Assembly (NCBI GenBank): GCA_030647005.1
Contig: JAUSKG010000034.1
Coordinates: forward strand, 4,050 to 68,049
DNA from: a bacterium
GTDB taxonomy: Bacteria; Patescibacteriota; Patescibacteriia; JACPHY01
Reading direction: 5' to 3'
DNA: 64,000 nt
A program made the translations under genes and the position numbers. This document shows positions 1-64,000 of this stretch, one piece after another; position 1 is the first letter of the stretch, and each line of letters begins with the position of its first letter. Below the pieces are notes generated by a model that saw only the letters and a program-made list of their open reading frames with translations, was not told where the DNA came from and searched no databases.

Positions 1-897
1 TCGCCCCCGCTTTCCGGAAACGATCATGGAGAGCGGTGTTGCCATGACGAGCTGCGCGAGTGCCGCAGCCGCGTCCGTGAGCACCAGGGGCTCCTCGGGC
101 TGTCCGAGGCGCATCCCGAGCGTACGCATCCGGAACCCCGGGTGCGTCTCGTGGTGGCGCGAGTAGTACACGTACCGCACGAGCACATCCGGAAGGAAGG
201 TCACCTTGGGGATGTTTCCGTCTGGGAAGGCATGACGCGCGGTGGATGGATCGTGCGAACGTGCGAGCGCGTCGAGACCGCGCTGCGCATCGCAGCTCAC
301 GAGCAGGATGTGGAGGTACACGCTGAGCTCGCGCATCGCTGCGAGTTCTTCATCGCCCTCCGACCAACCCCGCGTGCGCACCTCTGCGTAGCTCGCGGTG
401 AGGTGCGCGATGAACCGCGCCGCCTCGGTGGCACCGAGGAGCATCTCCCACCACGCGTGGAGGTGCTCCCGCGTACGGTGCACGCGATGCACCCGTTGAT
501 CCGCGCTCGTGATGAGGAGTACCCGCGAGGTGCTCGCCATTATGAGCGGAAGGACGGCGTGGAGGTCCTGGATGTGCGACTCCATCGTCTGGCAGATATC
601 CCAGTGGAACACGTCGAGTCCCGTCTCGGGAACTGCCGCACGGAAGATGGCCGGAAACCCGTCGAGATCGCCGCAGTAGTGATGCGCGCCGCGCTCCATG
701 CGCAGGAGCGCGCGCTGCTTGCGACGATCACGCTCGATGAACCAGCAGTGTCCGATGGGGATGCCGAGCCGTGACCACACGCGACACTCGACACCATCTC
801 CACCGAGCGTCGCCACCGTGGCGCGCTCGGCATCGAAGTACGGCGCGAGCTGCGTGAGCACGGCATGCACACACCGCTCCTTCGTCACATTCCGCAT
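1..897 (-). CDS. hypothetical protein; C-terminal part runs off the window edge; absent from the ORF track
   Basis: Manual minus-strand translation from ATG (complement of 895-897). An AGAGGAGG Shine-Dalgarno lies 4 nt upstream. The frame stays open to position 1 with strong G/C third-position bias. N-terminus reads MRNVTKERCVHAVLTQLAPYFDAERATVATLGGDGVECRVW. The plus-strand ORF 142..774 is its Arg-rich antisense. Confidence 0.55.
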   Translation of the reverse strand, partial: MRNVTKERCVHAVLTQLAPYFDAERATVATLGGDGVECRVWSRLGIPIGHCWFIERDRRKQRALLRMERGAHHYCGDLDGFPAIFRAAVPETGLDVFHWDICQTMESHIQDLHAVLPLIMASTSRVLLITSADQRVHRVHRTREHLHAWWEMLLGATEAARFIAHLTASYAEVRTRGWSEGDEELAAMRELSVYLHILLVSCDAQRGLDALARSHDPSTARHAFPDGNIPKVTFLPDVLVRYVYYSRHHETHPGFRMRTLGMRLGQPEEPLVLTDAAAALAQLVMATPLSMIVSGKRGR

Positions 898-1063
898 GCG
901 TCCTCCTCTTTCGTTGTATTGTGAAAGACCAATACCTATCGCGCGCACCGTATCATGGCGGTATTTCCCTGTCAACCTCGCTACCATGGACTCCCTTGAC
1001 ACGGAGCGCACGCGGGGGTATCCTGAATGCGCAGTCCTTTCACCAATACGATGAGGAGGTGCC

Positions 1064-2518
1064 ATGACCGGACACGATGAGGGCGCGCAGCAACCACCAA
1101 CTGCCGCGCAGACCGCAACACGAACCATCACCTACAGCGACTTCATGGTGGCGCGCGACATGCTCCGTGAGCTCGTCGGAAATCAGTTCTCGGGCGAGAG
1201 CGCAGCATACGCGATCACCAAACGCTTCGATCGCCTCCTCTGGGTCATCGCGAAAGGCGATCCGCTCGATGATGCGATCGCGGAGCTTGCCGCCGCACTT
1301 GAAAACCTCGAGCACACACTCCGCGCGCAGCCGGAGGCCGAGCACACGGTGCCGACGCAACGCGCGGAGGACACCGTGGCCATCAACGATCTCCTCCGCG
1401 AGATCACCACGCTCACCCAGTCGCTCCGCGCCGCGCATGAGGACAACGCTGCAACGACGCAGACGCTCGAACGCGAACGTGCGCAACGCACAGAGCGTGA
1501 CCAGCTCGCGCTCGACGGTCTCCGGAGCACCACAGCGGCGATGCGCGATGAAGGGGCGCAGGTGGCGGGGAGCATCGCGCGGCTCACGCATCTCACCGCG
1601 ACGATCGCGGGTGCGCACGAGGCGCTCCAGTCCACGATCGCCGGCATGCACACCGCGGCGCACGGCGCAGATACGCCCGTCGGTATCCTGGAGCAGATGC
1701 GACTCGAAACTGCTGCGCGCGCTCGCGAGCGGTGGTGCATGGACGCGCATGATCGCATCGCCGAGATCGACGAGGCCATGGCTGCCCACCACAGCGAGCG
1801 CGATGTCCTCCAGGCGAAGCAGCGCACGCGGCGGCTCGATGCCGATGGCCTCGCACGGCTGGGATGGCTCGAGGCACGCATCGCGCAGCTCGAAGTCACG
1901 GCATCCTCCGTCCAGCACCTCGTGAAGCCCATCCAGAAGGAGGGAACACGAATCCGGGAGCGTCTCCACGCCATGGGACAGCTCGCGGAACAACTTCCGC
2001 TCGCAGAGCACCTCCCGGCACTCCCGCTATTCCCGGAGGAGCTGCCGGAGGATGCACGCGTGGCGGAGGCACCCGCACCGGAGCGTGCCACGCAGCCGAC
2101 CTCGGATGCGGGAACGGGTGACGATGAGCCGCTGCGCGAACCCACACCGGAGGACATCCTCGCGGTCAAGCTCACCGCCGTACTCATCGAGCGATGTGCG
2201 CAGGTCAACGAGGCACGAACGGGGAAGACATGGCTCCGCACGACCATCGGCAAAGTCCAACGGTGTGCACATACGAGCGGCATCCTCGCTGCGCATGGTC
2301 TCCAGAGGAAGCAATTCATGCTCGCCGTCGTCGGACTGCCCACGCGTGCCCTCGTGGATCGCTACCTCGCATGGAAAGGCAGTATGGGGAGAAACGTCAT
2401 CTCGAGCTGCTACACGCGGACGACGGAGCCCCTGCCGGACGAATGGAAGACGCTCCTCCGTGAAGAAGAAATCCTTGCATTCCTCGACGTATTCTACACG
2501 CCGCGAGAGCAGCCGTAG
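1064..2518 (+). CDS. hypothetical alpha-helical / coiled-coil protein
   Basis: 484-aa ORF with an AGGAGG SD 6 nt upstream of the ATG and strong GC3 bias. Composition is rich in A, E, L, R, Q, typical of a coiled coil. The overlapping minus-strand ORF 1040..2011 looks like antisense noise. Confidence 0.6.
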   Translation: MTGHDEGAQQPPTAAQTATRTITYSDFMVARDMLRELVGNQFSGESAAYAITKRFDRLLWVIAKGDPLDDAIAELAAALENLEHTLRAQPEAEHTVPTQRAEDTVAINDLLREITTLTQSLRAAHEDNAATTQTLERERAQRTERDQLALDGLRSTTAAMRDEGAQVAGSIARLTHLTATIAGAHEALQSTIAGMHTAAHGADTPVGILEQMRLETAARARERWCMDAHDRIAEIDEAMAAHHSERDVLQAKQRTRRLDADGLARLGWLEARIAQLEVTASSVQHLVKPIQKEGTRIRERLHAMGQLAEQLPLAEHLPALPLFPEELPEDARVAEAPAPERATQPTSDAGTGDDEPLREPTPEDILAVKLTAVLIERCAQVNEARTGKTWLRTTIGKVQRCAHTSGILAAHGLQRKQFMLAVVGLPTRALVDRYLAWKGSMGRNVISSCYTRTTEPLPDEWKTLLREEEILAFLDVFYTPREQP

Positions 2519-2528
2519 GCACAAGAGA

Positions 2529-2564
2529 ACCCCCCGGTCCCAAAGGGATCCGGGGGGTCTTTTC
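2529..2564. terminator. GC-rich hairpin with flanking T/A runs between convergent genes (bidirectional intrinsic-terminator-like)
   Basis: ACCCCCCGG-loop-CCGGGGGGT followed by CTTTTC. It lies exactly between the stop of the 1064..2518 gene and the stop of the 2563..4095 gene. Confidence 0.45.
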
Positions 2565-4095
2565 ATGCCTTGCGCTTCGCGAGGAGTGCGTGGCGATGCT
2601 TGCCGACGAACTCGCTCGCTTCTTCGCTGTTCCAGGGGTGCTGCGCCTGTCCGACCGCCGCGAGCATACTCATCGTGAGGTGCTCGAGGAGTGCGGCTTT
2701 TCCCGTGGGCAAGATACCGTAGCACGTGTTGAGAAGGATGAGGTGATCCTCGCTATTGCCGATCACCGCGAAGACGTGCGGTGCTGCGCGCGTGGAGCCA
2801 AAGAACCACGTCTGGTCGCCGACGTTCAGGGGAATGATGCGGCTGCCTTGCTTACGGTCACGACTGCCACCTCCACCACTTCCGCCGCCTCCACTTCCAC
2901 CGCCTCCACTTCCGCCATCACCACTTCCACCGCCACCACTTCCGCCATTACCACCCAAACCCTCGGGATTGCGGATAGGTGGCGAGGCGGTTGCCTTCCC
3001 CCATGCATGCTCGAACGCGGCGCGGATGTCGTGCGTGATGACCTCCGCCACCTTCGATCCGGCCATGATATCGGCGTCCTCGAGGAGTGCCTGCGCCTGC
3101 GGGGCAACCTCGGCCTGGAGGAGGTCTGCGATCTTCCTCCATGCCTTCCCCCTGAGGAACATATCGTGCAGCCCGCTGCGCGACGTGTCCTGCTGTTCCA
3201 GGAGTCCCGGGACGAAGATGTCGCCTCGGAGATCCGGACGGCCGAGCGGGTATGGCAGGTGCCGACCGAGTGCCGGACAGAATCCCACACGGAACCCCGT
3301 CTCTGCATCCACGAGCCAGATGCCGCTCCGCTCGCTCGCGGGGTCCGGAACGCGCTCGAGGTAGGCCTCGATGGCGGTATCCGGCACGGCGATCACGAGT
3401 GCGGACACGAGCGGTGGCGGGACGAACTTCTTCCCGCCGATGAGGAGCGTGCCGCAGCGATCACGCTTGCGTGGAAGCCAGGGTGCAACCGCATCTCGGA
3501 GCTCGTTGTGCGACCCGAAGACCGGGTTGTCCACGACGATGCAGGAGAATCGCCCGCGATGGCCCGCGTACGCACCGAGCTCCAACGCGTCGGGCTCGAA
3601 TGATTGCGGGAGCGCACCCGGCGGTGTCGTTGCCGCCGTTGGCGTGATGCGCCAGCACGTCACACGACCGGACACCGACGTGCGCGTGAAGACGGTGAAC
3701 CCCGTGTCGTAGCTATACCGATCGCGGCGCAGCGCGAACGCTGCGGTACGACCGATCCCCTTGTCCGATGCGCCACGGTATCTCCCGCGCTTTCCTTCCC
3801 GACGCTTCGCCCCGAGCGAGCAGAACCGATCGAAATCGGCCTGCGTGAAGCCGGTGCCGGAGTCAAAGCAGACGAGCGCGGACTCTCCCGTGAACGCGTG
3901 CCGCTTCTCGATGCTGAGCTCAACGTGGATCCGTGATGGCTCCCAGAGCTCCTGGGTCCCGCCGCCCATGCACGCCACCATCGCATTCCGAATGATCTCC
4001 ACGACGCACTTGCCCGGATCGGTGTACAGCTCTGCGCCGAGCGGTCCAACGAGCAGCTCGGCGGTTGCTTGAAAGAGAACCGGTGATACCTTCAT
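2563..4095 (-). CDS. GHKL-superfamily (HATPase_c / Bergerat-fold) ATPase with Gly/Ser-rich linker and C-terminal domain
   Basis: 510 aa with an SD GGTGAGGAG upstream. N-terminal Bergerat motifs are present: N-box EIIRNAMVAC, G1 FDSGTGF, G2 GASDKGIGRTAAFAL. A (GGSGG)n low-complexity linker sits near residue 385-415, followed by a ~90-aa C-terminal domain. Confidence 0.7.
   Translation of the reverse strand: MKVSPVLFQATAELLVGPLGAELYTDPGKCVVEIIRNAMVACMGGGTQELWEPSRIHVELSIEKRHAFTGESALVCFDSGTGFTQADFDRFCSLGAKRREGKRGRYRGASDKGIGRTAAFALRRDRYSYDTGFTVFTRTSVSGRVTCWRITPTAATTPPGALPQSFEPDALELGAYAGHRGRFSCIVVDNPVFGSHNELRDAVAPWLPRKRDRCGTLLIGGKKFVPPPLVSALVIAVPDTAIEAYLERVPDPASERSGIWLVDAETGFRVGFCPALGRHLPYPLGRPDLRGDIFVPGLLEQQDTSRSGLHDMFLRGKAWRKIADLLQAEVAPQAQALLEDADIMAGSKVAEVITHDIRAAFEHAWGKATASPPIRNPEGLGGNGGSGGGGSGDGGSGGGGSGGGGSGGGGSRDRKQGSRIIPLNVGDQTWFFGSTRAAPHVFAVIGNSEDHLILLNTCYGILPTGKAALLEHLTMSMLAAVGQAQHPWNSEEASEFVGKHRHALLAKRKA
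2866..2955 (-). repeat. 15-bp tandem repeat (about 6 units) encoding the (GGSGG)n linker of the GHKL ATPase
   Basis: Units CCACTTCC(G/A)CC(G/A)(C/T)C(T/A) are repeated head-to-tail on the plus strand. They translate on the minus strand as GGNGGSGGGGSGDGGSGGGGSGGGGSGGGGS. Confidence 0.8.
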
Positions 4096-4136
4096 GACGA
4101 CTCCTCACCTTCTTTAGGGTTTTCGGTTGTGACGAA

Positions 4137-5603
4137 CTACCGTCGTCCGCGAGCATCGCGTACCGTCGTGAGCGACGGGAGCAGGGTACGCAGCGTCTCT
4201 GCGACCTCGGGGACCACTTCCGGCCCCACGATGTCCGCATCGGTCAACTCGCCGATGGCAGCGAGATCTCGCATCGTAGTCACGATGATGCGACGCGCCC
4301 GTGCGTCCGGTTTCCAACCCGCGCGGCTCATCTGCTTGAGCCCGCGCATGATTGATGCGATGCCAACGAGGATGTCGTACGCACCGTCCGTGGGCGTGTG
4401 GTCGTCGGGCACCTCGACCGCGTCATCTACTCTTGCGGGAGGCCCGCCAATCTCCGCCGCGTGCGCGCGAGGCAATGCCTCGGTGAGCGCGTTGGCTACC
4501 GGAGACGCAGATTTGTCTTCATCTTCCAGCCACGCGATCGCCTTGTGCAACGCTTCGATCTGCTGCGGCCCCGGGAGCACCCGCCCCCGAATCCAGCTCA
4601 TGATCGAGTTCTGCGTGAGATCGGAGTGCTGCGCGACCGTCACCGGTGTCTCGCCGGACTGCTCATACGCAATGCAGAAACGCACGAGCAGAATCGCGAG
4701 GCGCTCACCCTGCGTTGACCGGTACCGAAGGTTCGGATGCGTCCCCTCCCCCAAAAACTGACTGATGCGCACCCAGGCAACACGACCGCGGGGGATGATC
4801 TGCCAGGCCTTCGGCATCGTCGGGCGATTCCTGATCATCTCCAGTGCCCGTGCGCACCCGTTATCGTGCAGTGCGTTGATCTCCACGTACGGAGTGCGCG
4901 TCAGGTAGTGGGCGACGCCGCAGAGCACGTCCGCGATATTCTCCACGCGGAGATGGATGCGCGCCTTTGCCGCCGCGCCGGACATGAGCACGTCCAGGCG
5001 CAGCTTCGATACGTTCGCCTGCTGGGCGAAAATTTCGGTCGTGAGGCCCGCGCCATCACGAATCGCACGCAGGACACCCGCGAGCACGGCCCGATCACCG
5101 ATGTCGTCGAGCGGACGGGGAAGCGGACTAAGGAATCGCATCCGTGCGCATTCCACCGCTCGCAGGATGTACCGCGGCTCGAACGCGTAGACCGTCAACT
5201 CCTCCACGCGCGCACGCTGACGATCACCCGGCACCTCACCGAAACGCTGCCATCGTCGCACCTGATAGTCGGGCACGCCGCAATGCTCTGCGAACCTCTC
5301 CGCGGACATCCGCTCGCGATCGAGGAACGCCGAGCAGTGCTCTTGCCAGGCACGATCGCAGTCCTCCGGAAGCGGCCCGTGCCGCTTCAGGTCGCGCAGG
5401 AGTCGGTCACGATACCGTTGCACCTTGTCCTGCATGCCGGGCCACTCTTTCTGGCGTTTGTGCTTCGTCCCGCGGTGCAACCACCCGTGCACGATCGTGG
5501 CGTACTTGAGATGCAGGAGCTCCTTGATCTGATCCTGCGTAACTCCCGGGTACTCGAGGCACTCCCGAATCAACGCACGAATCGGCTCGAATCCATCTTC
5601 CAT
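4137..5603 (-). CDS. DNA-binding protein with about four helix-turn-helix (XRE/Cro-like) modules
   Basis: Start chosen at MEDGFEP (GGAGGA SD 5 nt upstream); the track ORF begins 24 codons earlier. Four segments resemble HTH recognition helices: VTQDQIKELLHLKYATIVHGW, MSAERFAEHCGVPDYQVRRWQ, LTTEIFAQQANVSKLRLDVLMSG, VTVAQHSDLTQNSIMSWIRG. It lies 41 nt upstream of, and is co-oriented with, the GHKL ATPase gene. Confidence 0.6.
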   Translation of the reverse strand: MEDGFEPIRALIRECLEYPGVTQDQIKELLHLKYATIVHGWLHRGTKHKRQKEWPGMQDKVQRYRDRLLRDLKRHGPLPEDCDRAWQEHCSAFLDRERMSAERFAEHCGVPDYQVRRWQRFGEVPGDRQRARVEELTVYAFEPRYILRAVECARMRFLSPLPRPLDDIGDRAVLAGVLRAIRDGAGLTTEIFAQQANVSKLRLDVLMSGAAAKARIHLRVENIADVLCGVAHYLTRTPYVEINALHDNGCARALEMIRNRPTMPKAWQIIPRGRVAWVRISQFLGEGTHPNLRYRSTQGERLAILLVRFCIAYEQSGETPVTVAQHSDLTQNSIMSWIRGRVLPGPQQIEALHKAIAWLEDEDKSASPVANALTEALPRAHAAEIGGPPARVDDAVEVPDDHTPTDGAYDILVGIASIMRGLKQMSRAGWKPDARARRIIVTTMRDLAAIGELTDADIVGPEVVPEVAETLRTLLPSLTTVRDARGRR

Positions 5604-5671
5604 TGCTTCCTCCAGGTTTACTCGATTGTGCAAAGAGCACGGCTGCACCGTACCACGGCTCCCTACCGATG

Positions 5672-6133
5672 TCAAACCCCTCTCCGAGGGTCATTGCATG
5701 CTTGGAAATACGACGCAAACCACCACCCAATCACACCACCAATGATGAGGAGGTCTGCGATGTTAAACGCGGGGAACATGCTTGTGACGCTGAGATAATC
5801 CGTCACTCCGCCGAGAGCAATGCGCTCAGTGAGATTGGAGATCGCACCGAGGATGACGGCGAGGAGCAGCACATCAAATCGTCCCGTCGCCATGCGACGC
5901 CGCACCGCGTGGACAATGAGCGCAATGACAACCGCAACGCCCACCGGCCAAATGACCGCATTCGGGATCGGCAGCGAGAACGCGAGGACCTCATTCGTGC
6001 TCGGCATAAACCCCACCCACCCCGCGCGCGTCCCCCACGCAAAATGCTCCCCCACGGGGAGCATCTGACGTGCGACCATCTTCAACACGACATCCGTGGC
6101 AATGGCGACAGCAATCAACCCGCACGCAACCAT
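5672..6133 (-). CDS. lspA: lipoprotein signal peptidase (signal peptidase II)
   Basis: Polytopic membrane protein ~150 aa with the family-typical C-terminal motif FNIADLLIIGGVIGW. Start taken at MVACGLIAV. Confidence 0.75.
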   Translation of the reverse strand: MVACGLIAVAIATDVVLKMVARQMLPVGEHFAWGTRAGWVGFMPSTNEVLAFSLPIPNAVIWPVGVAVVIALIVHAVRRRMATGRFDVLLLAVILGAISNLTERIALGGVTDYLSVTSMFPAFNIADLLIIGGVIGWWFASYFQACNDPRRGV

Positions 6134-6187
6134 CCTTTTCTCAGTTCCCCATCTTACGTTCTGCATTCTGCGTTCATCGTTCTACGT

Positions 6188-6547
6188 TTATCCTCCCTTC
6201 TTCTCCGTCTTGCAGCGCACGCAGGAGCTGGAGGTTGGACGCGCGATCAGTCGCTTCTCTGGAATCTGCTCGTTGCAGTATCGGCACATCCCGTACGTGC
6301 CCGCGGCGATGCGCGAGAGCGCATTGTTCACATCGCGGAGCGCGTGGTCCAGTGCCTGCCCGAGGGACAGGTTGTCCGAGTACGTCGCAATTTCTGCGGC
6401 GTTCTCATCCTCACCGCGACCAAAGTCCTCAAACTTCCCGTAGCGTTTGAGCTCGAGTTCGAGTTCTTGCTTCCGCGTAAGCAATCTTTCCTCAATCGTC
6501 TTCAGGAGCCCCGTATCCATAGCAGTTGCTGTTGCGTGCATATCCAT
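6188..6547 (-). CDS. DksA/TraR-family C4-type zinc-finger protein
   Basis: N-terminal coiled-coil region (LLKTIEERLLTRKQELELELKRYGK) followed by CRYCNEQIP...CVRC (CxxC-x17-CxxC). Start assigned at MDMHATA. Confidence 0.7.
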   Translation of the reverse strand: MDMHATATAMDTGLLKTIEERLLTRKQELELELKRYGKFEDFGRGEDENAAEIATYSDNLSLGQALDHALRDVNNALSRIAAGTYGMCRYCNEQIPEKRLIARPTSSSCVRCKTEKKGG

Positions 6548-7131
6548 CCTTGGTGCTCCCGCACCAGCTTCGGAGGGAACATGCGAAACCACCCATCCCC
6601 ATCCCACCCCCTCAAAATGACGTGGAGGACCCACTCACAACAAGTGCTGTGAGATTTCTAGCATAGCGACTCGCAGAGGGACCGTCCAGTACGGAAAAAT
6701 GGCGCAAAAAGAAAGAGGCGCTTGGATGTGCGCCGCCGTTTTGATAGCGGTAATGATTTCAGCACAATCCTGCGCCTCTTGACGATCATTGGCCTTGGCT
6801 GTGTCCGCGGATCGCTGGCTCGGATGAACCCAGCCGAGGCACCGATCCGCGGAAACGAGCACGTACCAATATCGTTCTTGCACTTTGCTGAGAAGTGCGC
6901 CGCTCAACCATTCGCTGGGTGGCCACAAGTTGAAACGAGGGACTACACCCGTTGTGCTTTTGGTTTACCAACACTTGGCCCTATTCAGCATTCGGGCCGG
7001 TATGAGGAACAGTAGAGCGGAAGGAACTCCCGATGAGCGAGCACCGAACATGACATACCGACTGAAGCAATTCGCCTCACTCGGACTCTCCCAGGGAGAT
7101 CCCTACATGTGTTTCCCCTTCGTACTTATCC

Positions 7132-7160
7132 AATATACCAAGCGAACGGATTACAGTCAA
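7132..7160 (-). promoter_or_regulatory. sigma70-like promoter TTGACT-17-TATATT on the minus strand, facing the DksA-like gene
   Basis: 11 of 12 positions match the -35/-10 consensus, with 17-nt spacing. It lies inside the low-GC island about 580 nt upstream of the DksA/TraR start. It could also be a chance match in AT-rich DNA. Confidence 0.35.
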
Positions 7161-7333
7161 TCGAGCAATATAATGGGTCAAAAAATATCATTTTCGCTGT
7201 GTTGCAACAAAAAAAATGGAAGCTCGTTGCTGCGACACTTGGAAATCAACCACGATTGCTTGAGCTACTTTCGATTATCCACTGCAAAAAAACATTTTGT
7301 TATCAACAAGATCGCTCCGCTCAACAGAGCGCA

Positions 7334-8479
7334 TTATTCATTCCTTGGTTCAATCAATCCACAGATAGATACTTCGCTGAGCGATGCATAAAACATGCCA
7401 AGAACAACGACCTGTGGATGAACCATTGCCTGGAATGTCATCGCATCGCTTCCACGCATCGAACACGAGCGCGGGAGACGGAGGAGCGATTGCTCGCTGC
7501 TCGTGACGAGCTCCGGTCGGTTGGAGACGAGCACGCCATCCGCGTCTGCTCGCAGCGCGAGCACGGGAGCGTGCTGCGCGTCATACGCGATCATGGTCGT
7601 GCCGTCACGCTCGACGGTGATCGCCGATGCATCCGCGGTTGCCACCTGCGTGACGAACCCGTCGAGGAGCGCGGGGCGCAGCGCGGGTGCAATCATCGCA
7701 GCGGCGCGCGAGAGCGCATCGCTCGTGATATTCGCGGTATCCGCGCGCACCGCAATGGACTGCTCCCGCCAGTTCGCGTACACGTCTACGAACTGCTGCG
7801 TCGCGAGGAAGGAGGAGAACGGCTCCGGCATCATACGCAGTGGCACGCCGCTCGCGACGAGCGAGCCGTAGGTGAGCGGAGCCGACACGGTGATGATACG
7901 GCCGCGCGGAAATGGTTGCGCAAGATCGGCAGTACGAAGGAGTACGCCGTCGCGCGTGATGGTTCCCTGGAGCGCGATCGTCTCGGGGATACCTCCGTAC
8001 CCATCTGCTTGGATGCCGAGCACACTGAACAACTCTGGTGTACGGACAACTACGTTGAGTGGGCGGACATGCGGAGGACCAAGCTCACGACTAACCTCGC
8101 CGCGGAGATCACGCACGATGATCGGTGTTTGCCCAATGAATACGGGGTCTTTTGGTACGATTGGTGCAATACCAACCGTAGGGCCCCATAGGAAAATCGT
8201 CGCGCTGTCCGTTCCCAACTCCACACCAACCTCCTCCACCGACGGGTCCCCGATGATCTGCGCGAGGAGCGTGGCATCATCCCCACCCACGAGTACCGCG
8301 AGGTGATCCTGGAGCGCGCTCCGGACCCGCGGGGTGAGATGCGCATGCGCGTACACCGCAGCGCGTGCGGACACGTGCGGTGCGATGTGATCGCGATACG
8401 GGAACACTCGATGCCACTGGGTGGTGCCGATAGCAAGCGCAGCGCACGCGAGCACGAGCGCGAACACCGCCCTCTTCAT
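7334..8479 (-). CDS. secreted hypothetical protein (N-terminal signal peptide)
   Basis: Start chosen at MKRAVFALVLACAALAIGTTQW, which has a signal-peptide-like hydrophobic segment; the track ORF starts 79 codons earlier. The last ~20 codons extend into the low-GC island. Confidence 0.5.
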   Translation of the reverse strand: MKRAVFALVLACAALAIGTTQWHRVFPYRDHIAPHVSARAAVYAHAHLTPRVRSALQDHLAVLVGGDDATLLAQIIGDPSVEEVGVELGTDSATIFLWGPTVGIAPIVPKDPVFIGQTPIIVRDLRGEVSRELGPPHVRPLNVVVRTPELFSVLGIQADGYGGIPETIALQGTITRDGVLLRTADLAQPFPRGRIITVSAPLTYGSLVASGVPLRMMPEPFSSFLATQQFVDVYANWREQSIAVRADTANITSDALSRAAAMIAPALRPALLDGFVTQVATADASAITVERDGTTMIAYDAQHAPVLALRADADGVLVSNRPELVTSSEQSLLRLPRSCSMRGSDAMTFQAMVHPQVVVLGMFYASLSEVSICGLIEPRNE

Positions 8480-8619
8480 GTTTCGTGAGTGCCATGACCA
8501 TGTCATATATCTCCCAAGCACCATACCGCATGCACGCGTCACGAGAAAGCGGTGCTCCATGGTGGGGCACCGCTCATGATCGTGACGACCAATGCGCCGG
8601 TCTGGACAATCATCCTCGA

Positions 8620-8859
8620 TCAATCGCCCACGTAGAGCATCTCGAACCCGCAGATAGCGCACGACTGACCGGGCACGACGTACCCACCGACGCGCTCGAC
8701 CCCAGGATGGGGACACTGCTCCTCGAGCTTCGTGAGATCCGCTCGTGCACTACCAATGCTCCTGCGCAGTTCTCCGGCCTCCTTCTCATAGGCAGCGATG
8801 AGCGCCCGCAATGCCGCCGATTCGCACCGCATCTCCAGCTCGCTCTTCTTCTCGTCCAT
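8620..8859 (-). CDS. small hypothetical protein with C-terminal Cys pairs (zinc-ribbon-like)
   Basis: Start at MDEKKSELEM with a GGAGGTG SD. The C-terminus carries CPHPG...CAICG. Confidence 0.4.
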   Translation of the reverse strand: MDEKKSELEMRCESAALRALIAAYEKEAGELRRSIGSARADLTKLEEQCPHPGVERVGGYVVPGQSCAICGFEMLYVGD

Positions 8860-8926
8860 GATGCACCTCCACAACGAACGAACTGCTTTGATCCTCGCAT
8901 GCGCATGTGATCCTGTCAACCGAGCG

Positions 8927-9020
8927 CACCCCCTCTCGCTCCCCCTCAAGATGAGGGGGGAGGATCAGATAACACCCTTCCGGCTCTCCCCCTCATCTTG
9001 AGGGGAAGTAGGAGGGGGTG
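8927..9020. repeat. inverted pair of a 36-nt dispersed repeat (CACCCCCTCTCGCTCCCCCTCAAGATGAGGGGGAGG); third copy at 56907..56942
   Basis: Copies at 8927..8963 and 8985..9020 (opposite orientation); near-identical copy at 56907..56942. Each has a short internal hairpin CCCTCA-AGA-TGAGGG. Confidence 0.6.
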
Positions 9021-9137
9021 GTATTGAGCTTCTCGCTGCGAGTATCTCGCGACGAAAAGCTCGCTGTGCATCCGAGTACAACAGACGAAAGACGAACAGC
9101 CCACGCATGGTGCGCGGGCTGTTCGTCTGCAATCGCG

Positions 9138-11429
9138 TTATCGTCGTGGGGGACGCGGGCCGCTCCTGCGGGGGCCGCCACCGGGACCGTGGCGTGGCGG
9201 GCCGCTGTGGCCGCCGGGACGCGGACCACCGCGATCGAATCCGCCAACGGGACGCTCGGGTGCCGGTGGGAAGGTGAACTCCTCGCCGGCGCGCACGGCC
9301 TCCACGATCGAGAGGTTCACGCGGCCCATGTCGTCAATCTCCTTCACCTTCACGGGAACAATGTCGCCGACTTTCACGATATCCTCCACCTTGTTCACGC
9401 GGTACGGCGCGAGCTCGGAGATGTGCACCATGCCGTCGCGACCGGGGAGCACCTCGACGAATGCGCCGAAATCGAGAATCCGGACGACTGGCCCGTGGAA
9501 GATCTCGCCGGCCTCCACCTCACGGGTGAGGTCGCGAATCCACTTCTTCGCGCGCTCCATGCCATCCGCCGTCACCGCGGTGATGAAGATTTGGCCGGAC
9601 TGCTCGATATCAATCTCGCAGCCGGTCTTGTCGATGATCGCGTTGATAACCTTCCCACCTGGGCCAATGACCTCACGGATCTTCTCGGGGTTGATCTGGA
9701 TGGTCTCGACGCGCGGCGCGTACTGCGAGAGCTCTGCACGCGGCGCGGCAATGACCTCCGCCATGCTGTCGAGCACCTGGAATCGCGCTTCGCGTGCCTG
9801 GTCAATCGCCGCGTCACAAATCTCAAGCGCGAGGCCTTTCGTCTTGGTGTCCATCTGTACAGCGGTGATGCCGGCTCGCGTTCCCGCGATCTTGAAGTCC
9901 ATGCCGCCCTTGCCGTCCTCGAGGTCCTGGAGATCGGTGAGAACCTTCCAACGGCCGGTGTCATCGGATGCGAGGCCCATGGCGATGCCGGCGACGGGTG
10001 CCGTGATCGGCACGCCCGCATCCATGAGCGCGAGCGTTGAACCGCACGTGGAGCCCATGGAACTCGATCCGTTCGAGGACATGACCTCAGAGACAACACG
10101 GATGGTGTACGGGAACGACTCCTTCGACGGGATGACCGGCTCGAGCGCACGCTCGGCGAGCGCACCGTGCCCGATGTCGCGCCGACCCGGGCCGCGCATC
10201 GGCCGCGCCTCTCCCACCGAGAACGGCGGGAAGTTGTAGTGGTGCATGTAGCGCTTCTTCATGTCGTACTCCATCGTGTCGAGGATCTGCTCCATGCCAG
10301 GCGAGCCGAGTGTGACGGTCGAAAGCACGTGGGTCTGCCCGCGCTGGAAGAGCCCCGACCCGTGCGTGCGCGGGAGCAGCGCGACCTCCGAGTGGAGCGG
10401 TCGAATTTCGTTGAGCTTGCGGCCGTCAATGCGGTAGCCCTCGTCGAGAATGAGTCCCACGATAACCCGCTCAATGATCGGCTTGACGAGGCGACGGCAC
10501 TGCGGGAGGAGATCCTCGGCGACACCGCGCTCCACGAGATGCGCGTCGAGCTCATCAATGAGGTTCTTCACGAGCGCATTGCGATCTTGCTTGGTCTCCG
10601 CAATACCTGCCTTGAGCACCGTGCGAGCGCGCGCGGTGACGAACGTCTCCGTGACCGCCGCAGCCGCATCGAGGTCCGCCGCACCCGCAGCCGGCACCGG
10701 CAGTACCTTCTCCTTGCCGGCCTCCTCTTGAATCTTCCGCACGAGTGCAACGACGGGGCCAAGGTGCTTCGCGCCAAAACGGATGGCCTCCTTCATGATC
10801 GCCTCCGGAACCTCATTCGCGCCGGCCTCCACCATGATCACCTGCTCTGCAGTTCCGGCGATGACGAGGTCGAGGACGCTCTTGTCGCGCGCCGCGTACG
10901 TGGGGTTGATGACCCACTCCTGCCGCGTCACATCATCGTCCGATGCAATGCGTCCGATGCGAATCCCGCCGATGGGGCCATCCCACGGAATGTCGGAAAT
11001 CGCGAGCGCGATGGATGCCGCGGTGATACCGAGGACATCGGAATCGTTCTCCGCGTCCCAGGAGAGCGTCGAGATGACGACTTGAACATCGTTGCGAATC
11101 CCCTCCGGGAAGAGCGGTCGGATACAGCGATCAATGAGCCGTCCGGCGAGGATCGCCTCGTCCGTCGGCCTCCCCTCACGCTTAATGAAGCGCGATCCCT
11201 TGATTTTCCCCGCCGCGTAGAGCTTCTCCTCAAAGTCCACCATGAGCGGGAAGAAATCAATCCCCTCGCGCGTAGACGGCGAGAGCACCGCAGTCGCGAG
11301 GACAACGGTGTCACCGTAGCGCACGAGGCAGGCACCGTTTGCCTGTCCGGCGAGTTTCCCGAGCTCGACGGTGAGCGTTCGCCCACCCCATGGGAGCTCG
11401 TACGAACGAATCTGGTCAGCCATATACAT
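9138..11429 (-). CDS. pnp: polynucleotide phosphorylase / polyadenylase with Gly-Pro-Arg-rich C-terminal tail
   Basis: Two RNase PH domains, KH and S1 domains are recognisable (KWIRDLTREVEAGEIFHGPVVRILDFGAFVEV). Start taken at MYMADQ. C-terminus is GGFDRGGPRPGGHSGPPRHGPGGGPRRSGPRPPRR. Confidence 0.95.
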   Translation of the reverse strand: MYMADQIRSYELPWGGRTLTVELGKLAGQANGACLVRYGDTVVLATAVLSPSTREGIDFFPLMVDFEEKLYAAGKIKGSRFIKREGRPTDEAILAGRLIDRCIRPLFPEGIRNDVQVVISTLSWDAENDSDVLGITAASIALAISDIPWDGPIGGIRIGRIASDDDVTRQEWVINPTYAARDKSVLDLVIAGTAEQVIMVEAGANEVPEAIMKEAIRFGAKHLGPVVALVRKIQEEAGKEKVLPVPAAGAADLDAAAAVTETFVTARARTVLKAGIAETKQDRNALVKNLIDELDAHLVERGVAEDLLPQCRRLVKPIIERVIVGLILDEGYRIDGRKLNEIRPLHSEVALLPRTHGSGLFQRGQTHVLSTVTLGSPGMEQILDTMEYDMKKRYMHHYNFPPFSVGEARPMRGPGRRDIGHGALAERALEPVIPSKESFPYTIRVVSEVMSSNGSSSMGSTCGSTLALMDAGVPITAPVAGIAMGLASDDTGRWKVLTDLQDLEDGKGGMDFKIAGTRAGITAVQMDTKTKGLALEICDAAIDQAREARFQVLDSMAEVIAAPRAELSQYAPRVETIQINPEKIREVIGPGGKVINAIIDKTGCEIDIEQSGQIFITAVTADGMERAKKWIRDLTREVEAGEIFHGPVVRILDFGAFVEVLPGRDGMVHISELAPYRVNKVEDIVKVGDIVPVKVKEIDDMGRVNLSIVEAVRAGEEFTFPPAPERPVGGFDRGGPRPGGHSGPPRHGPGGGPRRSGPRPPRR

Positions 11430-11533
11430 GGGAGTTGAGCGCGCAATGCCCCTCAACTCATAAATGGGCTGACCGATAGACCCGAACACCAGAGGGTGCT
11501 CTCCGTCTAGCGGTCAGCCATTGATTACAATAC

Positions 11534-12076
11534 TCACGAGGCCGTCTCTCGTCCCGCGGTGGGACGTATCAACCGCCTCCGACCCTTCATGATAACGAAC
11601 TGCTTATCATTGAGGTCTGTGAATCCATCCGCGATGGTCTGCACCTTGCCCGACGTGGTCGGACGGAATCCGCAGACCTCCACGAGCCGTCCCTCGTGCT
11701 GGAGGTACTCGATGAGCGGAATGAAGTCACCATCGCCCGAGCAGAGCACCACGACATCCACGAGGTCCGCGATGCGAATCGCATCCACGGCGATACCGAC
11801 ATCCCAATCCGCCTTCTTCGCGCCGGATGCAAACTCCTGGAGGTCTTTCTCCTTCGCTTCGATGCCGAGGTTCGTGAGCGCATCAAAGAACGCCTGCTCG
11901 GTGCCGGACGAGCCGCGAATGACGTAGGCGATCGCGCGGACGAGCTTGCGTCCAGAGACCGCGGACTCCAGGATGGCCTTGAAGTTCGGGTTGCCGCCGA
12001 ACATGTGCTGCGCAGAGTGGTAGAGGTTCTGCGCATCAATGAACACCGCGACCCGTTGTTCCTCGTGTCTGATCAT
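11534..12076 (-). CDS. NYN-domain (LabA-like / DUF88) protein
   Basis: VAVFIDAQNLYHSAQ...DVVVLCSGDGDFIPLIEYLQHEGRLVEVCGF matches the NYN/PIN-like nuclease fold signature. It sits between rpsO and pnp. Confidence 0.7.
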   Translation of the reverse strand: MIRHEEQRVAVFIDAQNLYHSAQHMFGGNPNFKAILESAVSGRKLVRAIAYVIRGSSGTEQAFFDALTNLGIEAKEKDLQEFASGAKKADWDVGIAVDAIRIADLVDVVVLCSGDGDFIPLIEYLQHEGRLVEVCGFRPTTSGKVQTIADGFTDLNDKQFVIMKGRRRLIRPTAGRETAS

Positions 12077-12085
12077 GCGCGTGCG

Positions 12086-12484
12086 TTATGACGCATTGGC
12101 ACCGCGCACTTCCGGAACATTCCGGAGACCTGCGCCGTGCTTGATGGCCTGGTTCATGCGCTTCTTCGTGGCGCCAATGAGCGGCTCGGGTTCTGCACTC
12201 GCCGCTTCGACCGCGCTCTTCGTCTTGAGCTTGAGTCGCTTCGCGAGCTCATCGTGCGCCTCGGGATTCTCACGACCGAGGTACTTGAGGAGCCGACGAC
12301 GCTCCGAGACCTTCTTGAGGAGGCCGCGGCGGGACGAGAAGTCCTTCTTGTGGAGTTTGAGGTGATCCACGAGAAACCGAATCTCCTCCGTGAGGATCGC
12401 AATCTGTACCTGCGGGGAGCCGGTGTCACCCTCGTGCGTCTGGAACTTCTTGATGAGTCGCTCCTTGAACTTCTTGTCAACCAT
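12086..12484 (-). CDS. rpsO: 30S ribosomal protein S15 with ~40-aa C-terminal extension
   Basis: [69 protein letters not shown] is canonical S15. An extra tail [42 protein letters not shown] follows. Start is at the internal M of the track ORF. Confidence 0.9.
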
Positions 12485-12653
12485 AAACCGTGTCGCGAGT
12501 TGCCAAGCACCCGCCAATGGAGCGCGGTGCCGAGCAATCGCCAATGATTATTACCTGCGGCTAGCGTAGCACAGTGTCAGGAAAGAGCAAGAACCGGTAC
12601 GATTCGGTATAATTCCTCTACGACGCATCCTCGGAGCACCCTGCACACGGTGT

Positions 12654-13628
12654 ATGACCATCAAGTCCTTCCCCCTCCAACACGCAGTCCGGCAGTTCCT
12701 TGAGTACTGCGAGGTGGAGCGCGGTCGTGCGCCAGCGACGCTCACGATGTACGGGTTCGTGCTCGATCGATTCCTCGCGTTTGCCGCGAAGCGTGGGGCA
12801 AAATCCACGGAGGACATCACGATGGAGCTCGTGCGGGCCTTCCGCATGTGGCTCCACCGTCGGCCGGGCCGCGCGGCGGAGACGCTCACCATTGGGACAC
12901 AGAACCTCCACCTCGTCATCCTGCGCTCGTTCCTCAAGTTCTGCGTGAAGCGCGACATCGCATCGCTCGCGCCAGAGAAGATCGAGCTCCCCAAACAGAA
13001 CGAGCGGGAAGTGGCGTTCCTGGAGCCCGAGGAAGTAGAACGACTCCTCGCCGCGCCGCTCGCGGACGTGACGGAAGGTACACGGGGCACGGGACGCATC
13101 CTCCGCCTCCGCGATGCTGCGATCCTCGAAGTACTCTTCTCCACCGGCATGCGCGTGGGCGAGCTCGTGCGGGTGGAACGCGATGCCATCAACCTCAAAC
13201 GCGGCGAGTTCGCGGTGCACGGAAAGGGTGGGAAGGTACGCATCGTGTTCCTGTCGGACACCGCGACGGGCGCACTCAAACGCTACCTCGACGCGCGGCG
13301 CGATCCGTCGCCGTTCGTGTTCGTGCGGCACGATCGGGCAGTACGTCGCACGCCGGAGGAAGTGCGGTCACTCTCGGCGCGGAGCGTGGAGCGGCTCGTG
13401 GCGAAGTACGCGAGGGCAGCGGGAATCGTGAAGCACGTCCACCCACATACGCTGCGCCACAGTTTTGCGACGGACCTCCTCCGTGGCGGCGCGCAGCTCC
13501 GCGATGTCCAGGCCATGCTCGGCCACTCCTCCATCACGACGACCCAGATCTACACGCACGTCACCAACCGCCAGCTCCGCGCGGTGCACCAACGCCGCCA
13601 CCGACGACGCGCGACGCCCCGTGATTGA
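12654..13628 (+). CDS. tyrosine site-specific recombinase, XerC/XerD family
   Basis: An N-terminal SAM-like domain is followed by a catalytic domain with R...HPHTLRHSFATDLLRGGAQLRDVQAMLGHSSITTTQIYTHV (RHRY-type active site). Confidence 0.85.
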   Translation: MTIKSFPLQHAVRQFLEYCEVERGRAPATLTMYGFVLDRFLAFAAKRGAKSTEDITMELVRAFRMWLHRRPGRAAETLTIGTQNLHLVILRSFLKFCVKRDIASLAPEKIELPKQNEREVAFLEPEEVERLLAAPLADVTEGTRGTGRILRLRDAAILEVLFSTGMRVGELVRVERDAINLKRGEFAVHGKGGKVRIVFLSDTATGALKRYLDARRDPSPFVFVRHDRAVRRTPEEVRSLSARSVERLVAKYARAAGIVKHVHPHTLRHSFATDLLRGGAQLRDVQAMLGHSSITTTQIYTHVTNRQLRAVHQRRHRRRATPRD

Positions 13629-13680
13629 CAGGACGCACTGCACCTGCTACCATGGTGACAGCATCTTCCACGGAGGAACC

Positions 13681-14187
13681 ATGCAACTGGAGAAGCAGCT
13701 ACACATCGAGGGAGCCCACTACACCCTTGGGGGCAGAACCGAATATCTCACCATATCCGCCACGCAAAGCGATCACTGGGGGAGTCAGACCACCTCAACG
13801 CTCGTCCTAGACCTCACGACCTCCCTGCGATTTGGGATCCCTTGGAACGCCGGAGGCCTCCCGGACACCATCACGGTGCTGGTAGAACCCGTACCCTACG
13901 AGGGATTTCATGCCTTTCGTGACAGCGGCGGGCATACGAATGAGCTCCTCGCACTCGAACGACTCGTGTGGGAAGAGCTCGTGCAGGACCGCCCAACACT
14001 CCCGCCACACCGCGAGGTTCGTACCAACCGCGTTCTCCACATCGGCACATGGCATGCCAGCGGCGAGCCGCTCCGACTTCCGCGGTACACCCTCGCCCTG
14101 CTTCTCACCCCGAACGAATACCTCGCGTGCAAGAATCAAACACCCGGGACGCACTACCGCATCACGCTATCCCTCGTACACGCGTGA
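13681..14187 (+). CDS. hypothetical protein (paralog A of tandem pair)
   Basis: Start MQLEKQ with a GGAGGA SD. It shares its C-terminal motif (PGTHYRITLSLVHA vs PGTYYSVTITAPHQ) and overall pattern with the next gene. Confidence 0.5.
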   Translation: MQLEKQLHIEGAHYTLGGRTEYLTISATQSDHWGSQTTSTLVLDLTTSLRFGIPWNAGGLPDTITVLVEPVPYEGFHAFRDSGGHTNELLALERLVWEELVQDRPTLPPHREVRTNRVLHIGTWHASGEPLRLPRYTLALLLTPNEYLACKNQTPGTHYRITLSLVHA

Positions 14188-14202
14188 GCACCGCACCCGC
14201 AG

Positions 14203-14233
14203 ACACCCGCTCCCCTCCGGAGCGGGTGTTTCC
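14203..14233 (+). terminator. intrinsic-terminator-like hairpin (ACACCCGCTCC-CCTC-GGAGCGGGTGT + TTTCC), copy 1 of a duplicated module
   Basis: Perfect 11-bp GC stem immediately 3' of paralog A, followed by T residues. Identical hairpin at 14769..14796. Confidence 0.5.
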
Positions 14234-14242
14234 TTGAGGCAG

Positions 14243-14271
14243 TTGACAGGATACGGTGATCCAGCTACCAT
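14243..14271 (+). promoter_or_regulatory. putative promoter TTGACA-17-TACCAT upstream of paralog B
   Basis: Perfect -35 hexamer with 17-nt spacing to a TANNNT-type -10. It is ~28 nt upstream of the RBS and ATG at 14300. Confidence 0.3.
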
Positions 14272-14299
14272 GCTCACGGAGTCCTTTCGAGGAGAAAAC

Positions 14300-14755
14300 A
14301 TGGAACTCGCAAAGTACATGACCGTACACTCGGTGGAGTTAGGACAGCACCGGCAAGTCGTTCGACTGGAGCACCCTGAGCTGCCCGATACGCACTCGAT
14401 GCTCATCCACCACCCCGCGCACAGCCACTGCACGCTCCCGGATCACTTCTGGGTCCCGGACCGAAAAGCCCTGGTGACGCTCTCGACCTTCGTCGGCGAG
14501 GCCCCACACCAACGAGGTGCGGGTGGCCGGCACATCCTCGGGCTCAAGAGCATCACCTCTATCCATGCCGTCGAAGAACGCGCGGGTGAGCGCTGGACAC
14601 ACAAGCGCTGGACGATCCACGTCACGACGCTCGCGGGGCAAGAGTTTCCGAACTACACGTTCACGCTCCCGCTCACGGAGGCCGAGTGGTGCTCGTGTCT
14701 CGATCAACCACCGGGGACGTACTACTCTGTAACGATCACCGCGCCGCACCAGTAG
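14300..14755 (+). CDS. hypothetical protein (paralog B of tandem pair)
   Basis: Start MELAKYM with a GAGGAG SD; paralogous to 13681..14187. Confidence 0.5.
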   Translation: MELAKYMTVHSVELGQHRQVVRLEHPELPDTHSMLIHHPAHSHCTLPDHFWVPDRKALVTLSTFVGEAPHQRGAGGRHILGLKSITSIHAVEERAGERWTHKRWTIHVTTLAGQEFPNYTFTLPLTEAEWCSCLDQPPGTYYSVTITAPHQ

Positions 14756-14768
14756 CAGCTTTACACCG

Positions 14769-14796
14769 ACACCCGCTCCCCTCCGGAGCGGGTGTT
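14769..14796 (+). terminator. intrinsic-terminator-like hairpin, copy 2 of duplicated module
   Basis: Same ACACCCGCTCC-CCTC-GGAGCGGGTGT hairpin immediately 3' of paralog B. Confidence 0.5.
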
Positions 14797-14800
14797 GCCA

Positions 14801-14828
14801 TTGAACAGTATGTCGTGTATGCTACGGT
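14801..14828 (+). promoter_or_regulatory. putative promoter TTGAAC-16-TACGGT upstream of the tRNA-Arg/tRNA-His pair
   Basis: The -10-like TACGGT also occurs in the predicted promoter at 26710..26738. It is ~180 nt upstream of tRNA-Arg. Weak evidence. Confidence 0.25.
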
Positions 14829-15006
14829 GATGATGTGGTCCATGCCCGTTACCGGCGCATCGTCGCTCCCGCATCTGAACGCGAGCGAGCCGCAGGACGA
14901 GCGGGGGCAGAAGGGCTTTGCCCGACCCCCGCGAAGTCCGGAGACGAGCGACCTTGGCGTAGGGAAAAGAGGCCGAGAAAAACCGGGAGGTTTGTCTCGG
15001 AATGTT

Positions 15007-15078
15007 GCCCCCGTAGTTCAATGGATAGAACGCCGGACTTCTAAGCCGGCTATGGGAGTTCGATTCTCTCCGGGGGCA
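15007..15078 (+). tRNA. tRNA-Arg (anticodon TCT)
   Basis: Manual cloverleaf fold: acceptor GCCCCCG/CGGGGGC, D-arm GTTC-AATGGATA-GAAC, anticodon loop CTTCTAA, T-arm GGAGTTCGATTCTCC, discriminator A. No encoded CCA. Confidence 0.85.
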
Positions 15079-15100
15079 TAGGTGACAAGAAACACCGTAC

Positions 15101-15176
15101 GGCGGCCGTAGTTCAATGGTCAGAACACCGGGTTGTGGTCCCGGGGACGGGGGTTCAATTCCCCTCGGCCGCCCCA
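15101..15176 (+). tRNA. tRNA-His (anticodon GTG) with extra 5' G(-1) and encoded CCA
   Basis: G-1 followed by acceptor GCGGCCG/CGGCCGC. Anticodon loop TTGTGGT. T-arm GGGGGTTCAATTCCCCT. Discriminator C then CCA. Confidence 0.85.
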
Positions 15177-15215
15177 GCAAACACTCCGACGTAATGTCGG
15201 AGTGTTTGCTGTTGG
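15177..15215 (+). terminator. intrinsic terminator after the tRNA pair
   Basis: GCAAACACTCCGAC-GTAA-GTCGGAGTGTTTGC 14-bp stem, followed downstream by a T-rich run (TAGAATTTTTTT). Confidence 0.55.
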
Positions 15216-15695
15216 GCGTATAGAATTTTTTTCCCGTCCGTCATTGCGAGTCCGCGAAGTGACGCTCCTGCGTCATCTCGAGTGAGGTTTGACGAGCGAG
15301 AGACCCCACACTATCCATGAACCGTGTGAGATCCTTCGGTCGCAGATGCCCTCAGGACGACATCGGAACGTCGTCTCACCAGCAACAATCCCTTGTATCG
15401 TGTGAGATTGCTTCGCGGACTCGCAATGACGACAGAGGAGGTGGGAAGGTATGAGGTGAGCTGGTACAGCGAGCCGAGAGCAATCGGAATAGTACTGTCG
15501 CAAGCACGTCATTCGTCGAGCGAGTGGTAGATGGAGGCCGCGATGACGGAGGAGACCGCTGTGACAAGATGCCACGCCGCAATTTCGATGAGCATAGGTG
15601 ATGTCTCCATCGTAGTGCGGAGGCATGCAAGCGCACCAGTGGATAGCGGAGAAAAAAAGAGTGCACCCCCAACTTACGTTGGGGGTGCGTGGTAC

Positions 15696-17036
15696 TCAGG
15701 GAGACGCAGCATCGCGTGGATGCTGGCGCGTGTGGTCTGCGAGGAACCGCTCGCGGTCGAAGGTCGCGCCGACCCACGTGCAGACCTGCGCGATGTCCTC
15801 GCACGCGATGCCGAGGCAGACGCTCGCGCCCGGGGAGGGGGTGATCTCGTAGATGTCACCGTTCCCGACAATGCGTCCCTCGGCGTTGCTGAGCGCCATG
15901 GCCCGCGTATCAACGAGCTGTGGCCGTATGCCGCCCGCGCCACGCGCCCAGGTGAGGTCGCGCGACCGAAGCGTGGGCACGATCTTCTGCGCGGCGCGAA
16001 GGAAGATGCGCCTACCGAGCACCGGAATGAGCTCGATGGCTGCCATCCGCACGATGAAGGCGATGAGGTCTGGCCGGCAGAGCACCGCGACGTAGGAGAG
16101 GAGACCACGAATACTCCACACGATCGTCCGGAGAAAATCCCACGCGGTCTTGAGGCGGAACCGCTCGAGCACGGGGACCGCGAGCGCCGTGGGACCAAAG
16201 CGCGTCACACGCAGGTCGTGTACTTCTGGATCGCCGTGGATCGCCGCGAACGGGCGGGTGGGGTGCTGCATCGTATACACCTTGCCACGGAGGAGATGCG
16301 GAATGCGCGTCTGGAGGAACCGCCCCCGAATGGGGAGGATCTCGAGGTGCGCCGCGAGGCCCATCTCCTTCGCAAACCGGAGTGCGTGCGCGCCTGCGGC
16401 CACGATGACCGTGCGCGCGTGGATCGTGGCACGGCGCGTCGTGATGCGGAATCCATCCTCCTCGCGCGCGAGCGCGGTCACTGGCGTTGCGCGGAACACG
16501 TCCACCGCCGTCGTACTGCTCTTCCGCGCGAGGCGGACGAACGCCCGCGCGATACTCGCGAAGTCCACGATGTACCCATCGGTGGAGATGATCGCACGGA
16601 TGGCGCAGCGTGGAGAACGTCCCGCAATCACGCGTGGCTCAAACTGCGCGATCTCCTCGCGCCCGATGAGTCGGATGTCGGGGAAGAGATCATGGATGGC
16701 CTCATAGCGCGCGTTGAGCTGCGCGACTTCGTGCGCACCCACGGCGAGGAGCATCTTATGCCCCTTCCGGTACATCGCCGCATGCCCATACCGATCGAGA
16801 AACGCGGCGACGAGCTCTGCGGCATCCCGCACGCGCTCCGTCGTTGCCCGATCGAAGTTGGACTCGATGTCGCCGAAGTGCAGCGTCTGGGAGTTCGTTT
16901 GGGGGCTCGATGCGCCCGTGGCGATATCCTGTTCACGCTCGATGAGCGCGATGCGCTGCATGCTCGTGTAGCGGGATGCGACGTAGATGCTCGCAGTGCC
17001 GGTGTCACCAGCGCCGATGACTGCAAGATCGTACAT
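15696..17036 (-). CDS. FAD-dependent oxidoreductase (malate:quinone oxidoreductase / L-2-hydroxyglutarate oxidase-like family)
   Basis: Start MYDLAVIGAGDTGTASIY gives a Rossmann GxGxxG FAD-binding motif. An AGAGGAGG SD lies upstream. The track ORF extends 153 codons further into GC-rich noise. ~447 aa. Confidence 0.6.
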   Translation of the reverse strand: MYDLAVIGAGDTGTASIYVASRYTSMQRIALIEREQDIATGASSPQTNSQTLHFGDIESNFDRATTERVRDAAELVAAFLDRYGHAAMYRKGHKMLLAVGAHEVAQLNARYEAIHDLFPDIRLIGREEIAQFEPRVIAGRSPRCAIRAIISTDGYIVDFASIARAFVRLARKSSTTAVDVFRATPVTALAREEDGFRITTRRATIHARTVIVAAGAHALRFAKEMGLAAHLEILPIRGRFLQTRIPHLLRGKVYTMQHPTRPFAAIHGDPEVHDLRVTRFGPTALAVPVLERFRLKTAWDFLRTIVWSIRGLLSYVAVLCRPDLIAFIVRMAAIELIPVLGRRIFLRAAQKIVPTLRSRDLTWARGAGGIRPQLVDTRAMALSNAEGRIVGNGDIYEITPSPGASVCLGIACEDIAQVCTWVGATFDRERFLADHTRQHPRDAASP

Positions 17037-17131
17037 GGCACACTCCTCCTCTGGAGGGACAATCGAAGGAACCATGAACAACGCGGCACCGAGGCCGCTC
17101 GTTCCGATGCTCGCACGGATGTGCGACGCGG

Positions 17132-17776
17132 TCAAGCGCGCGGAAGGTTCACGCGGAAGAGGAGGATCGCGTAGGGCACGAGGGTGACCGCGGCGTAGAA
17201 GACGAGCGACGTGACGGCGAGCACGCGGAGGTCCTGGAGGAACCGCGGGAATGTCCGCTGGTAGCGCATCGAAAAGATCGATACGAGGAGCACGAGCCCG
17301 ATGAGCGCGTAGAGTATGATGAGGGGCGGCGACTCCACCGCCGTCCAGAGCGGACGCCCGTAGGCATGGAGGACGAGCATGAGCGGCGCAGCGATGAGCG
17401 CGGCGAGGTAGCCGCCCACCACCCAGCGCATGCGATCCAGGTGCATCGCGAACACTGCGAGGAGCACGAAGTTCACGAGCGTGTGGTAGAGCCACGAACC
17501 CTCAAACCCGACGAGTGTCGTGTCCACGATATCCAACCGATCGAACAGCCGCGCGGCGACGAGGAACGTCGTCGCGGTATGCACGGTGAAGAAGAGAACC
17601 CACCCGGTTCCGATGGACACGAGATACACAGCGGTCGCGTGCGGCATGACGAGCCCCACGGCGAGCACGAGTGCGCCGATCATGCACATGGTCACGTGTG
17701 CATCGCGCACGAACACGAGTCCAACAAATGCGATGACCGAAAGGAAGATGCCAATGAGGAGACGGACGAGGTGCAT
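17132..17776 (-). CDS. polytopic membrane protein, hypothetical
   Basis: 214 aa with ~6 hydrophobic helices; no recognisable catalytic motif. Confidence 0.45.
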   Translation of the reverse strand: MHLVRLLIGIFLSVIAFVGLVFVRDAHVTMCMIGALVLAVGLVMPHATAVYLVSIGTGWVLFFTVHTATTFLVAARLFDRLDIVDTTLVGFEGSWLYHTLVNFVLLAVFAMHLDRMRWVVGGYLAALIAAPLMLVLHAYGRPLWTAVESPPLIILYALIGLVLLVSIFSMRYQRTFPRFLQDLRVLAVTSLVFYAAVTLVPYAILLFRVNLPRA

Positions 17777-17832
17777 AGGCCCTCAGTATACCACCTCGAC
17801 ATGGAGCATGGGGTGGCCTATACTGGAGAAAG

Positions 17833-19443
17833 ATGGTCGCTGTCGAAACACCAAGTGATTCGTGGAAACGCGCACTCGGGCACCCCGTTCTCCAGGGGTG
17901 CGTTCTCATGGTGCTCGCGGTGATCATTGCGATCATCGTGCAGGTGCCCGGCCACTTCCCGGACCCCGACTCCTACTACCACGCCGGCATGGCGGAGCTC
18001 GCGGCGGAGGGGGTGTTCGAGCAGACGTTCCCGTGGCTCACGCTCACAAACTTCCCCGAGACCTTCGCAGACCTCCACTTCGTCTACCACCTCGTCCTCG
18101 TTCCATTCGTGAACATCTTTGGTACCGCAACGGGCCTCCGCATCGCAACGATCGCCGCGGTCGGGCTCCTCGCGATCACGTTCTCCGCACTCCTCCGCAC
18201 GCTCAACGTCCGCGGCGCGTTCTGGCTCACCGCGCTCCTCCTCGGGAGCTCGTCATTCATGCTCCGCGCGAACCTCGCAAAGTCCCAGGGGTTCGCGTTC
18301 ACTATTCTCTTCCTCGGCATGACCGCGGCAGCGAAGCGGTCGCACATCGGCATCTTCCTCGCCACGCTGTTCGCGACGTGGACCTCAAGCCACTGGCCTG
18401 TGCTCACCGTTGCGGTGTGCGCTTTTGCGCTCGCGCAGTGCGTCGTGGAGATCGTTGACGGCACCGCGCCCACGCTACGCATCGGCAAGCCGTTCCTCCG
18501 CATGTGCGGAATGATCCTCACCGCGCTCTGCGGCAATGCGGTCGCACTCATCGTCAACCCGTACTTTCCTGCGAACCTCACGATGGCGCGCGAGCAAATC
18601 CTGAACATCGCAGTCATCGGCGGCATCCCCGAGGCCATTCCCGGTGGCGAATGGGTGCCACTCTCCGTGATGGAGCTCGCCTCCGCGATCGGATTCCTCA
18701 TTCCGCTCCTCCTCATCGCCACGTACGGACTCATGGTGCTCATCATGCGGACGGTGCGTGGGACTGATGCGAACGGGCGACAGACGACCGCGTACGCGAT
18801 CGCGACCGCACTCCTCGCCGCGACGTTCTTCGCACTGACGCTCGGCGCGCGCCGCCACATCGAGTTCCTCACACCGCTCCTCATCGCCTTCATCGCCGTG
18901 GGTATCCAGCCGGCGGTCCAGTGGGCGTGGCCGCCGCGTGTCGCGATTGCCTGGCGGAGGCCGGGTGAGCTCCGACGCCCGCTCGCGACGATCATGCTCC
19001 TCGTCGCCATTGCGGGATTCACCGTGGGCGCCATCCGTGGCATCCGCGCGCAGCGCGAGCGCTTTGCCACCGGATACTCCGTGGAAACGCTCGCGGGCGC
19101 GAGCGCGTGGATTGCGGAGCACGCACCGGAAAATGCCATCATCTTCCACGCGGACTGGGATGATTTTCCCCTCCTCTTCTTCCATGACCGACGCCACCGC
19201 TACCTCGTGGGGCTCGACCCACGCTTCGCGTACTACCACAACCGCGAACGCTACCGCGAGCTCCTCGCCATTCGTGCGGGTGATATCCCCGATGGCCGCA
19301 TCGCGCAGCGCATCATCGCGGTGACGGATGCGTCCTACGCAATCGTCACCGCGGACCAACCCGAACTCACCGCGCTCCTCGATGCCGACCTCGACGCGAC
19401 GCAGGTCTACGGCGACGACGAAGCGCGTGTGTACGCATTGTAA
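17833..19443 (+). CDS. polytopic membrane protein, putative GT-C-type glycosyltransferase (PMT/ArnT-like)
   Basis: 536 aa with >10 TM helices. An early periplasmic-loop acidic motif PDPDSYYHAGMA resembles the DE/DxxY motif of the GT39/GT83 families. It sits in a glycosyltransferase cluster. Confidence 0.45.
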   Translation: MVAVETPSDSWKRALGHPVLQGCVLMVLAVIIAIIVQVPGHFPDPDSYYHAGMAELAAEGVFEQTFPWLTLTNFPETFADLHFVYHLVLVPFVNIFGTATGLRIATIAAVGLLAITFSALLRTLNVRGAFWLTALLLGSSSFMLRANLAKSQGFAFTILFLGMTAAAKRSHIGIFLATLFATWTSSHWPVLTVAVCAFALAQCVVEIVDGTAPTLRIGKPFLRMCGMILTALCGNAVALIVNPYFPANLTMAREQILNIAVIGGIPEAIPGGEWVPLSVMELASAIGFLIPLLLIATYGLMVLIMRTVRGTDANGRQTTAYAIATALLAATFFALTLGARRHIEFLTPLLIAFIAVGIQPAVQWAWPPRVAIAWRRPGELRRPLATIMLLVAIAGFTVGAIRGIRAQRERFATGYSVETLAGASAWIAEHAPENAIIFHADWDDFPLLFFHDRRHRYLVGLDPRFAYYHNRERYRELLAIRAGDIPDGRIAQRIIAVTDASYAIVTADQPELTALLDADLDATQVYGDDEARVYAL

Positions 19444-19457
19444 TCACGCACGCTCGG

Positions 19458-20312
19458 ATGCTCACCGTTATCCTCCCAGTACGGAACGAGGAGCCCATCA
19501 TCGCGGCAACCATCGAGCGACTCCTCACGTTCCTCCACGCGACGCTCCACGAGCCGTGGCGCGTTATCGTTGCTGACAATGCCTCGACGGACCGCACGCG
19601 CGATGTCGTGCGGGATGCGATAGTACACGATGGCACGCACCTCGCACTCCTCGAGCTCGATCGCCCGGGCAAGGGCCACGCGGTAATGAGCGCGTGGCGA
19701 AAAGCTGCAAGCGAAACAACAACGGCATGTCATTGCGAGCCGAATCCGAGAGGCGTGGCAATCCCGGTCATATCGGTACAAGGTGAAAGCCGGGTGCACT
19801 GCATGGCCGGGATTGCCACGTCGCGGACTCCTCGCAATGACAAACAAGGGAGTTTTGCAGAGGTCCCTCAAAATATCTTCCTCTTCCTCGATGCCGATCT
19901 CGCCACTGATCTTCGACACATCCCGGAGCTCATCGCCGCGGTGCGCAGTGGCGCGGACATCGCGGCGGCGTCGCGGTACCTCCCGGGATCGCAGACGCAC
20001 CGGAGCACCTTCCGCCACATCATCTCGCGTGCGAACGCGCTCCTCCTCCGGCTCCGGTTTGGACTCCGCATGACCGATGCGCCGTGCGGCGCGAAAGCGG
20101 TGAACGCTCGGGTGGTGCGCGACATCGTCCCGCTCATCCGGGACGACCAGTGGTTCTTTGATACGGAGCTCTGCATCCGTGCGCAGCGCGCCGGTTTCCG
20201 CATCGTTGAGATTCCGATCGCATGGCATGAACCGCGCGAGGGTGTTGCCATCGCGAAAGTCCTCAGGATCATTGTGCGCAACTGCCGGACGATCCTCCGC
20301 TCACCGCTATGA
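19458..20312 (+). CDS. GT2-family glycosyltransferase (polyprenyl-phosphate sugar synthase-like) carrying an in-frame palindromic-element insertion
   Basis: ILPVRNEEPIIAATIERL...IVADNASTDRT...GKGHA...FLFLDADL (DxD motif) is present. About 38 extra residues (TTACHCEPNPRGVAIPVISVQGESRVHCMAGIATSRTPRNDKQ) lie between the GKG and DAD motifs and are encoded by repeat copy 19729..19841. Confidence 0.8.
   Translation: MLTVILPVRNEEPIIAATIERLLTFLHATLHEPWRVIVADNASTDRTRDVVRDAIVHDGTHLALLELDRPGKGHAVMSAWRKAASETTTACHCEPNPRGVAIPVISVQGESRVHCMAGIATSRTPRNDKQGSFAEVPQNIFLFLDADLATDLRHIPELIAAVRSGADIAAASRYLPGSQTHRSTFRHIISRANALLLRLRFGLRMTDAPCGAKAVNARVVRDIVPLIRDDQWFFDTELCIRAQRAGFRIVEIPIAWHEPREGVAIAKVLRIIVRNCRTILRSPL
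19729..19841. repeat. MITE-like palindromic element copy A (GTCATTGCGAG...CTCGCAATGAC), inserted in frame in the GT2 gene
   Basis: Left arm GTCATTGCGAGCCGAATCCGAGAGGCGTGGCAATCCCGGTCAT; core ACAAGGTGAAAGCCGGGTGCACTGC; right arm ATGGCCGGGATTGCCACGTCGCGGACTCCTCGCAATGAC. The host ORF remains open across it. Confidence 0.85.
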
Positions 20313-22036
20313 CCGGCCGCACAATGCCGTTCCCCACCTGGAAAACGCTCGCACGCAGCGAGCGACGATTCGCGCTGCTCGTTGGACTCGCGCTCGTGGT
20401 CATCACCGGCCTGCCGCTCCTCTACGGCTGGAGCAACACGCCTCCGGATGCCACGTTCACCGGCCTCCAGTCCATCAACGTCGGGGACTTCTCGGTCTAC
20501 GCCTCATACATCGAGCAGGTACGCGAGGGACGCCTCCTCTTCGTCAATCGCTTCACGTCAGACCTGCCGCCATTCCCGCGCCTCCACGCGTTCTGGCTGG
20601 GTATGGGACTCATCGCGACGGTGCTCCACCTCCCCGCGATCGTGGCGTTCCATGCGGTACGCCTCGTCCTCATCATCCCGTTCGTCGCATTCCTCGCGGT
20701 GTTCGTCACGACGTTCATCGAGCGCGGCGCTGGCACCTGGAGCGCGTCCACGCTCCGGCGTATCGCACTCCTCGGCATCGCGTTTGCTGCGGGGTTTGGT
20801 GGCATCGTGCACGGACTCACCTCATACGCGACGCATGCACCGCCAGAGGAAGCGGGAGTCCTCATGGACTTGCTCGTCGCGGAGGCATTCCCGTTCACCG
20901 CGATGTACACGTCGCCGCACTTCATCGCATCGCTCTGGCTCCTCCTTGGCATCATCCTTTTGGGGTACCGTTACGCGCTGTCCGGCCACATCCGCGATGC
21001 CGTGCTCGCCGGCATCGCGGCACTCGCGCTCTTTCACATGCAGCCGTACTACGTCGTGACGATCTTCGGTGTACTCGCCGCATGGATCACCATCGAAACA
21101 ATCGTTGCGCGACGCATCCCGAAGCGCCTCGTGGCACTCACGGTGGTCGTACTCCTCATGGGTGCGCCAGCGATTGCGTACCAACTCTGGCTTATCCACG
21201 CAGACCCGATCACCGTGTGGCACCTTCGACAAAACATCCTCCCGATGCCGCGCTGGTGGGTCGTCCTCATCAGCTACGGCGCGCTCATTCCGCTCGCCAC
21301 TGCGGGAATCGTTCTACGTCTGCGCACGATGACACGCACCGATCGGCTCCTCATCGCGTGGCTCGTGGCGAATGTGGTCCTCCTTGTCACGCCGTTCCCA
21401 TGGCAGCGCAAGCTCAGCGAGGGATTTCAGGTTGCGCTCGTGCTCGCGGGTACGCCAGCGCTCGCGGCGATCCTCGCGACGCTGCGCGCGCACCTCCCGC
21501 AGCCCATCGCGCGGTACGGCTGGACGCGGCTCACGGGCGCGATCACCGCGATCGTCGTCTTCGCGCTGTCGCCAATCACCGTCGTTGGCGCGGACCTCCT
21601 CCGGTACGATCCGCGCAATGCACACACCCCCACATTCCTGTATTACTTCTTCTACCCGAATGCCACCATTGACGCAATGCACTGGATCCGCGCGCACGCG
21701 GACGAACGCGACGCGACCGTCGCGGCAAGTATTGATGGGTACTTTGTTCCGCGATACGCCGCGCGGCCCGTTGCGTACGGACACATGCACGAGACGACAA
21801 ACGCCACGGTGAAACGCGCAGCACTTCTGGATATCCTCATGGCGCGGATGTCACCCGCTGATGCACTGCTGCTCCTGCGCAATCTCAACGTCCGCTATTT
21901 TCTCGTCACCGATACCCATCGCGATGTATGGGTGCTCCATCCCACAGATCTCCCGGGGGTGCACCTCGCATACGCGAACGACGGCGCCGAGGTCTACGAG
22001 CTCGCGCCACCATCCACCGAAGAAACACCCCGATAA
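20309..22036 (+). CDS. polytopic membrane protein, hypothetical (possibly GT-C-like glycan transferase)
   Basis: 575 aa with >12 TM helices. Its start overlaps the stop of the GT2 gene (ATGA), suggesting translational coupling. Confidence 0.45.
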   Translation: MTGRTMPFPTWKTLARSERRFALLVGLALVVITGLPLLYGWSNTPPDATFTGLQSINVGDFSVYASYIEQVREGRLLFVNRFTSDLPPFPRLHAFWLGMGLIATVLHLPAIVAFHAVRLVLIIPFVAFLAVFVTTFIERGAGTWSASTLRRIALLGIAFAAGFGGIVHGLTSYATHAPPEEAGVLMDLLVAEAFPFTAMYTSPHFIASLWLLLGIILLGYRYALSGHIRDAVLAGIAALALFHMQPYYVVTIFGVLAAWITIETIVARRIPKRLVALTVVVLLMGAPAIAYQLWLIHADPITVWHLRQNILPMPRWWVVLISYGALIPLATAGIVLRLRTMTRTDRLLIAWLVANVVLLVTPFPWQRKLSEGFQVALVLAGTPALAAILATLRAHLPQPIARYGWTRLTGAITAIVVFALSPITVVGADLLRYDPRNAHTPTFLYYFFYPNATIDAMHWIRAHADERDATVAASIDGYFVPRYAARPVAYGHMHETTNATVKRAALLDILMARMSPADALLLLRNLNVRYFLVTDTHRDVWVLHPTDLPGVHLAYANDGAEVYELAPPSTEETPR

Positions 22037-22039
22037 CGT

Positions 22040-23335
22040 ATGCGCTTCCCATCTCCCATAAGAACAATAACCATCATCGTCCCGAGCTTCAATGAGATAC
22101 GCACCATCGCACGCATCTACGATGCGCTCGTACGCTTGCGCCTCGCGGTGGATAACAACGAGATTGAAAAAAGTATCCTTTTTGTTGACGATGGATCAAC
22201 TGACGGAACACGAGAGTGGATCACGCACACGCTTGCGGATGCCCGTTGTGACGGTTCGATTCGCCTCCTCACGCATCCGACAAACCGCGGCAAGGGTGCC
22301 GCCATCCGCACTGCGCTGGAACATGCACATGGGGACTACATCATCATCCAGGATGCCGATCTCGAATATGATCCGCAGGACATCCAGACACTCGTCACTG
22401 CAGCGCATCTGACTCATGCCCCCGCCATCTACGGGTCTCGCGACAAGGACATCGTGAATGCGTGCTCCAGTAAGACGTTCCTCTGGGGCAATCGCATACT
22501 CACCCTTCTGACAAACCTCCTGTTTCGACAACGTCTCACCGATGTTGAAACGTGCTATAAGCTCATCAATACGCAGCTCTATACATTCCTAGATCTCCGA
22601 GAGCACGGTTTTGGCACCGAAATCGAGGTGACGGCAAAAATCGCGACGCTCGGCATCACCATCCCGGAGGTTTCCATCACCTACACGCCGCGCTCGTACC
22701 ATGAGGGAAAAAAGATTCGTGTGCGGGATGGCGTTCGAGCAGTGCTATTACTCGTGAAGTACAGAGTGTCCGATCTCCATTACGGTCCTTTAGATCTCTG
22801 CATCCGCGCATGGCGGGAACGAGCGCTCTGGCGCGTCTTCGCGCCGCACGCATCCGCAACCGTACTCGATGTCGGTTGCGGACGACAAGCATCGCTCGCA
22901 TGGAAGTTGCGCACACGGGTTTCCACGTACACAGGCGTTGATCCTGATGTCCGTCCTGCACAGTACCGGAATGTCCGCATCCTCCGCACTCCAGCCGAGC
23001 AAATGGTGGCGCAATTGGACGGCGAGACATTTGACACCATCATTGCGCTTGCTGTCCTTGAGCATCTCGATGACCCGGATCATTTCCTACACGAATGCCG
23101 AACACTCCTCAAGAACAACGGATGCCTCATCCTCACCACTCCAACACCGCGAGCGCAACCCATACTCCACCTCCTTGCGTTCCTTCGCCTCATTGATGCC
23201 CATGAGATTGAGGAACATAAAACACTCTTCCATCCCCGCGAGCTCCACGAGATGCTCCGGCGAGCGGGATATTCCTCCGTCCGAGTACGGCCGTTCCTCT
23301 TTGGATACAACTGCTGCTATGTTGCAACGCGCTAA
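22040..23335 (+). CDS. bifunctional GT2 glycosyltransferase / class I SAM-dependent methyltransferase fusion
   Basis: N-terminus IIVPSFNEIRTI...FVDDGSTDGT...IIQDADLEYDP (GT2). C-terminus VLDVGCGRQ...LKNNGCLILTTP (methyltransferase motifs I and post-I). Confidence 0.7.
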   Translation: MRFPSPIRTITIIVPSFNEIRTIARIYDALVRLRLAVDNNEIEKSILFVDDGSTDGTREWITHTLADARCDGSIRLLTHPTNRGKGAAIRTALEHAHGDYIIIQDADLEYDPQDIQTLVTAAHLTHAPAIYGSRDKDIVNACSSKTFLWGNRILTLLTNLLFRQRLTDVETCYKLINTQLYTFLDLREHGFGTEIEVTAKIATLGITIPEVSITYTPRSYHEGKKIRVRDGVRAVLLLVKYRVSDLHYGPLDLCIRAWRERALWRVFAPHASATVLDVGCGRQASLAWKLRTRVSTYTGVDPDVRPAQYRNVRILRTPAEQMVAQLDGETFDTIIALAVLEHLDDPDHFLHECRTLLKNNGCLILTTPTPRAQPILHLLAFLRLIDAHEIEEHKTLFHPRELHEMLRRAGYSSVRVRPFLFGYNCCYVATR

Positions 23336-24653
23336 AGGATTCTTCGCACATCTCTCAACTCGCGCCGACCGGTACCTCCCCGGACTCTTCCGCAGGGGGA
23401 CACCTCCACGCATGTTCGTCGAGATCATCGTGCTCGCGGTCAGCATCCTGTCACTCTTCTTTGTGACGCTCCATACAAACTTCTCCATCACTTCACAACA
23501 ACAGTTCGCGCACCTCGCACAGTCGTTCCTCCAGGGTGTCGCCTATTTTCTCAATCCATTCTTTGACGCACCCGGAGAAACCCTCATTGATACGGTCTTC
23601 ATCCACGGACGGTACTACTGGCCACTGAGCCCACTTCCAGCGATCCTGCTCATGCCGTTTGTCCACGTTGCGAGTGTGTTCCATGGATTCTTCCTCCAGG
23701 GATATCTCCAATTCTTCCTCACACTGGGGATTTTCATGCTCTGCGTTTCCATCGCACGGCACTGGTCATACTCGCATCGAGATGCGCTGTGGCTCGCATT
23801 CGCATTTGTCTTTGCCTCAACGTACCACCTCGTTGCGTTCGTATCACACAGCTGGTACTTCGTTCAGGCCATCGCGGTGTTCTTTACACTCTTCGCAATC
23901 CAGGAATGGCTTGGCAGGAGACGGTGGTGGATGATTGGCATCGCGTGCGCACTCGTTTTTGCAAGTAGAGTGACTGCGGGTGTGGGCGTGCTCTTCTTCG
24001 TGGGCGATATCCTGTTCCAAAGCAGTCGTCTCCCATCCCGAAAACAGTACGTCTCCCTCGCACAGCTTCTCGTACCCATCTTCCTCGCGGGCGTGCTGCT
24101 CCTCGGATACAATGCTGTCCGCTTTGGGACGATATTCGAAAACGGCTACCGCTTAGCCAATGCGAGCACCGCAACCGCCGAGGACCGCTACGAGTTGCTG
24201 CACTACGGCCTCTTCCGTATCGAGAATATTCCGACGAATCTCTACTACTACTTCGTCAGGTCATTGGATCCTGTCACGCTTCCCATTGCAACGAGCTCCA
24301 GAAGAACGTACCACCTCACCGCACCGTACGTCACCGTCGGAGACCCGGGCGTGAGCTTCTTTGTGACGGCACCCATCTTCCTCTACCTGTTCTCAAGGAA
24401 AACGAGACAATCACTTCGCGAGGAGCGCTCGGTGCGCCTGGCGGCGATGACCGTTGTTCCCATCCTCCTGTTACTCCTCCTGTACTACTGGCCGGGATGG
24501 ACGCAGGTCGGACCGCGCTATATGCTTGACCTCCTTCCGTATCTCTTTCTCGTACTCCTTGCATCGTTCCACAACTACCGCCTCCCTGCTTTCGCAAGGA
24601 TCCTCATCATCTGCAGTGCTGCGCTCAACCTCTTTCTCACGATACATTTCTGA
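23319..24653 (+). CDS. polytopic membrane protein, hypothetical
   Basis: Start MLQRAKGFF overlaps the stop of the preceding gene. ~444 aa with many TM helices. The track ORF start at 22869 is an upstream extension inside the previous gene. Confidence 0.45.
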   Translation: MLQRAKGFFAHLSTRADRYLPGLFRRGTPPRMFVEIIVLAVSILSLFFVTLHTNFSITSQQQFAHLAQSFLQGVAYFLNPFFDAPGETLIDTVFIHGRYYWPLSPLPAILLMPFVHVASVFHGFFLQGYLQFFLTLGIFMLCVSIARHWSYSHRDALWLAFAFVFASTYHLVAFVSHSWYFVQAIAVFFTLFAIQEWLGRRRWWMIGIACALVFASRVTAGVGVLFFVGDILFQSSRLPSRKQYVSLAQLLVPIFLAGVLLLGYNAVRFGTIFENGYRLANASTATAEDRYELLHYGLFRIENIPTNLYYYFVRSLDPVTLPIATSSRRTYHLTAPYVTVGDPGVSFFVTAPIFLYLFSRKTRQSLREERSVRLAAMTVVPILLLLLLYYWPGWTQVGPRYMLDLLPYLFLVLLASFHNYRLPAFARILIICSAALNLFLTIHF

Positions 24654-24675
24654 AGGACATGACCGGCATCGTGCT

Positions 24676-26457
24676 CTAAGGTGCCGCCTCTACCTCGCGC
24701 AGCGGCCCGATGATGCGGTGCGTGATGCGCTCTGCGGGCGTGAAGAGTTCGAGCGGGGGTGCGGGGCCGTCCGCGCCGCGCGCGAGGAGGAACACGCCAT
24801 CGCGCTCCGCAGCAACGCGGAACCCGCCATCCTCGAGAAGACGCGCCAACCGTGCTGGCGCGTCCGCGGCGTAGGGCTTGGTCCAGGAAACGTGGAGGAG
24901 CGCGGTGTACTCCTCCGCCATGTCCGCAATGACTGCGAGGACGTGCGTCGTTTGGGACGGAAGCACATACGGCGCGAACGCGTACTGCTGCTGGCCGAGT
25001 GCAGCGTTCGGGAGGTACGTCGTGCCGCGACGCGCGGCGACGCGCGTGATGACGGACGCGCTCGCGGAGATGACCGCGTTGTCGGGTACTGCGGCGAGGA
25101 GCACATCCGTGGCCTGCGCCTGCACGCGCTGCGTATCCGTTGCACCGAAGACCGCGGCGCGTGCGATGCCTGGGAATGGGCCGAGAAGAAACGCGACGGC
25201 GATATATGCGCTCACGCCAAGCATCATCGCAGCGCGGTGTGGGAGCGGGAACCAGTGTCCGAAGAATGTAGCGACGCGGCCTCCATACCACCCCCCTGTA
25301 TCCCCCCTCTGGAAGAGGGGGGAGCGGAGTGTGGCGAGCACGAGCGCGGGGACAAAGAGGAGCCCGTAGTGCATCTGCACCATGAGGTTGGAGCCGCCGC
25401 TCGCCGTGAGGAGCACCTGGGCCGCCGGCGGCAACGCGAGGAGAAACCACGCGGGCGCGAGGAACGGAAGGAACAAAAACGGAAGAAGAAGCCCGAGTAC
25501 GAAATCGAGATTCGAGAGACGCAGGAGGTGCTGCGCAACGAGCACGGGATGTCCAATGGTGTTCACGATCACCTCACCGAACGACTCGCCGAGCCATCCG
25601 TAGTACACGAGGAACGGGTACGCGCCCGCCGGACTATGTACTGCCGCGATGCGCGTTGCGATGGAGAACCACGCGATGCCCAGGAGGAGAGGTAAGAGCA
25701 TCCAGTACCACTTCTTGCTGTCATTGCGAGGAGTCCGCGACGCGGCAATCCCGGTCATAGGGGTTACGCAACGGTCACGCGCATTGGCCGAGATTGCCAC
25801 GCCTCGCGGACTTGGCTCGCAATGACAGAGGCGTGAGGAGAAGGAGGAAAATCGTAAAACAATCGCCACCACCCCAAACATCATCGCGATGAGCGCGATG
25901 TCCTCCCGTACGAACAGCGCGAGTATGAGAAACAGGATGAACGGCAAGAAGCGACGTTGCAGGAAAAAGTACCCCGCACTCAAAAGGAGAACGGGCGCGA
26001 ACGCGAGCGCGTGGAACTCGAAGAGTGCGGCGTTCCAAAACAGCGGATTCCCGAGCCAGAGCGCGGTGAGGAGCAGTGACCATCGTGACCGACGGAGCAA
26101 CGCGTACACTGGCACCGCAGTGAGTCCGAGCACGAGTGCCTGCACGATGACGAGGAGCCGCGCATCCGACCACACCCGGAAGATCGGTATGAGCAAGAGT
26201 AGCACGGGCTCCACGTGATCACCGAGGTAGCTGTGCTGCTGGATGTCCGACCACCACCCATTGCCGGCCGCGAGGTTCGCGAGCACGTTCGTGTAGATCG
26301 CGAGGTCGAGCCCGTTGTAGAGCAGGTACCGATACTTGAAGAAACCCACCGCGCTCACCGCGAGCGTGAAGAGCGCGATCATGCCCGCGAGCGCGAGGCG
26401 GCGCAACGTGATGGTCATCCATGGAGCATCTGCATCATGTTGATGAGGTTGTGTCAT
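24676..26457 (-). CDS. DUF2079-like polytopic membrane protein with in-frame palindromic-element insertion
   Basis: 593 aa, N-terminal half multi-TM. The internal segment CHCEPSPRGVAISANARDRCVTPMTGIAASRTPRNDSKK is encoded by repeat copy 25720..25826. Confidence 0.5.
   Translation of the reverse strand: MTQPHQHDADAPWMTITLRRLALAGMIALFTLAVSAVGFFKYRYLLYNGLDLAIYTNVLANLAAGNGWWSDIQQHSYLGDHVEPVLLLLIPIFRVWSDARLLVIVQALVLGLTAVPVYALLRRSRWSLLLTALWLGNPLFWNAALFEFHALAFAPVLLLSAGYFFLQRRFLPFILFLILALFVREDIALIAMMFGVVAIVLRFSSFSSRLCHCEPSPRGVAISANARDRCVTPMTGIAASRTPRNDSKKWYWMLLPLLLGIAWFSIATRIAAVHSPAGAYPFLVYYGWLGESFGEVIVNTIGHPVLVAQHLLRLSNLDFVLGLLLPFLFLPFLAPAWFLLALPPAAQVLLTASGGSNLMVQMHYGLLFVPALVLATLRSPLFQRGDTGGWYGGRVATFFGHWFPLPHRAAMMLGVSAYIAVAFLLGPFPGIARAAVFGATDTQRVQAQATDVLLAAVPDNAVISASASVITRVAARRGTTYLPNAALGQQQYAFAPYVLPSQTTHVLAVIADMAEEYTALLHVSWTKPYAADAPARLARLLEDGGFRVAAERDGVFLLARGADGPAPPLELFTPAERITHRIIGPLREVEAAP
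25720..25826. repeat. MITE-like palindromic element copy B, inserted in frame in the DUF2079-like gene
   Basis: GTCATTGCGAGGAGTCCGCGACGCGGCAATCCCGGTCAT ... ATTGGCCGAGATTGCCACGCCTCGCGGACTTGGCTCGCAATGAC. Confidence 0.85.
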
Positions 26458-26477
26458 AGGTCGCGCTGACGATGGAC

Positions 26478-26499
26478 GGGAGGGGGTAAACCCCTCCCC
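26478..26499. repeat. GC hairpin repeat GGGAGGGGGTAAACCCCTCCCC (copy; others at 40624..40650 and 60682..60708)
   Basis: Perfect 9-bp stem with TAAA loop, directly abutting MITE copy C. Confidence 0.5.
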
Positions 26500-26508
26500 T
26501 ACGGTGCT

Positions 26509-26625
26509 GTCATTGCGAGGAACGAGTCAGCGAGAGACGCGGCAATCCTGGTCGTGCAGGGTACCCGACTTTCACCTTGTACTGGTATAACCGGGATTGC
26601 CGCGTCGCCGACTCCTCGCAATGAC
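26509..26625. repeat. MITE-like palindromic element copy C (intergenic, full length with core)
   Basis: Termini GTCATTGCGAGG...CTCGCAATGAC. The core GTACAAGGTGAAAGTCGGGTACCCTGCAC is present in reverse orientation. Confidence 0.85.
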
Positions 26626-26709
26626 AGAAGTGTGGTTGTGGTGCAGAGTCCATTTTACTGTTAACTGAGCATTAATCTTGATATTCTCCATCAAACTGTC
26701 AAACCCTAT

Positions 26710-26738
26710 TGACAATGTAGCATATTTCTGCTACGGTG
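26710..26738 (+). promoter_or_regulatory. putative promoter TTGACA-17-TACGGT upstream of the lipoprotein operon
   Basis: Perfect -35, 17-nt spacer, TANNNT-type -10. It lies in a locally AT-richer stretch ~125 nt upstream of the 26866 start. Confidence 0.35.
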
Positions 26739-26865
26739 AGACATCCTGATGCGTCAGAATGGAGCATTGGGAATGGCACCTTTCCAAGTACCAACACCCA
26801 TATTGTAGCGCGTGAGATACCTCGTCACGTCATCCCTCGGGATAACGGAGAAAGGAGCAACGGAG

Positions 26866-27336
26866 ATGTTCACGATTCAACCACACACCATCGTGGTGAC
26901 TTGCATCGCAGTGCTCATTGGGAGTGCGTGTGGCACCACGCGGATCGTCTCGCCGCAAGCGGCGAACGGGTACGCGGAGTTCCATTCGGACTCCGGGTAC
27001 TTCCCCTCAACCGAAAACCCGGGTGCGCAATGGAAGCTGCTCGCGGCCGGTATCCGCGACATCGAGTGGGCGCGCGCGGATGCCGCATACGTGCAGTCCC
27101 TGCGACTCGTCGGCGCGGAGATGGCATCCAGCCAGCACCAATTCGCGGATGTCTACGCGTCCATCGGCATCCTCGCCGACCACATCCGTGGACTCCAGGC
27201 GAACGGACAGGCGATGGGCCTCCCCACGCAGGACGCGCAGCTCGTCCAAACGCTCACGGAGTGCGCGACGGGAACATGGTCTGACGTCTGCGCGCAACTC
27301 GCGCAGGAGTTCGAGCGAAGCGAGGCGGCGCGATGA
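26866..27336 (+). CDS. putative lipoprotein, hypothetical
   Basis: Start MFTIQPHTIVVTCIAVLIGSACGT (lipobox-like LIGSAC) with an AAGGAG SD. The track ORF starts 18 codons upstream. Confidence 0.5.
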   Translation: MFTIQPHTIVVTCIAVLIGSACGTTRIVSPQAANGYAEFHSDSGYFPSTENPGAQWKLLAAGIRDIEWARADAAYVQSLRLVGAEMASSQHQFADVYASIGILADHIRGLQANGQAMGLPTQDAQLVQTLTECATGTWSDVCAQLAQEFERSEAAR

Positions 27337-27881
27337 TGCGATTCATGGTCATTGTCGTCTTCCTCCTCACGGCGTGCGGGACCGCAAACCAGCAGGAACT
27401 CACGAAGCTCCGCCTGCAGCTCGCTGGCATCCAAGCCCGGAACGCCACGCTCACGGCGCAGCTCGCACAGCGGCCGGCTCCTGCGCAGACCGCGACCGAG
27501 CTCCACACACGTCCGCCGCTCCGCGGGGACATTGACTCGCGCGAGGAGTTTTGTACGGGGGCGATGTGCCTGGAGGTGTGGAACGGCTCAACGTTCCCCA
27601 TCACCGAGCTGTTCGTGGACAATCGGCCGGTCGAGCTCCACTCACACCGCGGACCCATCCTCTGGCCCAAGAGCAGAGTATACATCTTGCTCCACCGCCC
27701 GGGGTTGCACACCATCCAGGCAACACTCACGAACGCCGTGCACGTTCCGGGCGGTGCAATTCCAACCGGCGTGAAGGTTGGCGAGTGCCACGGACGTCGC
27801 CAGGTTCCGCTCACCATGGATGAAAATCTTGGCGTTGCGCGTGTACGACTTGGCCAAGGCACCTGCAATTTCGTCCAGTAA
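27333..27881 (+). CDS. putative lipoprotein, hypothetical
   Basis: MMRFMVIVVFLLTACGT (lipobox LLTAC). Its start overlaps the upstream stop (ATGA). Confidence 0.5.
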   Translation: MMRFMVIVVFLLTACGTANQQELTKLRLQLAGIQARNATLTAQLAQRPAPAQTATELHTRPPLRGDIDSREEFCTGAMCLEVWNGSTFPITELFVDNRPVELHSHRGPILWPKSRVYILLHRPGLHTIQATLTNAVHVPGGAIPTGVKVGECHGRRQVPLTMDENLGVARVRLGQGTCNFVQ

Positions 27882-27945
27882 ATTATACCGTAGGATAGAA
27901 GACACCCCCCAATCTCGGGGGGTGTCTCTTCATGCATAACCGTAG

Positions 27946-28338
27946 CTATCCACTCGTTGCTGTTCTCACGCGACTCAAAACGAACGCTGAGATTGCAAAA
28001 GCGGCGAGCGTGACTACCAACCCAATGAGTGCGCGACTGAAGGTCTCCTTCGCCTTGGTCACTTTGGTCTCTTCGCTCCCTGCGGTCATCCAGAGGAATC
28101 CGCCATACACCACGAGTCCAAAGAAGATAATACTAACGAGCTGGAGCAACCCGTTGACGATCCGTGTGACAAGGATGATAGGCGAGGAGGGATCGGTAAT
28201 GTATCCGGCACCAAGACCGATCTGCTGACGCTGTTCCTTGATATCGTCTTTAAGGGATGCCACCGCGATAGAGGGAAGAACCGCAAACACCGCGCACCAC
28301 ACGAAGATGTTCGCGCAGACCGTCCGTATCATCCGCAT
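27946..28338 (-). CDS. TrbC/VirB2-like (T4SS-type) pilin-family small membrane protein, paralog 1 of 7
   Basis: Signal peptide, then a TM helix with the conserved motif VVYGGFLWMTAGSEETKVTKAKE, then a second TM helix. Confidence 0.65.
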   Translation of the reverse strand: MRMIRTVCANIFVWCAVFAVLPSIAVASLKDDIKEQRQQIGLGAGYITDPSSPIILVTRIVNGLLQLVSIIFFGLVVYGGFLWMTAGSEETKVTKAKETFSRALIGLVVTLAAFAISAFVLSRVRTATSG

Positions 28339-28390
28339 TCCCAGATGTGTGTGCTGTGGTGCGTGCATACGTCAGGAGGTTGCTGCAGCA

Positions 28391-28777
28391 CTACACCACG
28401 CCAGACGCAGCGACAAGACGGTCAATGATGAAGAAGGAGAGCGACCATGCGGCGAGTACGATTGCCAAACCAATAATGGAGCGGCGAATCGTCTCCTTTG
28501 CCTTCTCAACCTGCGGTGCCTCTCCGCGCGCGGTCATCCAGAGGAAACCCGCGTAGACCATTTGCACGAAAAAAATGACACCAAGCAATGAGATGGCGGC
28601 CATGACGATCTGGCCAATGAATACCGCCAGGGAAAACTTGTCCGTGATCACGCCTCCCCACCCAGCTTCCGCTCCTACGTCTTGCAGGCGTTCCAGTATC
28701 GAACCAGCATACACACGCACGGGCACCATACCGAACATCACCAGTGCAAGCAGAAAGTGCCGTAGGTGTTTCCGCAT
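28391..28777 (-). CDS. TrbC/VirB2-like pilin-family small membrane protein, paralog 2
   Basis: Motif MVYAGFLWMTARGEAPQVEKAKE. Start at the internal MRKHLRHF. Confidence 0.65.
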   Translation of the reverse strand: MRKHLRHFLLALVMFGMVPVRVYAGSILERLQDVGAEAGWGGVITDKFSLAVFIGQIVMAAISLLGVIFFVQMVYAGFLWMTARGEAPQVEKAKETIRRSIIGLAIVLAAWSLSFFIIDRLVAASGVV

Positions 28778-28778
28778 A

Positions 28779-29165
28779 CTACGAGATCCCCGAAGCGGCC
28801 TCAATGGCCTGCACGACAAAGTACGCAATCGCATACGCGCCGAGTGTGATTGCAAGTCCGATAATGGCGCTGGTGATGGTCTGCTTCGCCTTCTCGATCT
28901 GCGGGGAATCCCCGCGTGCGGTCATCCAGAGAAATCCGCCGTAGATCATGAGCACAAAGAATATCACGCCTACGAGCGAAAGGCCGGTGAGGATGATATC
29001 CGCGATAACAAAATCAATGTCTGTCTGAGCTCTCCGTGTAACATCGAGTTCTAAAAACTTCTTGAGTGCCTCATCAAACACACCCGCCGCTCGCGCGACG
29101 ACTGGCTGCACGATGAGTACCGCCCCCGTGACGATCCCGATGCCGTAGCGCGTTATGGTGCGCAT
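28779..29165 (-). CDS. TrbC/VirB2-like pilin-family small membrane protein, paralog 3
   Basis: Motif MIYGGFLWMTARGDSPQIEKAKQ. Confidence 0.65.
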   Translation of the reverse strand: MRTITRYGIGIVTGAVLIVQPVVARAAGVFDEALKKFLELDVTRRAQTDIDFVIADIILTGLSLVGVIFFVLMIYGGFLWMTARGDSPQIEKAKQTITSAIIGLAITLGAYAIAYFVVQAIEAASGIS

Positions 29166-29169
29166 ACGC

Positions 29170-29625
29170 TCACGCAAAAATGCTCAGTACGAACGCCGTT
29201 GCGGCGAAGGCGAGGCCGATGATGATGATGCCGATGATGGCGGCCTTAATGATGTCCTGGGCCTTCTTCACCTGGTCGGGCGCGCCCTGGGCGGTCATCC
29301 AGCGGATACCGGCGTAGATCATGAGGATGAGGAACGCGACGCCGACGAGCGAGAGTACGTTGTAGATGACAGCACCAACGATGACCTCGAGCGGACGCGC
29401 TTCACCGAGCACCGCCTTTGCTGCGCTATCCTTAAGCCCACACTCCGCGAGACAACGCGCGGAAAGCGTTGCGCGAGCTGCTTCTCCCGCTGCGCCTAGC
29501 TCCGGACAGGTGCACGGTGCTACAGATACAGAAGCTTGAGCGGAGACAGCAGGCGGCAAGAACACCGTCGCGCCAAGCGTGGCGAGGAGTACTGCGGTGG
29601 CGATGGCGGTTGCGCGAACACGCAT
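29170..29625 (-). CDS. TrbC/VirB2-like pilin-family small membrane protein, paralog 4 (Cys-containing N-region)
   Basis: Motif MIYAGIRWMTAQGAPDQVKKAQD. Cys-containing segment CTCPELG...CLAECG. Confidence 0.6.
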   Translation of the reverse strand: MRVRATAIATAVLLATLGATVFLPPAVSAQASVSVAPCTCPELGAAGEAARATLSARCLAECGLKDSAAKAVLGEARPLEVIVGAVIYNVLSLVGVAFLILMIYAGIRWMTAQGAPDQVKKAQDIIKAAIIGIIIIGLAFAATAFVLSIFA

Positions 29626-29650
29626 AGCGGGAACGTTTTTGGAGAGCGAG

Positions 29651-29682
29651 GAACGCGCCCCGATCTTGATCGGGGCGCGTTC
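29651..29682. terminator. perfect palindromic hairpin between pilin paralogs 4 and 5
   Basis: GAACGCGCCCCGATC / GATCGGGGCGCGTTC. There is no clear T-run, so it may be a terminator or a processing site. Confidence 0.3.
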
Positions 29683-29708
29683 CGATCGCGCGATACGAAA
29701 CGGTGATC

Positions 29709-30131
29709 TTAGGTCGTCGCAGTGACGAGGGAGTTGATGACGAACTTGGCGATGGCGAATGCGGAGAGGATGATCGCAAGGCCGATGATGCCGGAGAAGA
29801 TGAGCTGCTTCGCCTTGGTCACCTTGGTCTCTTCACCGCCTGCGGTCATCCAGAGGAATCCGCCCGCGAGGATGATGACAACTGCAACGATGCCCAGGAG
29901 TCCCATGGCGACGTTGATGATCGAGGCAACCGTCGAACGGACATCGCGCGTGCCGAGCTGGATCGTGTTCCCGACCTCATTGATGCCAATGTCAAGTGTG
30001 CCGACGGCACCGACTGCATGCGGCAACATGAGTGCCGTTGCAGCTCCGGCGGCGACCGCAGTGGCGGCAACCTTCCGGAGAGTACTCCGATTGCGCAGTG
30101 ATGCGATGTGCATAGAAGCGATACGTGGCAC
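29709..30131 (-). CDS. TrbC/VirB2-like pilin-family small membrane protein, paralog 5
   Basis: Motif IILAGGFLWMTAGGEETKVTKAKQ. Confidence 0.65.
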   Translation of the reverse strand: MPRIASMHIASLRNRSTLRKVAATAVAAGAATALMLPHAVGAVGTLDIGINEVGNTIQLGTRDVRSTVASIINVAMGLLGIVAVVIILAGGFLWMTAGGEETKVTKAKQLIFSGIIGLAIILSAFAIAKFVINSLVTATT

Positions 30132-30215
30132 TGAGCCGATTCGGGCGAGCTCCTGGAGATCGCGGGACGACGACGCGTGCCTGTTAACAATGCGTGGTTA
30201 TGATGGAACCAATAC

Positions 30216-30584
30216 TCACGAAGCAGACCCCAGTCGCGAGATGATGAAGGTGGTGACGGCGTATGCGGTGAACATGACCGCAATCCCGAGCACCGCCCAC
30301 ACCATGACATCCCTCCCTTTCTTCACTCTTTCAGGACTCCCGGCAGAGGTCAACCACAGGAACCCGCCGTAGATGAACATGAGGAGCGCGATGGAGCCCA
30401 CGAGCCCAAATCCCGCACGAATGACGTTCCCGATGAGCACCGCGATGGACGACGTACCGATCGGGTTCTCGAGGGACGTTGTACTCGCGGTTGTGCCCGC
30501 TGCATGAGCCGCAACAGGAACGAGTGCCGCCACCGCCATCATCCACAGCACTTTCGCACGCATCCACAGAATCATATGCAGCAC
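30216..30584 (-). CDS. TrbC/VirB2-like pilin-family small membrane protein, paralog 6
   Basis: Motif FIYGGFLWLTSAGSPERVKKGRD. Confidence 0.65.
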   Translation of the reverse strand: MLHMILWMRAKVLWMMAVAALVPVAAHAAGTTASTTSLENPIGTSSIAVLIGNVIRAGFGLVGSIALLMFIYGGFLWLTSAGSPERVKKGRDVMVWAVLGIAVMFTAYAVTTFIISRLGSAS

Positions 30585-30639
30585 ATTCTTAGTATACCAT
30601 GAACTCTACGTGGCTGTGTACAAGTGTCACAATGGGGGC

Positions 30640-30734
30640 GTAGCGGAAACCTTTAGGTTTCCATCCGCCTACCCGCGACCAATCCGCCTACAACGAACGG
30701 CCGGATGGAGGCCTGAAGGCCTCCGCTACACCAT
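30640..30734. repeat. structured ~95-nt repeat, copy 1 (two internal hairpins closed by an outer GTAGCGG/CCGCTAC stem); second copy at 55689..55764
   Basis: GTAGCGGAAACC-TTTA-GGTTTCC ... GGAGGCC-TGAA-GGCCTCC-GCTACACCA. The second copy carries the compensatory change GGAGGTC/GACCTCC. Confidence 0.5.
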
Positions 30735-30757
30735 ACAGCTCGCACCTGGTATCGGTA

Positions 30758-30804
30758 TGACCGGGATTGCCGCGTCGCTCGCGGACTCGCTCCTCGCAAT
30801 GACA
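30758..30804. repeat. solo right arm of the MITE-like element (copy D)
   Basis: ATGACCGGGATTGCCGCGTCGCTCGCGGACTCGCTCCTCGCAATGAC. Confidence 0.7.
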
Positions 30805-30821
30805 GGGGGGGGGTGATCAAC

Positions 30822-31391
30822 TCACTCCGTCTTTGGCAGCGTGGACCACTCTACTGCCCAGTCACCAGTGAAGAGCTTCGCGGGCGTGGTTGCTCCAAGC
30901 TGGCCGGTGAGCGCGCCGAGGATGGTGTTCACGAGGAGCCACGCGCCAAAGATGATGACGATGCCGATCGTCGCGTGGACGAGCGTCTCGCGCCCCTTCT
31001 TTACCTGCTCCGCGCTGCCGGCTGAGGTCACCCAGAGAAACCCGCCGATCGTGAACATGAGGAGCGCGAGCGATCCGGAGATGCCGAAGATAAACTTGGA
31101 AACCTGCACGACGATGACCACGAAGTCCGCGAGCACGCAGTTCCCGTAGCAGAAGCAGTTCGCGCTCGTGAAGAGTATCGGTCGCGGATTCTCCTCGGTG
31201 GGCGCATCGAACCGCGCGCGGCACTGCCCCGTCGGCTCGCTCGCGTTCACCCACTCGCCCTCCGTATTCTGCACCGCGACGGTCGCGCGCTTCCGATCCG
31301 TATCCACGCCCTGCGCCCACACCGCGAGCGGCGCGACGACGAGCGTCGCGAGCGAAGCAATCACCGCAAGCGTCAGCAGGCGTCGCAGCAT
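30822..31391 (-). CDS. TrbC/VirB2-like pilin-family membrane protein, paralog 7 (extended Cys-rich N-region)
   Basis: Motif MFTIGGFLWVTSAGSAEQVKKGRE, preceded by an ~80-aa region with CRARFDAPTEENPRPILFTSANCFCYGNC. Start MLRRLLTLAV. Confidence 0.6.
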   Translation of the reverse strand: MLRRLLTLAVIASLATLVVAPLAVWAQGVDTDRKRATVAVQNTEGEWVNASEPTGQCRARFDAPTEENPRPILFTSANCFCYGNCVLADFVVIVVQVSKFIFGISGSLALLMFTIGGFLWVTSAGSAEQVKKGRETLVHATIGIVIIFGAWLLVNTILGALTGQLGATTPAKLFTGDWAVEWSTLPKTE

Positions 31392-31405
31392 ATGAGATTT
31401 CTCCA

Positions 31406-31428
31406 CTCGCGGACTCGGTCGAAATGAC
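31406..31428. repeat. solo terminus of the TCATTTCGAG-subfamily palindromic element
   Basis: CTCGCGGACTCGGTCGAAATGAC. Confidence 0.45.
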
Positions 31429-31441
31429 GTTCTAGGCATCA

Positions 31442-32911
31442 TCACAGCGTCTGCTGAATCTTCTGCGCGGCGAGCTGGAGCGCGCGGTTGATTTCAATGG
31501 TATCCGAATACGCATCGCGGACGAGCTGCACGAACGCCTGCTCCGCACCCTCCGCGTTCTTTCCATGGTACCACGTCCGCGCGGTGAGGAGCTGGTTTGC
31601 GAACACCTTGAGGTCAACGTCCTGCTGCTGCTCGCCCACGAGCGATCGCAGTGCGGTGGGACGCTTGGCCTGCTCGAGGAACCGACGCGTCACCTGCGGC
31701 TGCGTCGTGATGTAGGTGAGGAAGTCCCACGTCTCGTTCGGGGCACTCGTGCGCTCGGAGACCGCCTGGAGCCAGAAATCCGCGTAGGTAATTGCCGCAC
31801 CCTGTCCACCCGGCACGACATCACTCCCGATAACGCTCCCGGTCTGCGGGTCTACGGCGGCGGCAATGTGTGGCACCGCACTCACCGAGAGATTCAACTG
31901 CGGTGCGCGGCTGCGGATGATCGGACGGTGGTAGCTGTAGCCAAAGAAGTACGCCACCTTCCCCTGGAGGAACGCCTCAAGCGCGTCGGGCTGGTCATCG
32001 TTCCACGAGTAGACGAGCTTGTTCGGGTTGGCGAAATCCGCGTAGTACGCGAGCGCGTCTGCCGCCGGCAGCGACGTGCGTCCCGTGATGCCCGCCGGTA
32101 GGAGGTGGAACGACGGCACGCCGCGCGCGATCATCTGCGTCCCGTTCTGCATCATGAGGAGCGAGAGGATATCGAACGACCGCGGGACGTTCCCCATCGT
32201 CCCGAGCGCGACGCCGGACTGGAGGATCGCGCCATCCGCAGCGACGCGCGTGAGACGCGGCACCTGCTGCTGGAGTTCTGCCCAGGTCTTTGCAGGCACC
32301 GGAATACCCCCCGCGTTCAAGAGGTCACGGTTCGCGTAGAGCACGAGCGTATCCACGTAGAGTGGCAGACCGTAGACGGCATCTCCCCCCTCGCGCGGGA
32401 GCACGACATCCGACACGACGACGTCCAGGAAGAGGTCGCGGAGCGTCTGCGGGTTGGGCGTGGTTGTCGCGCGGAGCTCGCCCACCTGCTCCTTGCGCAC
32501 TGTACCCGTGAGCGTGACAAACGGCATGGTGACGACGGACGGCGCGGGGAGGAGCTTCGACTGGTACCGCCGCGTCCACGTCGCGGGAATCGAGATGATG
32601 TCCGGTCCGGCGAAGTCGCCCTCGGAAAGCGCGTCGAGGAGTGCGGTCTCATACTCATCGAGCCGGAGCTTCCGGTAGGTGATCTGCACATGCGGGTGAA
32701 TCTGCCGGTACGCGTCAATGAGCGGGCGCACGTCATCGCTCGTCTCATTGACCCCCCACCAGACAAGATTGACCGGCCGAAGCCGCGCTGCGACCTCCTG
32801 CGGAATCGCGTCCCGCACGCACCCGGCGCCAAGGAACACTACGGACACGGCGATGAGCGCAATCGCACGGAGCCGTGACCAGCTGCCTCTTTGTTCTTGT
32901 CTGTGTTGCAT
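31442..32911 (-). CDS. extracellular solute-binding protein (ABC-transporter SBP family-1-like), probable lipoprotein
   Basis: Start MQHRQEQRGSWSRLRAIALIAVSVVFLGAGC (lipobox). ~490 aa with periplasmic-binding-protein-like composition. The track ORF extends 16 codons into the upstream repeat. Confidence 0.55.
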   Translation of the reverse strand: MQHRQEQRGSWSRLRAIALIAVSVVFLGAGCVRDAIPQEVAARLRPVNLVWWGVNETSDDVRPLIDAYRQIHPHVQITYRKLRLDEYETALLDALSEGDFAGPDIISIPATWTRRYQSKLLPAPSVVTMPFVTLTGTVRKEQVGELRATTTPNPQTLRDLFLDVVVSDVVLPREGGDAVYGLPLYVDTLVLYANRDLLNAGGIPVPAKTWAELQQQVPRLTRVAADGAILQSGVALGTMGNVPRSFDILSLLMMQNGTQMIARGVPSFHLLPAGITGRTSLPAADALAYYADFANPNKLVYSWNDDQPDALEAFLQGKVAYFFGYSYHRPIIRSRAPQLNLSVSAVPHIAAAVDPQTGSVIGSDVVPGGQGAAITYADFWLQAVSERTSAPNETWDFLTYITTQPQVTRRFLEQAKRPTALRSLVGEQQQDVDLKVFANQLLTARTWYHGKNAEGAEQAFVQLVRDAYSDTIEINRALQLAAQKIQQTL

Positions 32912-32920
32912 ACTAAGTGT

Positions 32921-33036
32921 GTCATTGCGAGGAGTCCGCGACGTGGCAATCCCGGTCATCGGCGCACCAATCCGACAACAACAGTATACGCATCCTTCCG
33001 GTGATGACCGGGATTGCTTCGTGGACTCGCAATGAC
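32921..33036. repeat. MITE-like palindromic element copy E (variant core)
   Basis: GTCATTGCGAGGAGTCCGCGACGTGGCAATCCCGGTCAT-CGGCGCACCAATCCGACAACAACAG...-ATGACCGGGATTGCTTCGTGGACTCGCAATGAC. Its core resembles copy G. Confidence 0.85.
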
Positions 33037-33062
33037 ATGGTCATGAGGTTTTGCAAAATGGG

Positions 33063-33932
33063 CTACGCTAATGTCTTCTTCAGGAATCGTCGAAAATCCT
33101 TCTTGAGCTCCGGGTGCTTGAGCGCGAGTGCGACGTTCGCCGAGAGGAACCCGAGCGGGTTGCCGCAGTCGTACCGATCGCCGTCAATCTCACGCGCGAA
33201 AATTGGGATGCTGCGGTCGAGTGCGGTGATGAACGCATCTGCGAGTCGGATCTCACCGCCCTTCCCCGCGCGCTGGCGCGTGAGGATCCGGAGGACGTCC
33301 GGCGTGACGACATACCGTCCAATAACCGCCAAGCGCGACGGCGCGTCCGCGGGGTGGGGCTTCTCGACGAACGTTTCAACAGCATGGACGCGATCGCCCG
33401 CGGGCGTTCCCGCGATGACACCATACTGGTGTGTCTCGCGCCGCGGAACCTGCGTCACAGCGATGACCGATCCACCGTACGCGTCGTGGGTATCTATGAG
33501 CTGCGCGATCCCCGGGCGTTCCGCGACGATCATGTCGTCGCCAAAGAGCACCGCGACCGGCTCGTCCGCGTCCACGAACGGGAGCGCGGAGAGGATGGCG
33601 TGACCGTCGCCGAGCGGCTTGGACTGGCGGACGAACGCGAACGAGGCGAGCTGACCGATCCGCGCGACTTCCTTGAGGAGTGCGCGCTTGCCCTGCTGCT
33701 CCAGGCGGTACTCGAGCTCGAAGTTGCGGTCGAAATGGTCCTCGATGGCGCGTTTGCCGATGGCGGTGACAAAAATAATCTCGCGGATGCCCGCCGCCAC
33801 CGCCTCCTCCACGATGTGCTGAATAATCGGACGATCAACGACGGGCAGCATCTCCTTCGGCTGCGCTTTCGTCGCGGGCAGGAATCGCGTGCCGAGTCCG
33901 GCGACAGGAATGATGGCCTTGCGGATGGACAT
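33063..33932 (-). CDS. galU: UTP--glucose-1-phosphate uridylyltransferase
   Basis: MSIRKAIIPVAGLGTRFLPATKAQPKEMLPVVDRPIIQHIVEEA is canonical GalU. ~289 aa. Confidence 0.9.
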   Translation of the reverse strand: MSIRKAIIPVAGLGTRFLPATKAQPKEMLPVVDRPIIQHIVEEAVAAGIREIIFVTAIGKRAIEDHFDRNFELEYRLEQQGKRALLKEVARIGQLASFAFVRQSKPLGDGHAILSALPFVDADEPVAVLFGDDMIVAERPGIAQLIDTHDAYGGSVIAVTQVPRRETHQYGVIAGTPAGDRVHAVETFVEKPHPADAPSRLAVIGRYVVTPDVLRILTRQRAGKGGEIRLADAFITALDRSIPIFAREIDGDRYDCGNPLGFLSANVALALKHPELKKDFRRFLKKTLA

Positions 33933-34026
33933 GGAGCGTATGTGACGAAATGCGGGGAGCTCGTGTGTCCCCATCCTCTATGGTATAGTATAGCGCAAAG
34001 GAGACCCCGCGCACGAGTCGCTCATC

Positions 34027-34947
34027 ATGCACGCCCACCCTATGCCGTCGATCCTCCCATTTGATCGTCACCAGGAGCCGAAACCGGAGCGGACACGCCG
34101 TGAACGCCCGGCCGCACGCGGCAATGACATCGCCGCAGAACTCGAAGAAATCCTCGGCATCGCCGAGCTCACGGAGCCCGACATTGATGCCGTGGATATC
34201 GTTCCGCCCGGGTTTGACGTCACACTGACGGAGCGCGAACGGGACGACGCGGAGGACACGACGCTGACCGACGCGGCGGAAGCGATCGAACCAACGGAGA
34301 TCACACCGCCCAACGCCGGAACGAGCATCCACAAGGCGCGCGAGGCAAAGGAGTTTGCCGAACGGCTCCAGGCGTGGGAGCACCACGGCCCGACGATGCT
34401 CGCGCAGACCGCAAAGGGGTACGAACGCATCCTCCGCGAGCTGAGCGCGGGGACGGCGGTCGAACCGCAAAAAATCTCAAACATCCAGGGCAGACGCGAT
34501 GCGTTCACGCGCGCGAAGGACATGGACGATGCGGCGACGATGGAGCGCATCATCGCCGAGGATCGCGCGTTCAAGCAGCTCGCGATTGCCGCGCTCGAAA
34601 TGGTGCGCGGCCAGGTGGAGCGGAGTCCCATCCCGGAGTCCACGCTCACCGAGTGGGAGCGCATGGGCACCGGCGAGCTCGAGGCCATCCGCGACATGTA
34701 CGCGAAGGGTGTCACGAAGCACGAGGACCGCGTGAAGCGTTCAACGATGCAGCCGGCGGAGATCTCCCGCGCGTACAACCTCCGCGAGACCTTCGTGCGC
34801 GCGCACGCGACGAACCAGGCGCGACTCGCCGCGATCGTCCTCGAGGACGACGCGTGGTACAAGCGCGCGGCACTCGATGCGATCAACGATATCCTCGCGA
34901 AGCGACTGCTCGATGCGAGCGACCGCGCGCTGCCGCTCGCGAGCTAA
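34027..34947 (+). CDS. hypothetical acidic protein
   Basis: 306 aa, D/E-rich, with plausible codon bias. The overlapping minus-strand ORF 34068..34886 is Ser/Ala-rich antisense. Confidence 0.45.
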   Translation: MHAHPMPSILPFDRHQEPKPERTRRERPAARGNDIAAELEEILGIAELTEPDIDAVDIVPPGFDVTLTERERDDAEDTTLTDAAEAIEPTEITPPNAGTSIHKAREAKEFAERLQAWEHHGPTMLAQTAKGYERILRELSAGTAVEPQKISNIQGRRDAFTRAKDMDDAATMERIIAEDRAFKQLAIAALEMVRGQVERSPIPESTLTEWERMGTGELEAIRDMYAKGVTKHEDRVKRSTMQPAEISRAYNLRETFVRAHATNQARLAAIVLEDDAWYKRAALDAINDILAKRLLDASDRALPLAS

Positions 34948-34957
34948 AACGATCTTC

Positions 34958-34983
34958 GGCGCTCCCGCGCCAGCTTCGGAGGG
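34958..34983 (+). repeat. 26-nt dispersed repeat GGYGCTCCCGCRCCAGCTTCGGAGGG (copy)
   Basis: Immediately 3' of the 34027..34947 stop. Other copies at 6552..6577, 36188..36211 (reverse) and 40661..40682 (reverse). Confidence 0.5.
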
Positions 34984-35045
34984 ACAAACCAGAAACACAG
35001 AGAAACGACCCCGCGAGAGCGGGGTCGTCTGTTGGATGTGCCATC

Positions 35046-35540
35046 CTACGGCACCATGCGGAGGCGCGAGCGCCGCTGCGCGCGATCGTAGCACTCCGCG
35101 AGTCGTCGCTGGAGCACCACCGACTCGCGCACGAGGTGCTCCGGCGCGTAGCCGAACACGAGGATCGCGGCGATCGTGCTCTCGTGGCACTCCACCATAC
35201 CGGCGATCACCTGCGTCACCATCTCCGCGCCCTCGCACCCATCGGCATCGAAATACGCGGTGATGCATTCCCGAATGGGCTGCTCGAGATCGCGCACCAA
35301 CATGCCTTCACGCACCGCGACGCAGATGCGATCGCACAGGAACGAACCCGCGGTGAGACGTGTATGGAGATCACACTCGAGCGCGGCGGCGTAGAGCAGG
35401 AACGATTCGTTCGCCGGAAAACATCGGATCCCCATCTGCAGACACTGGAGCGCATCACGGTATGCGCCGCGTCTCCGATGAGTGGAGGCGAGCTCGAAAA
35501 GCTCCGCTGCGCGCTGCGCGAGATAAATGACGACTCCCAT
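35046..35540 (-). CDS. hypothetical protein (helical; paralogous to 35709..36107)
   Basis: Start MGVVIYLAQRAAELFE with a GAGGAGG SD. Shares an ...AYRDALQCLQMGI... type pattern with the neighbouring gene. Confidence 0.45.
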   Translation of the reverse strand: MGVVIYLAQRAAELFELASTHRRRGAYRDALQCLQMGIRCFPANESFLLYAAALECDLHTRLTAGSFLCDRICVAVREGMLVRDLEQPIRECITAYFDADGCEGAEMVTQVIAGMVECHESTIAAILVFGYAPEHLVRESVVLQRRLAECYDRAQRRSRLRMVP

Positions 35541-35708
35541 GCACGACCTCCTCTCTGGAAAGGTGCGCCACCACCGTAGCACTGTTTGTTCCGTGGTGTC
35601 AAGGGCTCGTACAAAGTAAAACCCTCGAGTGGGCTCGAGGGTGAGCAAGCGGTGCCGCAGGATGGGCGATGGACAGGAGGGACGATGGAAATGGAGGGCG
35701 ATGGACGG

Positions 35709-36107
35709 CTACGTGGAAACGATCCTGAGTGGCCGCACTGCTGCGATGACGGTGCAATGGGACGCGAACGTCCCATCGGTGGGCGGGAGCGTGTGCTCGA
35801 CATCCTCAAGGAGGCGGGTGATGAGCTCCTCACGGAGCTGGCATGCGCGGCGTATGCCAAAATCGTCCTTCGGTGCCACGCGCTGCGCGAATGCAATGAG
35901 CTCCTGCGTGTCGAGCACCTCGGGTGCGGGCCGGATGGCCCAAGCGAGGTCTGCTGCGGCGATCGCCATTTGTGCTGCTGCAAGGTGCTTGCCATCTTCC
36001 AGGAGAAGTTCCGCAAGTTTGCGGTGCACGGTGCGGTAGTCAAGGGATCCCGCAGCAATCGCGCCACGGAGTCGTATGATCTCCGCCGTGCGCAATCGTT
36101 CGTGCAT
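35709..36107 (-). CDS. hypothetical protein (helical; paralogous to 35046..35540)
   Basis: GGAGGA SD 8 nt upstream. 132 aa. Confidence 0.45.
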   Translation of the reverse strand: MHERLRTAEIIRLRGAIAAGSLDYRTVHRKLAELLLEDGKHLAAAQMAIAAADLAWAIRPAPEVLDTQELIAFAQRVAPKDDFGIRRACQLREELITRLLEDVEHTLPPTDGTFASHCTVIAAVRPLRIVST

Positions 36108-36187
36108 GGACTGTTTCCTCCATTAAAAGGGCTATGCCACCACCGTACCGTGCCGTCCGAAATGTGTCAAGGATGGACCGTACTCGT

Positions 36188-36211
36188 CTCCGAAGCTGGT
36201 GCGGGAGCACC
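36188..36211 (-). repeat. 26-nt dispersed repeat copy, reverse orientation, immediately 3' of the DUF5667-like gene
   Basis: CTCCGAAGCTGGTGCGGGAGCACC on plus, which is GGTGCTCCCGCACCAGCTTCGGAG on the minus strand. Confidence 0.5.
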
Positions 36212-36223
36212 AAAAATTACGGG

Positions 36224-38893
36224 CTACGGCACGAGCGCGGCAATAACTTTGAGGGGTGCGAGGATGCCGAGCGGTGATGCGGGTGCGTGCTGCTCGCCAG
36301 CGTTTGGTCCTGGACCGGGACCGCCAGCCGGGCCGCGTGCATCCGGTGCATCGAATGAACGCGGGGGCTCGGGGCGACTTCCGTCCCCGCGGCCCTCGAT
36401 GAACCGCTCGAACGGAACCTCGCGGCGCATCTCGACGGGCTGCTGCGGTTCCGATGGACGGAATCCCCGGAGGTCGTCCTTTCGCATACGCGGTTCCGGC
36501 GGGGCGACGAACGAATCAAACTTTTGCGGCTCATCGCCGACGGGTCTCGCCGGAACGGCTGTCTCCACGTCGTGACGCGGTTCCGGTGGGGGGCTCGCGT
36601 CGCCCTCACCCTGTGGTCGGAAGAGCATCGGCTTCCCGTTCGGTCCCATGAGCGGTTGTCCATCAGACCCAACCCCATTGGGACGGAAATCGTTGCCGAA
36701 ACTCGGCCGCCCATCGGGCGTGAACGGCAGGTACGGACGCGACGGATCGTGCGGCTGCTCGCCGGAGAGCTCCTCACGCTTCTCCTCGATGAGCGCGCGG
36801 AATCGCTCCGATGCACCTGGCGACGGCGGGGAAGTGGGGTCCGTACCAAACTGCTCGGGCATGCGCCCCTCGCGGCGAAACTCGGCTTCGAGAGCGCCAT
36901 CGCGCTCCCGGAACTCGAATGGCGGTGCACCGTCGAGCGGCTTTGGTGCGCGATCAAACCCTGGCGTACCAAACGAACCCGGTGCAAACTCCGGCGGCAC
37001 GCCCTCGCCCTCAATCGCGCGGTGGAAATCCTCCCGACGGCGCTTGAACTCCTCCATGGCCTCGGGCGGGAGTCCCATGTCTTCCGGAATATCCCCCTCC
37101 GTACCCTCGAACGCCTCTCGCATCTTCACTTCGAGTTCCATCCGTCGCTCCGCACCCTTCCGCATGAGCTCCTCGCGCTGCTCGCCGATCCTCATGAAGA
37201 ACGATGGATCGCCTGCCTCGAACTGCTGTTTGAGATTCGGGTCAAGCTCAATGGCCTCCTTGATGTGCCCGAGGATCTCGGGATTCTCGAGGTCGTTGAG
37301 GTGCTCCTGGAATCGCTGACGCTGCACCGCGATGGCGCGGTCAATGCCGAGTCCGGGAACGCCGCGCGCACGCAACCCCTCCAGTACTTCGAGCGACTGC
37401 GGGGCGCTCGTGTCCACGAACCGATCGAGGAACTGCTCACCGCCCTCGCGGAACTGACGCTCAAACTGCGCCGTGCCCTCGCGCTCCAATCCCTGGACGA
37501 ACGCGCGCTGCTCCGGCGTGAGTTTCTCCTCCAGTTTCTGCAGCAGGATGAAATCCGTGGGCTCCGGATTCTCGCGGAGCTTCCGCATGAGCTGCTGCGC
37601 TTCACCGGCGACCGCCTCTGCCGCTTCACCCGTTGCGGTCGTCGTACCGGCGAATTGCGCTTTGAACTTTTCGATGGATGTATCTTCACGCCGCTCGATC
37701 TCCGCGCGCACCTCCGGCGGCACGAAATGCTTGAACTGCTCAGCGACACGCACGGCTGTCGTGTCACCCTCCTCGAACCTGCGGAGGAGGTGCTCGCGCG
37801 CACCCTCGCTCGCTCCGGAGAACTCCGTGTTGAACTTCTCCACGGCCTTCGCCTTCATCGCGTCAATCTGTTTGAGGAATGCCGGCGGGAGGTCTCGCGT
37901 CGTGCGCACGTCGTCGAGAATCTCGAAGTGCCGCACCGCATCGCCGGACAAATGTTCAACGTAGTTGCCGAAGCGTTCAGGATCCTCCTCGATCTGCTCA
38001 GCCATGCGGGACACCGCGTGCTCCTGCGCCGCGCGGATGGCCTCGCGGGCCTGCTCCGGCACCTGCTGCTCGAGTTGCTTGAGGACCTCGACGCTCTTGA
38101 AGTTCCTGAACTCGCCACCACGCTGGTTCTCGAGCGCGCGCTCGAATCGCCCGCGGAGGAGCGAGGGATCATCAACGCCGCCCATGACACCTCCCACGTG
38201 CTCGAGGATACCATCGCGACGCTCGGCGATCTGCGCACGGAACTCCTCCGGCGCGTACTCGGCAATGCGCTCCATCGCCTTCTGCTGCGTGAACGAGGTA
38301 TTCGCGACGCGATCGAGGAACCGCTCCACCGCTTCCGGATCGCGATCCTTCCGCTCGCGGAGCTGCTGTGCATCTGCCGCGATCTCCCGCATCCCATCCT
38401 GCGCCTGACGCATGGCACGCTCCACGTCAGCGAACGCACCTGCGTCGCCGCCGCGATCTTCCGCGAGCTTCTGCGCGTCCGCGAGCTCCTGGTTGGCGTA
38501 CTGAAACTTGCGCTCGGCCTTCTTGACCGGATTGAACGTCATCGCGGTCCGAAACCCGCGCCAGAGCCGCTTTGATGCATAGAGCGGGCTGTCCTGGAGC
38601 ACGCGCGCATCCGTAGCACCGAGGTCTGCCGCGCTGACCTCGGCATCGCTCGTCACCGCTTCGGGAATGTCCGCAGTCGCCGCCTCCTCGAGTGCGGCAT
38701 CAACGGCGGCCTCGACCGCTGCGCTCTCATCCGCCGTCTCCGCCGCCGGAGCATCCGGCTCCTGTGCGTGCGCAGGCGGAGCAACCACCGTCAGGCCAAT
38801 AAAAAACGCTACGGCGAGCGTCGTAGCGAAAACGAGGAGCGCGCCCGAACTCGTGTGGAGGCCGCCTGCGTATACGTCGCGAGTTCCCTGCAT
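36224..38893 (-). CDS. DUF5667-like secreted / membrane-anchored helical protein with Pro/Glu-rich C-terminal half
   Basis: N-terminal TM or signal segment, then DSPLYASKRLWRGFRTAMTFNPVKKAERKFQYANQELADAQKL, the DUF5667 signature common in CPR genomes. 889 aa, highly charged, with a Pro-rich tail. Confidence 0.6.
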   Translation of the reverse strand: MQGTRDVYAGGLHTSSGALLVFATTLAVAFFIGLTVVAPPAHAQEPDAPAAETADESAAVEAAVDAALEEAATADIPEAVTSDAEVSAADLGATDARVLQDSPLYASKRLWRGFRTAMTFNPVKKAERKFQYANQELADAQKLAEDRGGDAGAFADVERAMRQAQDGMREIAADAQQLRERKDRDPEAVERFLDRVANTSFTQQKAMERIAEYAPEEFRAQIAERRDGILEHVGGVMGGVDDPSLLRGRFERALENQRGGEFRNFKSVEVLKQLEQQVPEQAREAIRAAQEHAVSRMAEQIEEDPERFGNYVEHLSGDAVRHFEILDDVRTTRDLPPAFLKQIDAMKAKAVEKFNTEFSGASEGAREHLLRRFEEGDTTAVRVAEQFKHFVPPEVRAEIERREDTSIEKFKAQFAGTTTATGEAAEAVAGEAQQLMRKLRENPEPTDFILLQKLEEKLTPEQRAFVQGLEREGTAQFERQFREGGEQFLDRFVDTSAPQSLEVLEGLRARGVPGLGIDRAIAVQRQRFQEHLNDLENPEILGHIKEAIELDPNLKQQFEAGDPSFFMRIGEQREELMRKGAERRMELEVKMREAFEGTEGDIPEDMGLPPEAMEEFKRRREDFHRAIEGEGVPPEFAPGSFGTPGFDRAPKPLDGAPPFEFRERDGALEAEFRREGRMPEQFGTDPTSPPSPGASERFRALIEEKREELSGEQPHDPSRPYLPFTPDGRPSFGNDFRPNGVGSDGQPLMGPNGKPMLFRPQGEGDASPPPEPRHDVETAVPARPVGDEPQKFDSFVAPPEPRMRKDDLRGFRPSEPQQPVEMRREVPFERFIEGRGDGSRPEPPRSFDAPDARGPAGGPGPGPNAGEQHAPASPLGILAPLKVIAALVP

Positions 38894-39029
38894 AGATGTG
38901 GTCGCCGGGACGATCGCGCGGTGCGCTATCCCCAGGCAGTGATGTTTGTCTTTCCTCTAGTATACCACACTTTCCCCGTCAAGACGAAGAACATGAAGAG
39001 CGGACTCCGTGAGGAGTCCGCTCGAATCG

Positions 39030-39404
39030 TCATGCATTGCTCGGCGTGGGCGGTGCGCGCAACGCTGCGAGCTCGCACGCACGCCTCAGGCGCGGTGCCT
39101 CATCAAACCCGAAGAACCGCGTGTGGGGGTGCCGCGCCACGAGCGCGCTGAGAATCCGCTGCTCGTCGCTCACGAGCCGCGAGATAGCGACTGCGGCACG
39201 ACGATCGTAGTCGTTGCACTCGGCGATGCGCTTGCGCATACGACAGCGGCGCAGTGCGGGCAGCAGGCGTACGAAATCCTCGCTGAACCACGTCGCGATC
39301 TCGTCCTCCGTCACCGCGCCGGCGAGATCGAACAGTCGCTCGAGCACCGCTTCTTCCACTTCGGTGAGCGGGGGGTCATCCCGCGTCGTTGCACTCTGGA
39401 ACAT
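39030..39404 (-). CDS. hypothetical protein
   Basis: GGGAGG SD; 124 aa. Confidence 0.4.
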   Translation of the reverse strand: MFQSATTRDDPPLTEVEEAVLERLFDLAGAVTEDEIATWFSEDFVRLLPALRRCRMRKRIAECNDYDRRAAVAISRLVSDEQRILSALVARHPHTRFFGFDEAPRLRRACELAALRAPPTPSNA

Positions 39405-39453
39405 GGTCCACCTCCCTCTGGAAAGGACAGCCCCGTCTCCTCAGAGCGTACTC

Positions 39454-39705
39454 CTACCCGTTCCCGATCGGGAGTGTGGAGAAGTAGCCGAGATCGAAGA
39501 ATAGCTCGATGAACGGCGCGCAGAGGAGCAGCGCGAGCATGGCGATGATACCGACCGCGTTGACCGCGATGATCGGAGCGATCACCAGGAAGAGGAACCG
39601 CTCGGGCCCATCCTCTTTTGACCAGTACCGCCGCACCCAGTAGATCTCCCACGCTACCAGTGCCCACACCCATGTGAAGATACCAAACATCGCAAACCAC
39701 GACAT
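39454..39705 (-). CDS. small membrane protein, hypothetical
   Basis: 83 aa with two hydrophobic helices. Confidence 0.4.
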   Translation of the reverse strand: MSWFAMFGIFTWVWALVAWEIYWVRRYWSKEDGPERFLFLVIAPIIAVNAVGIIAMLALLLCAPFIELFFDLGYFSTLPIGNG

Positions 39706-39790
39706 GGTGCCTCCCTTGTTCCTCAGGGAACCTGCGGTAAAGTCCGCAGTGTCAACCGTAGCACATCACACGCGCGGTGTCAATCGTTGC

Positions 39791-40069
39791 GGCATTGCGA
39801 GGGAGTCCACGATTCTCTGTCATTGCGAGGAGTCCGCGACGTGGCAATTCCGGTCATACCAGCACAAAGGTGAAAGCCGGGTGCACTGCATGACCGGGAT
39901 TGCTTCGATCGGGGACTCCTCGCAATGACAGCGATGGAGTGCCATGTTCCTTTCATTGCGAGGAACGAGTCCGCGAGTGACGCGGCAATCCCGGCCATGC
40001 CGTGTACAAGGTGAAAGCCGGGTGCACTGCATGACCGGGATTTCCACGTCGCGGACTCCTCGCAATGAC
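39791..40069. repeat. tandem cluster of MITE-like palindromic elements: partial arm (39791..39817) plus two full copies (39819..39929, 39953..40069)
   Basis: Both full copies have GTCATTGCGAGG...CTCGCAATGAC termini and the core AAGGTGAAAGCCGGGTGCACTGC. They are separated by 23 nt of unique sequence. Confidence 0.85.
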
Positions 40070-40074
40070 AGCGC

Positions 40075-40545
40075 TCACCGAATGCGCAGCGTGGCTTTCA
40101 GCGATTGGAGCCGCGCGTAGAACCCGCTCGTGTGGATGGAATCCAGGCCGAGGCGCACGCTGTCGTAGTGGTGGACCCACTCGTGGAGGAGCGTGTCGAG
40201 GAACGTCTTTGCCGCGAGGAGCTGGCCGCGCACGGCGGTACGATTGGTGATGTATACGTAGCGCGTTGCCGGTTTGTAGTACCCGTACTGCTTGAACACC
40301 GTCCGCCCGCCGCGCTTCTTGTGGTACTGGTGCGCGTCGGATATCGTCACGCGGGCGATGATGTCCATCGCCGCCCCGTCGCACAGCGCGTCGCACAGCT
40401 CTTGTGCGACGCGCTGCCGATGTTCGGTCTCCAGAGGTCCCGTGAGGATCTGCTTCGCGAGTGCGCGCGCCTCCCGTGATGCGCGGAAGTCCACCTCCCG
40501 AATCCGATTGCTCGCCACGTAGTTGCGCTGAGACGCCATACTCAC
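40075..40545 (-). CDS. SprT-like zinc-metalloprotease-domain protein
   Basis: C-terminal region TFLDTLLHEWVHH contains HExxH in a SprT-like context. 156 aa. Confidence 0.45.
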   Translation of the reverse strand: MSMASQRNYVASNRIREVDFRASREARALAKQILTGPLETEHRQRVAQELCDALCDGAAMDIIARVTISDAHQYHKKRGGRTVFKQYGYYKPATRYVYITNRTAVRGQLLAAKTFLDTLLHEWVHHYDSVRLGLDSIHTSGFYARLQSLKATLRIR

Positions 40546-40682
40546 GCGGGCGGGTATAAAACCCGCCCCTACGCCGTTACTTCGGAGGGGAGGAGTTCAT
40601 TCCATCGTCGCGTTATGCGTCTCCGTAGGGGAGGGGTTTACCCCCTCCCATCCGGGCTCCCCCTGAAGCTGGCGCGGGAGCG
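40546..40682 (-). repeat. composite repeat: GCGGGTATAAAACCCGC hairpin + GGGAGGGGGTAAACCCCTCCC hairpin + 26-nt repeat, reverse orientation; overlaps the 3' end of the giant ORF
   Basis: The same ordered pair of hairpins recurs at 60682..60784. The 26-nt element lies at 40661..40682. Confidence 0.5.
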
Positions 40683-43600
40683 TCAAAGAACGCGCGATGT
40701 CGGCCCATGCGGATGGGATGATGGCGGTGATGCCGACTGATTCCGGTGCGTCTGCGACCGCTACGACATCCGTCTCGCGGGCATCGGAGGTTTTGGGGGA
40801 TGACGGCTCCACGATGATCTGCACGGTGTCCGCCGCTGATGCGCCACCGTTGTCCACGACTTCGAGGATGACGGACGTCGTTCCAATCGGCGCGGCGTAC
40901 TCCAGCTGCGCGCCGGAGCCGATGTACTCCCGACCGACGCGCCAGCGCAAGCGCGCGATGGACCCGTCTGCATCACGCGAGCGCGATCCATCGAGGGTGA
41001 CGGTGACCACTCCGTCGCCATCGTCATCGCGCACGGTTTGATCTTCGCCCGCGTGTGCAACCGGCATCGTATTGAGCCCAACCATGCTGCGCCAGGCACT
41101 CAGCACCGCGCGGTTGTTCAGCTCATCGAGCTCCGCGATGGCATCGTTCGGGTCAACGGTGAGCTCGAGGATCGCCGCGCCTTCCGGTGGGGTGGTCGCG
41201 TAGACGCCGAGCGGCCGCGGGAGGCCGACGGTGTCCGGAATCGCGGACGTCATCTGGAACCGCCAGTCCGGTTCGAGGGCATCCTGCGTGCGCAGGTAGT
41301 GCTGCCCAAGCGGCAGCCCGCTCCCACCCCGCCACTGGAGCCGCCAGGTGAACGCGGGACTGATCACACCACCGCGATTCGTGAGGATGATGCGGAGCGC
41401 GCCGCTCTCGTCCACGCTGAGGTCGAGGATGGCAAGATCCACCGGACGATCCGGCTCGAACACCGCGAGCGTCGTGCGGGCCTGTGCCTCCCGCCCGTCG
41501 GCATCGCGTACCTGCACGGTGGCGGCAATGAGCCCGCCGGCATCGAACCGACGCTGGATGGTCGGCGAAGCACCAACGACGCCGTCTGCAAAACGCCAGG
41601 AGACCGTGTACGGCTTGCGACCGCCGGTGATCGCCGCGTGGTAGGTTGCGGAGAGCGGCGCGGGACCGGATGCCGGATCAACCGTCGCCGTCACCGCGAG
41701 CGGCGCGACGCGCACCACCGGCGTGCGCTCCGCGACTGGCGCGATATCCGGTGTGATGACTCCTGCCTCCTTCGGGCTGCTCGGTTCCTCAGGCACATCC
41801 GTCACCAGCTCGGGCTCGTCAACGATGGTCGGCTCGCGTGGAGGCACTGCGGGTTCCGGTATGCGACCCTCGGCCTCCTCGGGAATGGTGATCGTGACGT
41901 CATTGTCGGACTCGTTCACCTCAACAATTGCGTTTGGCCCATCCACGGTGATGAGGAGCTCCACCGCCCCGCTCGGCACGGTGCGCAGGAATTGCGGGAA
42001 GGTCTGCCCCGCGCCGCTCCCACGGTGCGGGAAGAACGTCGCGCCGAGGTCACCTGCGAAGGTAATCGTCTGTGGATCTCCGGGCGCGAACGCTTGCGCG
42101 GGCGCATCGTGCCAGAACCGCACCGCACCTACGGACAGCCCAAGCGTGTCGGTCCAGGTGAACCAGTACGACAACGGTACGCCGATGTCACCGATTGCCG
42201 CGCCATCGTTCACGACCGTGACGGTGACGGCGCGGGCGTCGTCCGCATACGTCGCGGACACGGCGCGAAGGTTGGGGAGCGGCGGCTGCTCCGCCTGCAC
42301 ACTCGCCACCGGAACCGGGAGCGTCGCGACGTTGTTGAGCTCATGCTGCTCGGCAATGCGACCATCACCGTCCGCGACGATGCGCAGGTGTGTGGCGCCC
42401 GCTGGCGGGTGCGCGAGGAATACCGCGAGATTCTCCGTCCGATGTCGCGTGAAGATGAGGAGGAACCGCTCGCGGTAGGTGACGGAGAGTAGGCCGGTCC
42501 CGAGCGACTTCGCATCGCCTGCGGCGAGCGCGTGGAGGGTGAGTGTACGCACCGCACCAAGAGGAACCACACGGTCATCCACCCACGCGAGCTGGAGCGT
42601 GGACGACGGTGCCTCCGCGTCCCCGTCATTGCGCACGACGAACGCGAGCGTACCATCTTCCTCCCACGCTGCGGAGGACAGCAGGAGGTCCGGGAGTGCG
42701 GCCGCACCTACCTGCGTCGCGCCAGTGAGCGCACCGAGTATCGTGCCGACGGTATCCCGCGCGCGCGATGCGATGCGCGTCGCCGTCTCCGCGGGCAGAC
42801 GCGCAATCGTGAGGGTCACCTGTTTGCAGTTGTTCGACTCATCGGACTCCGCGATCTCCTTATTGACATCTATGCACACCTCGAACGCGTGGTTGCCGGA
42901 CGTGGCCTCCCAAGCGTCGGCCCACGTGATGGTTCCTTCCGCCGCCTTCGCGAGCGTCGGGAGTGCCTCCGTGGACGGGAAGGCATCCGGAACACCGTCA
43001 TTGTTCAAATCCACAACCAACCACGCAGTCGTCGCCGCAACATCCGCCGATCCGCTATTCCGGATCGTCGCCGTAAACGACACCGCCTGCCCGGTCATCG
43101 GCACGGCAGGTGACGCAACGACACGCACCATCACGAGGTCCGGCCCGATGGTGACCGGTTCTGGTTCGGGTTCCGGCTCGGGTTCTGGTTCCGGTTCCGG
43201 CTCTGGTGCCACGACCGGGCGCGTGAGCACGCGGGCATTATTCTGCTCGTTGGCTTCTGTCACCGCGTCCTTCGGATCCACCACGATGCGCAACTGCATC
43301 GCGTGCACGGGAGGCGCGGCGATGAAGTTTGCGTAGTATCCGGTCCAACCAATGGTCCCCAGGTCTTTCGCCGCGCCGCGGGAGAGCCCCATGAAGTCCC
43401 GCGTCTCTTCCGCAAGAACGGTGCCATCACGATCGAGCCATGCAATCGTCGCACTCGTACCCACCGTGCGCACGGCACCGTCATTACGCACGACGAGTCG
43501 TAGTCCCGCATCCGTCAGTGCGGCATCGGCAATGGCGAGATCGGCGACCCCGAGCGGCCATCGGTCCGACGTAAGACGATTGTTGTCTTCGCGCTCCTCT

Positions 43601-46600
43601 GCGATCCGGTTGTCCGGGTCCACGATGAGCTCGATACCTGCGGCACCTGTTGGCGGATCGAGCACGTACTCACCAAACGGCCGCGGTGTCCCCGTCCGAT
43701 CACCGACGTCGCTCATCATGGCGTAGAAGCTCCCCGCGCGCTGCGCATCGTGCGGCTGGCGGTACGGTGGTACAGCAATGCGCGCACCGGAGGCGTCCAA
43801 CCACGCGAGCTCCCACGTGTACGCCGGCGCGGGAACTGTTCCCTCCACTTGCATGTTCACGATGAGTCGCTCGTCGTCGGTCACGCTGATGAGATTCGCC
43901 TTGAGATCCGACAGCGGCGCACCGGCAAAGGGAACATCGAAGGTATTGTTCGATTCGTCCGCTTCCGTCAGCTTGCCCGCCGGATCAACCGTAAACCGAA
44001 TCTGCGTTGCACCCGCGGGCGGGTCCTTGAAGAACTGCACCTCGGGGCCGTAGCCGGAGTCCTTGTACGCGAAGAGGAGCTGGTAGCGGTGGAGAAACTG
44101 CTTCTGGAGACCGTCACCGCGACCGATGTACGGCGCGCCAAGGAGCGTACCGGAAGCATCGGCCCACTGCATAGACCAGAAGAACACGGGTGATGCAATC
44201 TCGCCGACGTTGCGGACATCGAGTCCATAGATATCACCGTCGGCATTCGTGAAGAGCTTGGGGACACCGGTGATCGTGAGATCCGGCAGCGCGCTCCGGT
44301 CCGGACGATCGAAGGTCACGCGGTTGTTCTCCTCGTTCTTCTCCGCGATTGCATGATCCGGATCCATCGTCACGCGGAGCGTGCGCGCCGCATCCGGCGG
44401 CGATGCGAGCAGCTCGCCCGCGCGACCCACACCGCGTTCGATGATGATCGAACGGCCACTGCGCGAGGAGAGCTGCGGCCCGTCCACGCGGACCGACGCG
44501 CCCACGACCGTGCCTTCCGCATCGAGCCACGCGAACTCCCACACGAATGCCTGGACGTCCTGCTTCCCCTTGTTCCAGAGCGTCGCCGAGAAGCTGTCCA
44601 TGCCCAGCGCAGGTTCGCCGAACTCGAGATCGGGCTGCTGCACGATGACGAGTGCCGCGCGCGCGGTGTTATTCTGCTCATCGTGCTCGCGGAGCACATG
44701 CTCAGGATCAGCGGTGATCTCCAGCCCGCTCGCGTTCGCTGGCGGATCGGCGAGGAGGCCCGCCAAGGGTGTCTGCTCCTGTGCGAGACCGGTCGCGGTC
44801 CACAGAGGTGACGTGAGCGTGGTGGTTGCTGCGGTGAACGTCCGCGATGCACCAGATGCGAGCGCGGCGGTGTCCAACCAGTACCGACCGTACGAACCGG
44901 CAAAGTGCACTGCGATGCGGATGCGTCCCTCACGATCTCCGGCGGGCGCGTCGCCGACATTCGTCACCGTGAACGTCGCGCCGTCGCGCGTGACGGCAAC
45001 GTCGCGCACAACGAGGTCTGCGAGTTTCCGTCGCGCAGCAACGTCCGCGCTGTTGTTCTCCTCCGAGGACTCCGCGATGGCATTGCCCGCATCAATCGTC
45101 ACGCGGAGTGCCGCAGCCCCCGTCGGCGACAACGCGAGCGAGCGCTCATCGTACCCGTACCCGTCGTAGCGCAAGGTGCGAACTTCGGTGGCCCCGGGGC
45201 TGAGGAAGCCCGTCCCGCGGGTGACGGTCGGCGTGCCGAGTACCCCGCCGGCGGCATCCACCCACTGGAGCGTGAGCGTGGCGGGCGTGGCGCGCGCTGC
45301 ACCACGATTTGCGATGGTGATACGGAACGTGTCGCCGCTCGCCTCGATGCCGGTTGCTGCGGCAACGAGCTGGAGGTCCGGCAGCGGGAGCGGCAGGGTG
45401 ACGATGTTGTGCTCCTCATCCCGCTCGGGAATTGCATCCGTCACATCTGCCGTGATGCGGAGTGCGGTTGCGGTGCTCGGTCGCTGCTGGAGGAACTGCG
45501 CGAGCGATTGGCTCGATGGTTGGGGACGATGATTGGCGTAGGCGAAGGAGAGCATCGTATCGGCCGCGCTCATGCGCGCGGATGTTCCAGGTGCAATGGG
45601 GAGCATCGTGAGGACGCGCTCGCCGCCGGGAATGGGAGTGCCGCTGCCGTCCAGCCAGAGGAGGCCGACGGAGACATCACCGCCCGTGATGCCCGGCCCA
45701 TCGTTCACCACCGCGAACGTGAGCGATGCATCCACGAGGTGCGCGTCCGCAATGCGGAGATCGGCGCGCGGACGTTCGAGGAGCACCGCGTTGTTCCCGT
45801 CGTTCGTCTCGCGAATCACATGGTCCGGATCGAGCGTGAGGTGGAGGTGCGTCGCATCGCGCGGTGGCATCCGGAGCACCTCGGTGAGGGCGATCGTCGA
45901 GACCTGCGTGCGACCCCACCACCCGCCCCGGAACTCGTACGACACCTGCACATCACGCGCATGGAGTGTGATGCGTCCACCCGCGACGATCGGCGCGAGG
46001 TCCACGAAGTAGCGCTGGCCCGTCGCCTGCCGATCTGCCGTGCGCCACACGATGTCCGCGCGCACGCGCGCGCCATCCGTTGCGCCTGCGCCGTCATTCT
46101 GCACGGTGAAGACGAGATCGTCCGCGGTGAGCGATGCACCCACGATGGTGAGGTCTGCGAGTGCGGATGGTTGCGGCGGGGGCGGCGGGAGCGCGGGTGC
46201 GTCGAGCACCGCGATGTTGTTCAACTCATCGGACTCGTCGAGCGTCCCTGCGCTGTCGAGTGCGACCCGAAGGAATGCCGCGCCATCCGGTCGGTCGGTG
46301 AGGAACGCGGCGAGCGACTGTGTCTCCATGCTCCGGAGCAGACCGCTCCGGTAGGATACCGTGGACGTTGCCGAAGAGATGCCGGTCGTCGCACCGGCAT
46401 CGAGTGCGGGGTACGCGATGGAGCGTGGGGAACCGAGCGGTTGGCGTTCCCCGTCCAACCACTGGAATGCGACGTGGAATGCACTCCCGATGCGCGTCGT
46501 GCCGATGTTGGAGACCCGTGCCGCAAACGCACCGGCATCACCGCCGACAAAACCCGCTTCCGTGATGGCGAGGTCGGGGAGCGGGAGGTGCACGACCGCC

Positions 46601-48618
46601 GCGTTGTCGTCTCGTGTCTCCTCGAGGAGTACCGCACCCGCATCGAGCGCGATGCGAAACTGCGTCGCGCCCGCCGGACGGTTGACGAGGTACGTCGCGA
46701 GCGGTTCATCGTGTGCAGTCGAGAACATGCGACCGGTGGTGTAGGACGCGACGGCGTGCGCGGAGCGTAGGGTGACCCGCTCGAACGGCGCAACGTGTTC
46801 CACCGCAATGGAGCGCGGCGCACCGAGGCGCCCACCCGCAGCGTCGAGCCACTGGAGCTCGATGGCAAACGGCGTCATGATGACGGTCGCGCTGGTGTTG
46901 TGGTACGAAAAGGTGAGCGCGCCATCGGCAATGGTGGGTGCGATGATCTGGAGATTGGGGAGTGCAAACGGGATCGCAAGCGTATTGTTCTCCTCGTTCG
47001 CCTCGGCAATCGCACCTCCTTCGTCAAGGACCATCTGGAGCAGGGTTGCATCCGCCGGACGATCGGCGAGAAACGCGCTCAGCAACAACGGCTCCGCGCG
47101 CTTGAACATGCGCCCACGCGTCCGCTCGACGGTCGTTGTTGCCGCGTCCACAAACGTGGAGGAGCCGGCAGCACTGCCGACGCGCACCATCGCAACGGCA
47201 TCCTGCACCGCACCCTCCGCGTTCACCCATTGGAACAGTACTTGGTACGCATCAGCAATCGTACCGCCGACGTTGCGGTACACCATCATCGCACGTTCCG
47301 GCGTGATGTCGTAGGACTCAGCAATGAGATCGGGCTGTGGTTCGGGTTCCGGCTCAGACACATCCTCTGGTGGTGGCGCAATCGGCTCGCCATCCTCAGG
47401 AGGGAGGAGCACGACGTCATCGGGCGTTTCCAAAAGAGGTGGCGACACCACAACCGGCACGTCTTCAGGCGCGGCAACGATCTCCGGCCCGCAGCTGCAA
47501 CAGAACAACCCATCGCTGCCATTGCGCGTCGTGATGGTGTGCAGGGTGCCACACGCCTGCGCACACTGATCGTAGGAGGTAAACTCGTCCGGTTCGCACG
47601 CAACGACGCACGCGTAGCACGTCGCCGCGGTCGTCGCGTCACGAACGCAACGCTCGTTCGCGTCACCGCACATTCCACCACAAGTATCATTGGTGAATCC
47701 CGGGCACGATGGTGCTTGTGGCACTTCCGATGGCGACACCGGAACGGGAGTGACGGTCGGCGTACCGCTTGCCGGACGCAATCGCGCAGCGACCCGTCCA
47801 AAAAAACCACGCGGCGGATCGGGAGCCGGCACGGCAACACCGACGAATGCCGGGGCTGCTGCTTCCACTCCCGGGGCCGCAACCGCATCGGGGACGGATG
47901 GTGCCGGAGCAAAAGCATCCTGTTCTGGCACGCCCGAGACAACAGGGATCGTGCGTTCGAGCACTCGCTCGGGAGCGGGTGTCACCACCGGCACCGCATC
48001 AACTCCACCACTCGATACGCGCGCAGGCGGAGCGAACGGAGCTGGCGTGGAGACGGGGACGGGAACCGGCGCGGGTGGCGCGGTCGCGGTGGGTGCGGAT
48101 TCCGGTTGCGCAAGAGCCGGTGTTGGCACGGATGCGAGACGATCGAGAATCTGTTCGGCGATGACCGAGCGATCCGCATCGCCGCCCTGTTCCGGTGCGG
48201 TGAGCTGCGCCGCGATGGACGTAAACACCCGGGTCTGCTGCGCGAGCTGCGTCGTCACCGCCGCATCAATCGCATCGGCGGTGCCATCCACTCCCGATAC
48301 ATCGGCCTGCTCCTGCGCGAGCTGCACATATCGCTGCGCGATCACCTGCACGACGAGCACACGCTCCGGTGCGCGCTCCGCGATCACCTGCGCCTCCTCC
48401 ACCTTCTCCTGTGCGTAGCGGAGCGCACGCGCGGCCTTCTTCTCCGGATTGATCGTCAGCGCGAGCGCGACGCGCTCGAACGTGAGATCGAAGAAATAAA
48501 AACGGCTCGCCGGCGTGAGGCCGGCAGCCGCGTGTGCTGCGCTCGGGACGAGCAATACGAACGCTGCGATGAACGTCAGCACTGCCTGTCGCGCGCGCAC
48601 GACGGTGAGCTTATCCAT
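40597..48618 (-). CDS. giant surface protein (~2670 aa): DUF5667-like N-terminus, Pro-rich and Cys-rich segments, about 14 CARDB-like repeats, (PE)n linker, PKD-like domains
   Basis: Start MDKLTVVRARQAVLTFIAAFVLLVPSAAHAA (signal/TM) then TINPEKKAARALRYAQEKVEEAQ (DUF5667-like). The Cys cluster is CPGFTNDTCGGMCGDANERC...CYACVVACEPDE. ~110-aa repeats each carry VxNxGxxxA...W.D..G patterns. A PEPEPEPEPEPEPEP linker follows. The PKD-like domain includes TATVDPASGPAPLSATYHAAITGGRKPYTVSWRFADG. The last ~30 codons read through dispersed repeats, so the true stop may be earlier. Confidence 0.75.
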   Translation of the reverse strand: MDKLTVVRARQAVLTFIAAFVLLVPSAAHAAAGLTPASRFYFFDLTFERVALALTINPEKKAARALRYAQEKVEEAQVIAERAPERVLVVQVIAQRYVQLAQEQADVSGVDGTADAIDAAVTTQLAQQTRVFTSIAAQLTAPEQGGDADRSVIAEQILDRLASVPTPALAQPESAPTATAPPAPVPVPVSTPAPFAPPARVSSGGVDAVPVVTPAPERVLERTIPVVSGVPEQDAFAPAPSVPDAVAAPGVEAAAPAFVGVAVPAPDPPRGFFGRVAARLRPASGTPTVTPVPVSPSEVPQAPSCPGFTNDTCGGMCGDANERCVRDATTAATCYACVVACEPDEFTSYDQCAQACGTLHTITTRNGSDGLFCCSCGPEIVAAPEDVPVVVSPPLLETPDDVVLLPPEDGEPIAPPPEDVSEPEPEPQPDLIAESYDITPERAMMVYRNVGGTIADAYQVLFQWVNAEGAVQDAVAMVRVGSAAGSSTFVDAATTTVERTRGRMFKRAEPLLLSAFLADRPADATLLQMVLDEGGAIAEANEENNTLAIPFALPNLQIIAPTIADGALTFSYHNTSATVIMTPFAIELQWLDAAGGRLGAPRSIAVEHVAPFERVTLRSAHAVASYTTGRMFSTAHDEPLATYLVNRPAGATQFRIALDAGAVLLEETRDDNAAVVHLPLPDLAITEAGFVGGDAGAFAARVSNIGTTRIGSAFHVAFQWLDGERQPLGSPRSIAYPALDAGATTGISSATSTVSYRSGLLRSMETQSLAAFLTDRPDGAAFLRVALDSAGTLDESDELNNIAVLDAPALPPPPPQPSALADLTIVGASLTADDLVFTVQNDGAGATDGARVRADIVWRTADRQATGQRYFVDLAPIVAGGRITLHARDVQVSYEFRGGWWGRTQVSTIALTEVLRMPPRDATHLHLTLDPDHVIRETNDGNNAVLLERPRADLRIADAHLVDASLTFAVVNDGPGITGGDVSVGLLWLDGSGTPIPGGERVLTMLPIAPGTSARMSAADTMLSFAYANHRPQPSSQSLAQFLQQRPSTATALRITADVTDAIPERDEEHNIVTLPLPLPDLQLVAAATGIEASGDTFRITIANRGAARATPATLTLQWVDAAGGVLGTPTVTRGTGFLSPGATEVRTLRYDGYGYDERSLALSPTGAAALRVTIDAGNAIAESSEENNSADVAARRKLADLVVRDVAVTRDGATFTVTNVGDAPAGDREGRIRIAVHFAGSYGRYWLDTAALASGASRTFTAATTTLTSPLWTATGLAQEQTPLAGLLADPPANASGLEITADPEHVLREHDEQNNTARAALVIVQQPDLEFGEPALGMDSFSATLWNKGKQDVQAFVWEFAWLDAEGTVVGASVRVDGPQLSSRSGRSIIIERGVGRAGELLASPPDAARTLRVTMDPDHAIAEKNEENNRVTFDRPDRSALPDLTITGVPKLFTNADGDIYGLDVRNVGEIASPVFFWSMQWADASGTLLGAPYIGRGDGLQKQFLHRYQLLFAYKDSGYGPEVQFFKDPPAGATQIRFTVDPAGKLTEADESNNTFDVPFAGAPLSDLKANLISVTDDERLIVNMQVEGTVPAPAYTWELAWLDASGARIAVPPYRQPHDAQRAGSFYAMMSDVGDRTGTPRPFGEYVLDPPTGAAGIELIVDPDNRIAEEREDNNRLTSDRWPLGVADLAIADAALTDAGLRLVVRNDGAVRTVGTSATIAWLDRDGTVLAEETRDFMGLSRGAAKDLGTIGWTGYYANFIAAPPVHAMQLRIVVDPKDAVTEANEQNNARVLTRPVVAPEPEPEPEPEPEPEPEPVTIGPDLVMVRVVASPAVPMTGQAVSFTATIRNSGSADVAATTAWLVVDLNNDGVPDAFPSTEALPTLAKAAEGTITWADAWEATSGNHAFEVCIDVNKEIAESDESNNCKQVTLTIARLPAETATRIASRARDTVGTILGALTGATQVGAAALPDLLLSSAAWEEDGTLAFVVRNDGDAEAPSSTLQLAWVDDRVVPLGAVRTLTLHALAAGDAKSLGTGLLSVTYRERFLLIFTRHRTENLAVFLAHPPAGATHLRIVADGDGRIAEQHELNNVATLPVPVASVQAEQPPLPNLRAVSATYADDARAVTVTVVNDGAAIGDIGVPLSYWFTWTDTLGLSVGAVRFWHDAPAQAFAPGDPQTITFAGDLGATFFPHRGSGAGQTFPQFLRTVPSGAVELLITVDGPNAIVEVNESDNDVTITIPEEAEGRIPEPAVPPREPTIVDEPELVTDVPEEPSSPKEAGVITPDIAPVAERTPVVRVAPLAVTATVDPASGPAPLSATYHAAITGGRKPYTVSWRFADGVVGASPTIQRRFDAGGLIAATVQVRDADGREAQARTTLAVFEPDRPVDLAILDLSVDESGALRIILTNRGGVISPAFTWRLQWRGGSGLPLGQHYLRTQDALEPDWRFQMTSAIPDTVGLPRPLGVYATTPPEGAAILELTVDPNDAIAELDELNNRAVLSAWRSMVGLNTMPVAHAGEDQTVRDDDGDGVVTVTLDGSRSRDADGSIARLRWRVGREYIGSGAQLEYAAPIGTTSVILEVVDNGGASAADTVQIIVEPSSPKTSDARETDVVAVADAPESVGITAIIPSAWADIARSLTLPRQLQGEPGWEGVNPSPTETHNATME

Positions 48619-48637
48619 AGCGTATTTTTCATCTCCA

Positions 48638-49468
48638 TCATAGCACACGCGAGAGAAGAGCGGCGATAATCGTGAGCATGCCGATGACGATGACGAACAC
48701 GCCGAGGTTCACGCGACGGGTGAACGCCATGAACGCGTGGATCGTCGCAATCCCGAACGCAAACGAGGTGAGGAGGCCCCAGAGCAGCGTCGCATCGAAC
48801 GGTGCGCCGTTGCGGAGCAGCACGAGGTTCCCCGCAAACACGATGGGGATGGACATGAGGAACGACAGGCGGAGCGCCTGCTGCCCATCGAACTTCCGGA
48901 GGAGGAGCGCCATGATCGTGAGGCCGGAGCGCGAGAGCCCGGGGAGCACCGCAAATCCCTGCATGACCCCGAGGAGCACCGTGTCGAACAGCGTGATCCG
49001 TTGACGCGGCACCGCCGCGGCCTGCCGCTTGCGCGCGGACAGGAGCATGGCGCCCGTGGCGATGAGGAACACCCCGATCGCACCCACGATCACCCGAATC
49101 GTCGCCGCGCCGCTCGTGGAGCCAATCACCTGGATCGCGCGGCCAAACCCCTCGAGGAGCACGAGCCCGAGCGCACCGGAGATGAGCGTTGTCCCGATGA
49201 GGAACCAGAGCAGGTCTCGAGACGCGCCTCGCTCCCGACGCGTAATGACACGCCCGAGCTCCCGCAGGAGCTCGCCGACATCCCGCCGGAAGTACACGAT
49301 GGCCGCAACCATCGTCCCAAAGTGGAGCATGAGTGCCACGTCAATGGACTCCCGCACATCCGTGTGGCCAAAGAGCACCGTGCGCGCGAGCACGATCATC
49401 CCGTCCGAGGAGATCGTGATCCACTCCGTCATTCCCTGAATGGCACCGAGCACGAGTGCTTCGAGCAT
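48638..49468 (-). CDS. uppP: undecaprenyl-diphosphate phosphatase (BacA/UppP)
   Basis: GAIQGMTEWITISSDGM and PGLSRSG motifs are present. 276 aa with 8 TM helices. Confidence 0.9.
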   Translation of the reverse strand: MLEALVLGAIQGMTEWITISSDGMIVLARTVLFGHTDVRESIDVALMLHFGTMVAAIVYFRRDVGELLRELGRVITRRERGASRDLLWFLIGTTLISGALGLVLLEGFGRAIQVIGSTSGAATIRVIVGAIGVFLIATGAMLLSARKRQAAAVPRQRITLFDTVLLGVMQGFAVLPGLSRSGLTIMALLLRKFDGQQALRLSFLMSIPIVFAGNLVLLRNGAPFDATLLWGLLTSFAFGIATIHAFMAFTRRVNLGVFVIVIGMLTIIAALLSRVL

Positions 49469-49523
49469 AGGAATTCATCTGTAAGATTCCCTCGCGTTGT
49501 TTTACACGCTGCATCTCCCTCTC

Positions 49524-49675
49524 GTCATTTCGAGCGGAGTGAGCGCGCGGGCGAACGAAGCCGAGAAATCTCACGTTCTATGGGAAAACTTCACACCAGA
49601 GAGATCTCTCCGCTCTCTGTTGCGGAGCCTGCCCTGAGCGAGTCCGCGAGTCGAACGGGGTCGAGATGACGAAAC
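49524..49675. repeat. palindromic element of the TCATTTCGAG subfamily (intergenic, 152 nt)
   Basis: GTCATTTCGAGCGGAGTGAGCG...GAGAAATCTC...GAGATCTCTC...GGTCGAGATGACGAAAC. Its termini are related to the GTCATTGCGAG family. Confidence 0.7.
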
Positions 49676-49833
49676 ATATTGGATTAGGATATCCATCCTA
49701 CCACAGACGCTTGACAACCGGACGACAACCTGGTACCTTGCATGTAGCGATGCGCAGCGCGCATCGGCTGGAACTCGGCTCATTCCAACAGTGCTACCGC
49801 GATGCGGTGGCACAGAGCGAAAGGATGGAACCC

Positions 49834-51555
49834 ATGGCAGAGCCATGCAGGTACGCAGCACCCGATTCCTACACCGACCTCACGGAGGCCCTCCGCGAGC
49901 GCCCCTGGCGGCCGCCGCATGACGCACAGAGACGCGAGCGCCCCAGCGGACTCACGGAGTTCTTCGCGCGATTCGCAGACCCGCAGACGAGCGAAATCGA
50001 GTCGTGCGATCTCATCGAGCGCATTGACATCACCGCGGACGCTGCGGGGAGAAATCTCTCCACCATGACGGGACGCAACCTGCGCCTCGCCATCGTGGAG
50101 TTCCTCTGCGACATCGGCAGCGAACTACCGAACTCCAGGGAGTCGGGCCTGACGCGCGGGATCGCGCGCAAGACGCTCGCAACGCGCATTGCGCCGATCC
50201 TCGTGCAGGGGACGGAGCACCTCCAGACACTCGTGACGCTCGCTTCGTTCTACAGCGCGCAACCGTTTGCCGGGAGTGGCCGCGTGTACGTCTCGGAGCT
50301 CTCCGAACCGGAGCAGCGCATCGTCTGCGACATGCTCGAGCGTGCGTACGAAGAGCTGCGGCGGCACTACCGCCACCCCTCCTCGGATACAAACGTCGAG
50401 GCAGACGCTTTCCACGCCATGCGCTGGCTCAATACGCTCTTCTCCTCCCAGCGCTGGTGGGACTCCCTCGCGCATGTGCGCGCCATCGAGGCGGTCCCTG
50501 ACCTCTACAGCGCGGTGCAGAGCATCGCACGATACCACCTCCCGCCACTGCAGTTCCCGTGGTGGGAAGTCGAGCTGCTCCGTCGCAATGGCCAGCTCAC
50601 GGACCATGCGTTCATCGCGTCCCATCATGAAGACCTCCGTGATGACCTCGTTGCCCTCCTCATCGCAACCAGCCAATGCGAGGTCATCGGCAGGCTCGCT
50701 GCGATGCTCGTGTCCGATATAGAGGATGTGCACCCGGGCATCATCACCGGCACCGCGCCACCATCGGAGACGCCTCCGCGCATCGAATCGGGAGAGCACC
50801 CGCACGCGGTCGCCGAGCCGCCCGCACTCCTCCCGCCCACGTTCGAGGAACGCATGGCGCTCTGGACGGAAAACCTGCCGCCGCTCGTCACCGAGCTCCG
50901 CGCGCTCCTCGATGACGAGGCGTTCGCGCGATGCGTGAACTACGCTGTGGACGCTCGCTCGGGCTTTCGTCGCCACGAGCTCACCGCGCTCACGTCGCTG
51001 AAAATCATCGCGTGGTCCCGCCTGACGGACTACGCGTACGCATGGCCTGCGTTTCTCCGGCTCCTCCAGGAAGACGCATTGAACAACGACTTCTGGTACG
51101 ATGCGTGGAGGCTCAAGTGGCTCGATGTTGCGGGCTTCGCATCGCGCGTCACACTGAGCGAGGAGCGCCTCGCCTTCGCCGCCACGTTCCTCGCTTCGAC
51201 GCACAGCACGGCATCGCCACTGGACCTCCTCGCGACCTACGCGACGCTCACCGAAATCGTCGGGAAGGAGGAGCTCGACCGACGCGTGCCGGAAGTCGCT
51301 GCGGTTGTCGCCGCATCCTGGGACGACATCGCGGAAACGGTCCTGGCACTGGTGCCCGTGAGTTCTTTCGTCGCGGCGGGCAATGCCATGTGCGTGCAGC
51401 CCGCCGGCAGCACCGCCATCACCATCGCTCCCGCTGTCTGGACGGTGGTCCGAGAACAATACCAAAAGGCCCTCCATCCGAAACGCACGCTCGACCTCCT
51501 CCAAGCATCGGCCATCCTCCGGGCCGCCCACTACCTCACCGTGACGCGCACGTAG
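49834..51555 (+). CDS. hypothetical helical protein (paralog 1 of tandem pair)
   Basis: Start MAEPCRY, 9 nt after an AAAGGA SD. Shares blocks with the next gene: LRERPWR, FADPQTS/FADFRTS, IVEFLCDIGSE/IIAFLTDIGCES, LERAYEELRRHYR/LERVYHELREHRR, HVRAIEAVPDLY/RVRAVTAVPLLY. Confidence 0.5.
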   Translation: MAEPCRYAAPDSYTDLTEALRERPWRPPHDAQRRERPSGLTEFFARFADPQTSEIESCDLIERIDITADAAGRNLSTMTGRNLRLAIVEFLCDIGSELPNSRESGLTRGIARKTLATRIAPILVQGTEHLQTLVTLASFYSAQPFAGSGRVYVSELSEPEQRIVCDMLERAYEELRRHYRHPSSDTNVEADAFHAMRWLNTLFSSQRWWDSLAHVRAIEAVPDLYSAVQSIARYHLPPLQFPWWEVELLRRNGQLTDHAFIASHHEDLRDDLVALLIATSQCEVIGRLAAMLVSDIEDVHPGIITGTAPPSETPPRIESGEHPHAVAEPPALLPPTFEERMALWTENLPPLVTELRALLDDEAFARCVNYAVDARSGFRRHELTALTSLKIIAWSRLTDYAYAWPAFLRLLQEDALNNDFWYDAWRLKWLDVAGFASRVTLSEERLAFAATFLASTHSTASPLDLLATYATLTEIVGKEELDRRVPEVAAVVAASWDDIAETVLALVPVSSFVAAGNAMCVQPAGSTAITIAPAVWTVVREQYQKALHPKRTLDLLQASAILRAAHYLTVTRT

Positions 51556-51775
51556 CGTCCCACACCCCCGCGCTCCGACATCACGTCGGAGCGCTTCTCA
51601 TTTGGACACGCAGCACTTGACGATACCGCGCCGTCGTGCTACGATCTCGCTGGTGATGCGCATGGGGCGCATCACACCGCACGCTGCCCAACGAGGGCCG
51701 CGCGCGGCGTTCATTGCACATGCTCCTAGGCACTGCCCGAGAACGGCGATGCGGAGAAGGAGCGAGGAGCGCACC

Positions 51776-53188
51776 ATGAGTACTCGAGTTGAGGGTTGGA
51801 TCGAAAAGGTACTACGCGAACGGCCGTGGCGCAATGCGCAGCAGGGTCGGCGCGCAGCTGGCGAGGGTCTCATATACCTGTTCAGCGAGTTCGCCGACTT
51901 CCGCACGTCGGGACATGCCGCGCGCGGACTCGTACAGGGCGTCGTACTCGCGACCGGCGAGCACGGGAGATGGGCGCGGCGCGACACACAGGAGGGTAGG
52001 GACGCTCGCGAAGCAATCATCGCGTTCCTCACGGACATCGGGTGCGAGAGTCCCCTGAAAGGACCGGAACATGATGAAGACGTGCGTCGGACGGCGCGCC
52101 TGACGCTCGCGAAGCACGTATGCCCGCTCATCGCCCGTCCGTCCGATGTTTTTGGGCAAGGACCGCAACCAGAGAACCTCGGGACGCTCACACGACTCGT
52201 CGCGTTCTACGGTGCACTCGCGTGCGAGGGAGGACTCCCGCGAGACGACGGTGGTTGGGGGCATGAGCTCACCGGCAAGAACCTCCGAAACGTCCTGGAG
52301 TGCCTCGAGCGCGTGTACCACGAGCTCCGCGAGCACCGGCGCGAAGACGTCCCCACGTCCCCTGCCGAATCTCGCGAGGTGATGCTTGCTTGCTGGGAAC
52401 TCGACGAGCTCCTCGTGGACCGCGCCTGCTGGGACATCCTCTCGCGCGTTCGTGCGGTGACCGCCGTTCCACTGCTGTACGCTGCACTCCTACGGCTCTC
52501 CTCCACGCCGGAGGACACGAGCACTCCCGTCCGAGTCGCGCCGTCGCTCCTATTCAACTGGTCCGATATCGAGCACCTCCGACACGACGGAATACTCAAG
52601 GACCGCAGTATCGCACAGACTTTGCGTGTGGTGCTCCACCACGACATCGTCGCGATCATGCAGGTGACCGGATCATCCCTCGATCCGGACGCCGACCAGC
52701 AGCTGCTCGCGCACCACGGTGACGTGCTCCGGGGTCTCCGGCAGCTCCTCCTCGAGCTCACCGCGACGTTCGTGCGCGAGATCGAGACCGCGTGCCCGGG
52801 CGTGCTCTCCGACATCGCGCCGCCACCCGAGGCGCCGGCCCGCAGCGATCCCCCAGAAATGGGGAGCGCCACGGGTGCGTGCGACGCCATCATCGAGCAG
52901 CTCAAGGATATGGTCCTGCGGCACACGCGCGACACCCGCGCGCTCAACACCGCGTTCCACCAGGGCGACCGCACCAACGAGGAGCTCCAAACGTGGTCGG
53001 ACCAGCTCAAAGAGCTCCGACTCACGGCGCAGACCCAGCTCAACACCCTACTCGAGCTCCCCTGGGGCGGCGAGCGCGCTCGCTACATCGCGTTTCTCCG
53101 TGAGCTCCCGGAAGAGATCCTCACGCAAGGTGCGAAGACCATGATCCGCGCGGACGACACCGCGCCACACGAAACGCCCGCAGGATGA
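51776..53188 (+). CDS. hypothetical helical protein (paralog 2 of tandem pair)
   Basis: Start MSTRVEGWIEKVLRERPWR with an AGGAGCGAGGAG SD. The track ORF starts 58 codons upstream. Confidence 0.5.
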   Translation: MSTRVEGWIEKVLRERPWRNAQQGRRAAGEGLIYLFSEFADFRTSGHAARGLVQGVVLATGEHGRWARRDTQEGRDAREAIIAFLTDIGCESPLKGPEHDEDVRRTARLTLAKHVCPLIARPSDVFGQGPQPENLGTLTRLVAFYGALACEGGLPRDDGGWGHELTGKNLRNVLECLERVYHELREHRREDVPTSPAESREVMLACWELDELLVDRACWDILSRVRAVTAVPLLYAALLRLSSTPEDTSTPVRVAPSLLFNWSDIEHLRHDGILKDRSIAQTLRVVLHHDIVAIMQVTGSSLDPDADQQLLAHHGDVLRGLRQLLLELTATFVREIETACPGVLSDIAPPPEAPARSDPPEMGSATGACDAIIEQLKDMVLRHTRDTRALNTAFHQGDRTNEELQTWSDQLKELRLTAQTQLNTLLELPWGGERARYIAFLRELPEEILTQGAKTMIRADDTAPHETPAG

Positions 53189-53368
53189 CCGGCCTCCTCC
53201 CGCGCTCCTGAACTCCCCTCACGATTGACGCCCCGATCCCAACGGATCGGGGCGTTCTCCATGACGGGGACGCACCTTGACCATCGCGCCCATCACTGAT
53301 ACGGTGGAACGTGGTGCGTCGAATGGCGCATCCGCGTTCGTTCACAACACAATCTGAGGAGGTGTACC

Positions 53369-54133
53369 GTGGAACGCGAGAGCAGAAAAGTATTCCTGGC
53401 GAGCGCACTCGGAGCGGGCGTCGGCTCGCTCGTGGCGCTCGAGGTACAGGTAGCACTCTGGTGGATCGGCATCATCGCGGGTGGCGCCGTCGGCTACCTC
53501 TCCTACGAGTGGCGCACCGTCGTCGCGACGGCACCGCGCGCGTGGCGCGACGCGAAGGCATGGAGGTCGCCCGCGGACTTCTGGGTCGTGTTCCCGCTCG
53601 CGATGCTCATCGGCACCTCGATGACGGCACTCCTCATCATGGGCATGGTGGGAATGCTGGCCGTAAGCAGCGTCATCTCCGGTGAACTTTCCTGGTGGAC
53701 GACACCCATGGGAACTGTTGATGGCGCGATCCGCACGATGGTCTGTGGCGCGATCCTGTCGTCCATCTTCGGGCTCATCATCGCACTTGACCCCGTCGCA
53801 AACCGCGATCACGAACTCCGCATCCTCCGAACACCGACGGCAAAAAGGATGCTCTGGTACGTATTCCCACCGATCTTCCTCTGCTACCACCTCCCAAAGT
53901 TCGTACTCCGTGAGTGCGCCGCTGCCGTCCGCTTCCTCGCGCGCTTCATCCGCGAGCTCTCCATCCGCATCTTCTCGGAGCGACGACTCACCTGCGGCGT
54001 GTGCGTGATGCTCGGCGCGGCCGCGGGGCACTTCTTCGGCTTCGTGCTCATCGGCGCGTTCGCCGGCGGCATCTTCGGCCTCGCAACCCACGAGCTCATC
54101 GCCCGTCGCGTGCTGCGGGTGAATGCTCGCTGA
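53369..54133 (+). CDS. polytopic membrane protein, hypothetical (GTG start)
   Basis: GAGGAGG SD 6 nt before the GTG. ~6 TM helices. Confidence 0.45.
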   Translation: MERESRKVFLASALGAGVGSLVALEVQVALWWIGIIAGGAVGYLSYEWRTVVATAPRAWRDAKAWRSPADFWVVFPLAMLIGTSMTALLIMGMVGMLAVSSVISGELSWWTTPMGTVDGAIRTMVCGAILSSIFGLIIALDPVANRDHELRILRTPTAKRMLWYVFPPIFLCYHLPKFVLRECAAAVRFLARFIRELSIRIFSERRLTCGVCVMLGAAAGHFFGFVLIGAFAGGIFGLATHELIARRVLRVNAR

Positions 54134-54164
54134 ACAACAACCACGGCAACGAGAGGAGCAATCC

Positions 54165-54893
54165 ATGATCCAAACGACAACCTCGCAGCAGATCATCGAG
54201 GAGAACGAGGAACGCCTGCTCGCGTGCATGCCGGAGGACGCACTTCTCGATGCAGTGAACAACTACCTCCTCCGAGAGCAAGCGCGGTACACGGAGGAGC
54301 GCGCGATGCCGATAACGGCCGCTCAACGGTACGTCCGAAAGCAACTCGAACCCGAGATCGTGGCGCGGTTCGGCGATGTCGGACGTGCGGCCATTCGGTA
54401 CATCGTGCAAGCCGTGGGCATGGTCGAACGGGGCCTTCAGCCCACGATCGTAGAGGTCATCGCCGAGAGCTCCCTCGCGCGAAAAGAAATCCTCCAGTCC
54501 TGGCTCGGCGTGCTCCACGCCATCGCGACGGAGACCCCCAACACGATCTCCGGAACCATCGGGCTCGACGCGCTCCTCTTTCCGGAAGGTGACGACACCG
54601 AACCGCTCAGCGGCCCGGTGCTCGGCGCGGCCCACGATGCGTACCCGCACGCGCACACCTGGCGCGCTGTGCTCCTCACGGCCACCCAGCACTGCACGCT
54701 CGACCACGAAGCTGTGCTGCGCGTCTGGCAACTGTTCGCGCACAACTGCACGGTCATGATCGCAGAACACGAGCAGCGCAACCCGCAGAGCGGCGGCTTC
54801 CTCCTCCATCGCACCACCACCCACGAGTACGCGCTGCGCTACCACGCGGAGCGCAGCCGCTGCGCCCTCCACTGGCGCGTCTACCGTCCCTGA
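54165..54893 (+). CDS. hypothetical protein
   Basis: Start MIQTTTSQQ with a GAGAGGAG SD. 242 aa. Confidence 0.45.
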   Translation: MIQTTTSQQIIEENEERLLACMPEDALLDAVNNYLLREQARYTEERAMPITAAQRYVRKQLEPEIVARFGDVGRAAIRYIVQAVGMVERGLQPTIVEVIAESSLARKEILQSWLGVLHAIATETPNTISGTIGLDALLFPEGDDTEPLSGPVLGAAHDAYPHAHTWRAVLLTATQHCTLDHEAVLRVWQLFAHNCTVMIAEHEQRNPQSGGFLLHRTTTHEYALRYHAERSRCALHWRVYRP

Positions 54894-55035
54894 ACACCCA
54901 AACGCCTCGCTGGCCCACCGGCCACCGAGGCGTTTTCCTTTGCGTGCAAACCGCCTACGCGACGTTTGACAAACGTCGCAGGATGTGGTATCGTGATGTC
55001 ATCATCATGCAACACGCACACTGGAAAGGAGGTGC

Positions 55036-55392
55036 ATGATGCCGTTCATCGAAGTACGAAACTGGCCGTGTCACAAGACGGAGGAATGGCAGATGAGCAT
55101 GGCAAACGCACTCCGCAGTGCAGCCGTGGAGGCTGCAGTGCCGGGCATCACGGCACCACATCTCGTCACGGTCACATTTGGCGGGAGCGCGCTGATGGCA
55201 CTGCCCGACAACCAGACGGTCGGCATCATCGTGGACTTCCTCTTCGAGAAACCGGATCGCACGAAGGACGTCCTCAACCGACTCGCGGAGTGCCTCCACA
55301 TCGCCGCACGAGAGTACTTCCGTGATAGCTGGCGGATCGAAGTCATCGTCCGCCCCTTCAACACCGAGACCGGCGCGTACCGCACCGACTAG
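55036..55392 (+). CDS. hypothetical protein
   Basis: AAGGAGG SD; 118 aa. Confidence 0.4.
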   Translation: MMPFIEVRNWPCHKTEEWQMSMANALRSAAVEAAVPGITAPHLVTVTFGGSALMALPDNQTVGIIVDFLFEKPDRTKDVLNRLAECLHIAAREYFRDSWRIEVIVRPFNTETGAYRTD

Positions 55393-55475
55393 CTATCGGT
55401 GGCGCCACTCCACTCGCAACACGAAACGCCCGCGATCGCACCATGCGACTCGCGGGCGTTTTCCTTTCTGCAAAA

Positions 55476-55563
55476 ACGGAGGGGGAGGGATTCGAACCCT
55501 CGATACCCTTGCGGGTATACAGGTTTTCGAGACCTGCTCCTTCAACCTCTCGGACACCCCTCC
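55476..55563 (-). tRNA. tRNA-Ser (anticodon CGA), type II with long variable arm
   Basis: Reverse complement folds as acceptor GGAGGGG/CCCCTCC, D-arm, anticodon loop CTCGAAA, long variable arm CCTGTATACCCGCAAGGGTATCGAG, T-arm GAGGGTTCGAATCCCTC, discriminator G. Confidence 0.85.
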
Positions 55564-55688
55564 ATCCTTGGCGCTATCGCGCCAGCTTCGGTCACAGGAC
55601 AAGCATAGCGTAGCGCATTGCGTCGCGGGAATCAACTCATGGAGAGACCGTTGAAAAAGTCCGAACATGCACCATCTGCCTGTCCGAT

Positions 55689-55764
55689 GTAGCGGAAACC
55701 TTTAGGTTTCCACGTACAGCGCGAGACGGATGGAGGTCTGAAGACCTCCGCTACACCATTTTTT
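55689..55764. repeat. structured repeat copy 2 (shorter variant, ends in T-run)
   Basis: GTAGCGGAAACC-TTTA-GGTTTCC...GGAGGTC-TGAA-GACCTCC-GCTACACCATTTTTT. Confidence 0.5.
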
Positions 55765-55772
55765 CAACGGTC

Positions 55773-57133
55773 TCACGGAGAGAATTCACGCGTAGGCACA
55801 AGCGGGAGCGTGCCGAGGGCGAGGAGGGTCCAGAACTGGATGGCGAGGTCGTTCTTGAATGTGGGGATGTCCACGAGGCCGAAGATGAGCAGTGCACACA
55901 TCGCTGCGATGATGGACGCGGAGCGCCACGTTGCGAACGCGCGGGTGAAGAACACGATGAGGAGCACGAGGAAGATGAGGAGCCCGAGGAGCCCGAGCTC
56001 TGACCACACGGCGAGGAGGAGATTATGCGGATACACGAACGTCTCGACATCCTGCTTCTCCTTGTACTGCTGGATGGCGATGGGGTAGCCAGCGAGTCCG
56101 GCACCGCGGACGGGATGGTCGGCAAGGAGCCCCCACATCTCGCGGTACTGCGAGAGCCGCACGCTGCCAGACCACTGCTGGAACGTGAGCTTCTGCCACA
56201 CCGTACTCCCGTCCCGCGGCCGCTCGGGCTGGAACGGCAGCCATGCGGTGATGAGGAGGCACGCCGCAACCCACCCAACGACAATCGTCACCGCAATCCC
56301 GCGCGCATGTCGCGCGACGAACGACTTCCACACTTTGAACGCGACGAGCGCGATGAAGCCCGCGACGACCGCAACCATTGCCCCCGCGCCTCTCGTGAAG
56401 AACACCGCCGCAATCGCCGCGATGCCGACGAGGAACAGGAAGATGAGCGCGAGCACGGAGTGCACGATGCTCTGTTCCCCCACCTCTTCTAGAGGGGGGG
56501 TGTTCGCCGCCGCGTAATCGCCACCATCCCGAACGCGAGCGGCACGAGCGGCGCGAGGTACAACCCCACCGCATTCGGGTATCCGAACACGCTCGTCACG
56601 CGCCGCGTCGCGACATCGAACCACGGGAACGGAATCCCGTAGCCGCTCCAGTGCTGCCAGATCGCCACTCCCGCAACGCCCGCTGCGCCAACGAGGATCG
56701 GCAATACGATGGTGCGGAGCGGACTGAAAATGTTGAGTGCCCGAATCACAAAATACGCCAACACCGGCTCCACGATGTACGCCTTCCAGATACCCCACGC
56801 CGCCGCCCCCGCATCCGACCACATCGCCGCGAGCAACCCCGCGACAACCCAGAGCACCGCGAGCACGACCATGCGATCCGCAAACGGCGACGCCGCCGCT
56901 ATAGTCCTCCCCCTCATCTTGAGGGGGAGCGAGAGGGGGTGTCCCCCCCGCCCACACCCCAGCACCACCACCGCCAATACCAACACCATTCCTTCCAACA
57001 GCGTCATCGGAATCCCAAGCACCTCGAACCGCACGAGGTACGTCGGCAGCAACGCGAGGAGTACCCCGAGTGCAAGACGGGGGCGATACCAGGCAACAGC
57101 GGCGTAGGGGAGGAGCGCGAGGGCGTAGGGCAT
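55773..57133 (-). pseudogene. O-antigen ligase / Wzy_C-family membrane protein split by a -1 frameshift in a G7 homopolymer (possible phase-variable gene or sequencing error)
   Basis: The N-terminal half (frame A, 56489..57133) ends ...GMVAITRRRTPPL*. The C-terminal half (frame B) has the Wzy_C/WaaL signature RLSQYREMWGLLADHPVRGAGLAGYPI...YPHNLLLAVWSELGLLGLL. The two frames meet at the tract GGGGGGG 56495..56501. Adding one G would fuse them into a single ~450-aa ORF. Start ATG is 1 nt after the upstream flippase stop. Confidence 0.6.
56907..56942. repeat. 36-nt dispersed repeat copy 3 (inside the N-terminal part of the O-antigen ligase-like gene, encoding HPLSLPLKMRG)
   Basis: Identical, bar one G, to copy 1 at 8927..8963. 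Confidence 0.55.
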
Positions 57134-57134
57134 A

Positions 57135-58673
57135 CTACGACGCGCGGAACGCGACGACCATCCGGCGCGTCCATGGAATAAGGAGTACGGCCGCACCGTA
57201 CGCGATCACCCCGAGTGCTACGCGCGGGATGATGTGCCACGCGGGAACCGCGAGGACGGCGAGCGCCATGAGACCGGAGGCGAGGAGCGCGGCGACGGGG
57301 ATGCGGAGGTCCAGGCGCACTGCGGACGTACGGCGCACGACGGCGAACGTCGCAACGGCGATAGCGATCTCGGACGCGACGGTCATCCACGCAGCGCCCC
57401 AGTACGAGTAGCGCGGGATGAAGACGAAGTAGCCGATGAGCGTGACCGCGGCCACTGCAGCGTACCCCCAGAGCATCGCACGCTGCCGCTCGAGCGCGAC
57501 GATCGCGTAGCCGAACGGCTGGCCGAGGAAGATGCCCAGGAGCGCGAGCGACAGCACGCCGAGAATCGGACCGGACACCGCGAAGTCGCTCCCCGCCACG
57601 AACGCCATGATCGGCGTGCCCAGTGCCAGGGCACCCGCGGCGAGCGGGAATCCGAGGAACGCGAGCCCGTCGAACACGCGCTGGAGGCGATGCCGGAACG
57701 CCGCGCGATCACCCGTTGCCCACGCCGCCGCGAGGAGCGGGAGCACGAGCCCCATGACGAGGTGCGGGAACTGCGTGACGACATCGAGGAGGCGGTACGG
57801 CGCGGCGTAGATGCCCACCTCCTCCTCCGGCCGCACGAACGAGAGGATGACGGTGTCCGCGCGGAGGTAGACGAGGTTGAAGATGATGGAGAGCGCGACG
57901 GGCCAGCTCTTCGTCAGGATGCGCTTCCAGAGCGGGAAGTCGAACGCGAGCCGGACGCGCACGATGCGCTGCGCGGCGATGAACGTGATGGCGAACATCG
58001 CAACGTTGCCGATGACCGTCGCCCACACCATCGGGAGGATACCCATCCCCCGCCACGCGGCGAACGCGACGCCCGCCGTGAGCAGCGCGCGACCCGCGAC
58101 ATCCGCGATAGCCGGCCAGACCATCCGCTGCGCCACCTGGAACGGTGCCAAGAGAATCTGGTGGAGCACGATGCCGAGGAACGAGAACGTCGCCGCCGCG
58201 ATGCCGACGCGCACCACGGGATCGTACACGGGAATGACGAAAGCCACCGCCGCAGCCGCCGCGAACACCACAACCGCCACGGTGAGGCGCATGGTGAAGA
58301 TGTTGGAGAGCAGGACCGCTCGTTCGTCATTTCGACCGAGCGAATCCGATGCGGTCGCGGAGAAACCTCGTTCCGCCGCGGAGATCTCTCGACTCGAATA
58401 CTCGCTCGAGATGACGAAAGAAGAGGAATCACTCGCTCGAGATGACGAGGAGGAGAGCCGTCCCAACTCGCTCGGCGCGAGGACATTCAACCCCAAATCC
58501 ACCGCAACGCCGAAGAGCTGGAGATATGCCATGATCGTGGCGTACTTCCCGTACCCCGCGAGGCCGAGCGCGCGCGTGATAATCGCGATCGCCGCTACCC
58601 CAAACGCAATCCCCGCGAGCTTCCCCGCGAGCTGGATGCCGGACTGCGAAATGATCCGCCGTGTCATGGTCAT
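57135..58673 (-). CDS. Wzx-like oligosaccharide flippase / polysaccharide biosynthesis protein (MOP superfamily) with Ser-rich in-frame insertion
   Basis: 512 aa with ~14 TM helices and flippase-like composition. An inserted ~45-aa Ser-rich segment SSSSSRASDSSSFVISSEYSSREISAAERGFSATASDSLGRNDER is encoded by a TCATTTCGAG-subfamily palindromic element. Confidence 0.6.
   Translation of the reverse strand: MTMTRRIISQSGIQLAGKLAGIAFGVAAIAIITRALGLAGYGKYATIMAYLQLFGVAVDLGLNVLAPSELGRLSSSSSRASDSSSFVISSEYSSREISAAERGFSATASDSLGRNDERAVLLSNIFTMRLTVAVVVFAAAAAVAFVIPVYDPVVRVGIAAATFSFLGIVLHQILLAPFQVAQRMVWPAIADVAGRALLTAGVAFAAWRGMGILPMVWATVIGNVAMFAITFIAAQRIVRVRLAFDFPLWKRILTKSWPVALSIIFNLVYLRADTVILSFVRPEEEVGIYAAPYRLLDVVTQFPHLVMGLVLPLLAAAWATGDRAAFRHRLQRVFDGLAFLGFPLAAGALALGTPIMAFVAGSDFAVSGPILGVLSLALLGIFLGQPFGYAIVALERQRAMLWGYAAVAAVTLIGYFVFIPRYSYWGAAWMTVASEIAIAVATFAVVRRTSAVRLDLRIPVAALLASGLMALAVLAVPAWHIIPRVALGVIAYGAAVLLIPWTRRMVVAFRAS
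58314..58408. repeat. TCATTTCGAG-subfamily palindromic element inserted in frame in the flippase gene
   Basis: GTCATTTCGACCGAGCGAATCCG...GAGAAACCTC...GAGATCTCTC...CGCTCGAGATGACGAAAG. Same architecture as the intergenic copy 49524..49675. A second partial right terminus lies at 58418..58441. Confidence 0.65.
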
Positions 58674-59022
58674 AATCCCAAAGCTTGAGGAGCACCTCCA
58701 TTCTATGGTATACTGATACTAGGTGCTAGTTCGAGTTCGCTCGGTTGAGCGAAACGGAATGCGACCCGCTCCAAAGCATTGAGCGAGTTGCTCCGAAAAA
58801 ACCAACAGCCACACCAACATGGGTATCCCCGACCTCGCGCAGCGCGTCGGTGGCCTCGAGCCGAACGCTGACGCGACTTTCACCACCGGACAGCTCACCT
58901 TTGCCGATCTCACGGGCGGCGCGTCCGCGCAGTTCGTTGGTGCCGGTAGCACGCTCGTGAACGCCGCGTCGGTCTCGCGTGCATGCCGCATCGAAATCGG
59001 ATGGAAGACGTGCCGGAAGCAG

Positions 59023-60597
59023 ATGCCTATGGCTCCTCAGCGTGGCGCAACGCTCGCAGCGTCCGCGGCAACCATTGCCGTGGCGCTTGTTTGTGTCCTG
59101 GCAGTATCGTACTGGCTCACGCTCATCGAGCGCCGCATTGATGCATCCATGAGCACGCGCGAAGCCGTCCACACGATCCTTGGCATTGAGACCGCGTATG
59201 CCGCAGGCGAGCGCGCGCCGCTCCTCATTCGCTCGCACCACATGCCTGTCACGATCACTGCGGGCGACACCGTGAACCTCTCCCTCGGATTCAAGAACGA
59301 GAGCACGTTTACCTGGAAGCGCGGCATGGGTTCCACCGCGATCCTCGAACGACTCACGCCGAACGCGCCCAGCCGGCTCATGGCGGACAACTGGATTGAT
59401 ACGATGCGCGCGACATTCCAGGATGAGGACGCCCTCGCCATTGGATCACTCGCGCTCTTCACCGCGTCGTTCCGCGCGCCGATGGAGGCGGGGACGTACA
59501 CGGACACCTTCGTCCTCCGCACGCTCGATGGTCGCACGCTCGATGGATCGGAGACCGAGGTGACGATGGTCGTCACGCCGTCGCTCTCCATCACCACCGC
59601 GCAGACCTCAATCCCGCAGGACGCGACCGCCCCATCCACCATCCTCGCCGCCGCAGGCACCGATGGTACCGATCCGTTCTTCGTTGCCGAGATCATTCGC
59701 TACCCCGAGGAGCCCAAAATTCGCGTGGGTATTGAGTACATGGAGCCAAAGGAGAGCGTCTGGTTCCCGCACGTTGTCACCTCCAAGAGTGCCTTCCGTG
59801 TGATCGAGGAGAGCGGCAACGAGGTCCTCGTGGCAAAAGCAAACGAGAGCGTCGCGGTGGACTACAAGCCGTCCGATGGCACCTACCGCCTCAAGTACGG
59901 CACGGATTGGTACACGCTCGACGAGCCGCTCCGATTCATTCCGGTGGAGAGCGGCGCGCTCATGCAGCTCCCCTACTACACGGATAAGCTCTCCTGGGAG
60001 GGCAACACCGCGGACAACATCTTCCGCGGCATTCTCGAGGTACGGTACGTCCCGCACACGGATCGGCTCTGGGCGATCAATGAGCTTGGCCTTGAGGACT
60101 ACCTCCGCGGTCTCGTCGAGACGAGCGACTCGGCACACCCCGAGTTCCACAAAGCCCAGGTGGTGGCCGCGCGCTCGTTCGCGCTCTACCACATCGAGCA
60201 GGGCGGCAAGTACCCGAAGGGCGAGTTCATCCTGCGCAACGATGCGCGTGATCAGGTATACCGCGGCGAGAACGCGGCACAGCGACGGCCGCGCCTCACG
60301 GAGGCCGTCGCAGCAACACGCGGCATCGTGGTGACGTACGGCGGCGATGTCGCCGTCACACCGTACTTCGCGCAGTCGAACGGCGCCACGAAGGGCTGGC
60401 ACGAGGTTTGGGGCGGTGCCACGAAGGGCTGGCTCACCGGCGTGTCCGATCCGGTCTGCGCCGGCAAGCGCGAACTCGGCCACGGCGTGGGCCTCGCCCA
60501 GCGCTGCGCCATGGAGCTCGCCAACCAGGGCTGGGTCTGGCAGTCCATCCTCCACCACTACTACCAGGGCATCCAGCTCCGAAAGATCTACGAGTAG
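59023..60597 (+). CDS. SpoIID/LytB-domain protein (peptidoglycan-active)
   Basis: Start MPMAPQRGATLAASAATIAVALVCVLAV (TM anchor). C-terminal half has AHPEFHKAQVVAARSFALYH...RNDARDQVYRGENAAQ...VVTYGGDVAVTPYF, typical of SpoIID/LytB. Confidence 0.7.
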   Translation: MPMAPQRGATLAASAATIAVALVCVLAVSYWLTLIERRIDASMSTREAVHTILGIETAYAAGERAPLLIRSHHMPVTITAGDTVNLSLGFKNESTFTWKRGMGSTAILERLTPNAPSRLMADNWIDTMRATFQDEDALAIGSLALFTASFRAPMEAGTYTDTFVLRTLDGRTLDGSETEVTMVVTPSLSITTAQTSIPQDATAPSTILAAAGTDGTDPFFVAEIIRYPEEPKIRVGIEYMEPKESVWFPHVVTSKSAFRVIEESGNEVLVAKANESVAVDYKPSDGTYRLKYGTDWYTLDEPLRFIPVESGALMQLPYYTDKLSWEGNTADNIFRGILEVRYVPHTDRLWAINELGLEDYLRGLVETSDSAHPEFHKAQVVAARSFALYHIEQGGKYPKGEFILRNDARDQVYRGENAAQRRPRLTEAVAATRGIVVTYGGDVAVTPYFAQSNGATKGWHEVWGGATKGWLTGVSDPVCAGKRELGHGVGLAQRCAMELANQGWVWQSILHHYYQGIQLRKIYE

Positions 60598-60681
60598 GAA
60601 GCATCGCGACGAAAAACCACCGGAAACTCCATCCGGTGGTTTTTCTGATGCTCGACCCATGACGGCGCGTCGGTGCGGAAC

Positions 60682-60784
60682 GGGAGGGGGTAAACCCCTC
60701 CCCTACGGGGTACGCGCAACGCAAGGAGGATGAGATGCCCAATCGCCACGGGAATCGCGTAGGGGCGGGTTTTATACCCGCCCG
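60682..60784 (+). repeat. composite hairpin repeat copy (GGGAGGGGGTAAACCCCTCCCCTACGG ... GCGTAGGGGCGGGTTTTATACCCGCCCG)
   Basis: Same two hairpins in the same order as the reverse-oriented copy at 40546..40650. Confidence 0.5.
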
Positions 60785-60833
60785 TCCGGATGGCCCAAAA
60801 ACAGCGTAGGCCTAGGATATTCTATGTGCCTCT

Positions 60834-60867
60834 GTCATTTCTCGCTAGCGGACTCGCTCGAAATGAC
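60834..60867. repeat. mini palindromic element GTCATTTCTCGCTAGCGGACTCGCTCGAAATGAC
   Basis: Carries only the TCATTTC...GAAATGAC termini around a short core. Confidence 0.5.
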
Positions 60868-61061
60868 AAAGAAAAAAGGTTGGAATCACACAATAGTAAC
60901 GATCTCCATGAGTTCTACGGTTGCATATTTGCTCCGTTGAGCCAAGCACTTGACAATCTGCCAAAAATATGGTCTACTGATTAGTCCCGCTGCACTGCTG
61001 CAGCGTGGTCCGTGCCGGATTGCGGCGCGCTTTCCCAATCGAACAGATAGAGGAGTCCGAG

Positions 61062-62489
61062 ATGAGAATCATGCTCGCTTGTGTTCTCGCGGTGGCAGGT
61101 GGCTGCGCCGCGGTCGGCACGCAACACGTAGCAAACAACACCGGAAGCTGCGACATCGTTGTGGCGATCGCGGCGGACGGGCGCAGTGCGCTGTACAAGG
61201 ATCTGAGCGCCGAAGGCGGAACGGATGCGGTCGGCAACAACGTGTGCGTCGGCGAGGTGAGCGTCGCCTGGGACGCGAGCTACGAGGCCCGCGCCCAAAC
61301 GCTCGATTCCGCGGAGCTCCGCTCCGCGATCGCCGAGTCCGTCGCCGCGTACCGCGAAGTCCTCGCGGCGAACACGGGGCACCTCCACGAGATGCACGCG
61401 CTGGACATCGGGATCGCCATGTGTCGCTTCGAGAGCTACACCACCGATCGCGCCCAATCCACGGGCTCGATGAAGCGCGTGCGCACCGCCGTGGCCACCG
61501 GTAGCGGGGACCTCGGCGGACCCGGATACCTCGCCCTGTTGCTCAATCGCGCGGTGGCGCTGCACGATGTGGATGCCGCGCAATCGTTAGCGACGCTGTT
61601 CCACGAACAGGCCGTCGCGGTGCATGGCGCGCACACCAACTACGCGCACCCGGGGGCCTGCGCCCGGGTCGCGGAGTCCGCGTATCGCAATGAGCTGCAG
61701 ACCCTCCTGCGGAGCGGGCGCGAAACCCTCGTGCCGGAGATCATGCCGCAATTCGCGTTCCTCCTCGGCAACATGCCGTGGCACATCTCGCAGAACGACA
61801 TCGTCGAGCAAGTCATCAGCGAGAAGCTCCGCGCGCTCGACTTCGCCGCGGTGGATCGCATCGCCGCCGCCATGGGCGTGGAACACGCTTCCATGGCCGG
61901 CCTCGCCGAGGCCGCGCTCAGGGAAGCGTACCGCCACGCGTTCATCGAGCGCGACCTCTCCGAGCGTCCCGCGAATGTCGTCGCCATCGGGGAGCACTAC
62001 GGCTTCGACGAACGGTCGTACTCCTGGGCGCGGACGTACGGCTACGCCGATGCCGCGAACGCGCGATGGGCATCCATCGAAGCCGTCCTCCCGGACCTCC
62101 CGCATGAGAGTCGCGTGGAGGTTGCGAACGACCGCATCGTTGGCGAGCGATGGAGCAGAAGCATCACCGTGGACACGCTACGCGAAGTACACCGCTTCAT
62201 GCAACTCGCCGGCGTGACGGTTCCGGATGTACGTTTCAACCTCGCCATGGCACTCATCGGCAGCGTCGAGGCGGAGAACGAGAACCTCGAACTCGCCGTC
62301 GCGTACGCGGCGCAGCACATGGGCGTCACGCCGGATCAACTCTGGAACGAGGACACATGTACGCGCTTCGCTCCGGAAGAGAATACGGTGAGGACTGGCG
62401 CATGGGAGCTGCGCTGCGGTGACGCACTGGAACGCGCCCGTCGCAGCGCCCGCCTGCACCCCGAAAAGATCGTCCCGCTCCCGCTCTGA
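61062..62489 (+). CDS. putative lipoprotein, hypothetical
   Basis: Start MRIMLACVLAVAGGCAAV (lipobox VAGGC) with an AGAGGAG SD. ~475 aa. Confidence 0.5.
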   Translation: MRIMLACVLAVAGGCAAVGTQHVANNTGSCDIVVAIAADGRSALYKDLSAEGGTDAVGNNVCVGEVSVAWDASYEARAQTLDSAELRSAIAESVAAYREVLAANTGHLHEMHALDIGIAMCRFESYTTDRAQSTGSMKRVRTAVATGSGDLGGPGYLALLLNRAVALHDVDAAQSLATLFHEQAVAVHGAHTNYAHPGACARVAESAYRNELQTLLRSGRETLVPEIMPQFAFLLGNMPWHISQNDIVEQVISEKLRALDFAAVDRIAAAMGVEHASMAGLAEAALREAYRHAFIERDLSERPANVVAIGEHYGFDERSYSWARTYGYADAANARWASIEAVLPDLPHESRVEVANDRIVGERWSRSITVDTLREVHRFMQLAGVTVPDVRFNLAMALIGSVEAENENLELAVAYAAQHMGVTPDQLWNEDTCTRFAPEENTVRTGAWELRCGDALERARRSARLHPEKIVPLPL

Positions 62490-62549
62490 GGGAGCACCAA
62501 AAACGCCCCAGCACCATCACGGTGCTGGGGCGTTCTCTTGCGCCATCGC

Positions 62550-63119
62550 TCACGGGGTGGTCACCGGAGGTGGCGGCATCGCGTCGCTGTGGTGGAACCG
62601 CCGATCAACATCCGCCATCTCCAGGATGAACGTGCGAACCGCGTTGGGGTCGGGGACATCTTCGAGTAAGAACCGCTCGGTTGCAGCGGCGGTCTGCACG
62701 TGGACGTTGCCGTAGTTGAAGAACGTGGGGAACACGCCGCGCACGTCTGTCGTGACGTCCTGCACGCGCCAGAGGTCGAGCTCGGCAACGGTCCGCGCGA
62801 AGAGCCCGTGCTGCTCCATGGAGACGAGCCGATCGTTCGTGATGACCCAGAGGTCCAGCTCGTAGTCAATGAACATCGTGAAGAAGACGAGCCACATCGA
62901 GAGCTCGAACGCGCCAAAACCCAGCACGAGCGCGGGGTACGCCACGGGGTGCGCGAGGATTGCCGGAACGTTCACGCGGAGAAAGACGAACAGCCCGAAG
63001 GGGATCGCGGCGAGCGCGGCCCAGACGATCACGCGCTTGAGGAGCAAGAGCCAGTGCCGCCGGAGCTCGAGGACGCGCGTCTCGTATGCCTTCTGATGGA
63101 TGAGTGTTGAGATGTTCAT
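62550..63119 (-). CDS. membrane protein, possibly bacterial PH (bPH_2/DUF304-like) domain
   Basis: Start MNISTLIHQKAYETRVLELRRHWLLLLKRVIVWAALAAIPFGLFVFL: two TM helices followed by a soluble domain. The track ORF extends into repeat copy G. Its start overlaps the upstream stop (ATGA). Confidence 0.4.
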   Translation of the reverse strand: MNISTLIHQKAYETRVLELRRHWLLLLKRVIVWAALAAIPFGLFVFLRVNVPAILAHPVAYPALVLGFGAFELSMWLVFFTMFIDYELDLWVITNDRLVSMEQHGLFARTVAELDLWRVQDVTTDVRGVFPTFFNYGNVHVQTAAATERFLLEDVPDPNAVRTFILEMADVDRRFHHSDAMPPPPVTTP

Positions 63120-63373
63120 AGCGAGATGCGTGACGGCGCGCGGAGCGTCAGACCCTGGAGCAGTGGCCGTGACCAGTCCACATCGCGCAGGAGCGTGAAC
63201 GTGCCCCACATGACGACGGATACTCCGGCCAGAAAGAGGAAGAGGGCGACGTAGTTGCGCGTGCCATACGTCCCGAACTTCACCATGTGCCAGATCGCGG
63301 CGAGCGCGAGCACGCCGAAGAGTACGAGGAAGCCGTAGAAGAGGTAGAGGAGATGGATGAGGGTGAGGGTCAT
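63116..63373 (-). CDS. small membrane protein, hypothetical
   Basis: Start MTLTLIHLLYLFYGFLVLFGVLALAAIW. ~85 aa. Confidence 0.4.
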   Translation of the reverse strand: MTLTLIHLLYLFYGFLVLFGVLALAAIWHMVKFGTYGTRNYVALFLFLAGVSVVMWGTFTLLRDVDWSRPLLQGLTLRAPSRISL

Positions 63374-63386
63374 AAAACAATCCTGT

Positions 63387-63520
63387 GTCATTGCGAACCG
63401 AGTCCGCGAGGTGTGGCAATCCCGGTCATCAGCAGACCCATCCGACAACAACGGCACGCGCATTCGTCCTGTGATGACCGGGATTGCCGCGTCGCTCGCG
63501 GACTCACTCCTCGCAATGAC
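63387..63520. repeat. MITE-like palindromic element copy G (variant core, as copy E)
   Basis: GTCATTGCGAACCGAGTCCGCGAGGTGTGGCAATCCCGGTCAT-CAGCAGACCCATCCGACAACAACGG...-ATGACCGGGATTGCCGCGTCGCTCGCGGACTCACTCCTCGCAATGAC. Confidence 0.85.
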
Positions 63521-63539
63521 AGAAGCAAGAGGATTCGCT

Positions 63540-64000
63540 TTAGAGGAGCGTTGCTACTCCAGCGGGAATGGGGATACCGAGGTGCTCGTACGCGCGCGGG
63601 GTTGCGATGCGGCCGCGGGGGGTGCGGTCGAGGAAGCCGAGCTGGAGGAGGAAGGGTTCGTAGACCTCCTCGATGGTCGCGGCCTCCTGATTGGTGGCGG
63701 CGGCGATCGTGGAGAGGCCGACGGGACCGCCGGCGAACTTCTCGATGATGGTGGTGAGGATGGTGCGGTCGAGCGCGTCGAGGCCGAGCGCGTCCACCTC
63801 GAGCTGCGCGAGTGCCGCGTGCGCGAGTGCGAGCTGCACCTGCCCATCGCCCTTCACCTCCGCGTAGTCACGCACGCGCTTGAGGAGGCGATTCGCGATG
63901 CGCGGCGTTGCGCGCGCACGCTTCGCGAGCTCATCGCGCGCATCGGTGGCGAGGCGCACACCAAGGATGCGTGCGGAGCGTTCGAGGATCGCGGCGATCT
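63540..64000 (-). CDS. ruvB: Holliday-junction branch-migration helicase RuvB (C-terminal part; 5' end beyond the window)
   Basis: ...[45 protein letters not shown]...[28 protein letters not shown] is canonical RuvB C-terminus. The frame stays open to position 64000. Confidence 0.85.

Follow-up and report, generated by a model that had tools for sequence, protein, structure and literature searches.

Why does a flippase gene from a relative of Candidatus Uhrbacteria encode a Ser-rich stretch that is not expected in its protein superfamily? The gene lies in a 64-kb stretch of DNA (hereafter the window) taken from a metagenome-assembled genome, and the initial annotation had proposed that the Ser-rich stretch is the third in-frame insertion of a dispersed repeat in the window, with all three insertions falling in envelope-polysaccharide genes.

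Results

The host ORF (Table 1) is intact and encodes 512 aa. In Pfam, it matched Polysacc_synt (E 4.7e-17) and also Polysacc_synt_3, and the family HMMs PF01943 and PF13440 scored 62.8 bits and 54.4 bits, above their cut-offs of 28.2 and 23, respectively. An AlphaFold model (pLDDT 91.3, pTM 0.88) was aligned by Foldseek to MurJ with TM-scores of 0.71–0.77 and to WzxE with scores of 0.63/0.77, and 14 hydrophobic peaks correspond to 14 predicted TM helices with a positive-inside pattern and an N-in topology. The protein thus shares the Polysacc_synt signature, the 14-TM, N-in layout and the MurJ/WzxE fold with MOP flippases such as MurJ, Wzx and TacF. By fold and family match, it is a MOP-type lipid-linked glycan flippase, with an activity that is predicted. 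An exact-protein look-up returned no identical protein on record.

A Ser-rich stretch of about 45 residues is indeed present (residues 74–118), and 17 of its 45 residues are Ser. Residues 85–108 form the sole segment of the flippase model with a pLDDT below 50, and the Ser-rich segment is probably disordered, as predicted from the model. It probably occupies the TM2-TM3 loop, on the cytoplasmic side by the positive-inside rule: Lys and Arg number at least 24 in the even-numbered loops and 5 in the odd-numbered ones. The topology check proposed in the initial annotation therefore points to a cytoplasmic loop.

Table 1. Features of the flippase insert and related elements (nucleotide positions in the window).
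Feature	Position	Strand	Basis
Host gene, MOP-superfamily (Polysacc_synt, MurJ/Wzx-like) flippase	57135..58673	-	ORF, Pfam, AlphaFold, Foldseek
Ser-rich peptide SSSSSRASDSSSFVISSEYSSREISAAERGFSATASDSLGRNDER, codons 74–118	58320..58454	-	Translation; AlphaFold; homologue alignment; K+R counts
Core palindromic element, 90 nt = 30 codons, GTCATTTCGA...TCGARATGAC family	58326..58415		Covariance model R1; inverted terminal arms
Left terminus GTCATTTCGAC	58326..58336	+	Motif search
Left inner motif GAGAAACCTC, family consensus GAGAAAYCTC	58360..58369	+	Motif search; covariance model
Right inner motif GAGATCTCTC	58381..58390	+	Motif search; complementarity rule
Right terminus CTCGAGATGAC	58405..58415	+	Motif search; covariance model
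Extra 31 nt with second right end, 18-nt repeat ACTCGCTCGAGATGACGA	58416..58448		Repeat analysis, spacing 31
Sister copy, same subfamily, 147 nt, intergenic between BacA gene and next ORF	49524..49670		R1; inner motifs and TCGAGATGAC terminus
In-frame GTCATTGCGAG-subfamily copy in GT2 glycosyltransferase ORF 19458–20312 (+)	19729..19841		Pfam; R1, 33 bits
In-frame GTCATTGCGAG-subfamily copy in DUF2079 membrane-protein ORF 24676–26457 (-)	25720..25826		Pfam; R1, 29 bits

What is the source of this segment? All the DNA motifs quoted in the initial annotation were found, with GTCATTTCGA at 58326–58335, CGCTCGAGATGACGAAAG at 58403–58420 and both inner motifs between them (Table 1). The two ends of the element are inverted repeats of each other over 21 nt, with 86% complementarity. 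The 90-nt core is stop-free in the flippase frame, and the remainder of the gene is intact. Next to the core, an 18-nt direct repeat (58431–58448) duplicates positions 58400–58417, and a second right terminus (58436–58446) ends at 58446. As 31 nt, the length of the duplicated end, is not divisible by three, the frame must have been maintained by additional indels that escaped detection. The boundaries needed correction: the span originally claimed, 58314–58408, does not coincide with the coding sequence of the peptide, and its right end cuts the right terminus and misses the second terminus copy altogether.

To place the insert in a family, we used a covariance model of 91 positions, R1, built from 45 metagenome copies only, none of them from the window or its relatives. 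From left to right, family members consist of GTCATTTCGA and a variable palindrome rich in GC, then GAGAAAYCTC and GAGATYTCTC on either side of a loop, and finally another variable stretch followed by TCGARATGAC. Each arm has two tiers, a terminus and an inner motif, which covary with each other. Copies range from 65 to 190 nt, too short for a transposase ORF, and the contigs that carry them range from 32 to 71% GC. The best R1 match in the whole window was the flippase core itself (52.1 bits, E 4.9e-12, model positions 1–91 of 91), followed by the intergenic copy at 49524–49670 (46.7 bits, E 1.6e-10); the other window copies, which belong to the GTCATTGCGAG subfamily, scored 16–33 bits. The kinship that the initial annotation had drawn between the flippase insert and the 49524 element (as a "TTTCGAG subfamily") is borne out by these scores. 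In shuffles that kept the termini in place, the cores of the two copies proved modestly similar (z = 2.0–2.7, a value reached by 4–12 of 500 shuffles). The termini of the flippase copy are common to about 10 other elements of the window, and across the whole window the 11-mer GTCATYTCGAG (at most one mismatch) occurs 28 times against 3.9 expected, a count reached in none of 100 shuffles.

The two tiers obey a pairing rule: XY of GAGAT-XY-CTC is the Watson-Crick complement of Y'X' in the right terminus CG-Y'X'-ATGAC. This rule is supported by 17 double-change cells and equalled in none of 500 shuffles. The flippase copy follows it, pairing GAGATCTCTC with TCGAGATGAC in the CT/AG variant also found in 10 of the 45 metagenome copies. 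With family termini, inner motifs in order, the pairing rule and the top R1 match, the insert is, judging from the DNA, derived from the repeat.

Could the segment instead be a home-grown, low-complexity linker that was expanded by slippage and resembles the repeat by chance? The internal 18-nt direct repeat and simple Ser runs are what slippage might leave behind, and heptamer tandem repeats occur at the insertion site in some orthologues. A full-length match (E 5e-12) to a model blind to this genome effectively refutes the idea, however, as does the presence of both termini, both inner motifs and the covariation rule, and we consider it extremely improbable.

The family corresponds to nothing we could find described. 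Rfam returned three tRNAs only when the whole window was scanned at gathering thresholds, and T-boxes only when six loci rich in canonical copies were scanned at E ≤ 0.1; the element is thus not a curated RNA family. Four terminus strings searched in the full-text literature retrieved unrelated primer sequences only, and a literature search combining MITE/REP with CPR/Patescibacteria found no paper linking both. This hairpin repeat family is apparently widespread and undescribed. Other hairpin repeat families that we named beside it are GCAAT, GGAGGGGGAG and ACGTAGGGGCGG.

The in-frame copies differ in folding potential. RNA fold z-scores were -9.7 for the GT2 copy and -9.0 for the DUF2079 copy, compared to -2.7 for the flippase copy; control stretches of the flippase gene gave +0.4 and +1.0. 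The flippase copy may thus be old, since its hairpin has decayed. An RNA function, suggested by strand-asymmetric G.U wobbles, was dropped on motif inspection, as the strand favoured by the outer mismatches is not the one favoured by the inner mismatches.

We then compared the insertion site across 24 aligned homologues. About 9 residues stand there in ten distant homologues (30–43% identity), and 13 close orthologues have variable, unrelated loops of 14–50 residues; the Pfam profile alignment likewise required about 38 extra residues at the insert. The view that such a stretch is unexpected in MOP flippases is therefore upheld. An equivalent Ser-rich loop in homologues, which the initial annotation had named as evidence against a repeat origin, was not seen: the extra sequence at this site in close orthologues is unrelated to the window copy and built of other hairpin repeats. 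Orthology is supported by the SpoIID / flippase / Wzy_C gene order, which is common to the window and the orthologue loci. A profile search of the genome contigs with the orthologue alignment returned one locus, L006. No close relative with an empty site was found, and the nearest orthologue is only 65% identical, which leaves the more distant homologues as the sole guide to the ancestral loop.

Strong hairpins (-42 to -79 kcal/mol) lie within a few codons of the site in 7 of the 10 sequenced orthologue loci, and the repeat families to which they belong differ. A single insertion per clade, in which loop type tracks the flippase phylogeny, was rejected, as pairs of flippases 78–82% identical bear different repeats (for instance P0005 and P0008, 82% identical). 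Is a hairpin or a loop selected at this position? The mRNA structure might slow ribosomes after TM1-TM2 emerge and so favour membrane targeting, or the loop might be a regulatory cytoplasmic linker, with lineages recruiting any palindrome. Strong hairpins at the same site despite differing repeat families would suit such a role, and the independence of loop type from the flippase tree would then mean that the hairpin is replaced and not lost. On the contrary, the loops of three loci (L002, L006, L009) are short and weakly structured (-18 to -28 kcal/mol), distant homologues have none and the window copy is itself a decayed hairpin. Moreover, Wzy_C loops and unrelated cytosolic enzymes have been colonised as well (see below), as would be expected from tolerance more than from a role tied to this one position. 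We therefore judge a selected hairpin or linker unlikely.

A different concern is the state of the locus. A frameshift at a C7 run (56491–56497) divides the adjoining Wzy_C gene in two, so that the locus may be in decay and the flippase might escape selection. The run could be genuine, marking a pseudogene or a phase variant, or be a sequencing error for C8. Repeats are also classic sites of misassembly, and the source is a metagenome-assembled genome. The flippase could in this case be a nascent pseudogene or a repeat-induced chimera, and the insert would never have been part of a working protein. Several observations speak against this possibility: on both sides of the insert, one gene continues in one frame and aligns colinearly with the 13 orthologues; the family-invariant residues are all retained; GC3 is 0.86 over the ORF; and, outside the insert, AlphaFold confidence is very high. 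In-frame copies also recur in independent assemblies from other samples. Decay or misassembly is thus very unlikely to account for the insert.

Where else does the family reside? The window contains eleven dispersed copies, counting both subfamilies together, and three of them are in-frame insertions, as originally reported (Table 1). In the GT2 gene, the Pfam match ends at residue 86, about 4 residues ahead of the element. Extending the census to 164 kb (the window and the orthologous loci) yielded 26 copies. Sixteen of these are intergenic, though intergenic DNA makes up 14% of the total, and the 10 coding copies all lie in genes for flippases, Wzy_C (Wzy-type) proteins, GT2 or DUF2079 proteins; the other 113 kb of coding sequence in the census contained no copy. 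In Wzy_C, several different loops carry such repeats. The enrichment in envelope genes that had been suggested from the window thus holds locally, for all 10 coding copies, but not for the family at large, because in other organisms the same family is found in frame in the genes for SecA, GcpE/IspG, RrnaAD/KsgA and PolyA_pol (CCA enzyme).

Coding copies could in principle be silent at the protein level, if the element were removed by RNA excision or skipped by translational bypass, leaving a short loop in the protein. We considered this only by analogy to the mitochondria of the yeast Magnusiomyces, in which short GC-rich palindromic insertions ("byp" elements) are reportedly bypassed (Lang and colleagues, 2014). 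All coding copies examined, 10 in Uhrbacteria loci and 5 in other taxa, are nevertheless stop-free and keep the downstream frame, which would be needless if they were skipped. Excision or bypass is the most far-fetched of the explanations that we weighed.

How might the element move? Direct repeats of at least 3 nt, as expected from target-site duplication, flank 0–1 of 67 metagenome copies, and target-site duplications are likewise absent from the window copies. Beyond the ends, the palindrome gains a single Y...R pair whose members covary (78% complementary, a level reached by 0 of 1000 shuffles). No transposase came up when 47 of the 49 ORFs in the window were scanned with Pfam, and the sole XerC/D-like integrase of the window lies at 12654–13628. 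A weak test with approximate sequences of IS608 TnpA and the E. coli RAYT as tblastn queries gave no hit below E 0.2, either in the window or in about 839 kb of element-bearing loci. When 1766 ORFs from 132 element-bearing loci were clustered all against all, no neighbour gene recurred. A parent insertion sequence sharing the terminal inverted repeats was not found in the scanned window ORFs and these 132 loci, which represent a small part of any genome. A 3-kb segment between inverted arms (L046) was considered as a mobiliser and rejected, as it encodes SHOCT-domain proteins and not a transposase. A canonical copy had no BLAST match among plasmids, and a scan of viral contigs found the element in 12 contigs only; there is thus no sign of a mainly plasmid- or phage-borne element.

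Discussion

We propose that the flippase insert is most probably a tolerated and translated insertion of a non-autonomous palindromic element, analogous to the Rickettsia palindromic elements. A repeat of this family would have landed in DNA encoding the short cytoplasmic TM2-TM3 loop of a MurJ/Wzx-type flippase, and one of its ends would later have been partly duplicated (31 nt). Transcribed and translated with the gene, the element would add a Ser-rich disordered segment, the core and the duplicated end together contributing about 40–45 residues that may dangle in the cytoplasm. The copy presumably persists because the TM2-TM3 loop is unconstrained, as selfish DNA that selection tolerates rather than as an adaptation. 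In these compact genomes, the same filter would restrict surviving copies to intergenic DNA and to those loops of polytopic envelope proteins that are permissive, and could also explain why different hairpin repeats occupy the same flippase loop in different orthologues.

Rickettsia palindromic elements (RPEs; Ogata et al. 2000), as they are summarised in PMC10969869, are palindromes of about 100–150 bp present in many copies and in frame in unrelated genes, where the added peptide is predicted to suit the fold of the host protein. The family described here is similarly palindromic, multicopy and in frame in unrelated genes without apparent disturbance of the fold, as expected from selfish DNA tolerated within genes: in the flippase, the frame is kept and low confidence is limited to the insert in an otherwise confident model. 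Unlike RPEs, it resides in CPR/Uhrbacteria and many metagenomic lineages, over the wide range of GC contents given above, its arms covary in two tiers and its coding copies in the Uhrbacteria loci are confined to polytopic envelope proteins. We thus treat the family as an analogue of RPEs and not a member, set apart by its host and, presumably, by its sequence family. A translated palindromic element within genes would be of a kind known from Rickettsia and appears to be unreported for the Uhrbacteria-like group.

The family also resembles bacterial MITEs. In the accounts of PMC10969869 and PMC5896051, MITEs such as Correia, ERIC, Nezha and the Coxiella QMITEs are small, non-coding and bounded by terminal inverted repeats, with many dispersed copies that are mostly intergenic and occasionally fused in frame to ORFs. 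The elements of the window are likewise well below about 500 bp (90–147 nt), with terminal inverted repeats, no transposase ORF and multiple dispersed copies. They depart from MITEs in that target-site duplications are absent, no parent insertion sequence was found and the carriers are of very different base composition.

Hairpin formation and the absence of target-site duplication rather recall REP/BIME-RAYT and IS200/IS605 systems. REPs are extragenic, imperfect palindromes of 20–40 nt, and our family falls outside this definition by its size and by the 10 of 26 local copies that are intragenic. The ends of IS200/IS605 elements are not mutual inverted repeats, in contrast to those of this family. 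HUH Y1 transposases recognise their cleavage sites through guide sequences, and the complementarity of an internal motif to the element end is reminiscent of this mode of recognition. As a best guess, the element could be mobilised in trans as a single-stranded hairpin, in REP/RAYT or IS200/IS605 style.

A broader and more speculative reading, which we find doubtful though not negligible, would be that of a cross-phylum family of two-tier hairpins in which the 5-nt pairing of terminus and inner motif guides moves, palindromes are preferred targets and protein loops are hot spots where unrelated hairpin families swap. The flippase TM2-TM3 loop and several loops of Wzy-type proteins may be such hot spots. 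Guided pairing would account for both the covariation and the absent target-site duplications. If this reading is true, new translated loop sequence is continuously created in essential proteins of CPR and many other lineages.

Returning to the tolerated, translated insertion that we favour, the flippase copy would show that palindromic selfish DNA colonises genes in frame not only in Rickettsia, the best-known case, but also in CPR/Uhrbacteria, whose genomes are small and tightly packed yet would host in-gene palindromic elements. The host protein differs from other MOP flippases by its extra 45-residue TM2-TM3 segment, predicted to be disordered, which distant homologues and the Pfam profile lack. 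Such repeat-derived loops may mark insertion-tolerant positions of host proteins, and the family could serve as a tractable example of disordered protein segments arising from mobile DNA. The complementarity of terminus and inner motif is a concrete sequence rule that could lead to the mechanism of mobilisation. When CPR proteins are annotated, unusual Ser-rich or "VISS...RND" segments would best be read as repeat-derived loops and not as functional domains. If translated, the flippase insert is expected to release the tryptic peptides ASDSSSFVISSEYSSR, EISAAER and GFSATASDSLGR.

The flippase insert lies in a loop predicted to be disordered and cytoplasmic

The flippase ORF at 57135-58673 (-) encodes a 512-aa protein matching the Pfam families Polysacc_synt (E 4.7e-17) and Polysacc_synt_3. 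A deposited protein from a metagenome-assembled bacterium, labelled 'flippase', is identical to it, and the next closest relatives, at 56-65% identity, are annotated as Candidatus Uhrbacteria; the gene order SpoIID / flippase / Wzy_C is common to orthologues. In an alignment of 24 homologues, the stretch between TM2 and TM3 is about 9 residues long in ten distant homologues (30-43% identity), and an extra loop of 14-50 residues occurs at the same point in 13 of 13 close orthologues. These loops are mutually unrelated, and none of the 13 is Ser-rich. An AlphaFold model built from this alignment (pLDDT 91.3, pTM 0.88) resembled MurJ in the PDB (TM-score 0.71-0.77) and also WzxE, and residues 85-108 were its sole segment under pLDDT 50. 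Hydropathy gave 14 helices, with at least 24 Lys+Arg in even-numbered versus 5 in odd-numbered loops, which places the insert-bearing loop 2 in the cytoplasm. Thus, the reading frame is kept across the insert, and the loop that carries it, absent from distant homologues, is predicted to be both cytoplasmic and disordered.

The initial annotation had reported a Ser-rich, repeat-derived stretch here, and the observation is confirmed: the quoted peptide corresponds to residues 74-118 (nt 58320-58454), and all four DNA motifs that it listed were found in the insert. Its span of 58314-58408 was slightly too narrow, because the right terminus extends to 58415 and is present a second time, ending at 58446. 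This second right end is included in an 18-nt direct repeat (58400-58417 and 58431-58448), and the outer arms of the element form a 21-nt inverted repeat with 86% complementarity. The interpretation as a repeat insertion is supported by the family described below.

The insert is a complete member of a dispersed palindromic family

Matches to the terminus 11-mer (up to one mismatch) number 28 in the window, versus 3.9 expected, and paired sites delimit roughly ten palindromic elements that are complete and 107-191 nt long, mostly with GTCATTGCGAG/CTCGCAATGAC ends. One further element, the intergenic copy at 49524-49670, carries TTTCGAG-type ends. When the termini were kept constant, this copy and the flippase copy were only modestly alike in their interiors (z 2.0-2.7), so we sought independent copies. 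A left-arm pattern (GTCATTTCGAS, 10-40 nt, GAGAAAYCTC) matched at least 120 metagenome stretches, with contigs of 32-71% GC among the matches listed. The consensus of 45 complete copies reads GTCATTTCGA[C/G], a variable GC-rich palindrome, GAGAAATCTC, a loop, GAGATTTCTC, a variable stretch and TCGAAATGAC.

We built a covariance model (R1) from these 45 metagenome sequences alone and scanned the window with filters off. The flippase insert ranked first, at full length (52.1 bits, E 4.9e-12), followed by the 49524 copy (46.7 bits), versus 16-33 bits for the GCAAT-type copies. Thus, the 90-nt insert is a complete copy of a dispersed palindromic element whose family is widespread, and its earlier grouping with the 49524 element was right. 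The family is absent from Rfam, as searched with the window at gathering thresholds and with six element-rich loci at E <= 0.1. In the gene sense, RNA folding z-scores were -2.7 for the flippase copy and -2.0 for the 49524 copy, versus -9.7 and -9.0 for the copies in the GT2 and DUF2079 genes; two stretches of the flippase gene used as controls gave +0.4 and +1.0. The weak fold marks the flippase copy as a decayed, presumably older insertion, modified further by a 31-nt end duplication.

Termini and inner motifs covary within each arm

In the 45-copy alignment (A3; loci L018-L128), the 5-nt cores of terminus and inner motif are complementary and covary within each arm. On the right side, the two variable bases of the inner motif (GAGAT-XY-CTC) are Watson-Crick complementary to those of the terminus. 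A rough count by eye gave TT/AA 30, CT/AG 10, TC/GA 3, CC/GG 2, AT/AT 1 and GT/AC 1; these six variants yield 17 double-change cells, a value attained in none of 500 shuffles. If the two arms are instead paired with each other in one long hairpin, wobbles and mismatches fall at exactly the covarying positions. Both the flippase and 49524 copies carry the CT/AG variant (GAGATCTCTC with TCGAGATGAC), and the GCAAT subfamily obeys the same logic (terminus CTCGCAATGAC, inner motif GGGATTGCC). The within-arm covariation reads like a guide/cleavage-site relationship.

Target-site duplications were found at 0-1 of 67 copies; in their place, the palindrome is longer by one covarying Y...R pair. Pfam scans of 47 of the 49 window ORFs revealed no transposase, nor was one present between the inverted arms of L046, an element-bearing metagenome locus; tblastn with approximate HUH transposase queries found none in about 839 kb of element-bearing loci, and no neighbouring gene recurred across 132 such loci. 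From the lack of duplications and the terminus/inner-motif complementarity, our guess is that the element may be mobilised in trans as a single-strand hairpin, much like REP/RAYT or IS200/IS605 elements.

Among known systems, the Rickettsia palindromic elements come closest; they are about 150 bp long, comprise ten families and often lie in frame in unrelated genes, compatibly with the protein fold (PMC10969869). The present family inserts in frame in the same manner, but its hosts belong to another group and the likeness is one of description, so we treat it as an analogue rather than a member. Its size, inverted ends and copy number are those of a MITE, but its lack of target-site duplication is not, and it departs from REPs in size and in their extragenic restriction. 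In the literature library searched, the terminus strings turned up only as unrelated primers, and none of the papers listed linked MITE or REP elements to CPR bacteria. The flippase insert is most likely a further case of known in-frame palindromic selfish DNA.

The flippase loop and envelope genes as insertion sites

From nine loci with orthologous flippases, we took the loop DNA that is bounded by two conserved anchors, DLGLNV and NIFT (table). The TTCTCCCCYTCC...GGAGGGGGAGCGAGAGGGGG and ACGTAGGGGCGG...CCGCCCCTACGT types are themselves dispersed families, and more of their copies lie between genes and within Wzy_C genes on these or related contigs. Including the window's own, three dispersed palindromic families occupy the TM2-TM3 loop, and the remaining occupants are heptamer arrays, either inverted or in tandem. 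Loop type is discordant with the flippase tree: two homologues that are 82% identical (P0005 and P0008) carry different repeats, which argues for turnover at this site. The loop sequences suggest that it is an insertion hot spot where hairpin families replace one another.

In-frame elements and flippase-loop contents
Location	Gene	Feature
Window 58326-58415	Flippase	Palindromic element, GTCATTTCGAC to CTCGAGATGAC (plus-strand reading)
L001 10202-10345; L005 1919-2032	Flippase loop	TTCTCCCCYTCC...GGAGGGGGAGCGAGAGGGGG hairpin
L003 10193-10297; L004 5879-5983	Flippase loop	ACGTAGGGGCGG...CCGCCCCTACGT double hairpin
L007 535-645; L008 3774-3902	Flippase loop	Inverted heptamer arrays
L006 720-794	Flippase loop	(CATCCAG)x3
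L002; L009	Flippase loop	Short, essentially unstructured
L003 11675-11769, 12159-12242	Wzy_C	R1, in frame
L004 9780-9899, 10098-10217, 10440-10547	Wzy_C	R1, in frame
L007 2745-2831, 3309-3392	Wzy_C	R1, in frame
L022 1216-1292	SecA	In-frame copy, unrelated contig
L119 3882-3969	CCA/poly(A)-polymerase-type	In-frame copy, unrelated contig
L066 3532-3607	KsgA	In-frame copy, unrelated contig
L011 ~3381-3470	IspG	In-frame copy, unrelated contig
L087 409-481	Large polytopic membrane protein	In-frame copy, unrelated contig

In the orthologous loci, R1 detected 15 copies, seven inside Wzy_C genes, none in other genes and eight intergenic; by protein alignment, the repeat-derived peptides lie in three different Wzy_C loops. 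Pooling the window with eight loci gave 26 copies in 164 kb, 16 of them in intergenic DNA (14% of the total). All ten coding copies fell in flippase, Wzy_C, GT2 or DUF2079 genes, which together with BacA make up 20% of coding DNA (naive p 1.3e-7, overstated because at least one copy pair is orthologous and the gene category was picked after seeing the data). The envelope-gene pattern proposed initially is therefore real locally but not intrinsic to the element, since in-frame copies of this family also occur, on further metagenomic contigs, in genes for SecA (in the Wing and Scaffold domain), PolyA_pol/CCA, RrnaAD (KsgA) and GcpE (IspG). We infer that the flippase element is translated and tolerated, and that copies elsewhere in genes are purged by selection.

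Other features of the window

A composite 191-nt element (15240-15430), directly downstream of two tRNA genes (15007-15078 and 15102-15173), appears to hold a GTCATCTCGAG-type copy (from 15272) nested within a GTCATTGCGAG-type copy. Half-copies at ~60757-60800 and 40548-40575 belong to a second dispersed hairpin family (GCGTAGGGGCGGG...CCCGCCC), the one filling the L003 and L004 flippase loops; the former adjoins a 34-nt mini-hairpin with GTCATTTCGAG ends (60834-60867). A bPH_2-domain ORF (62550-63419, -) is listed at 289 aa, whereas its orthologues have 190-191 aa; the listed 5' end reaches into a palindromic element (63387-63520), so translation probably begins downstream of the listed start.

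The Wzy_C (O-antigen-ligase-like) gene adjoining the flippase (55773-57196, -) changes frame at a C7 run (56491-56497; region 56489-56520) within a small hairpin, CCCCCCCTCTAGAAGAGGTGGGGG. Adding one C would join the two parts into one ORF of 474 aa that matches orthologues over its full length; a sequencing error, a phase-variable tract or a pseudogene could account for the break. At 27946-31445 (-), six small ORFs in a row (122-207 aa) all match Pfam T4SS_pilin and form a tandem paralogue array. The window also holds a single 2683-aa ORF (40597-48648, -) and a second large ORF with DUF5667 (36224-38893).
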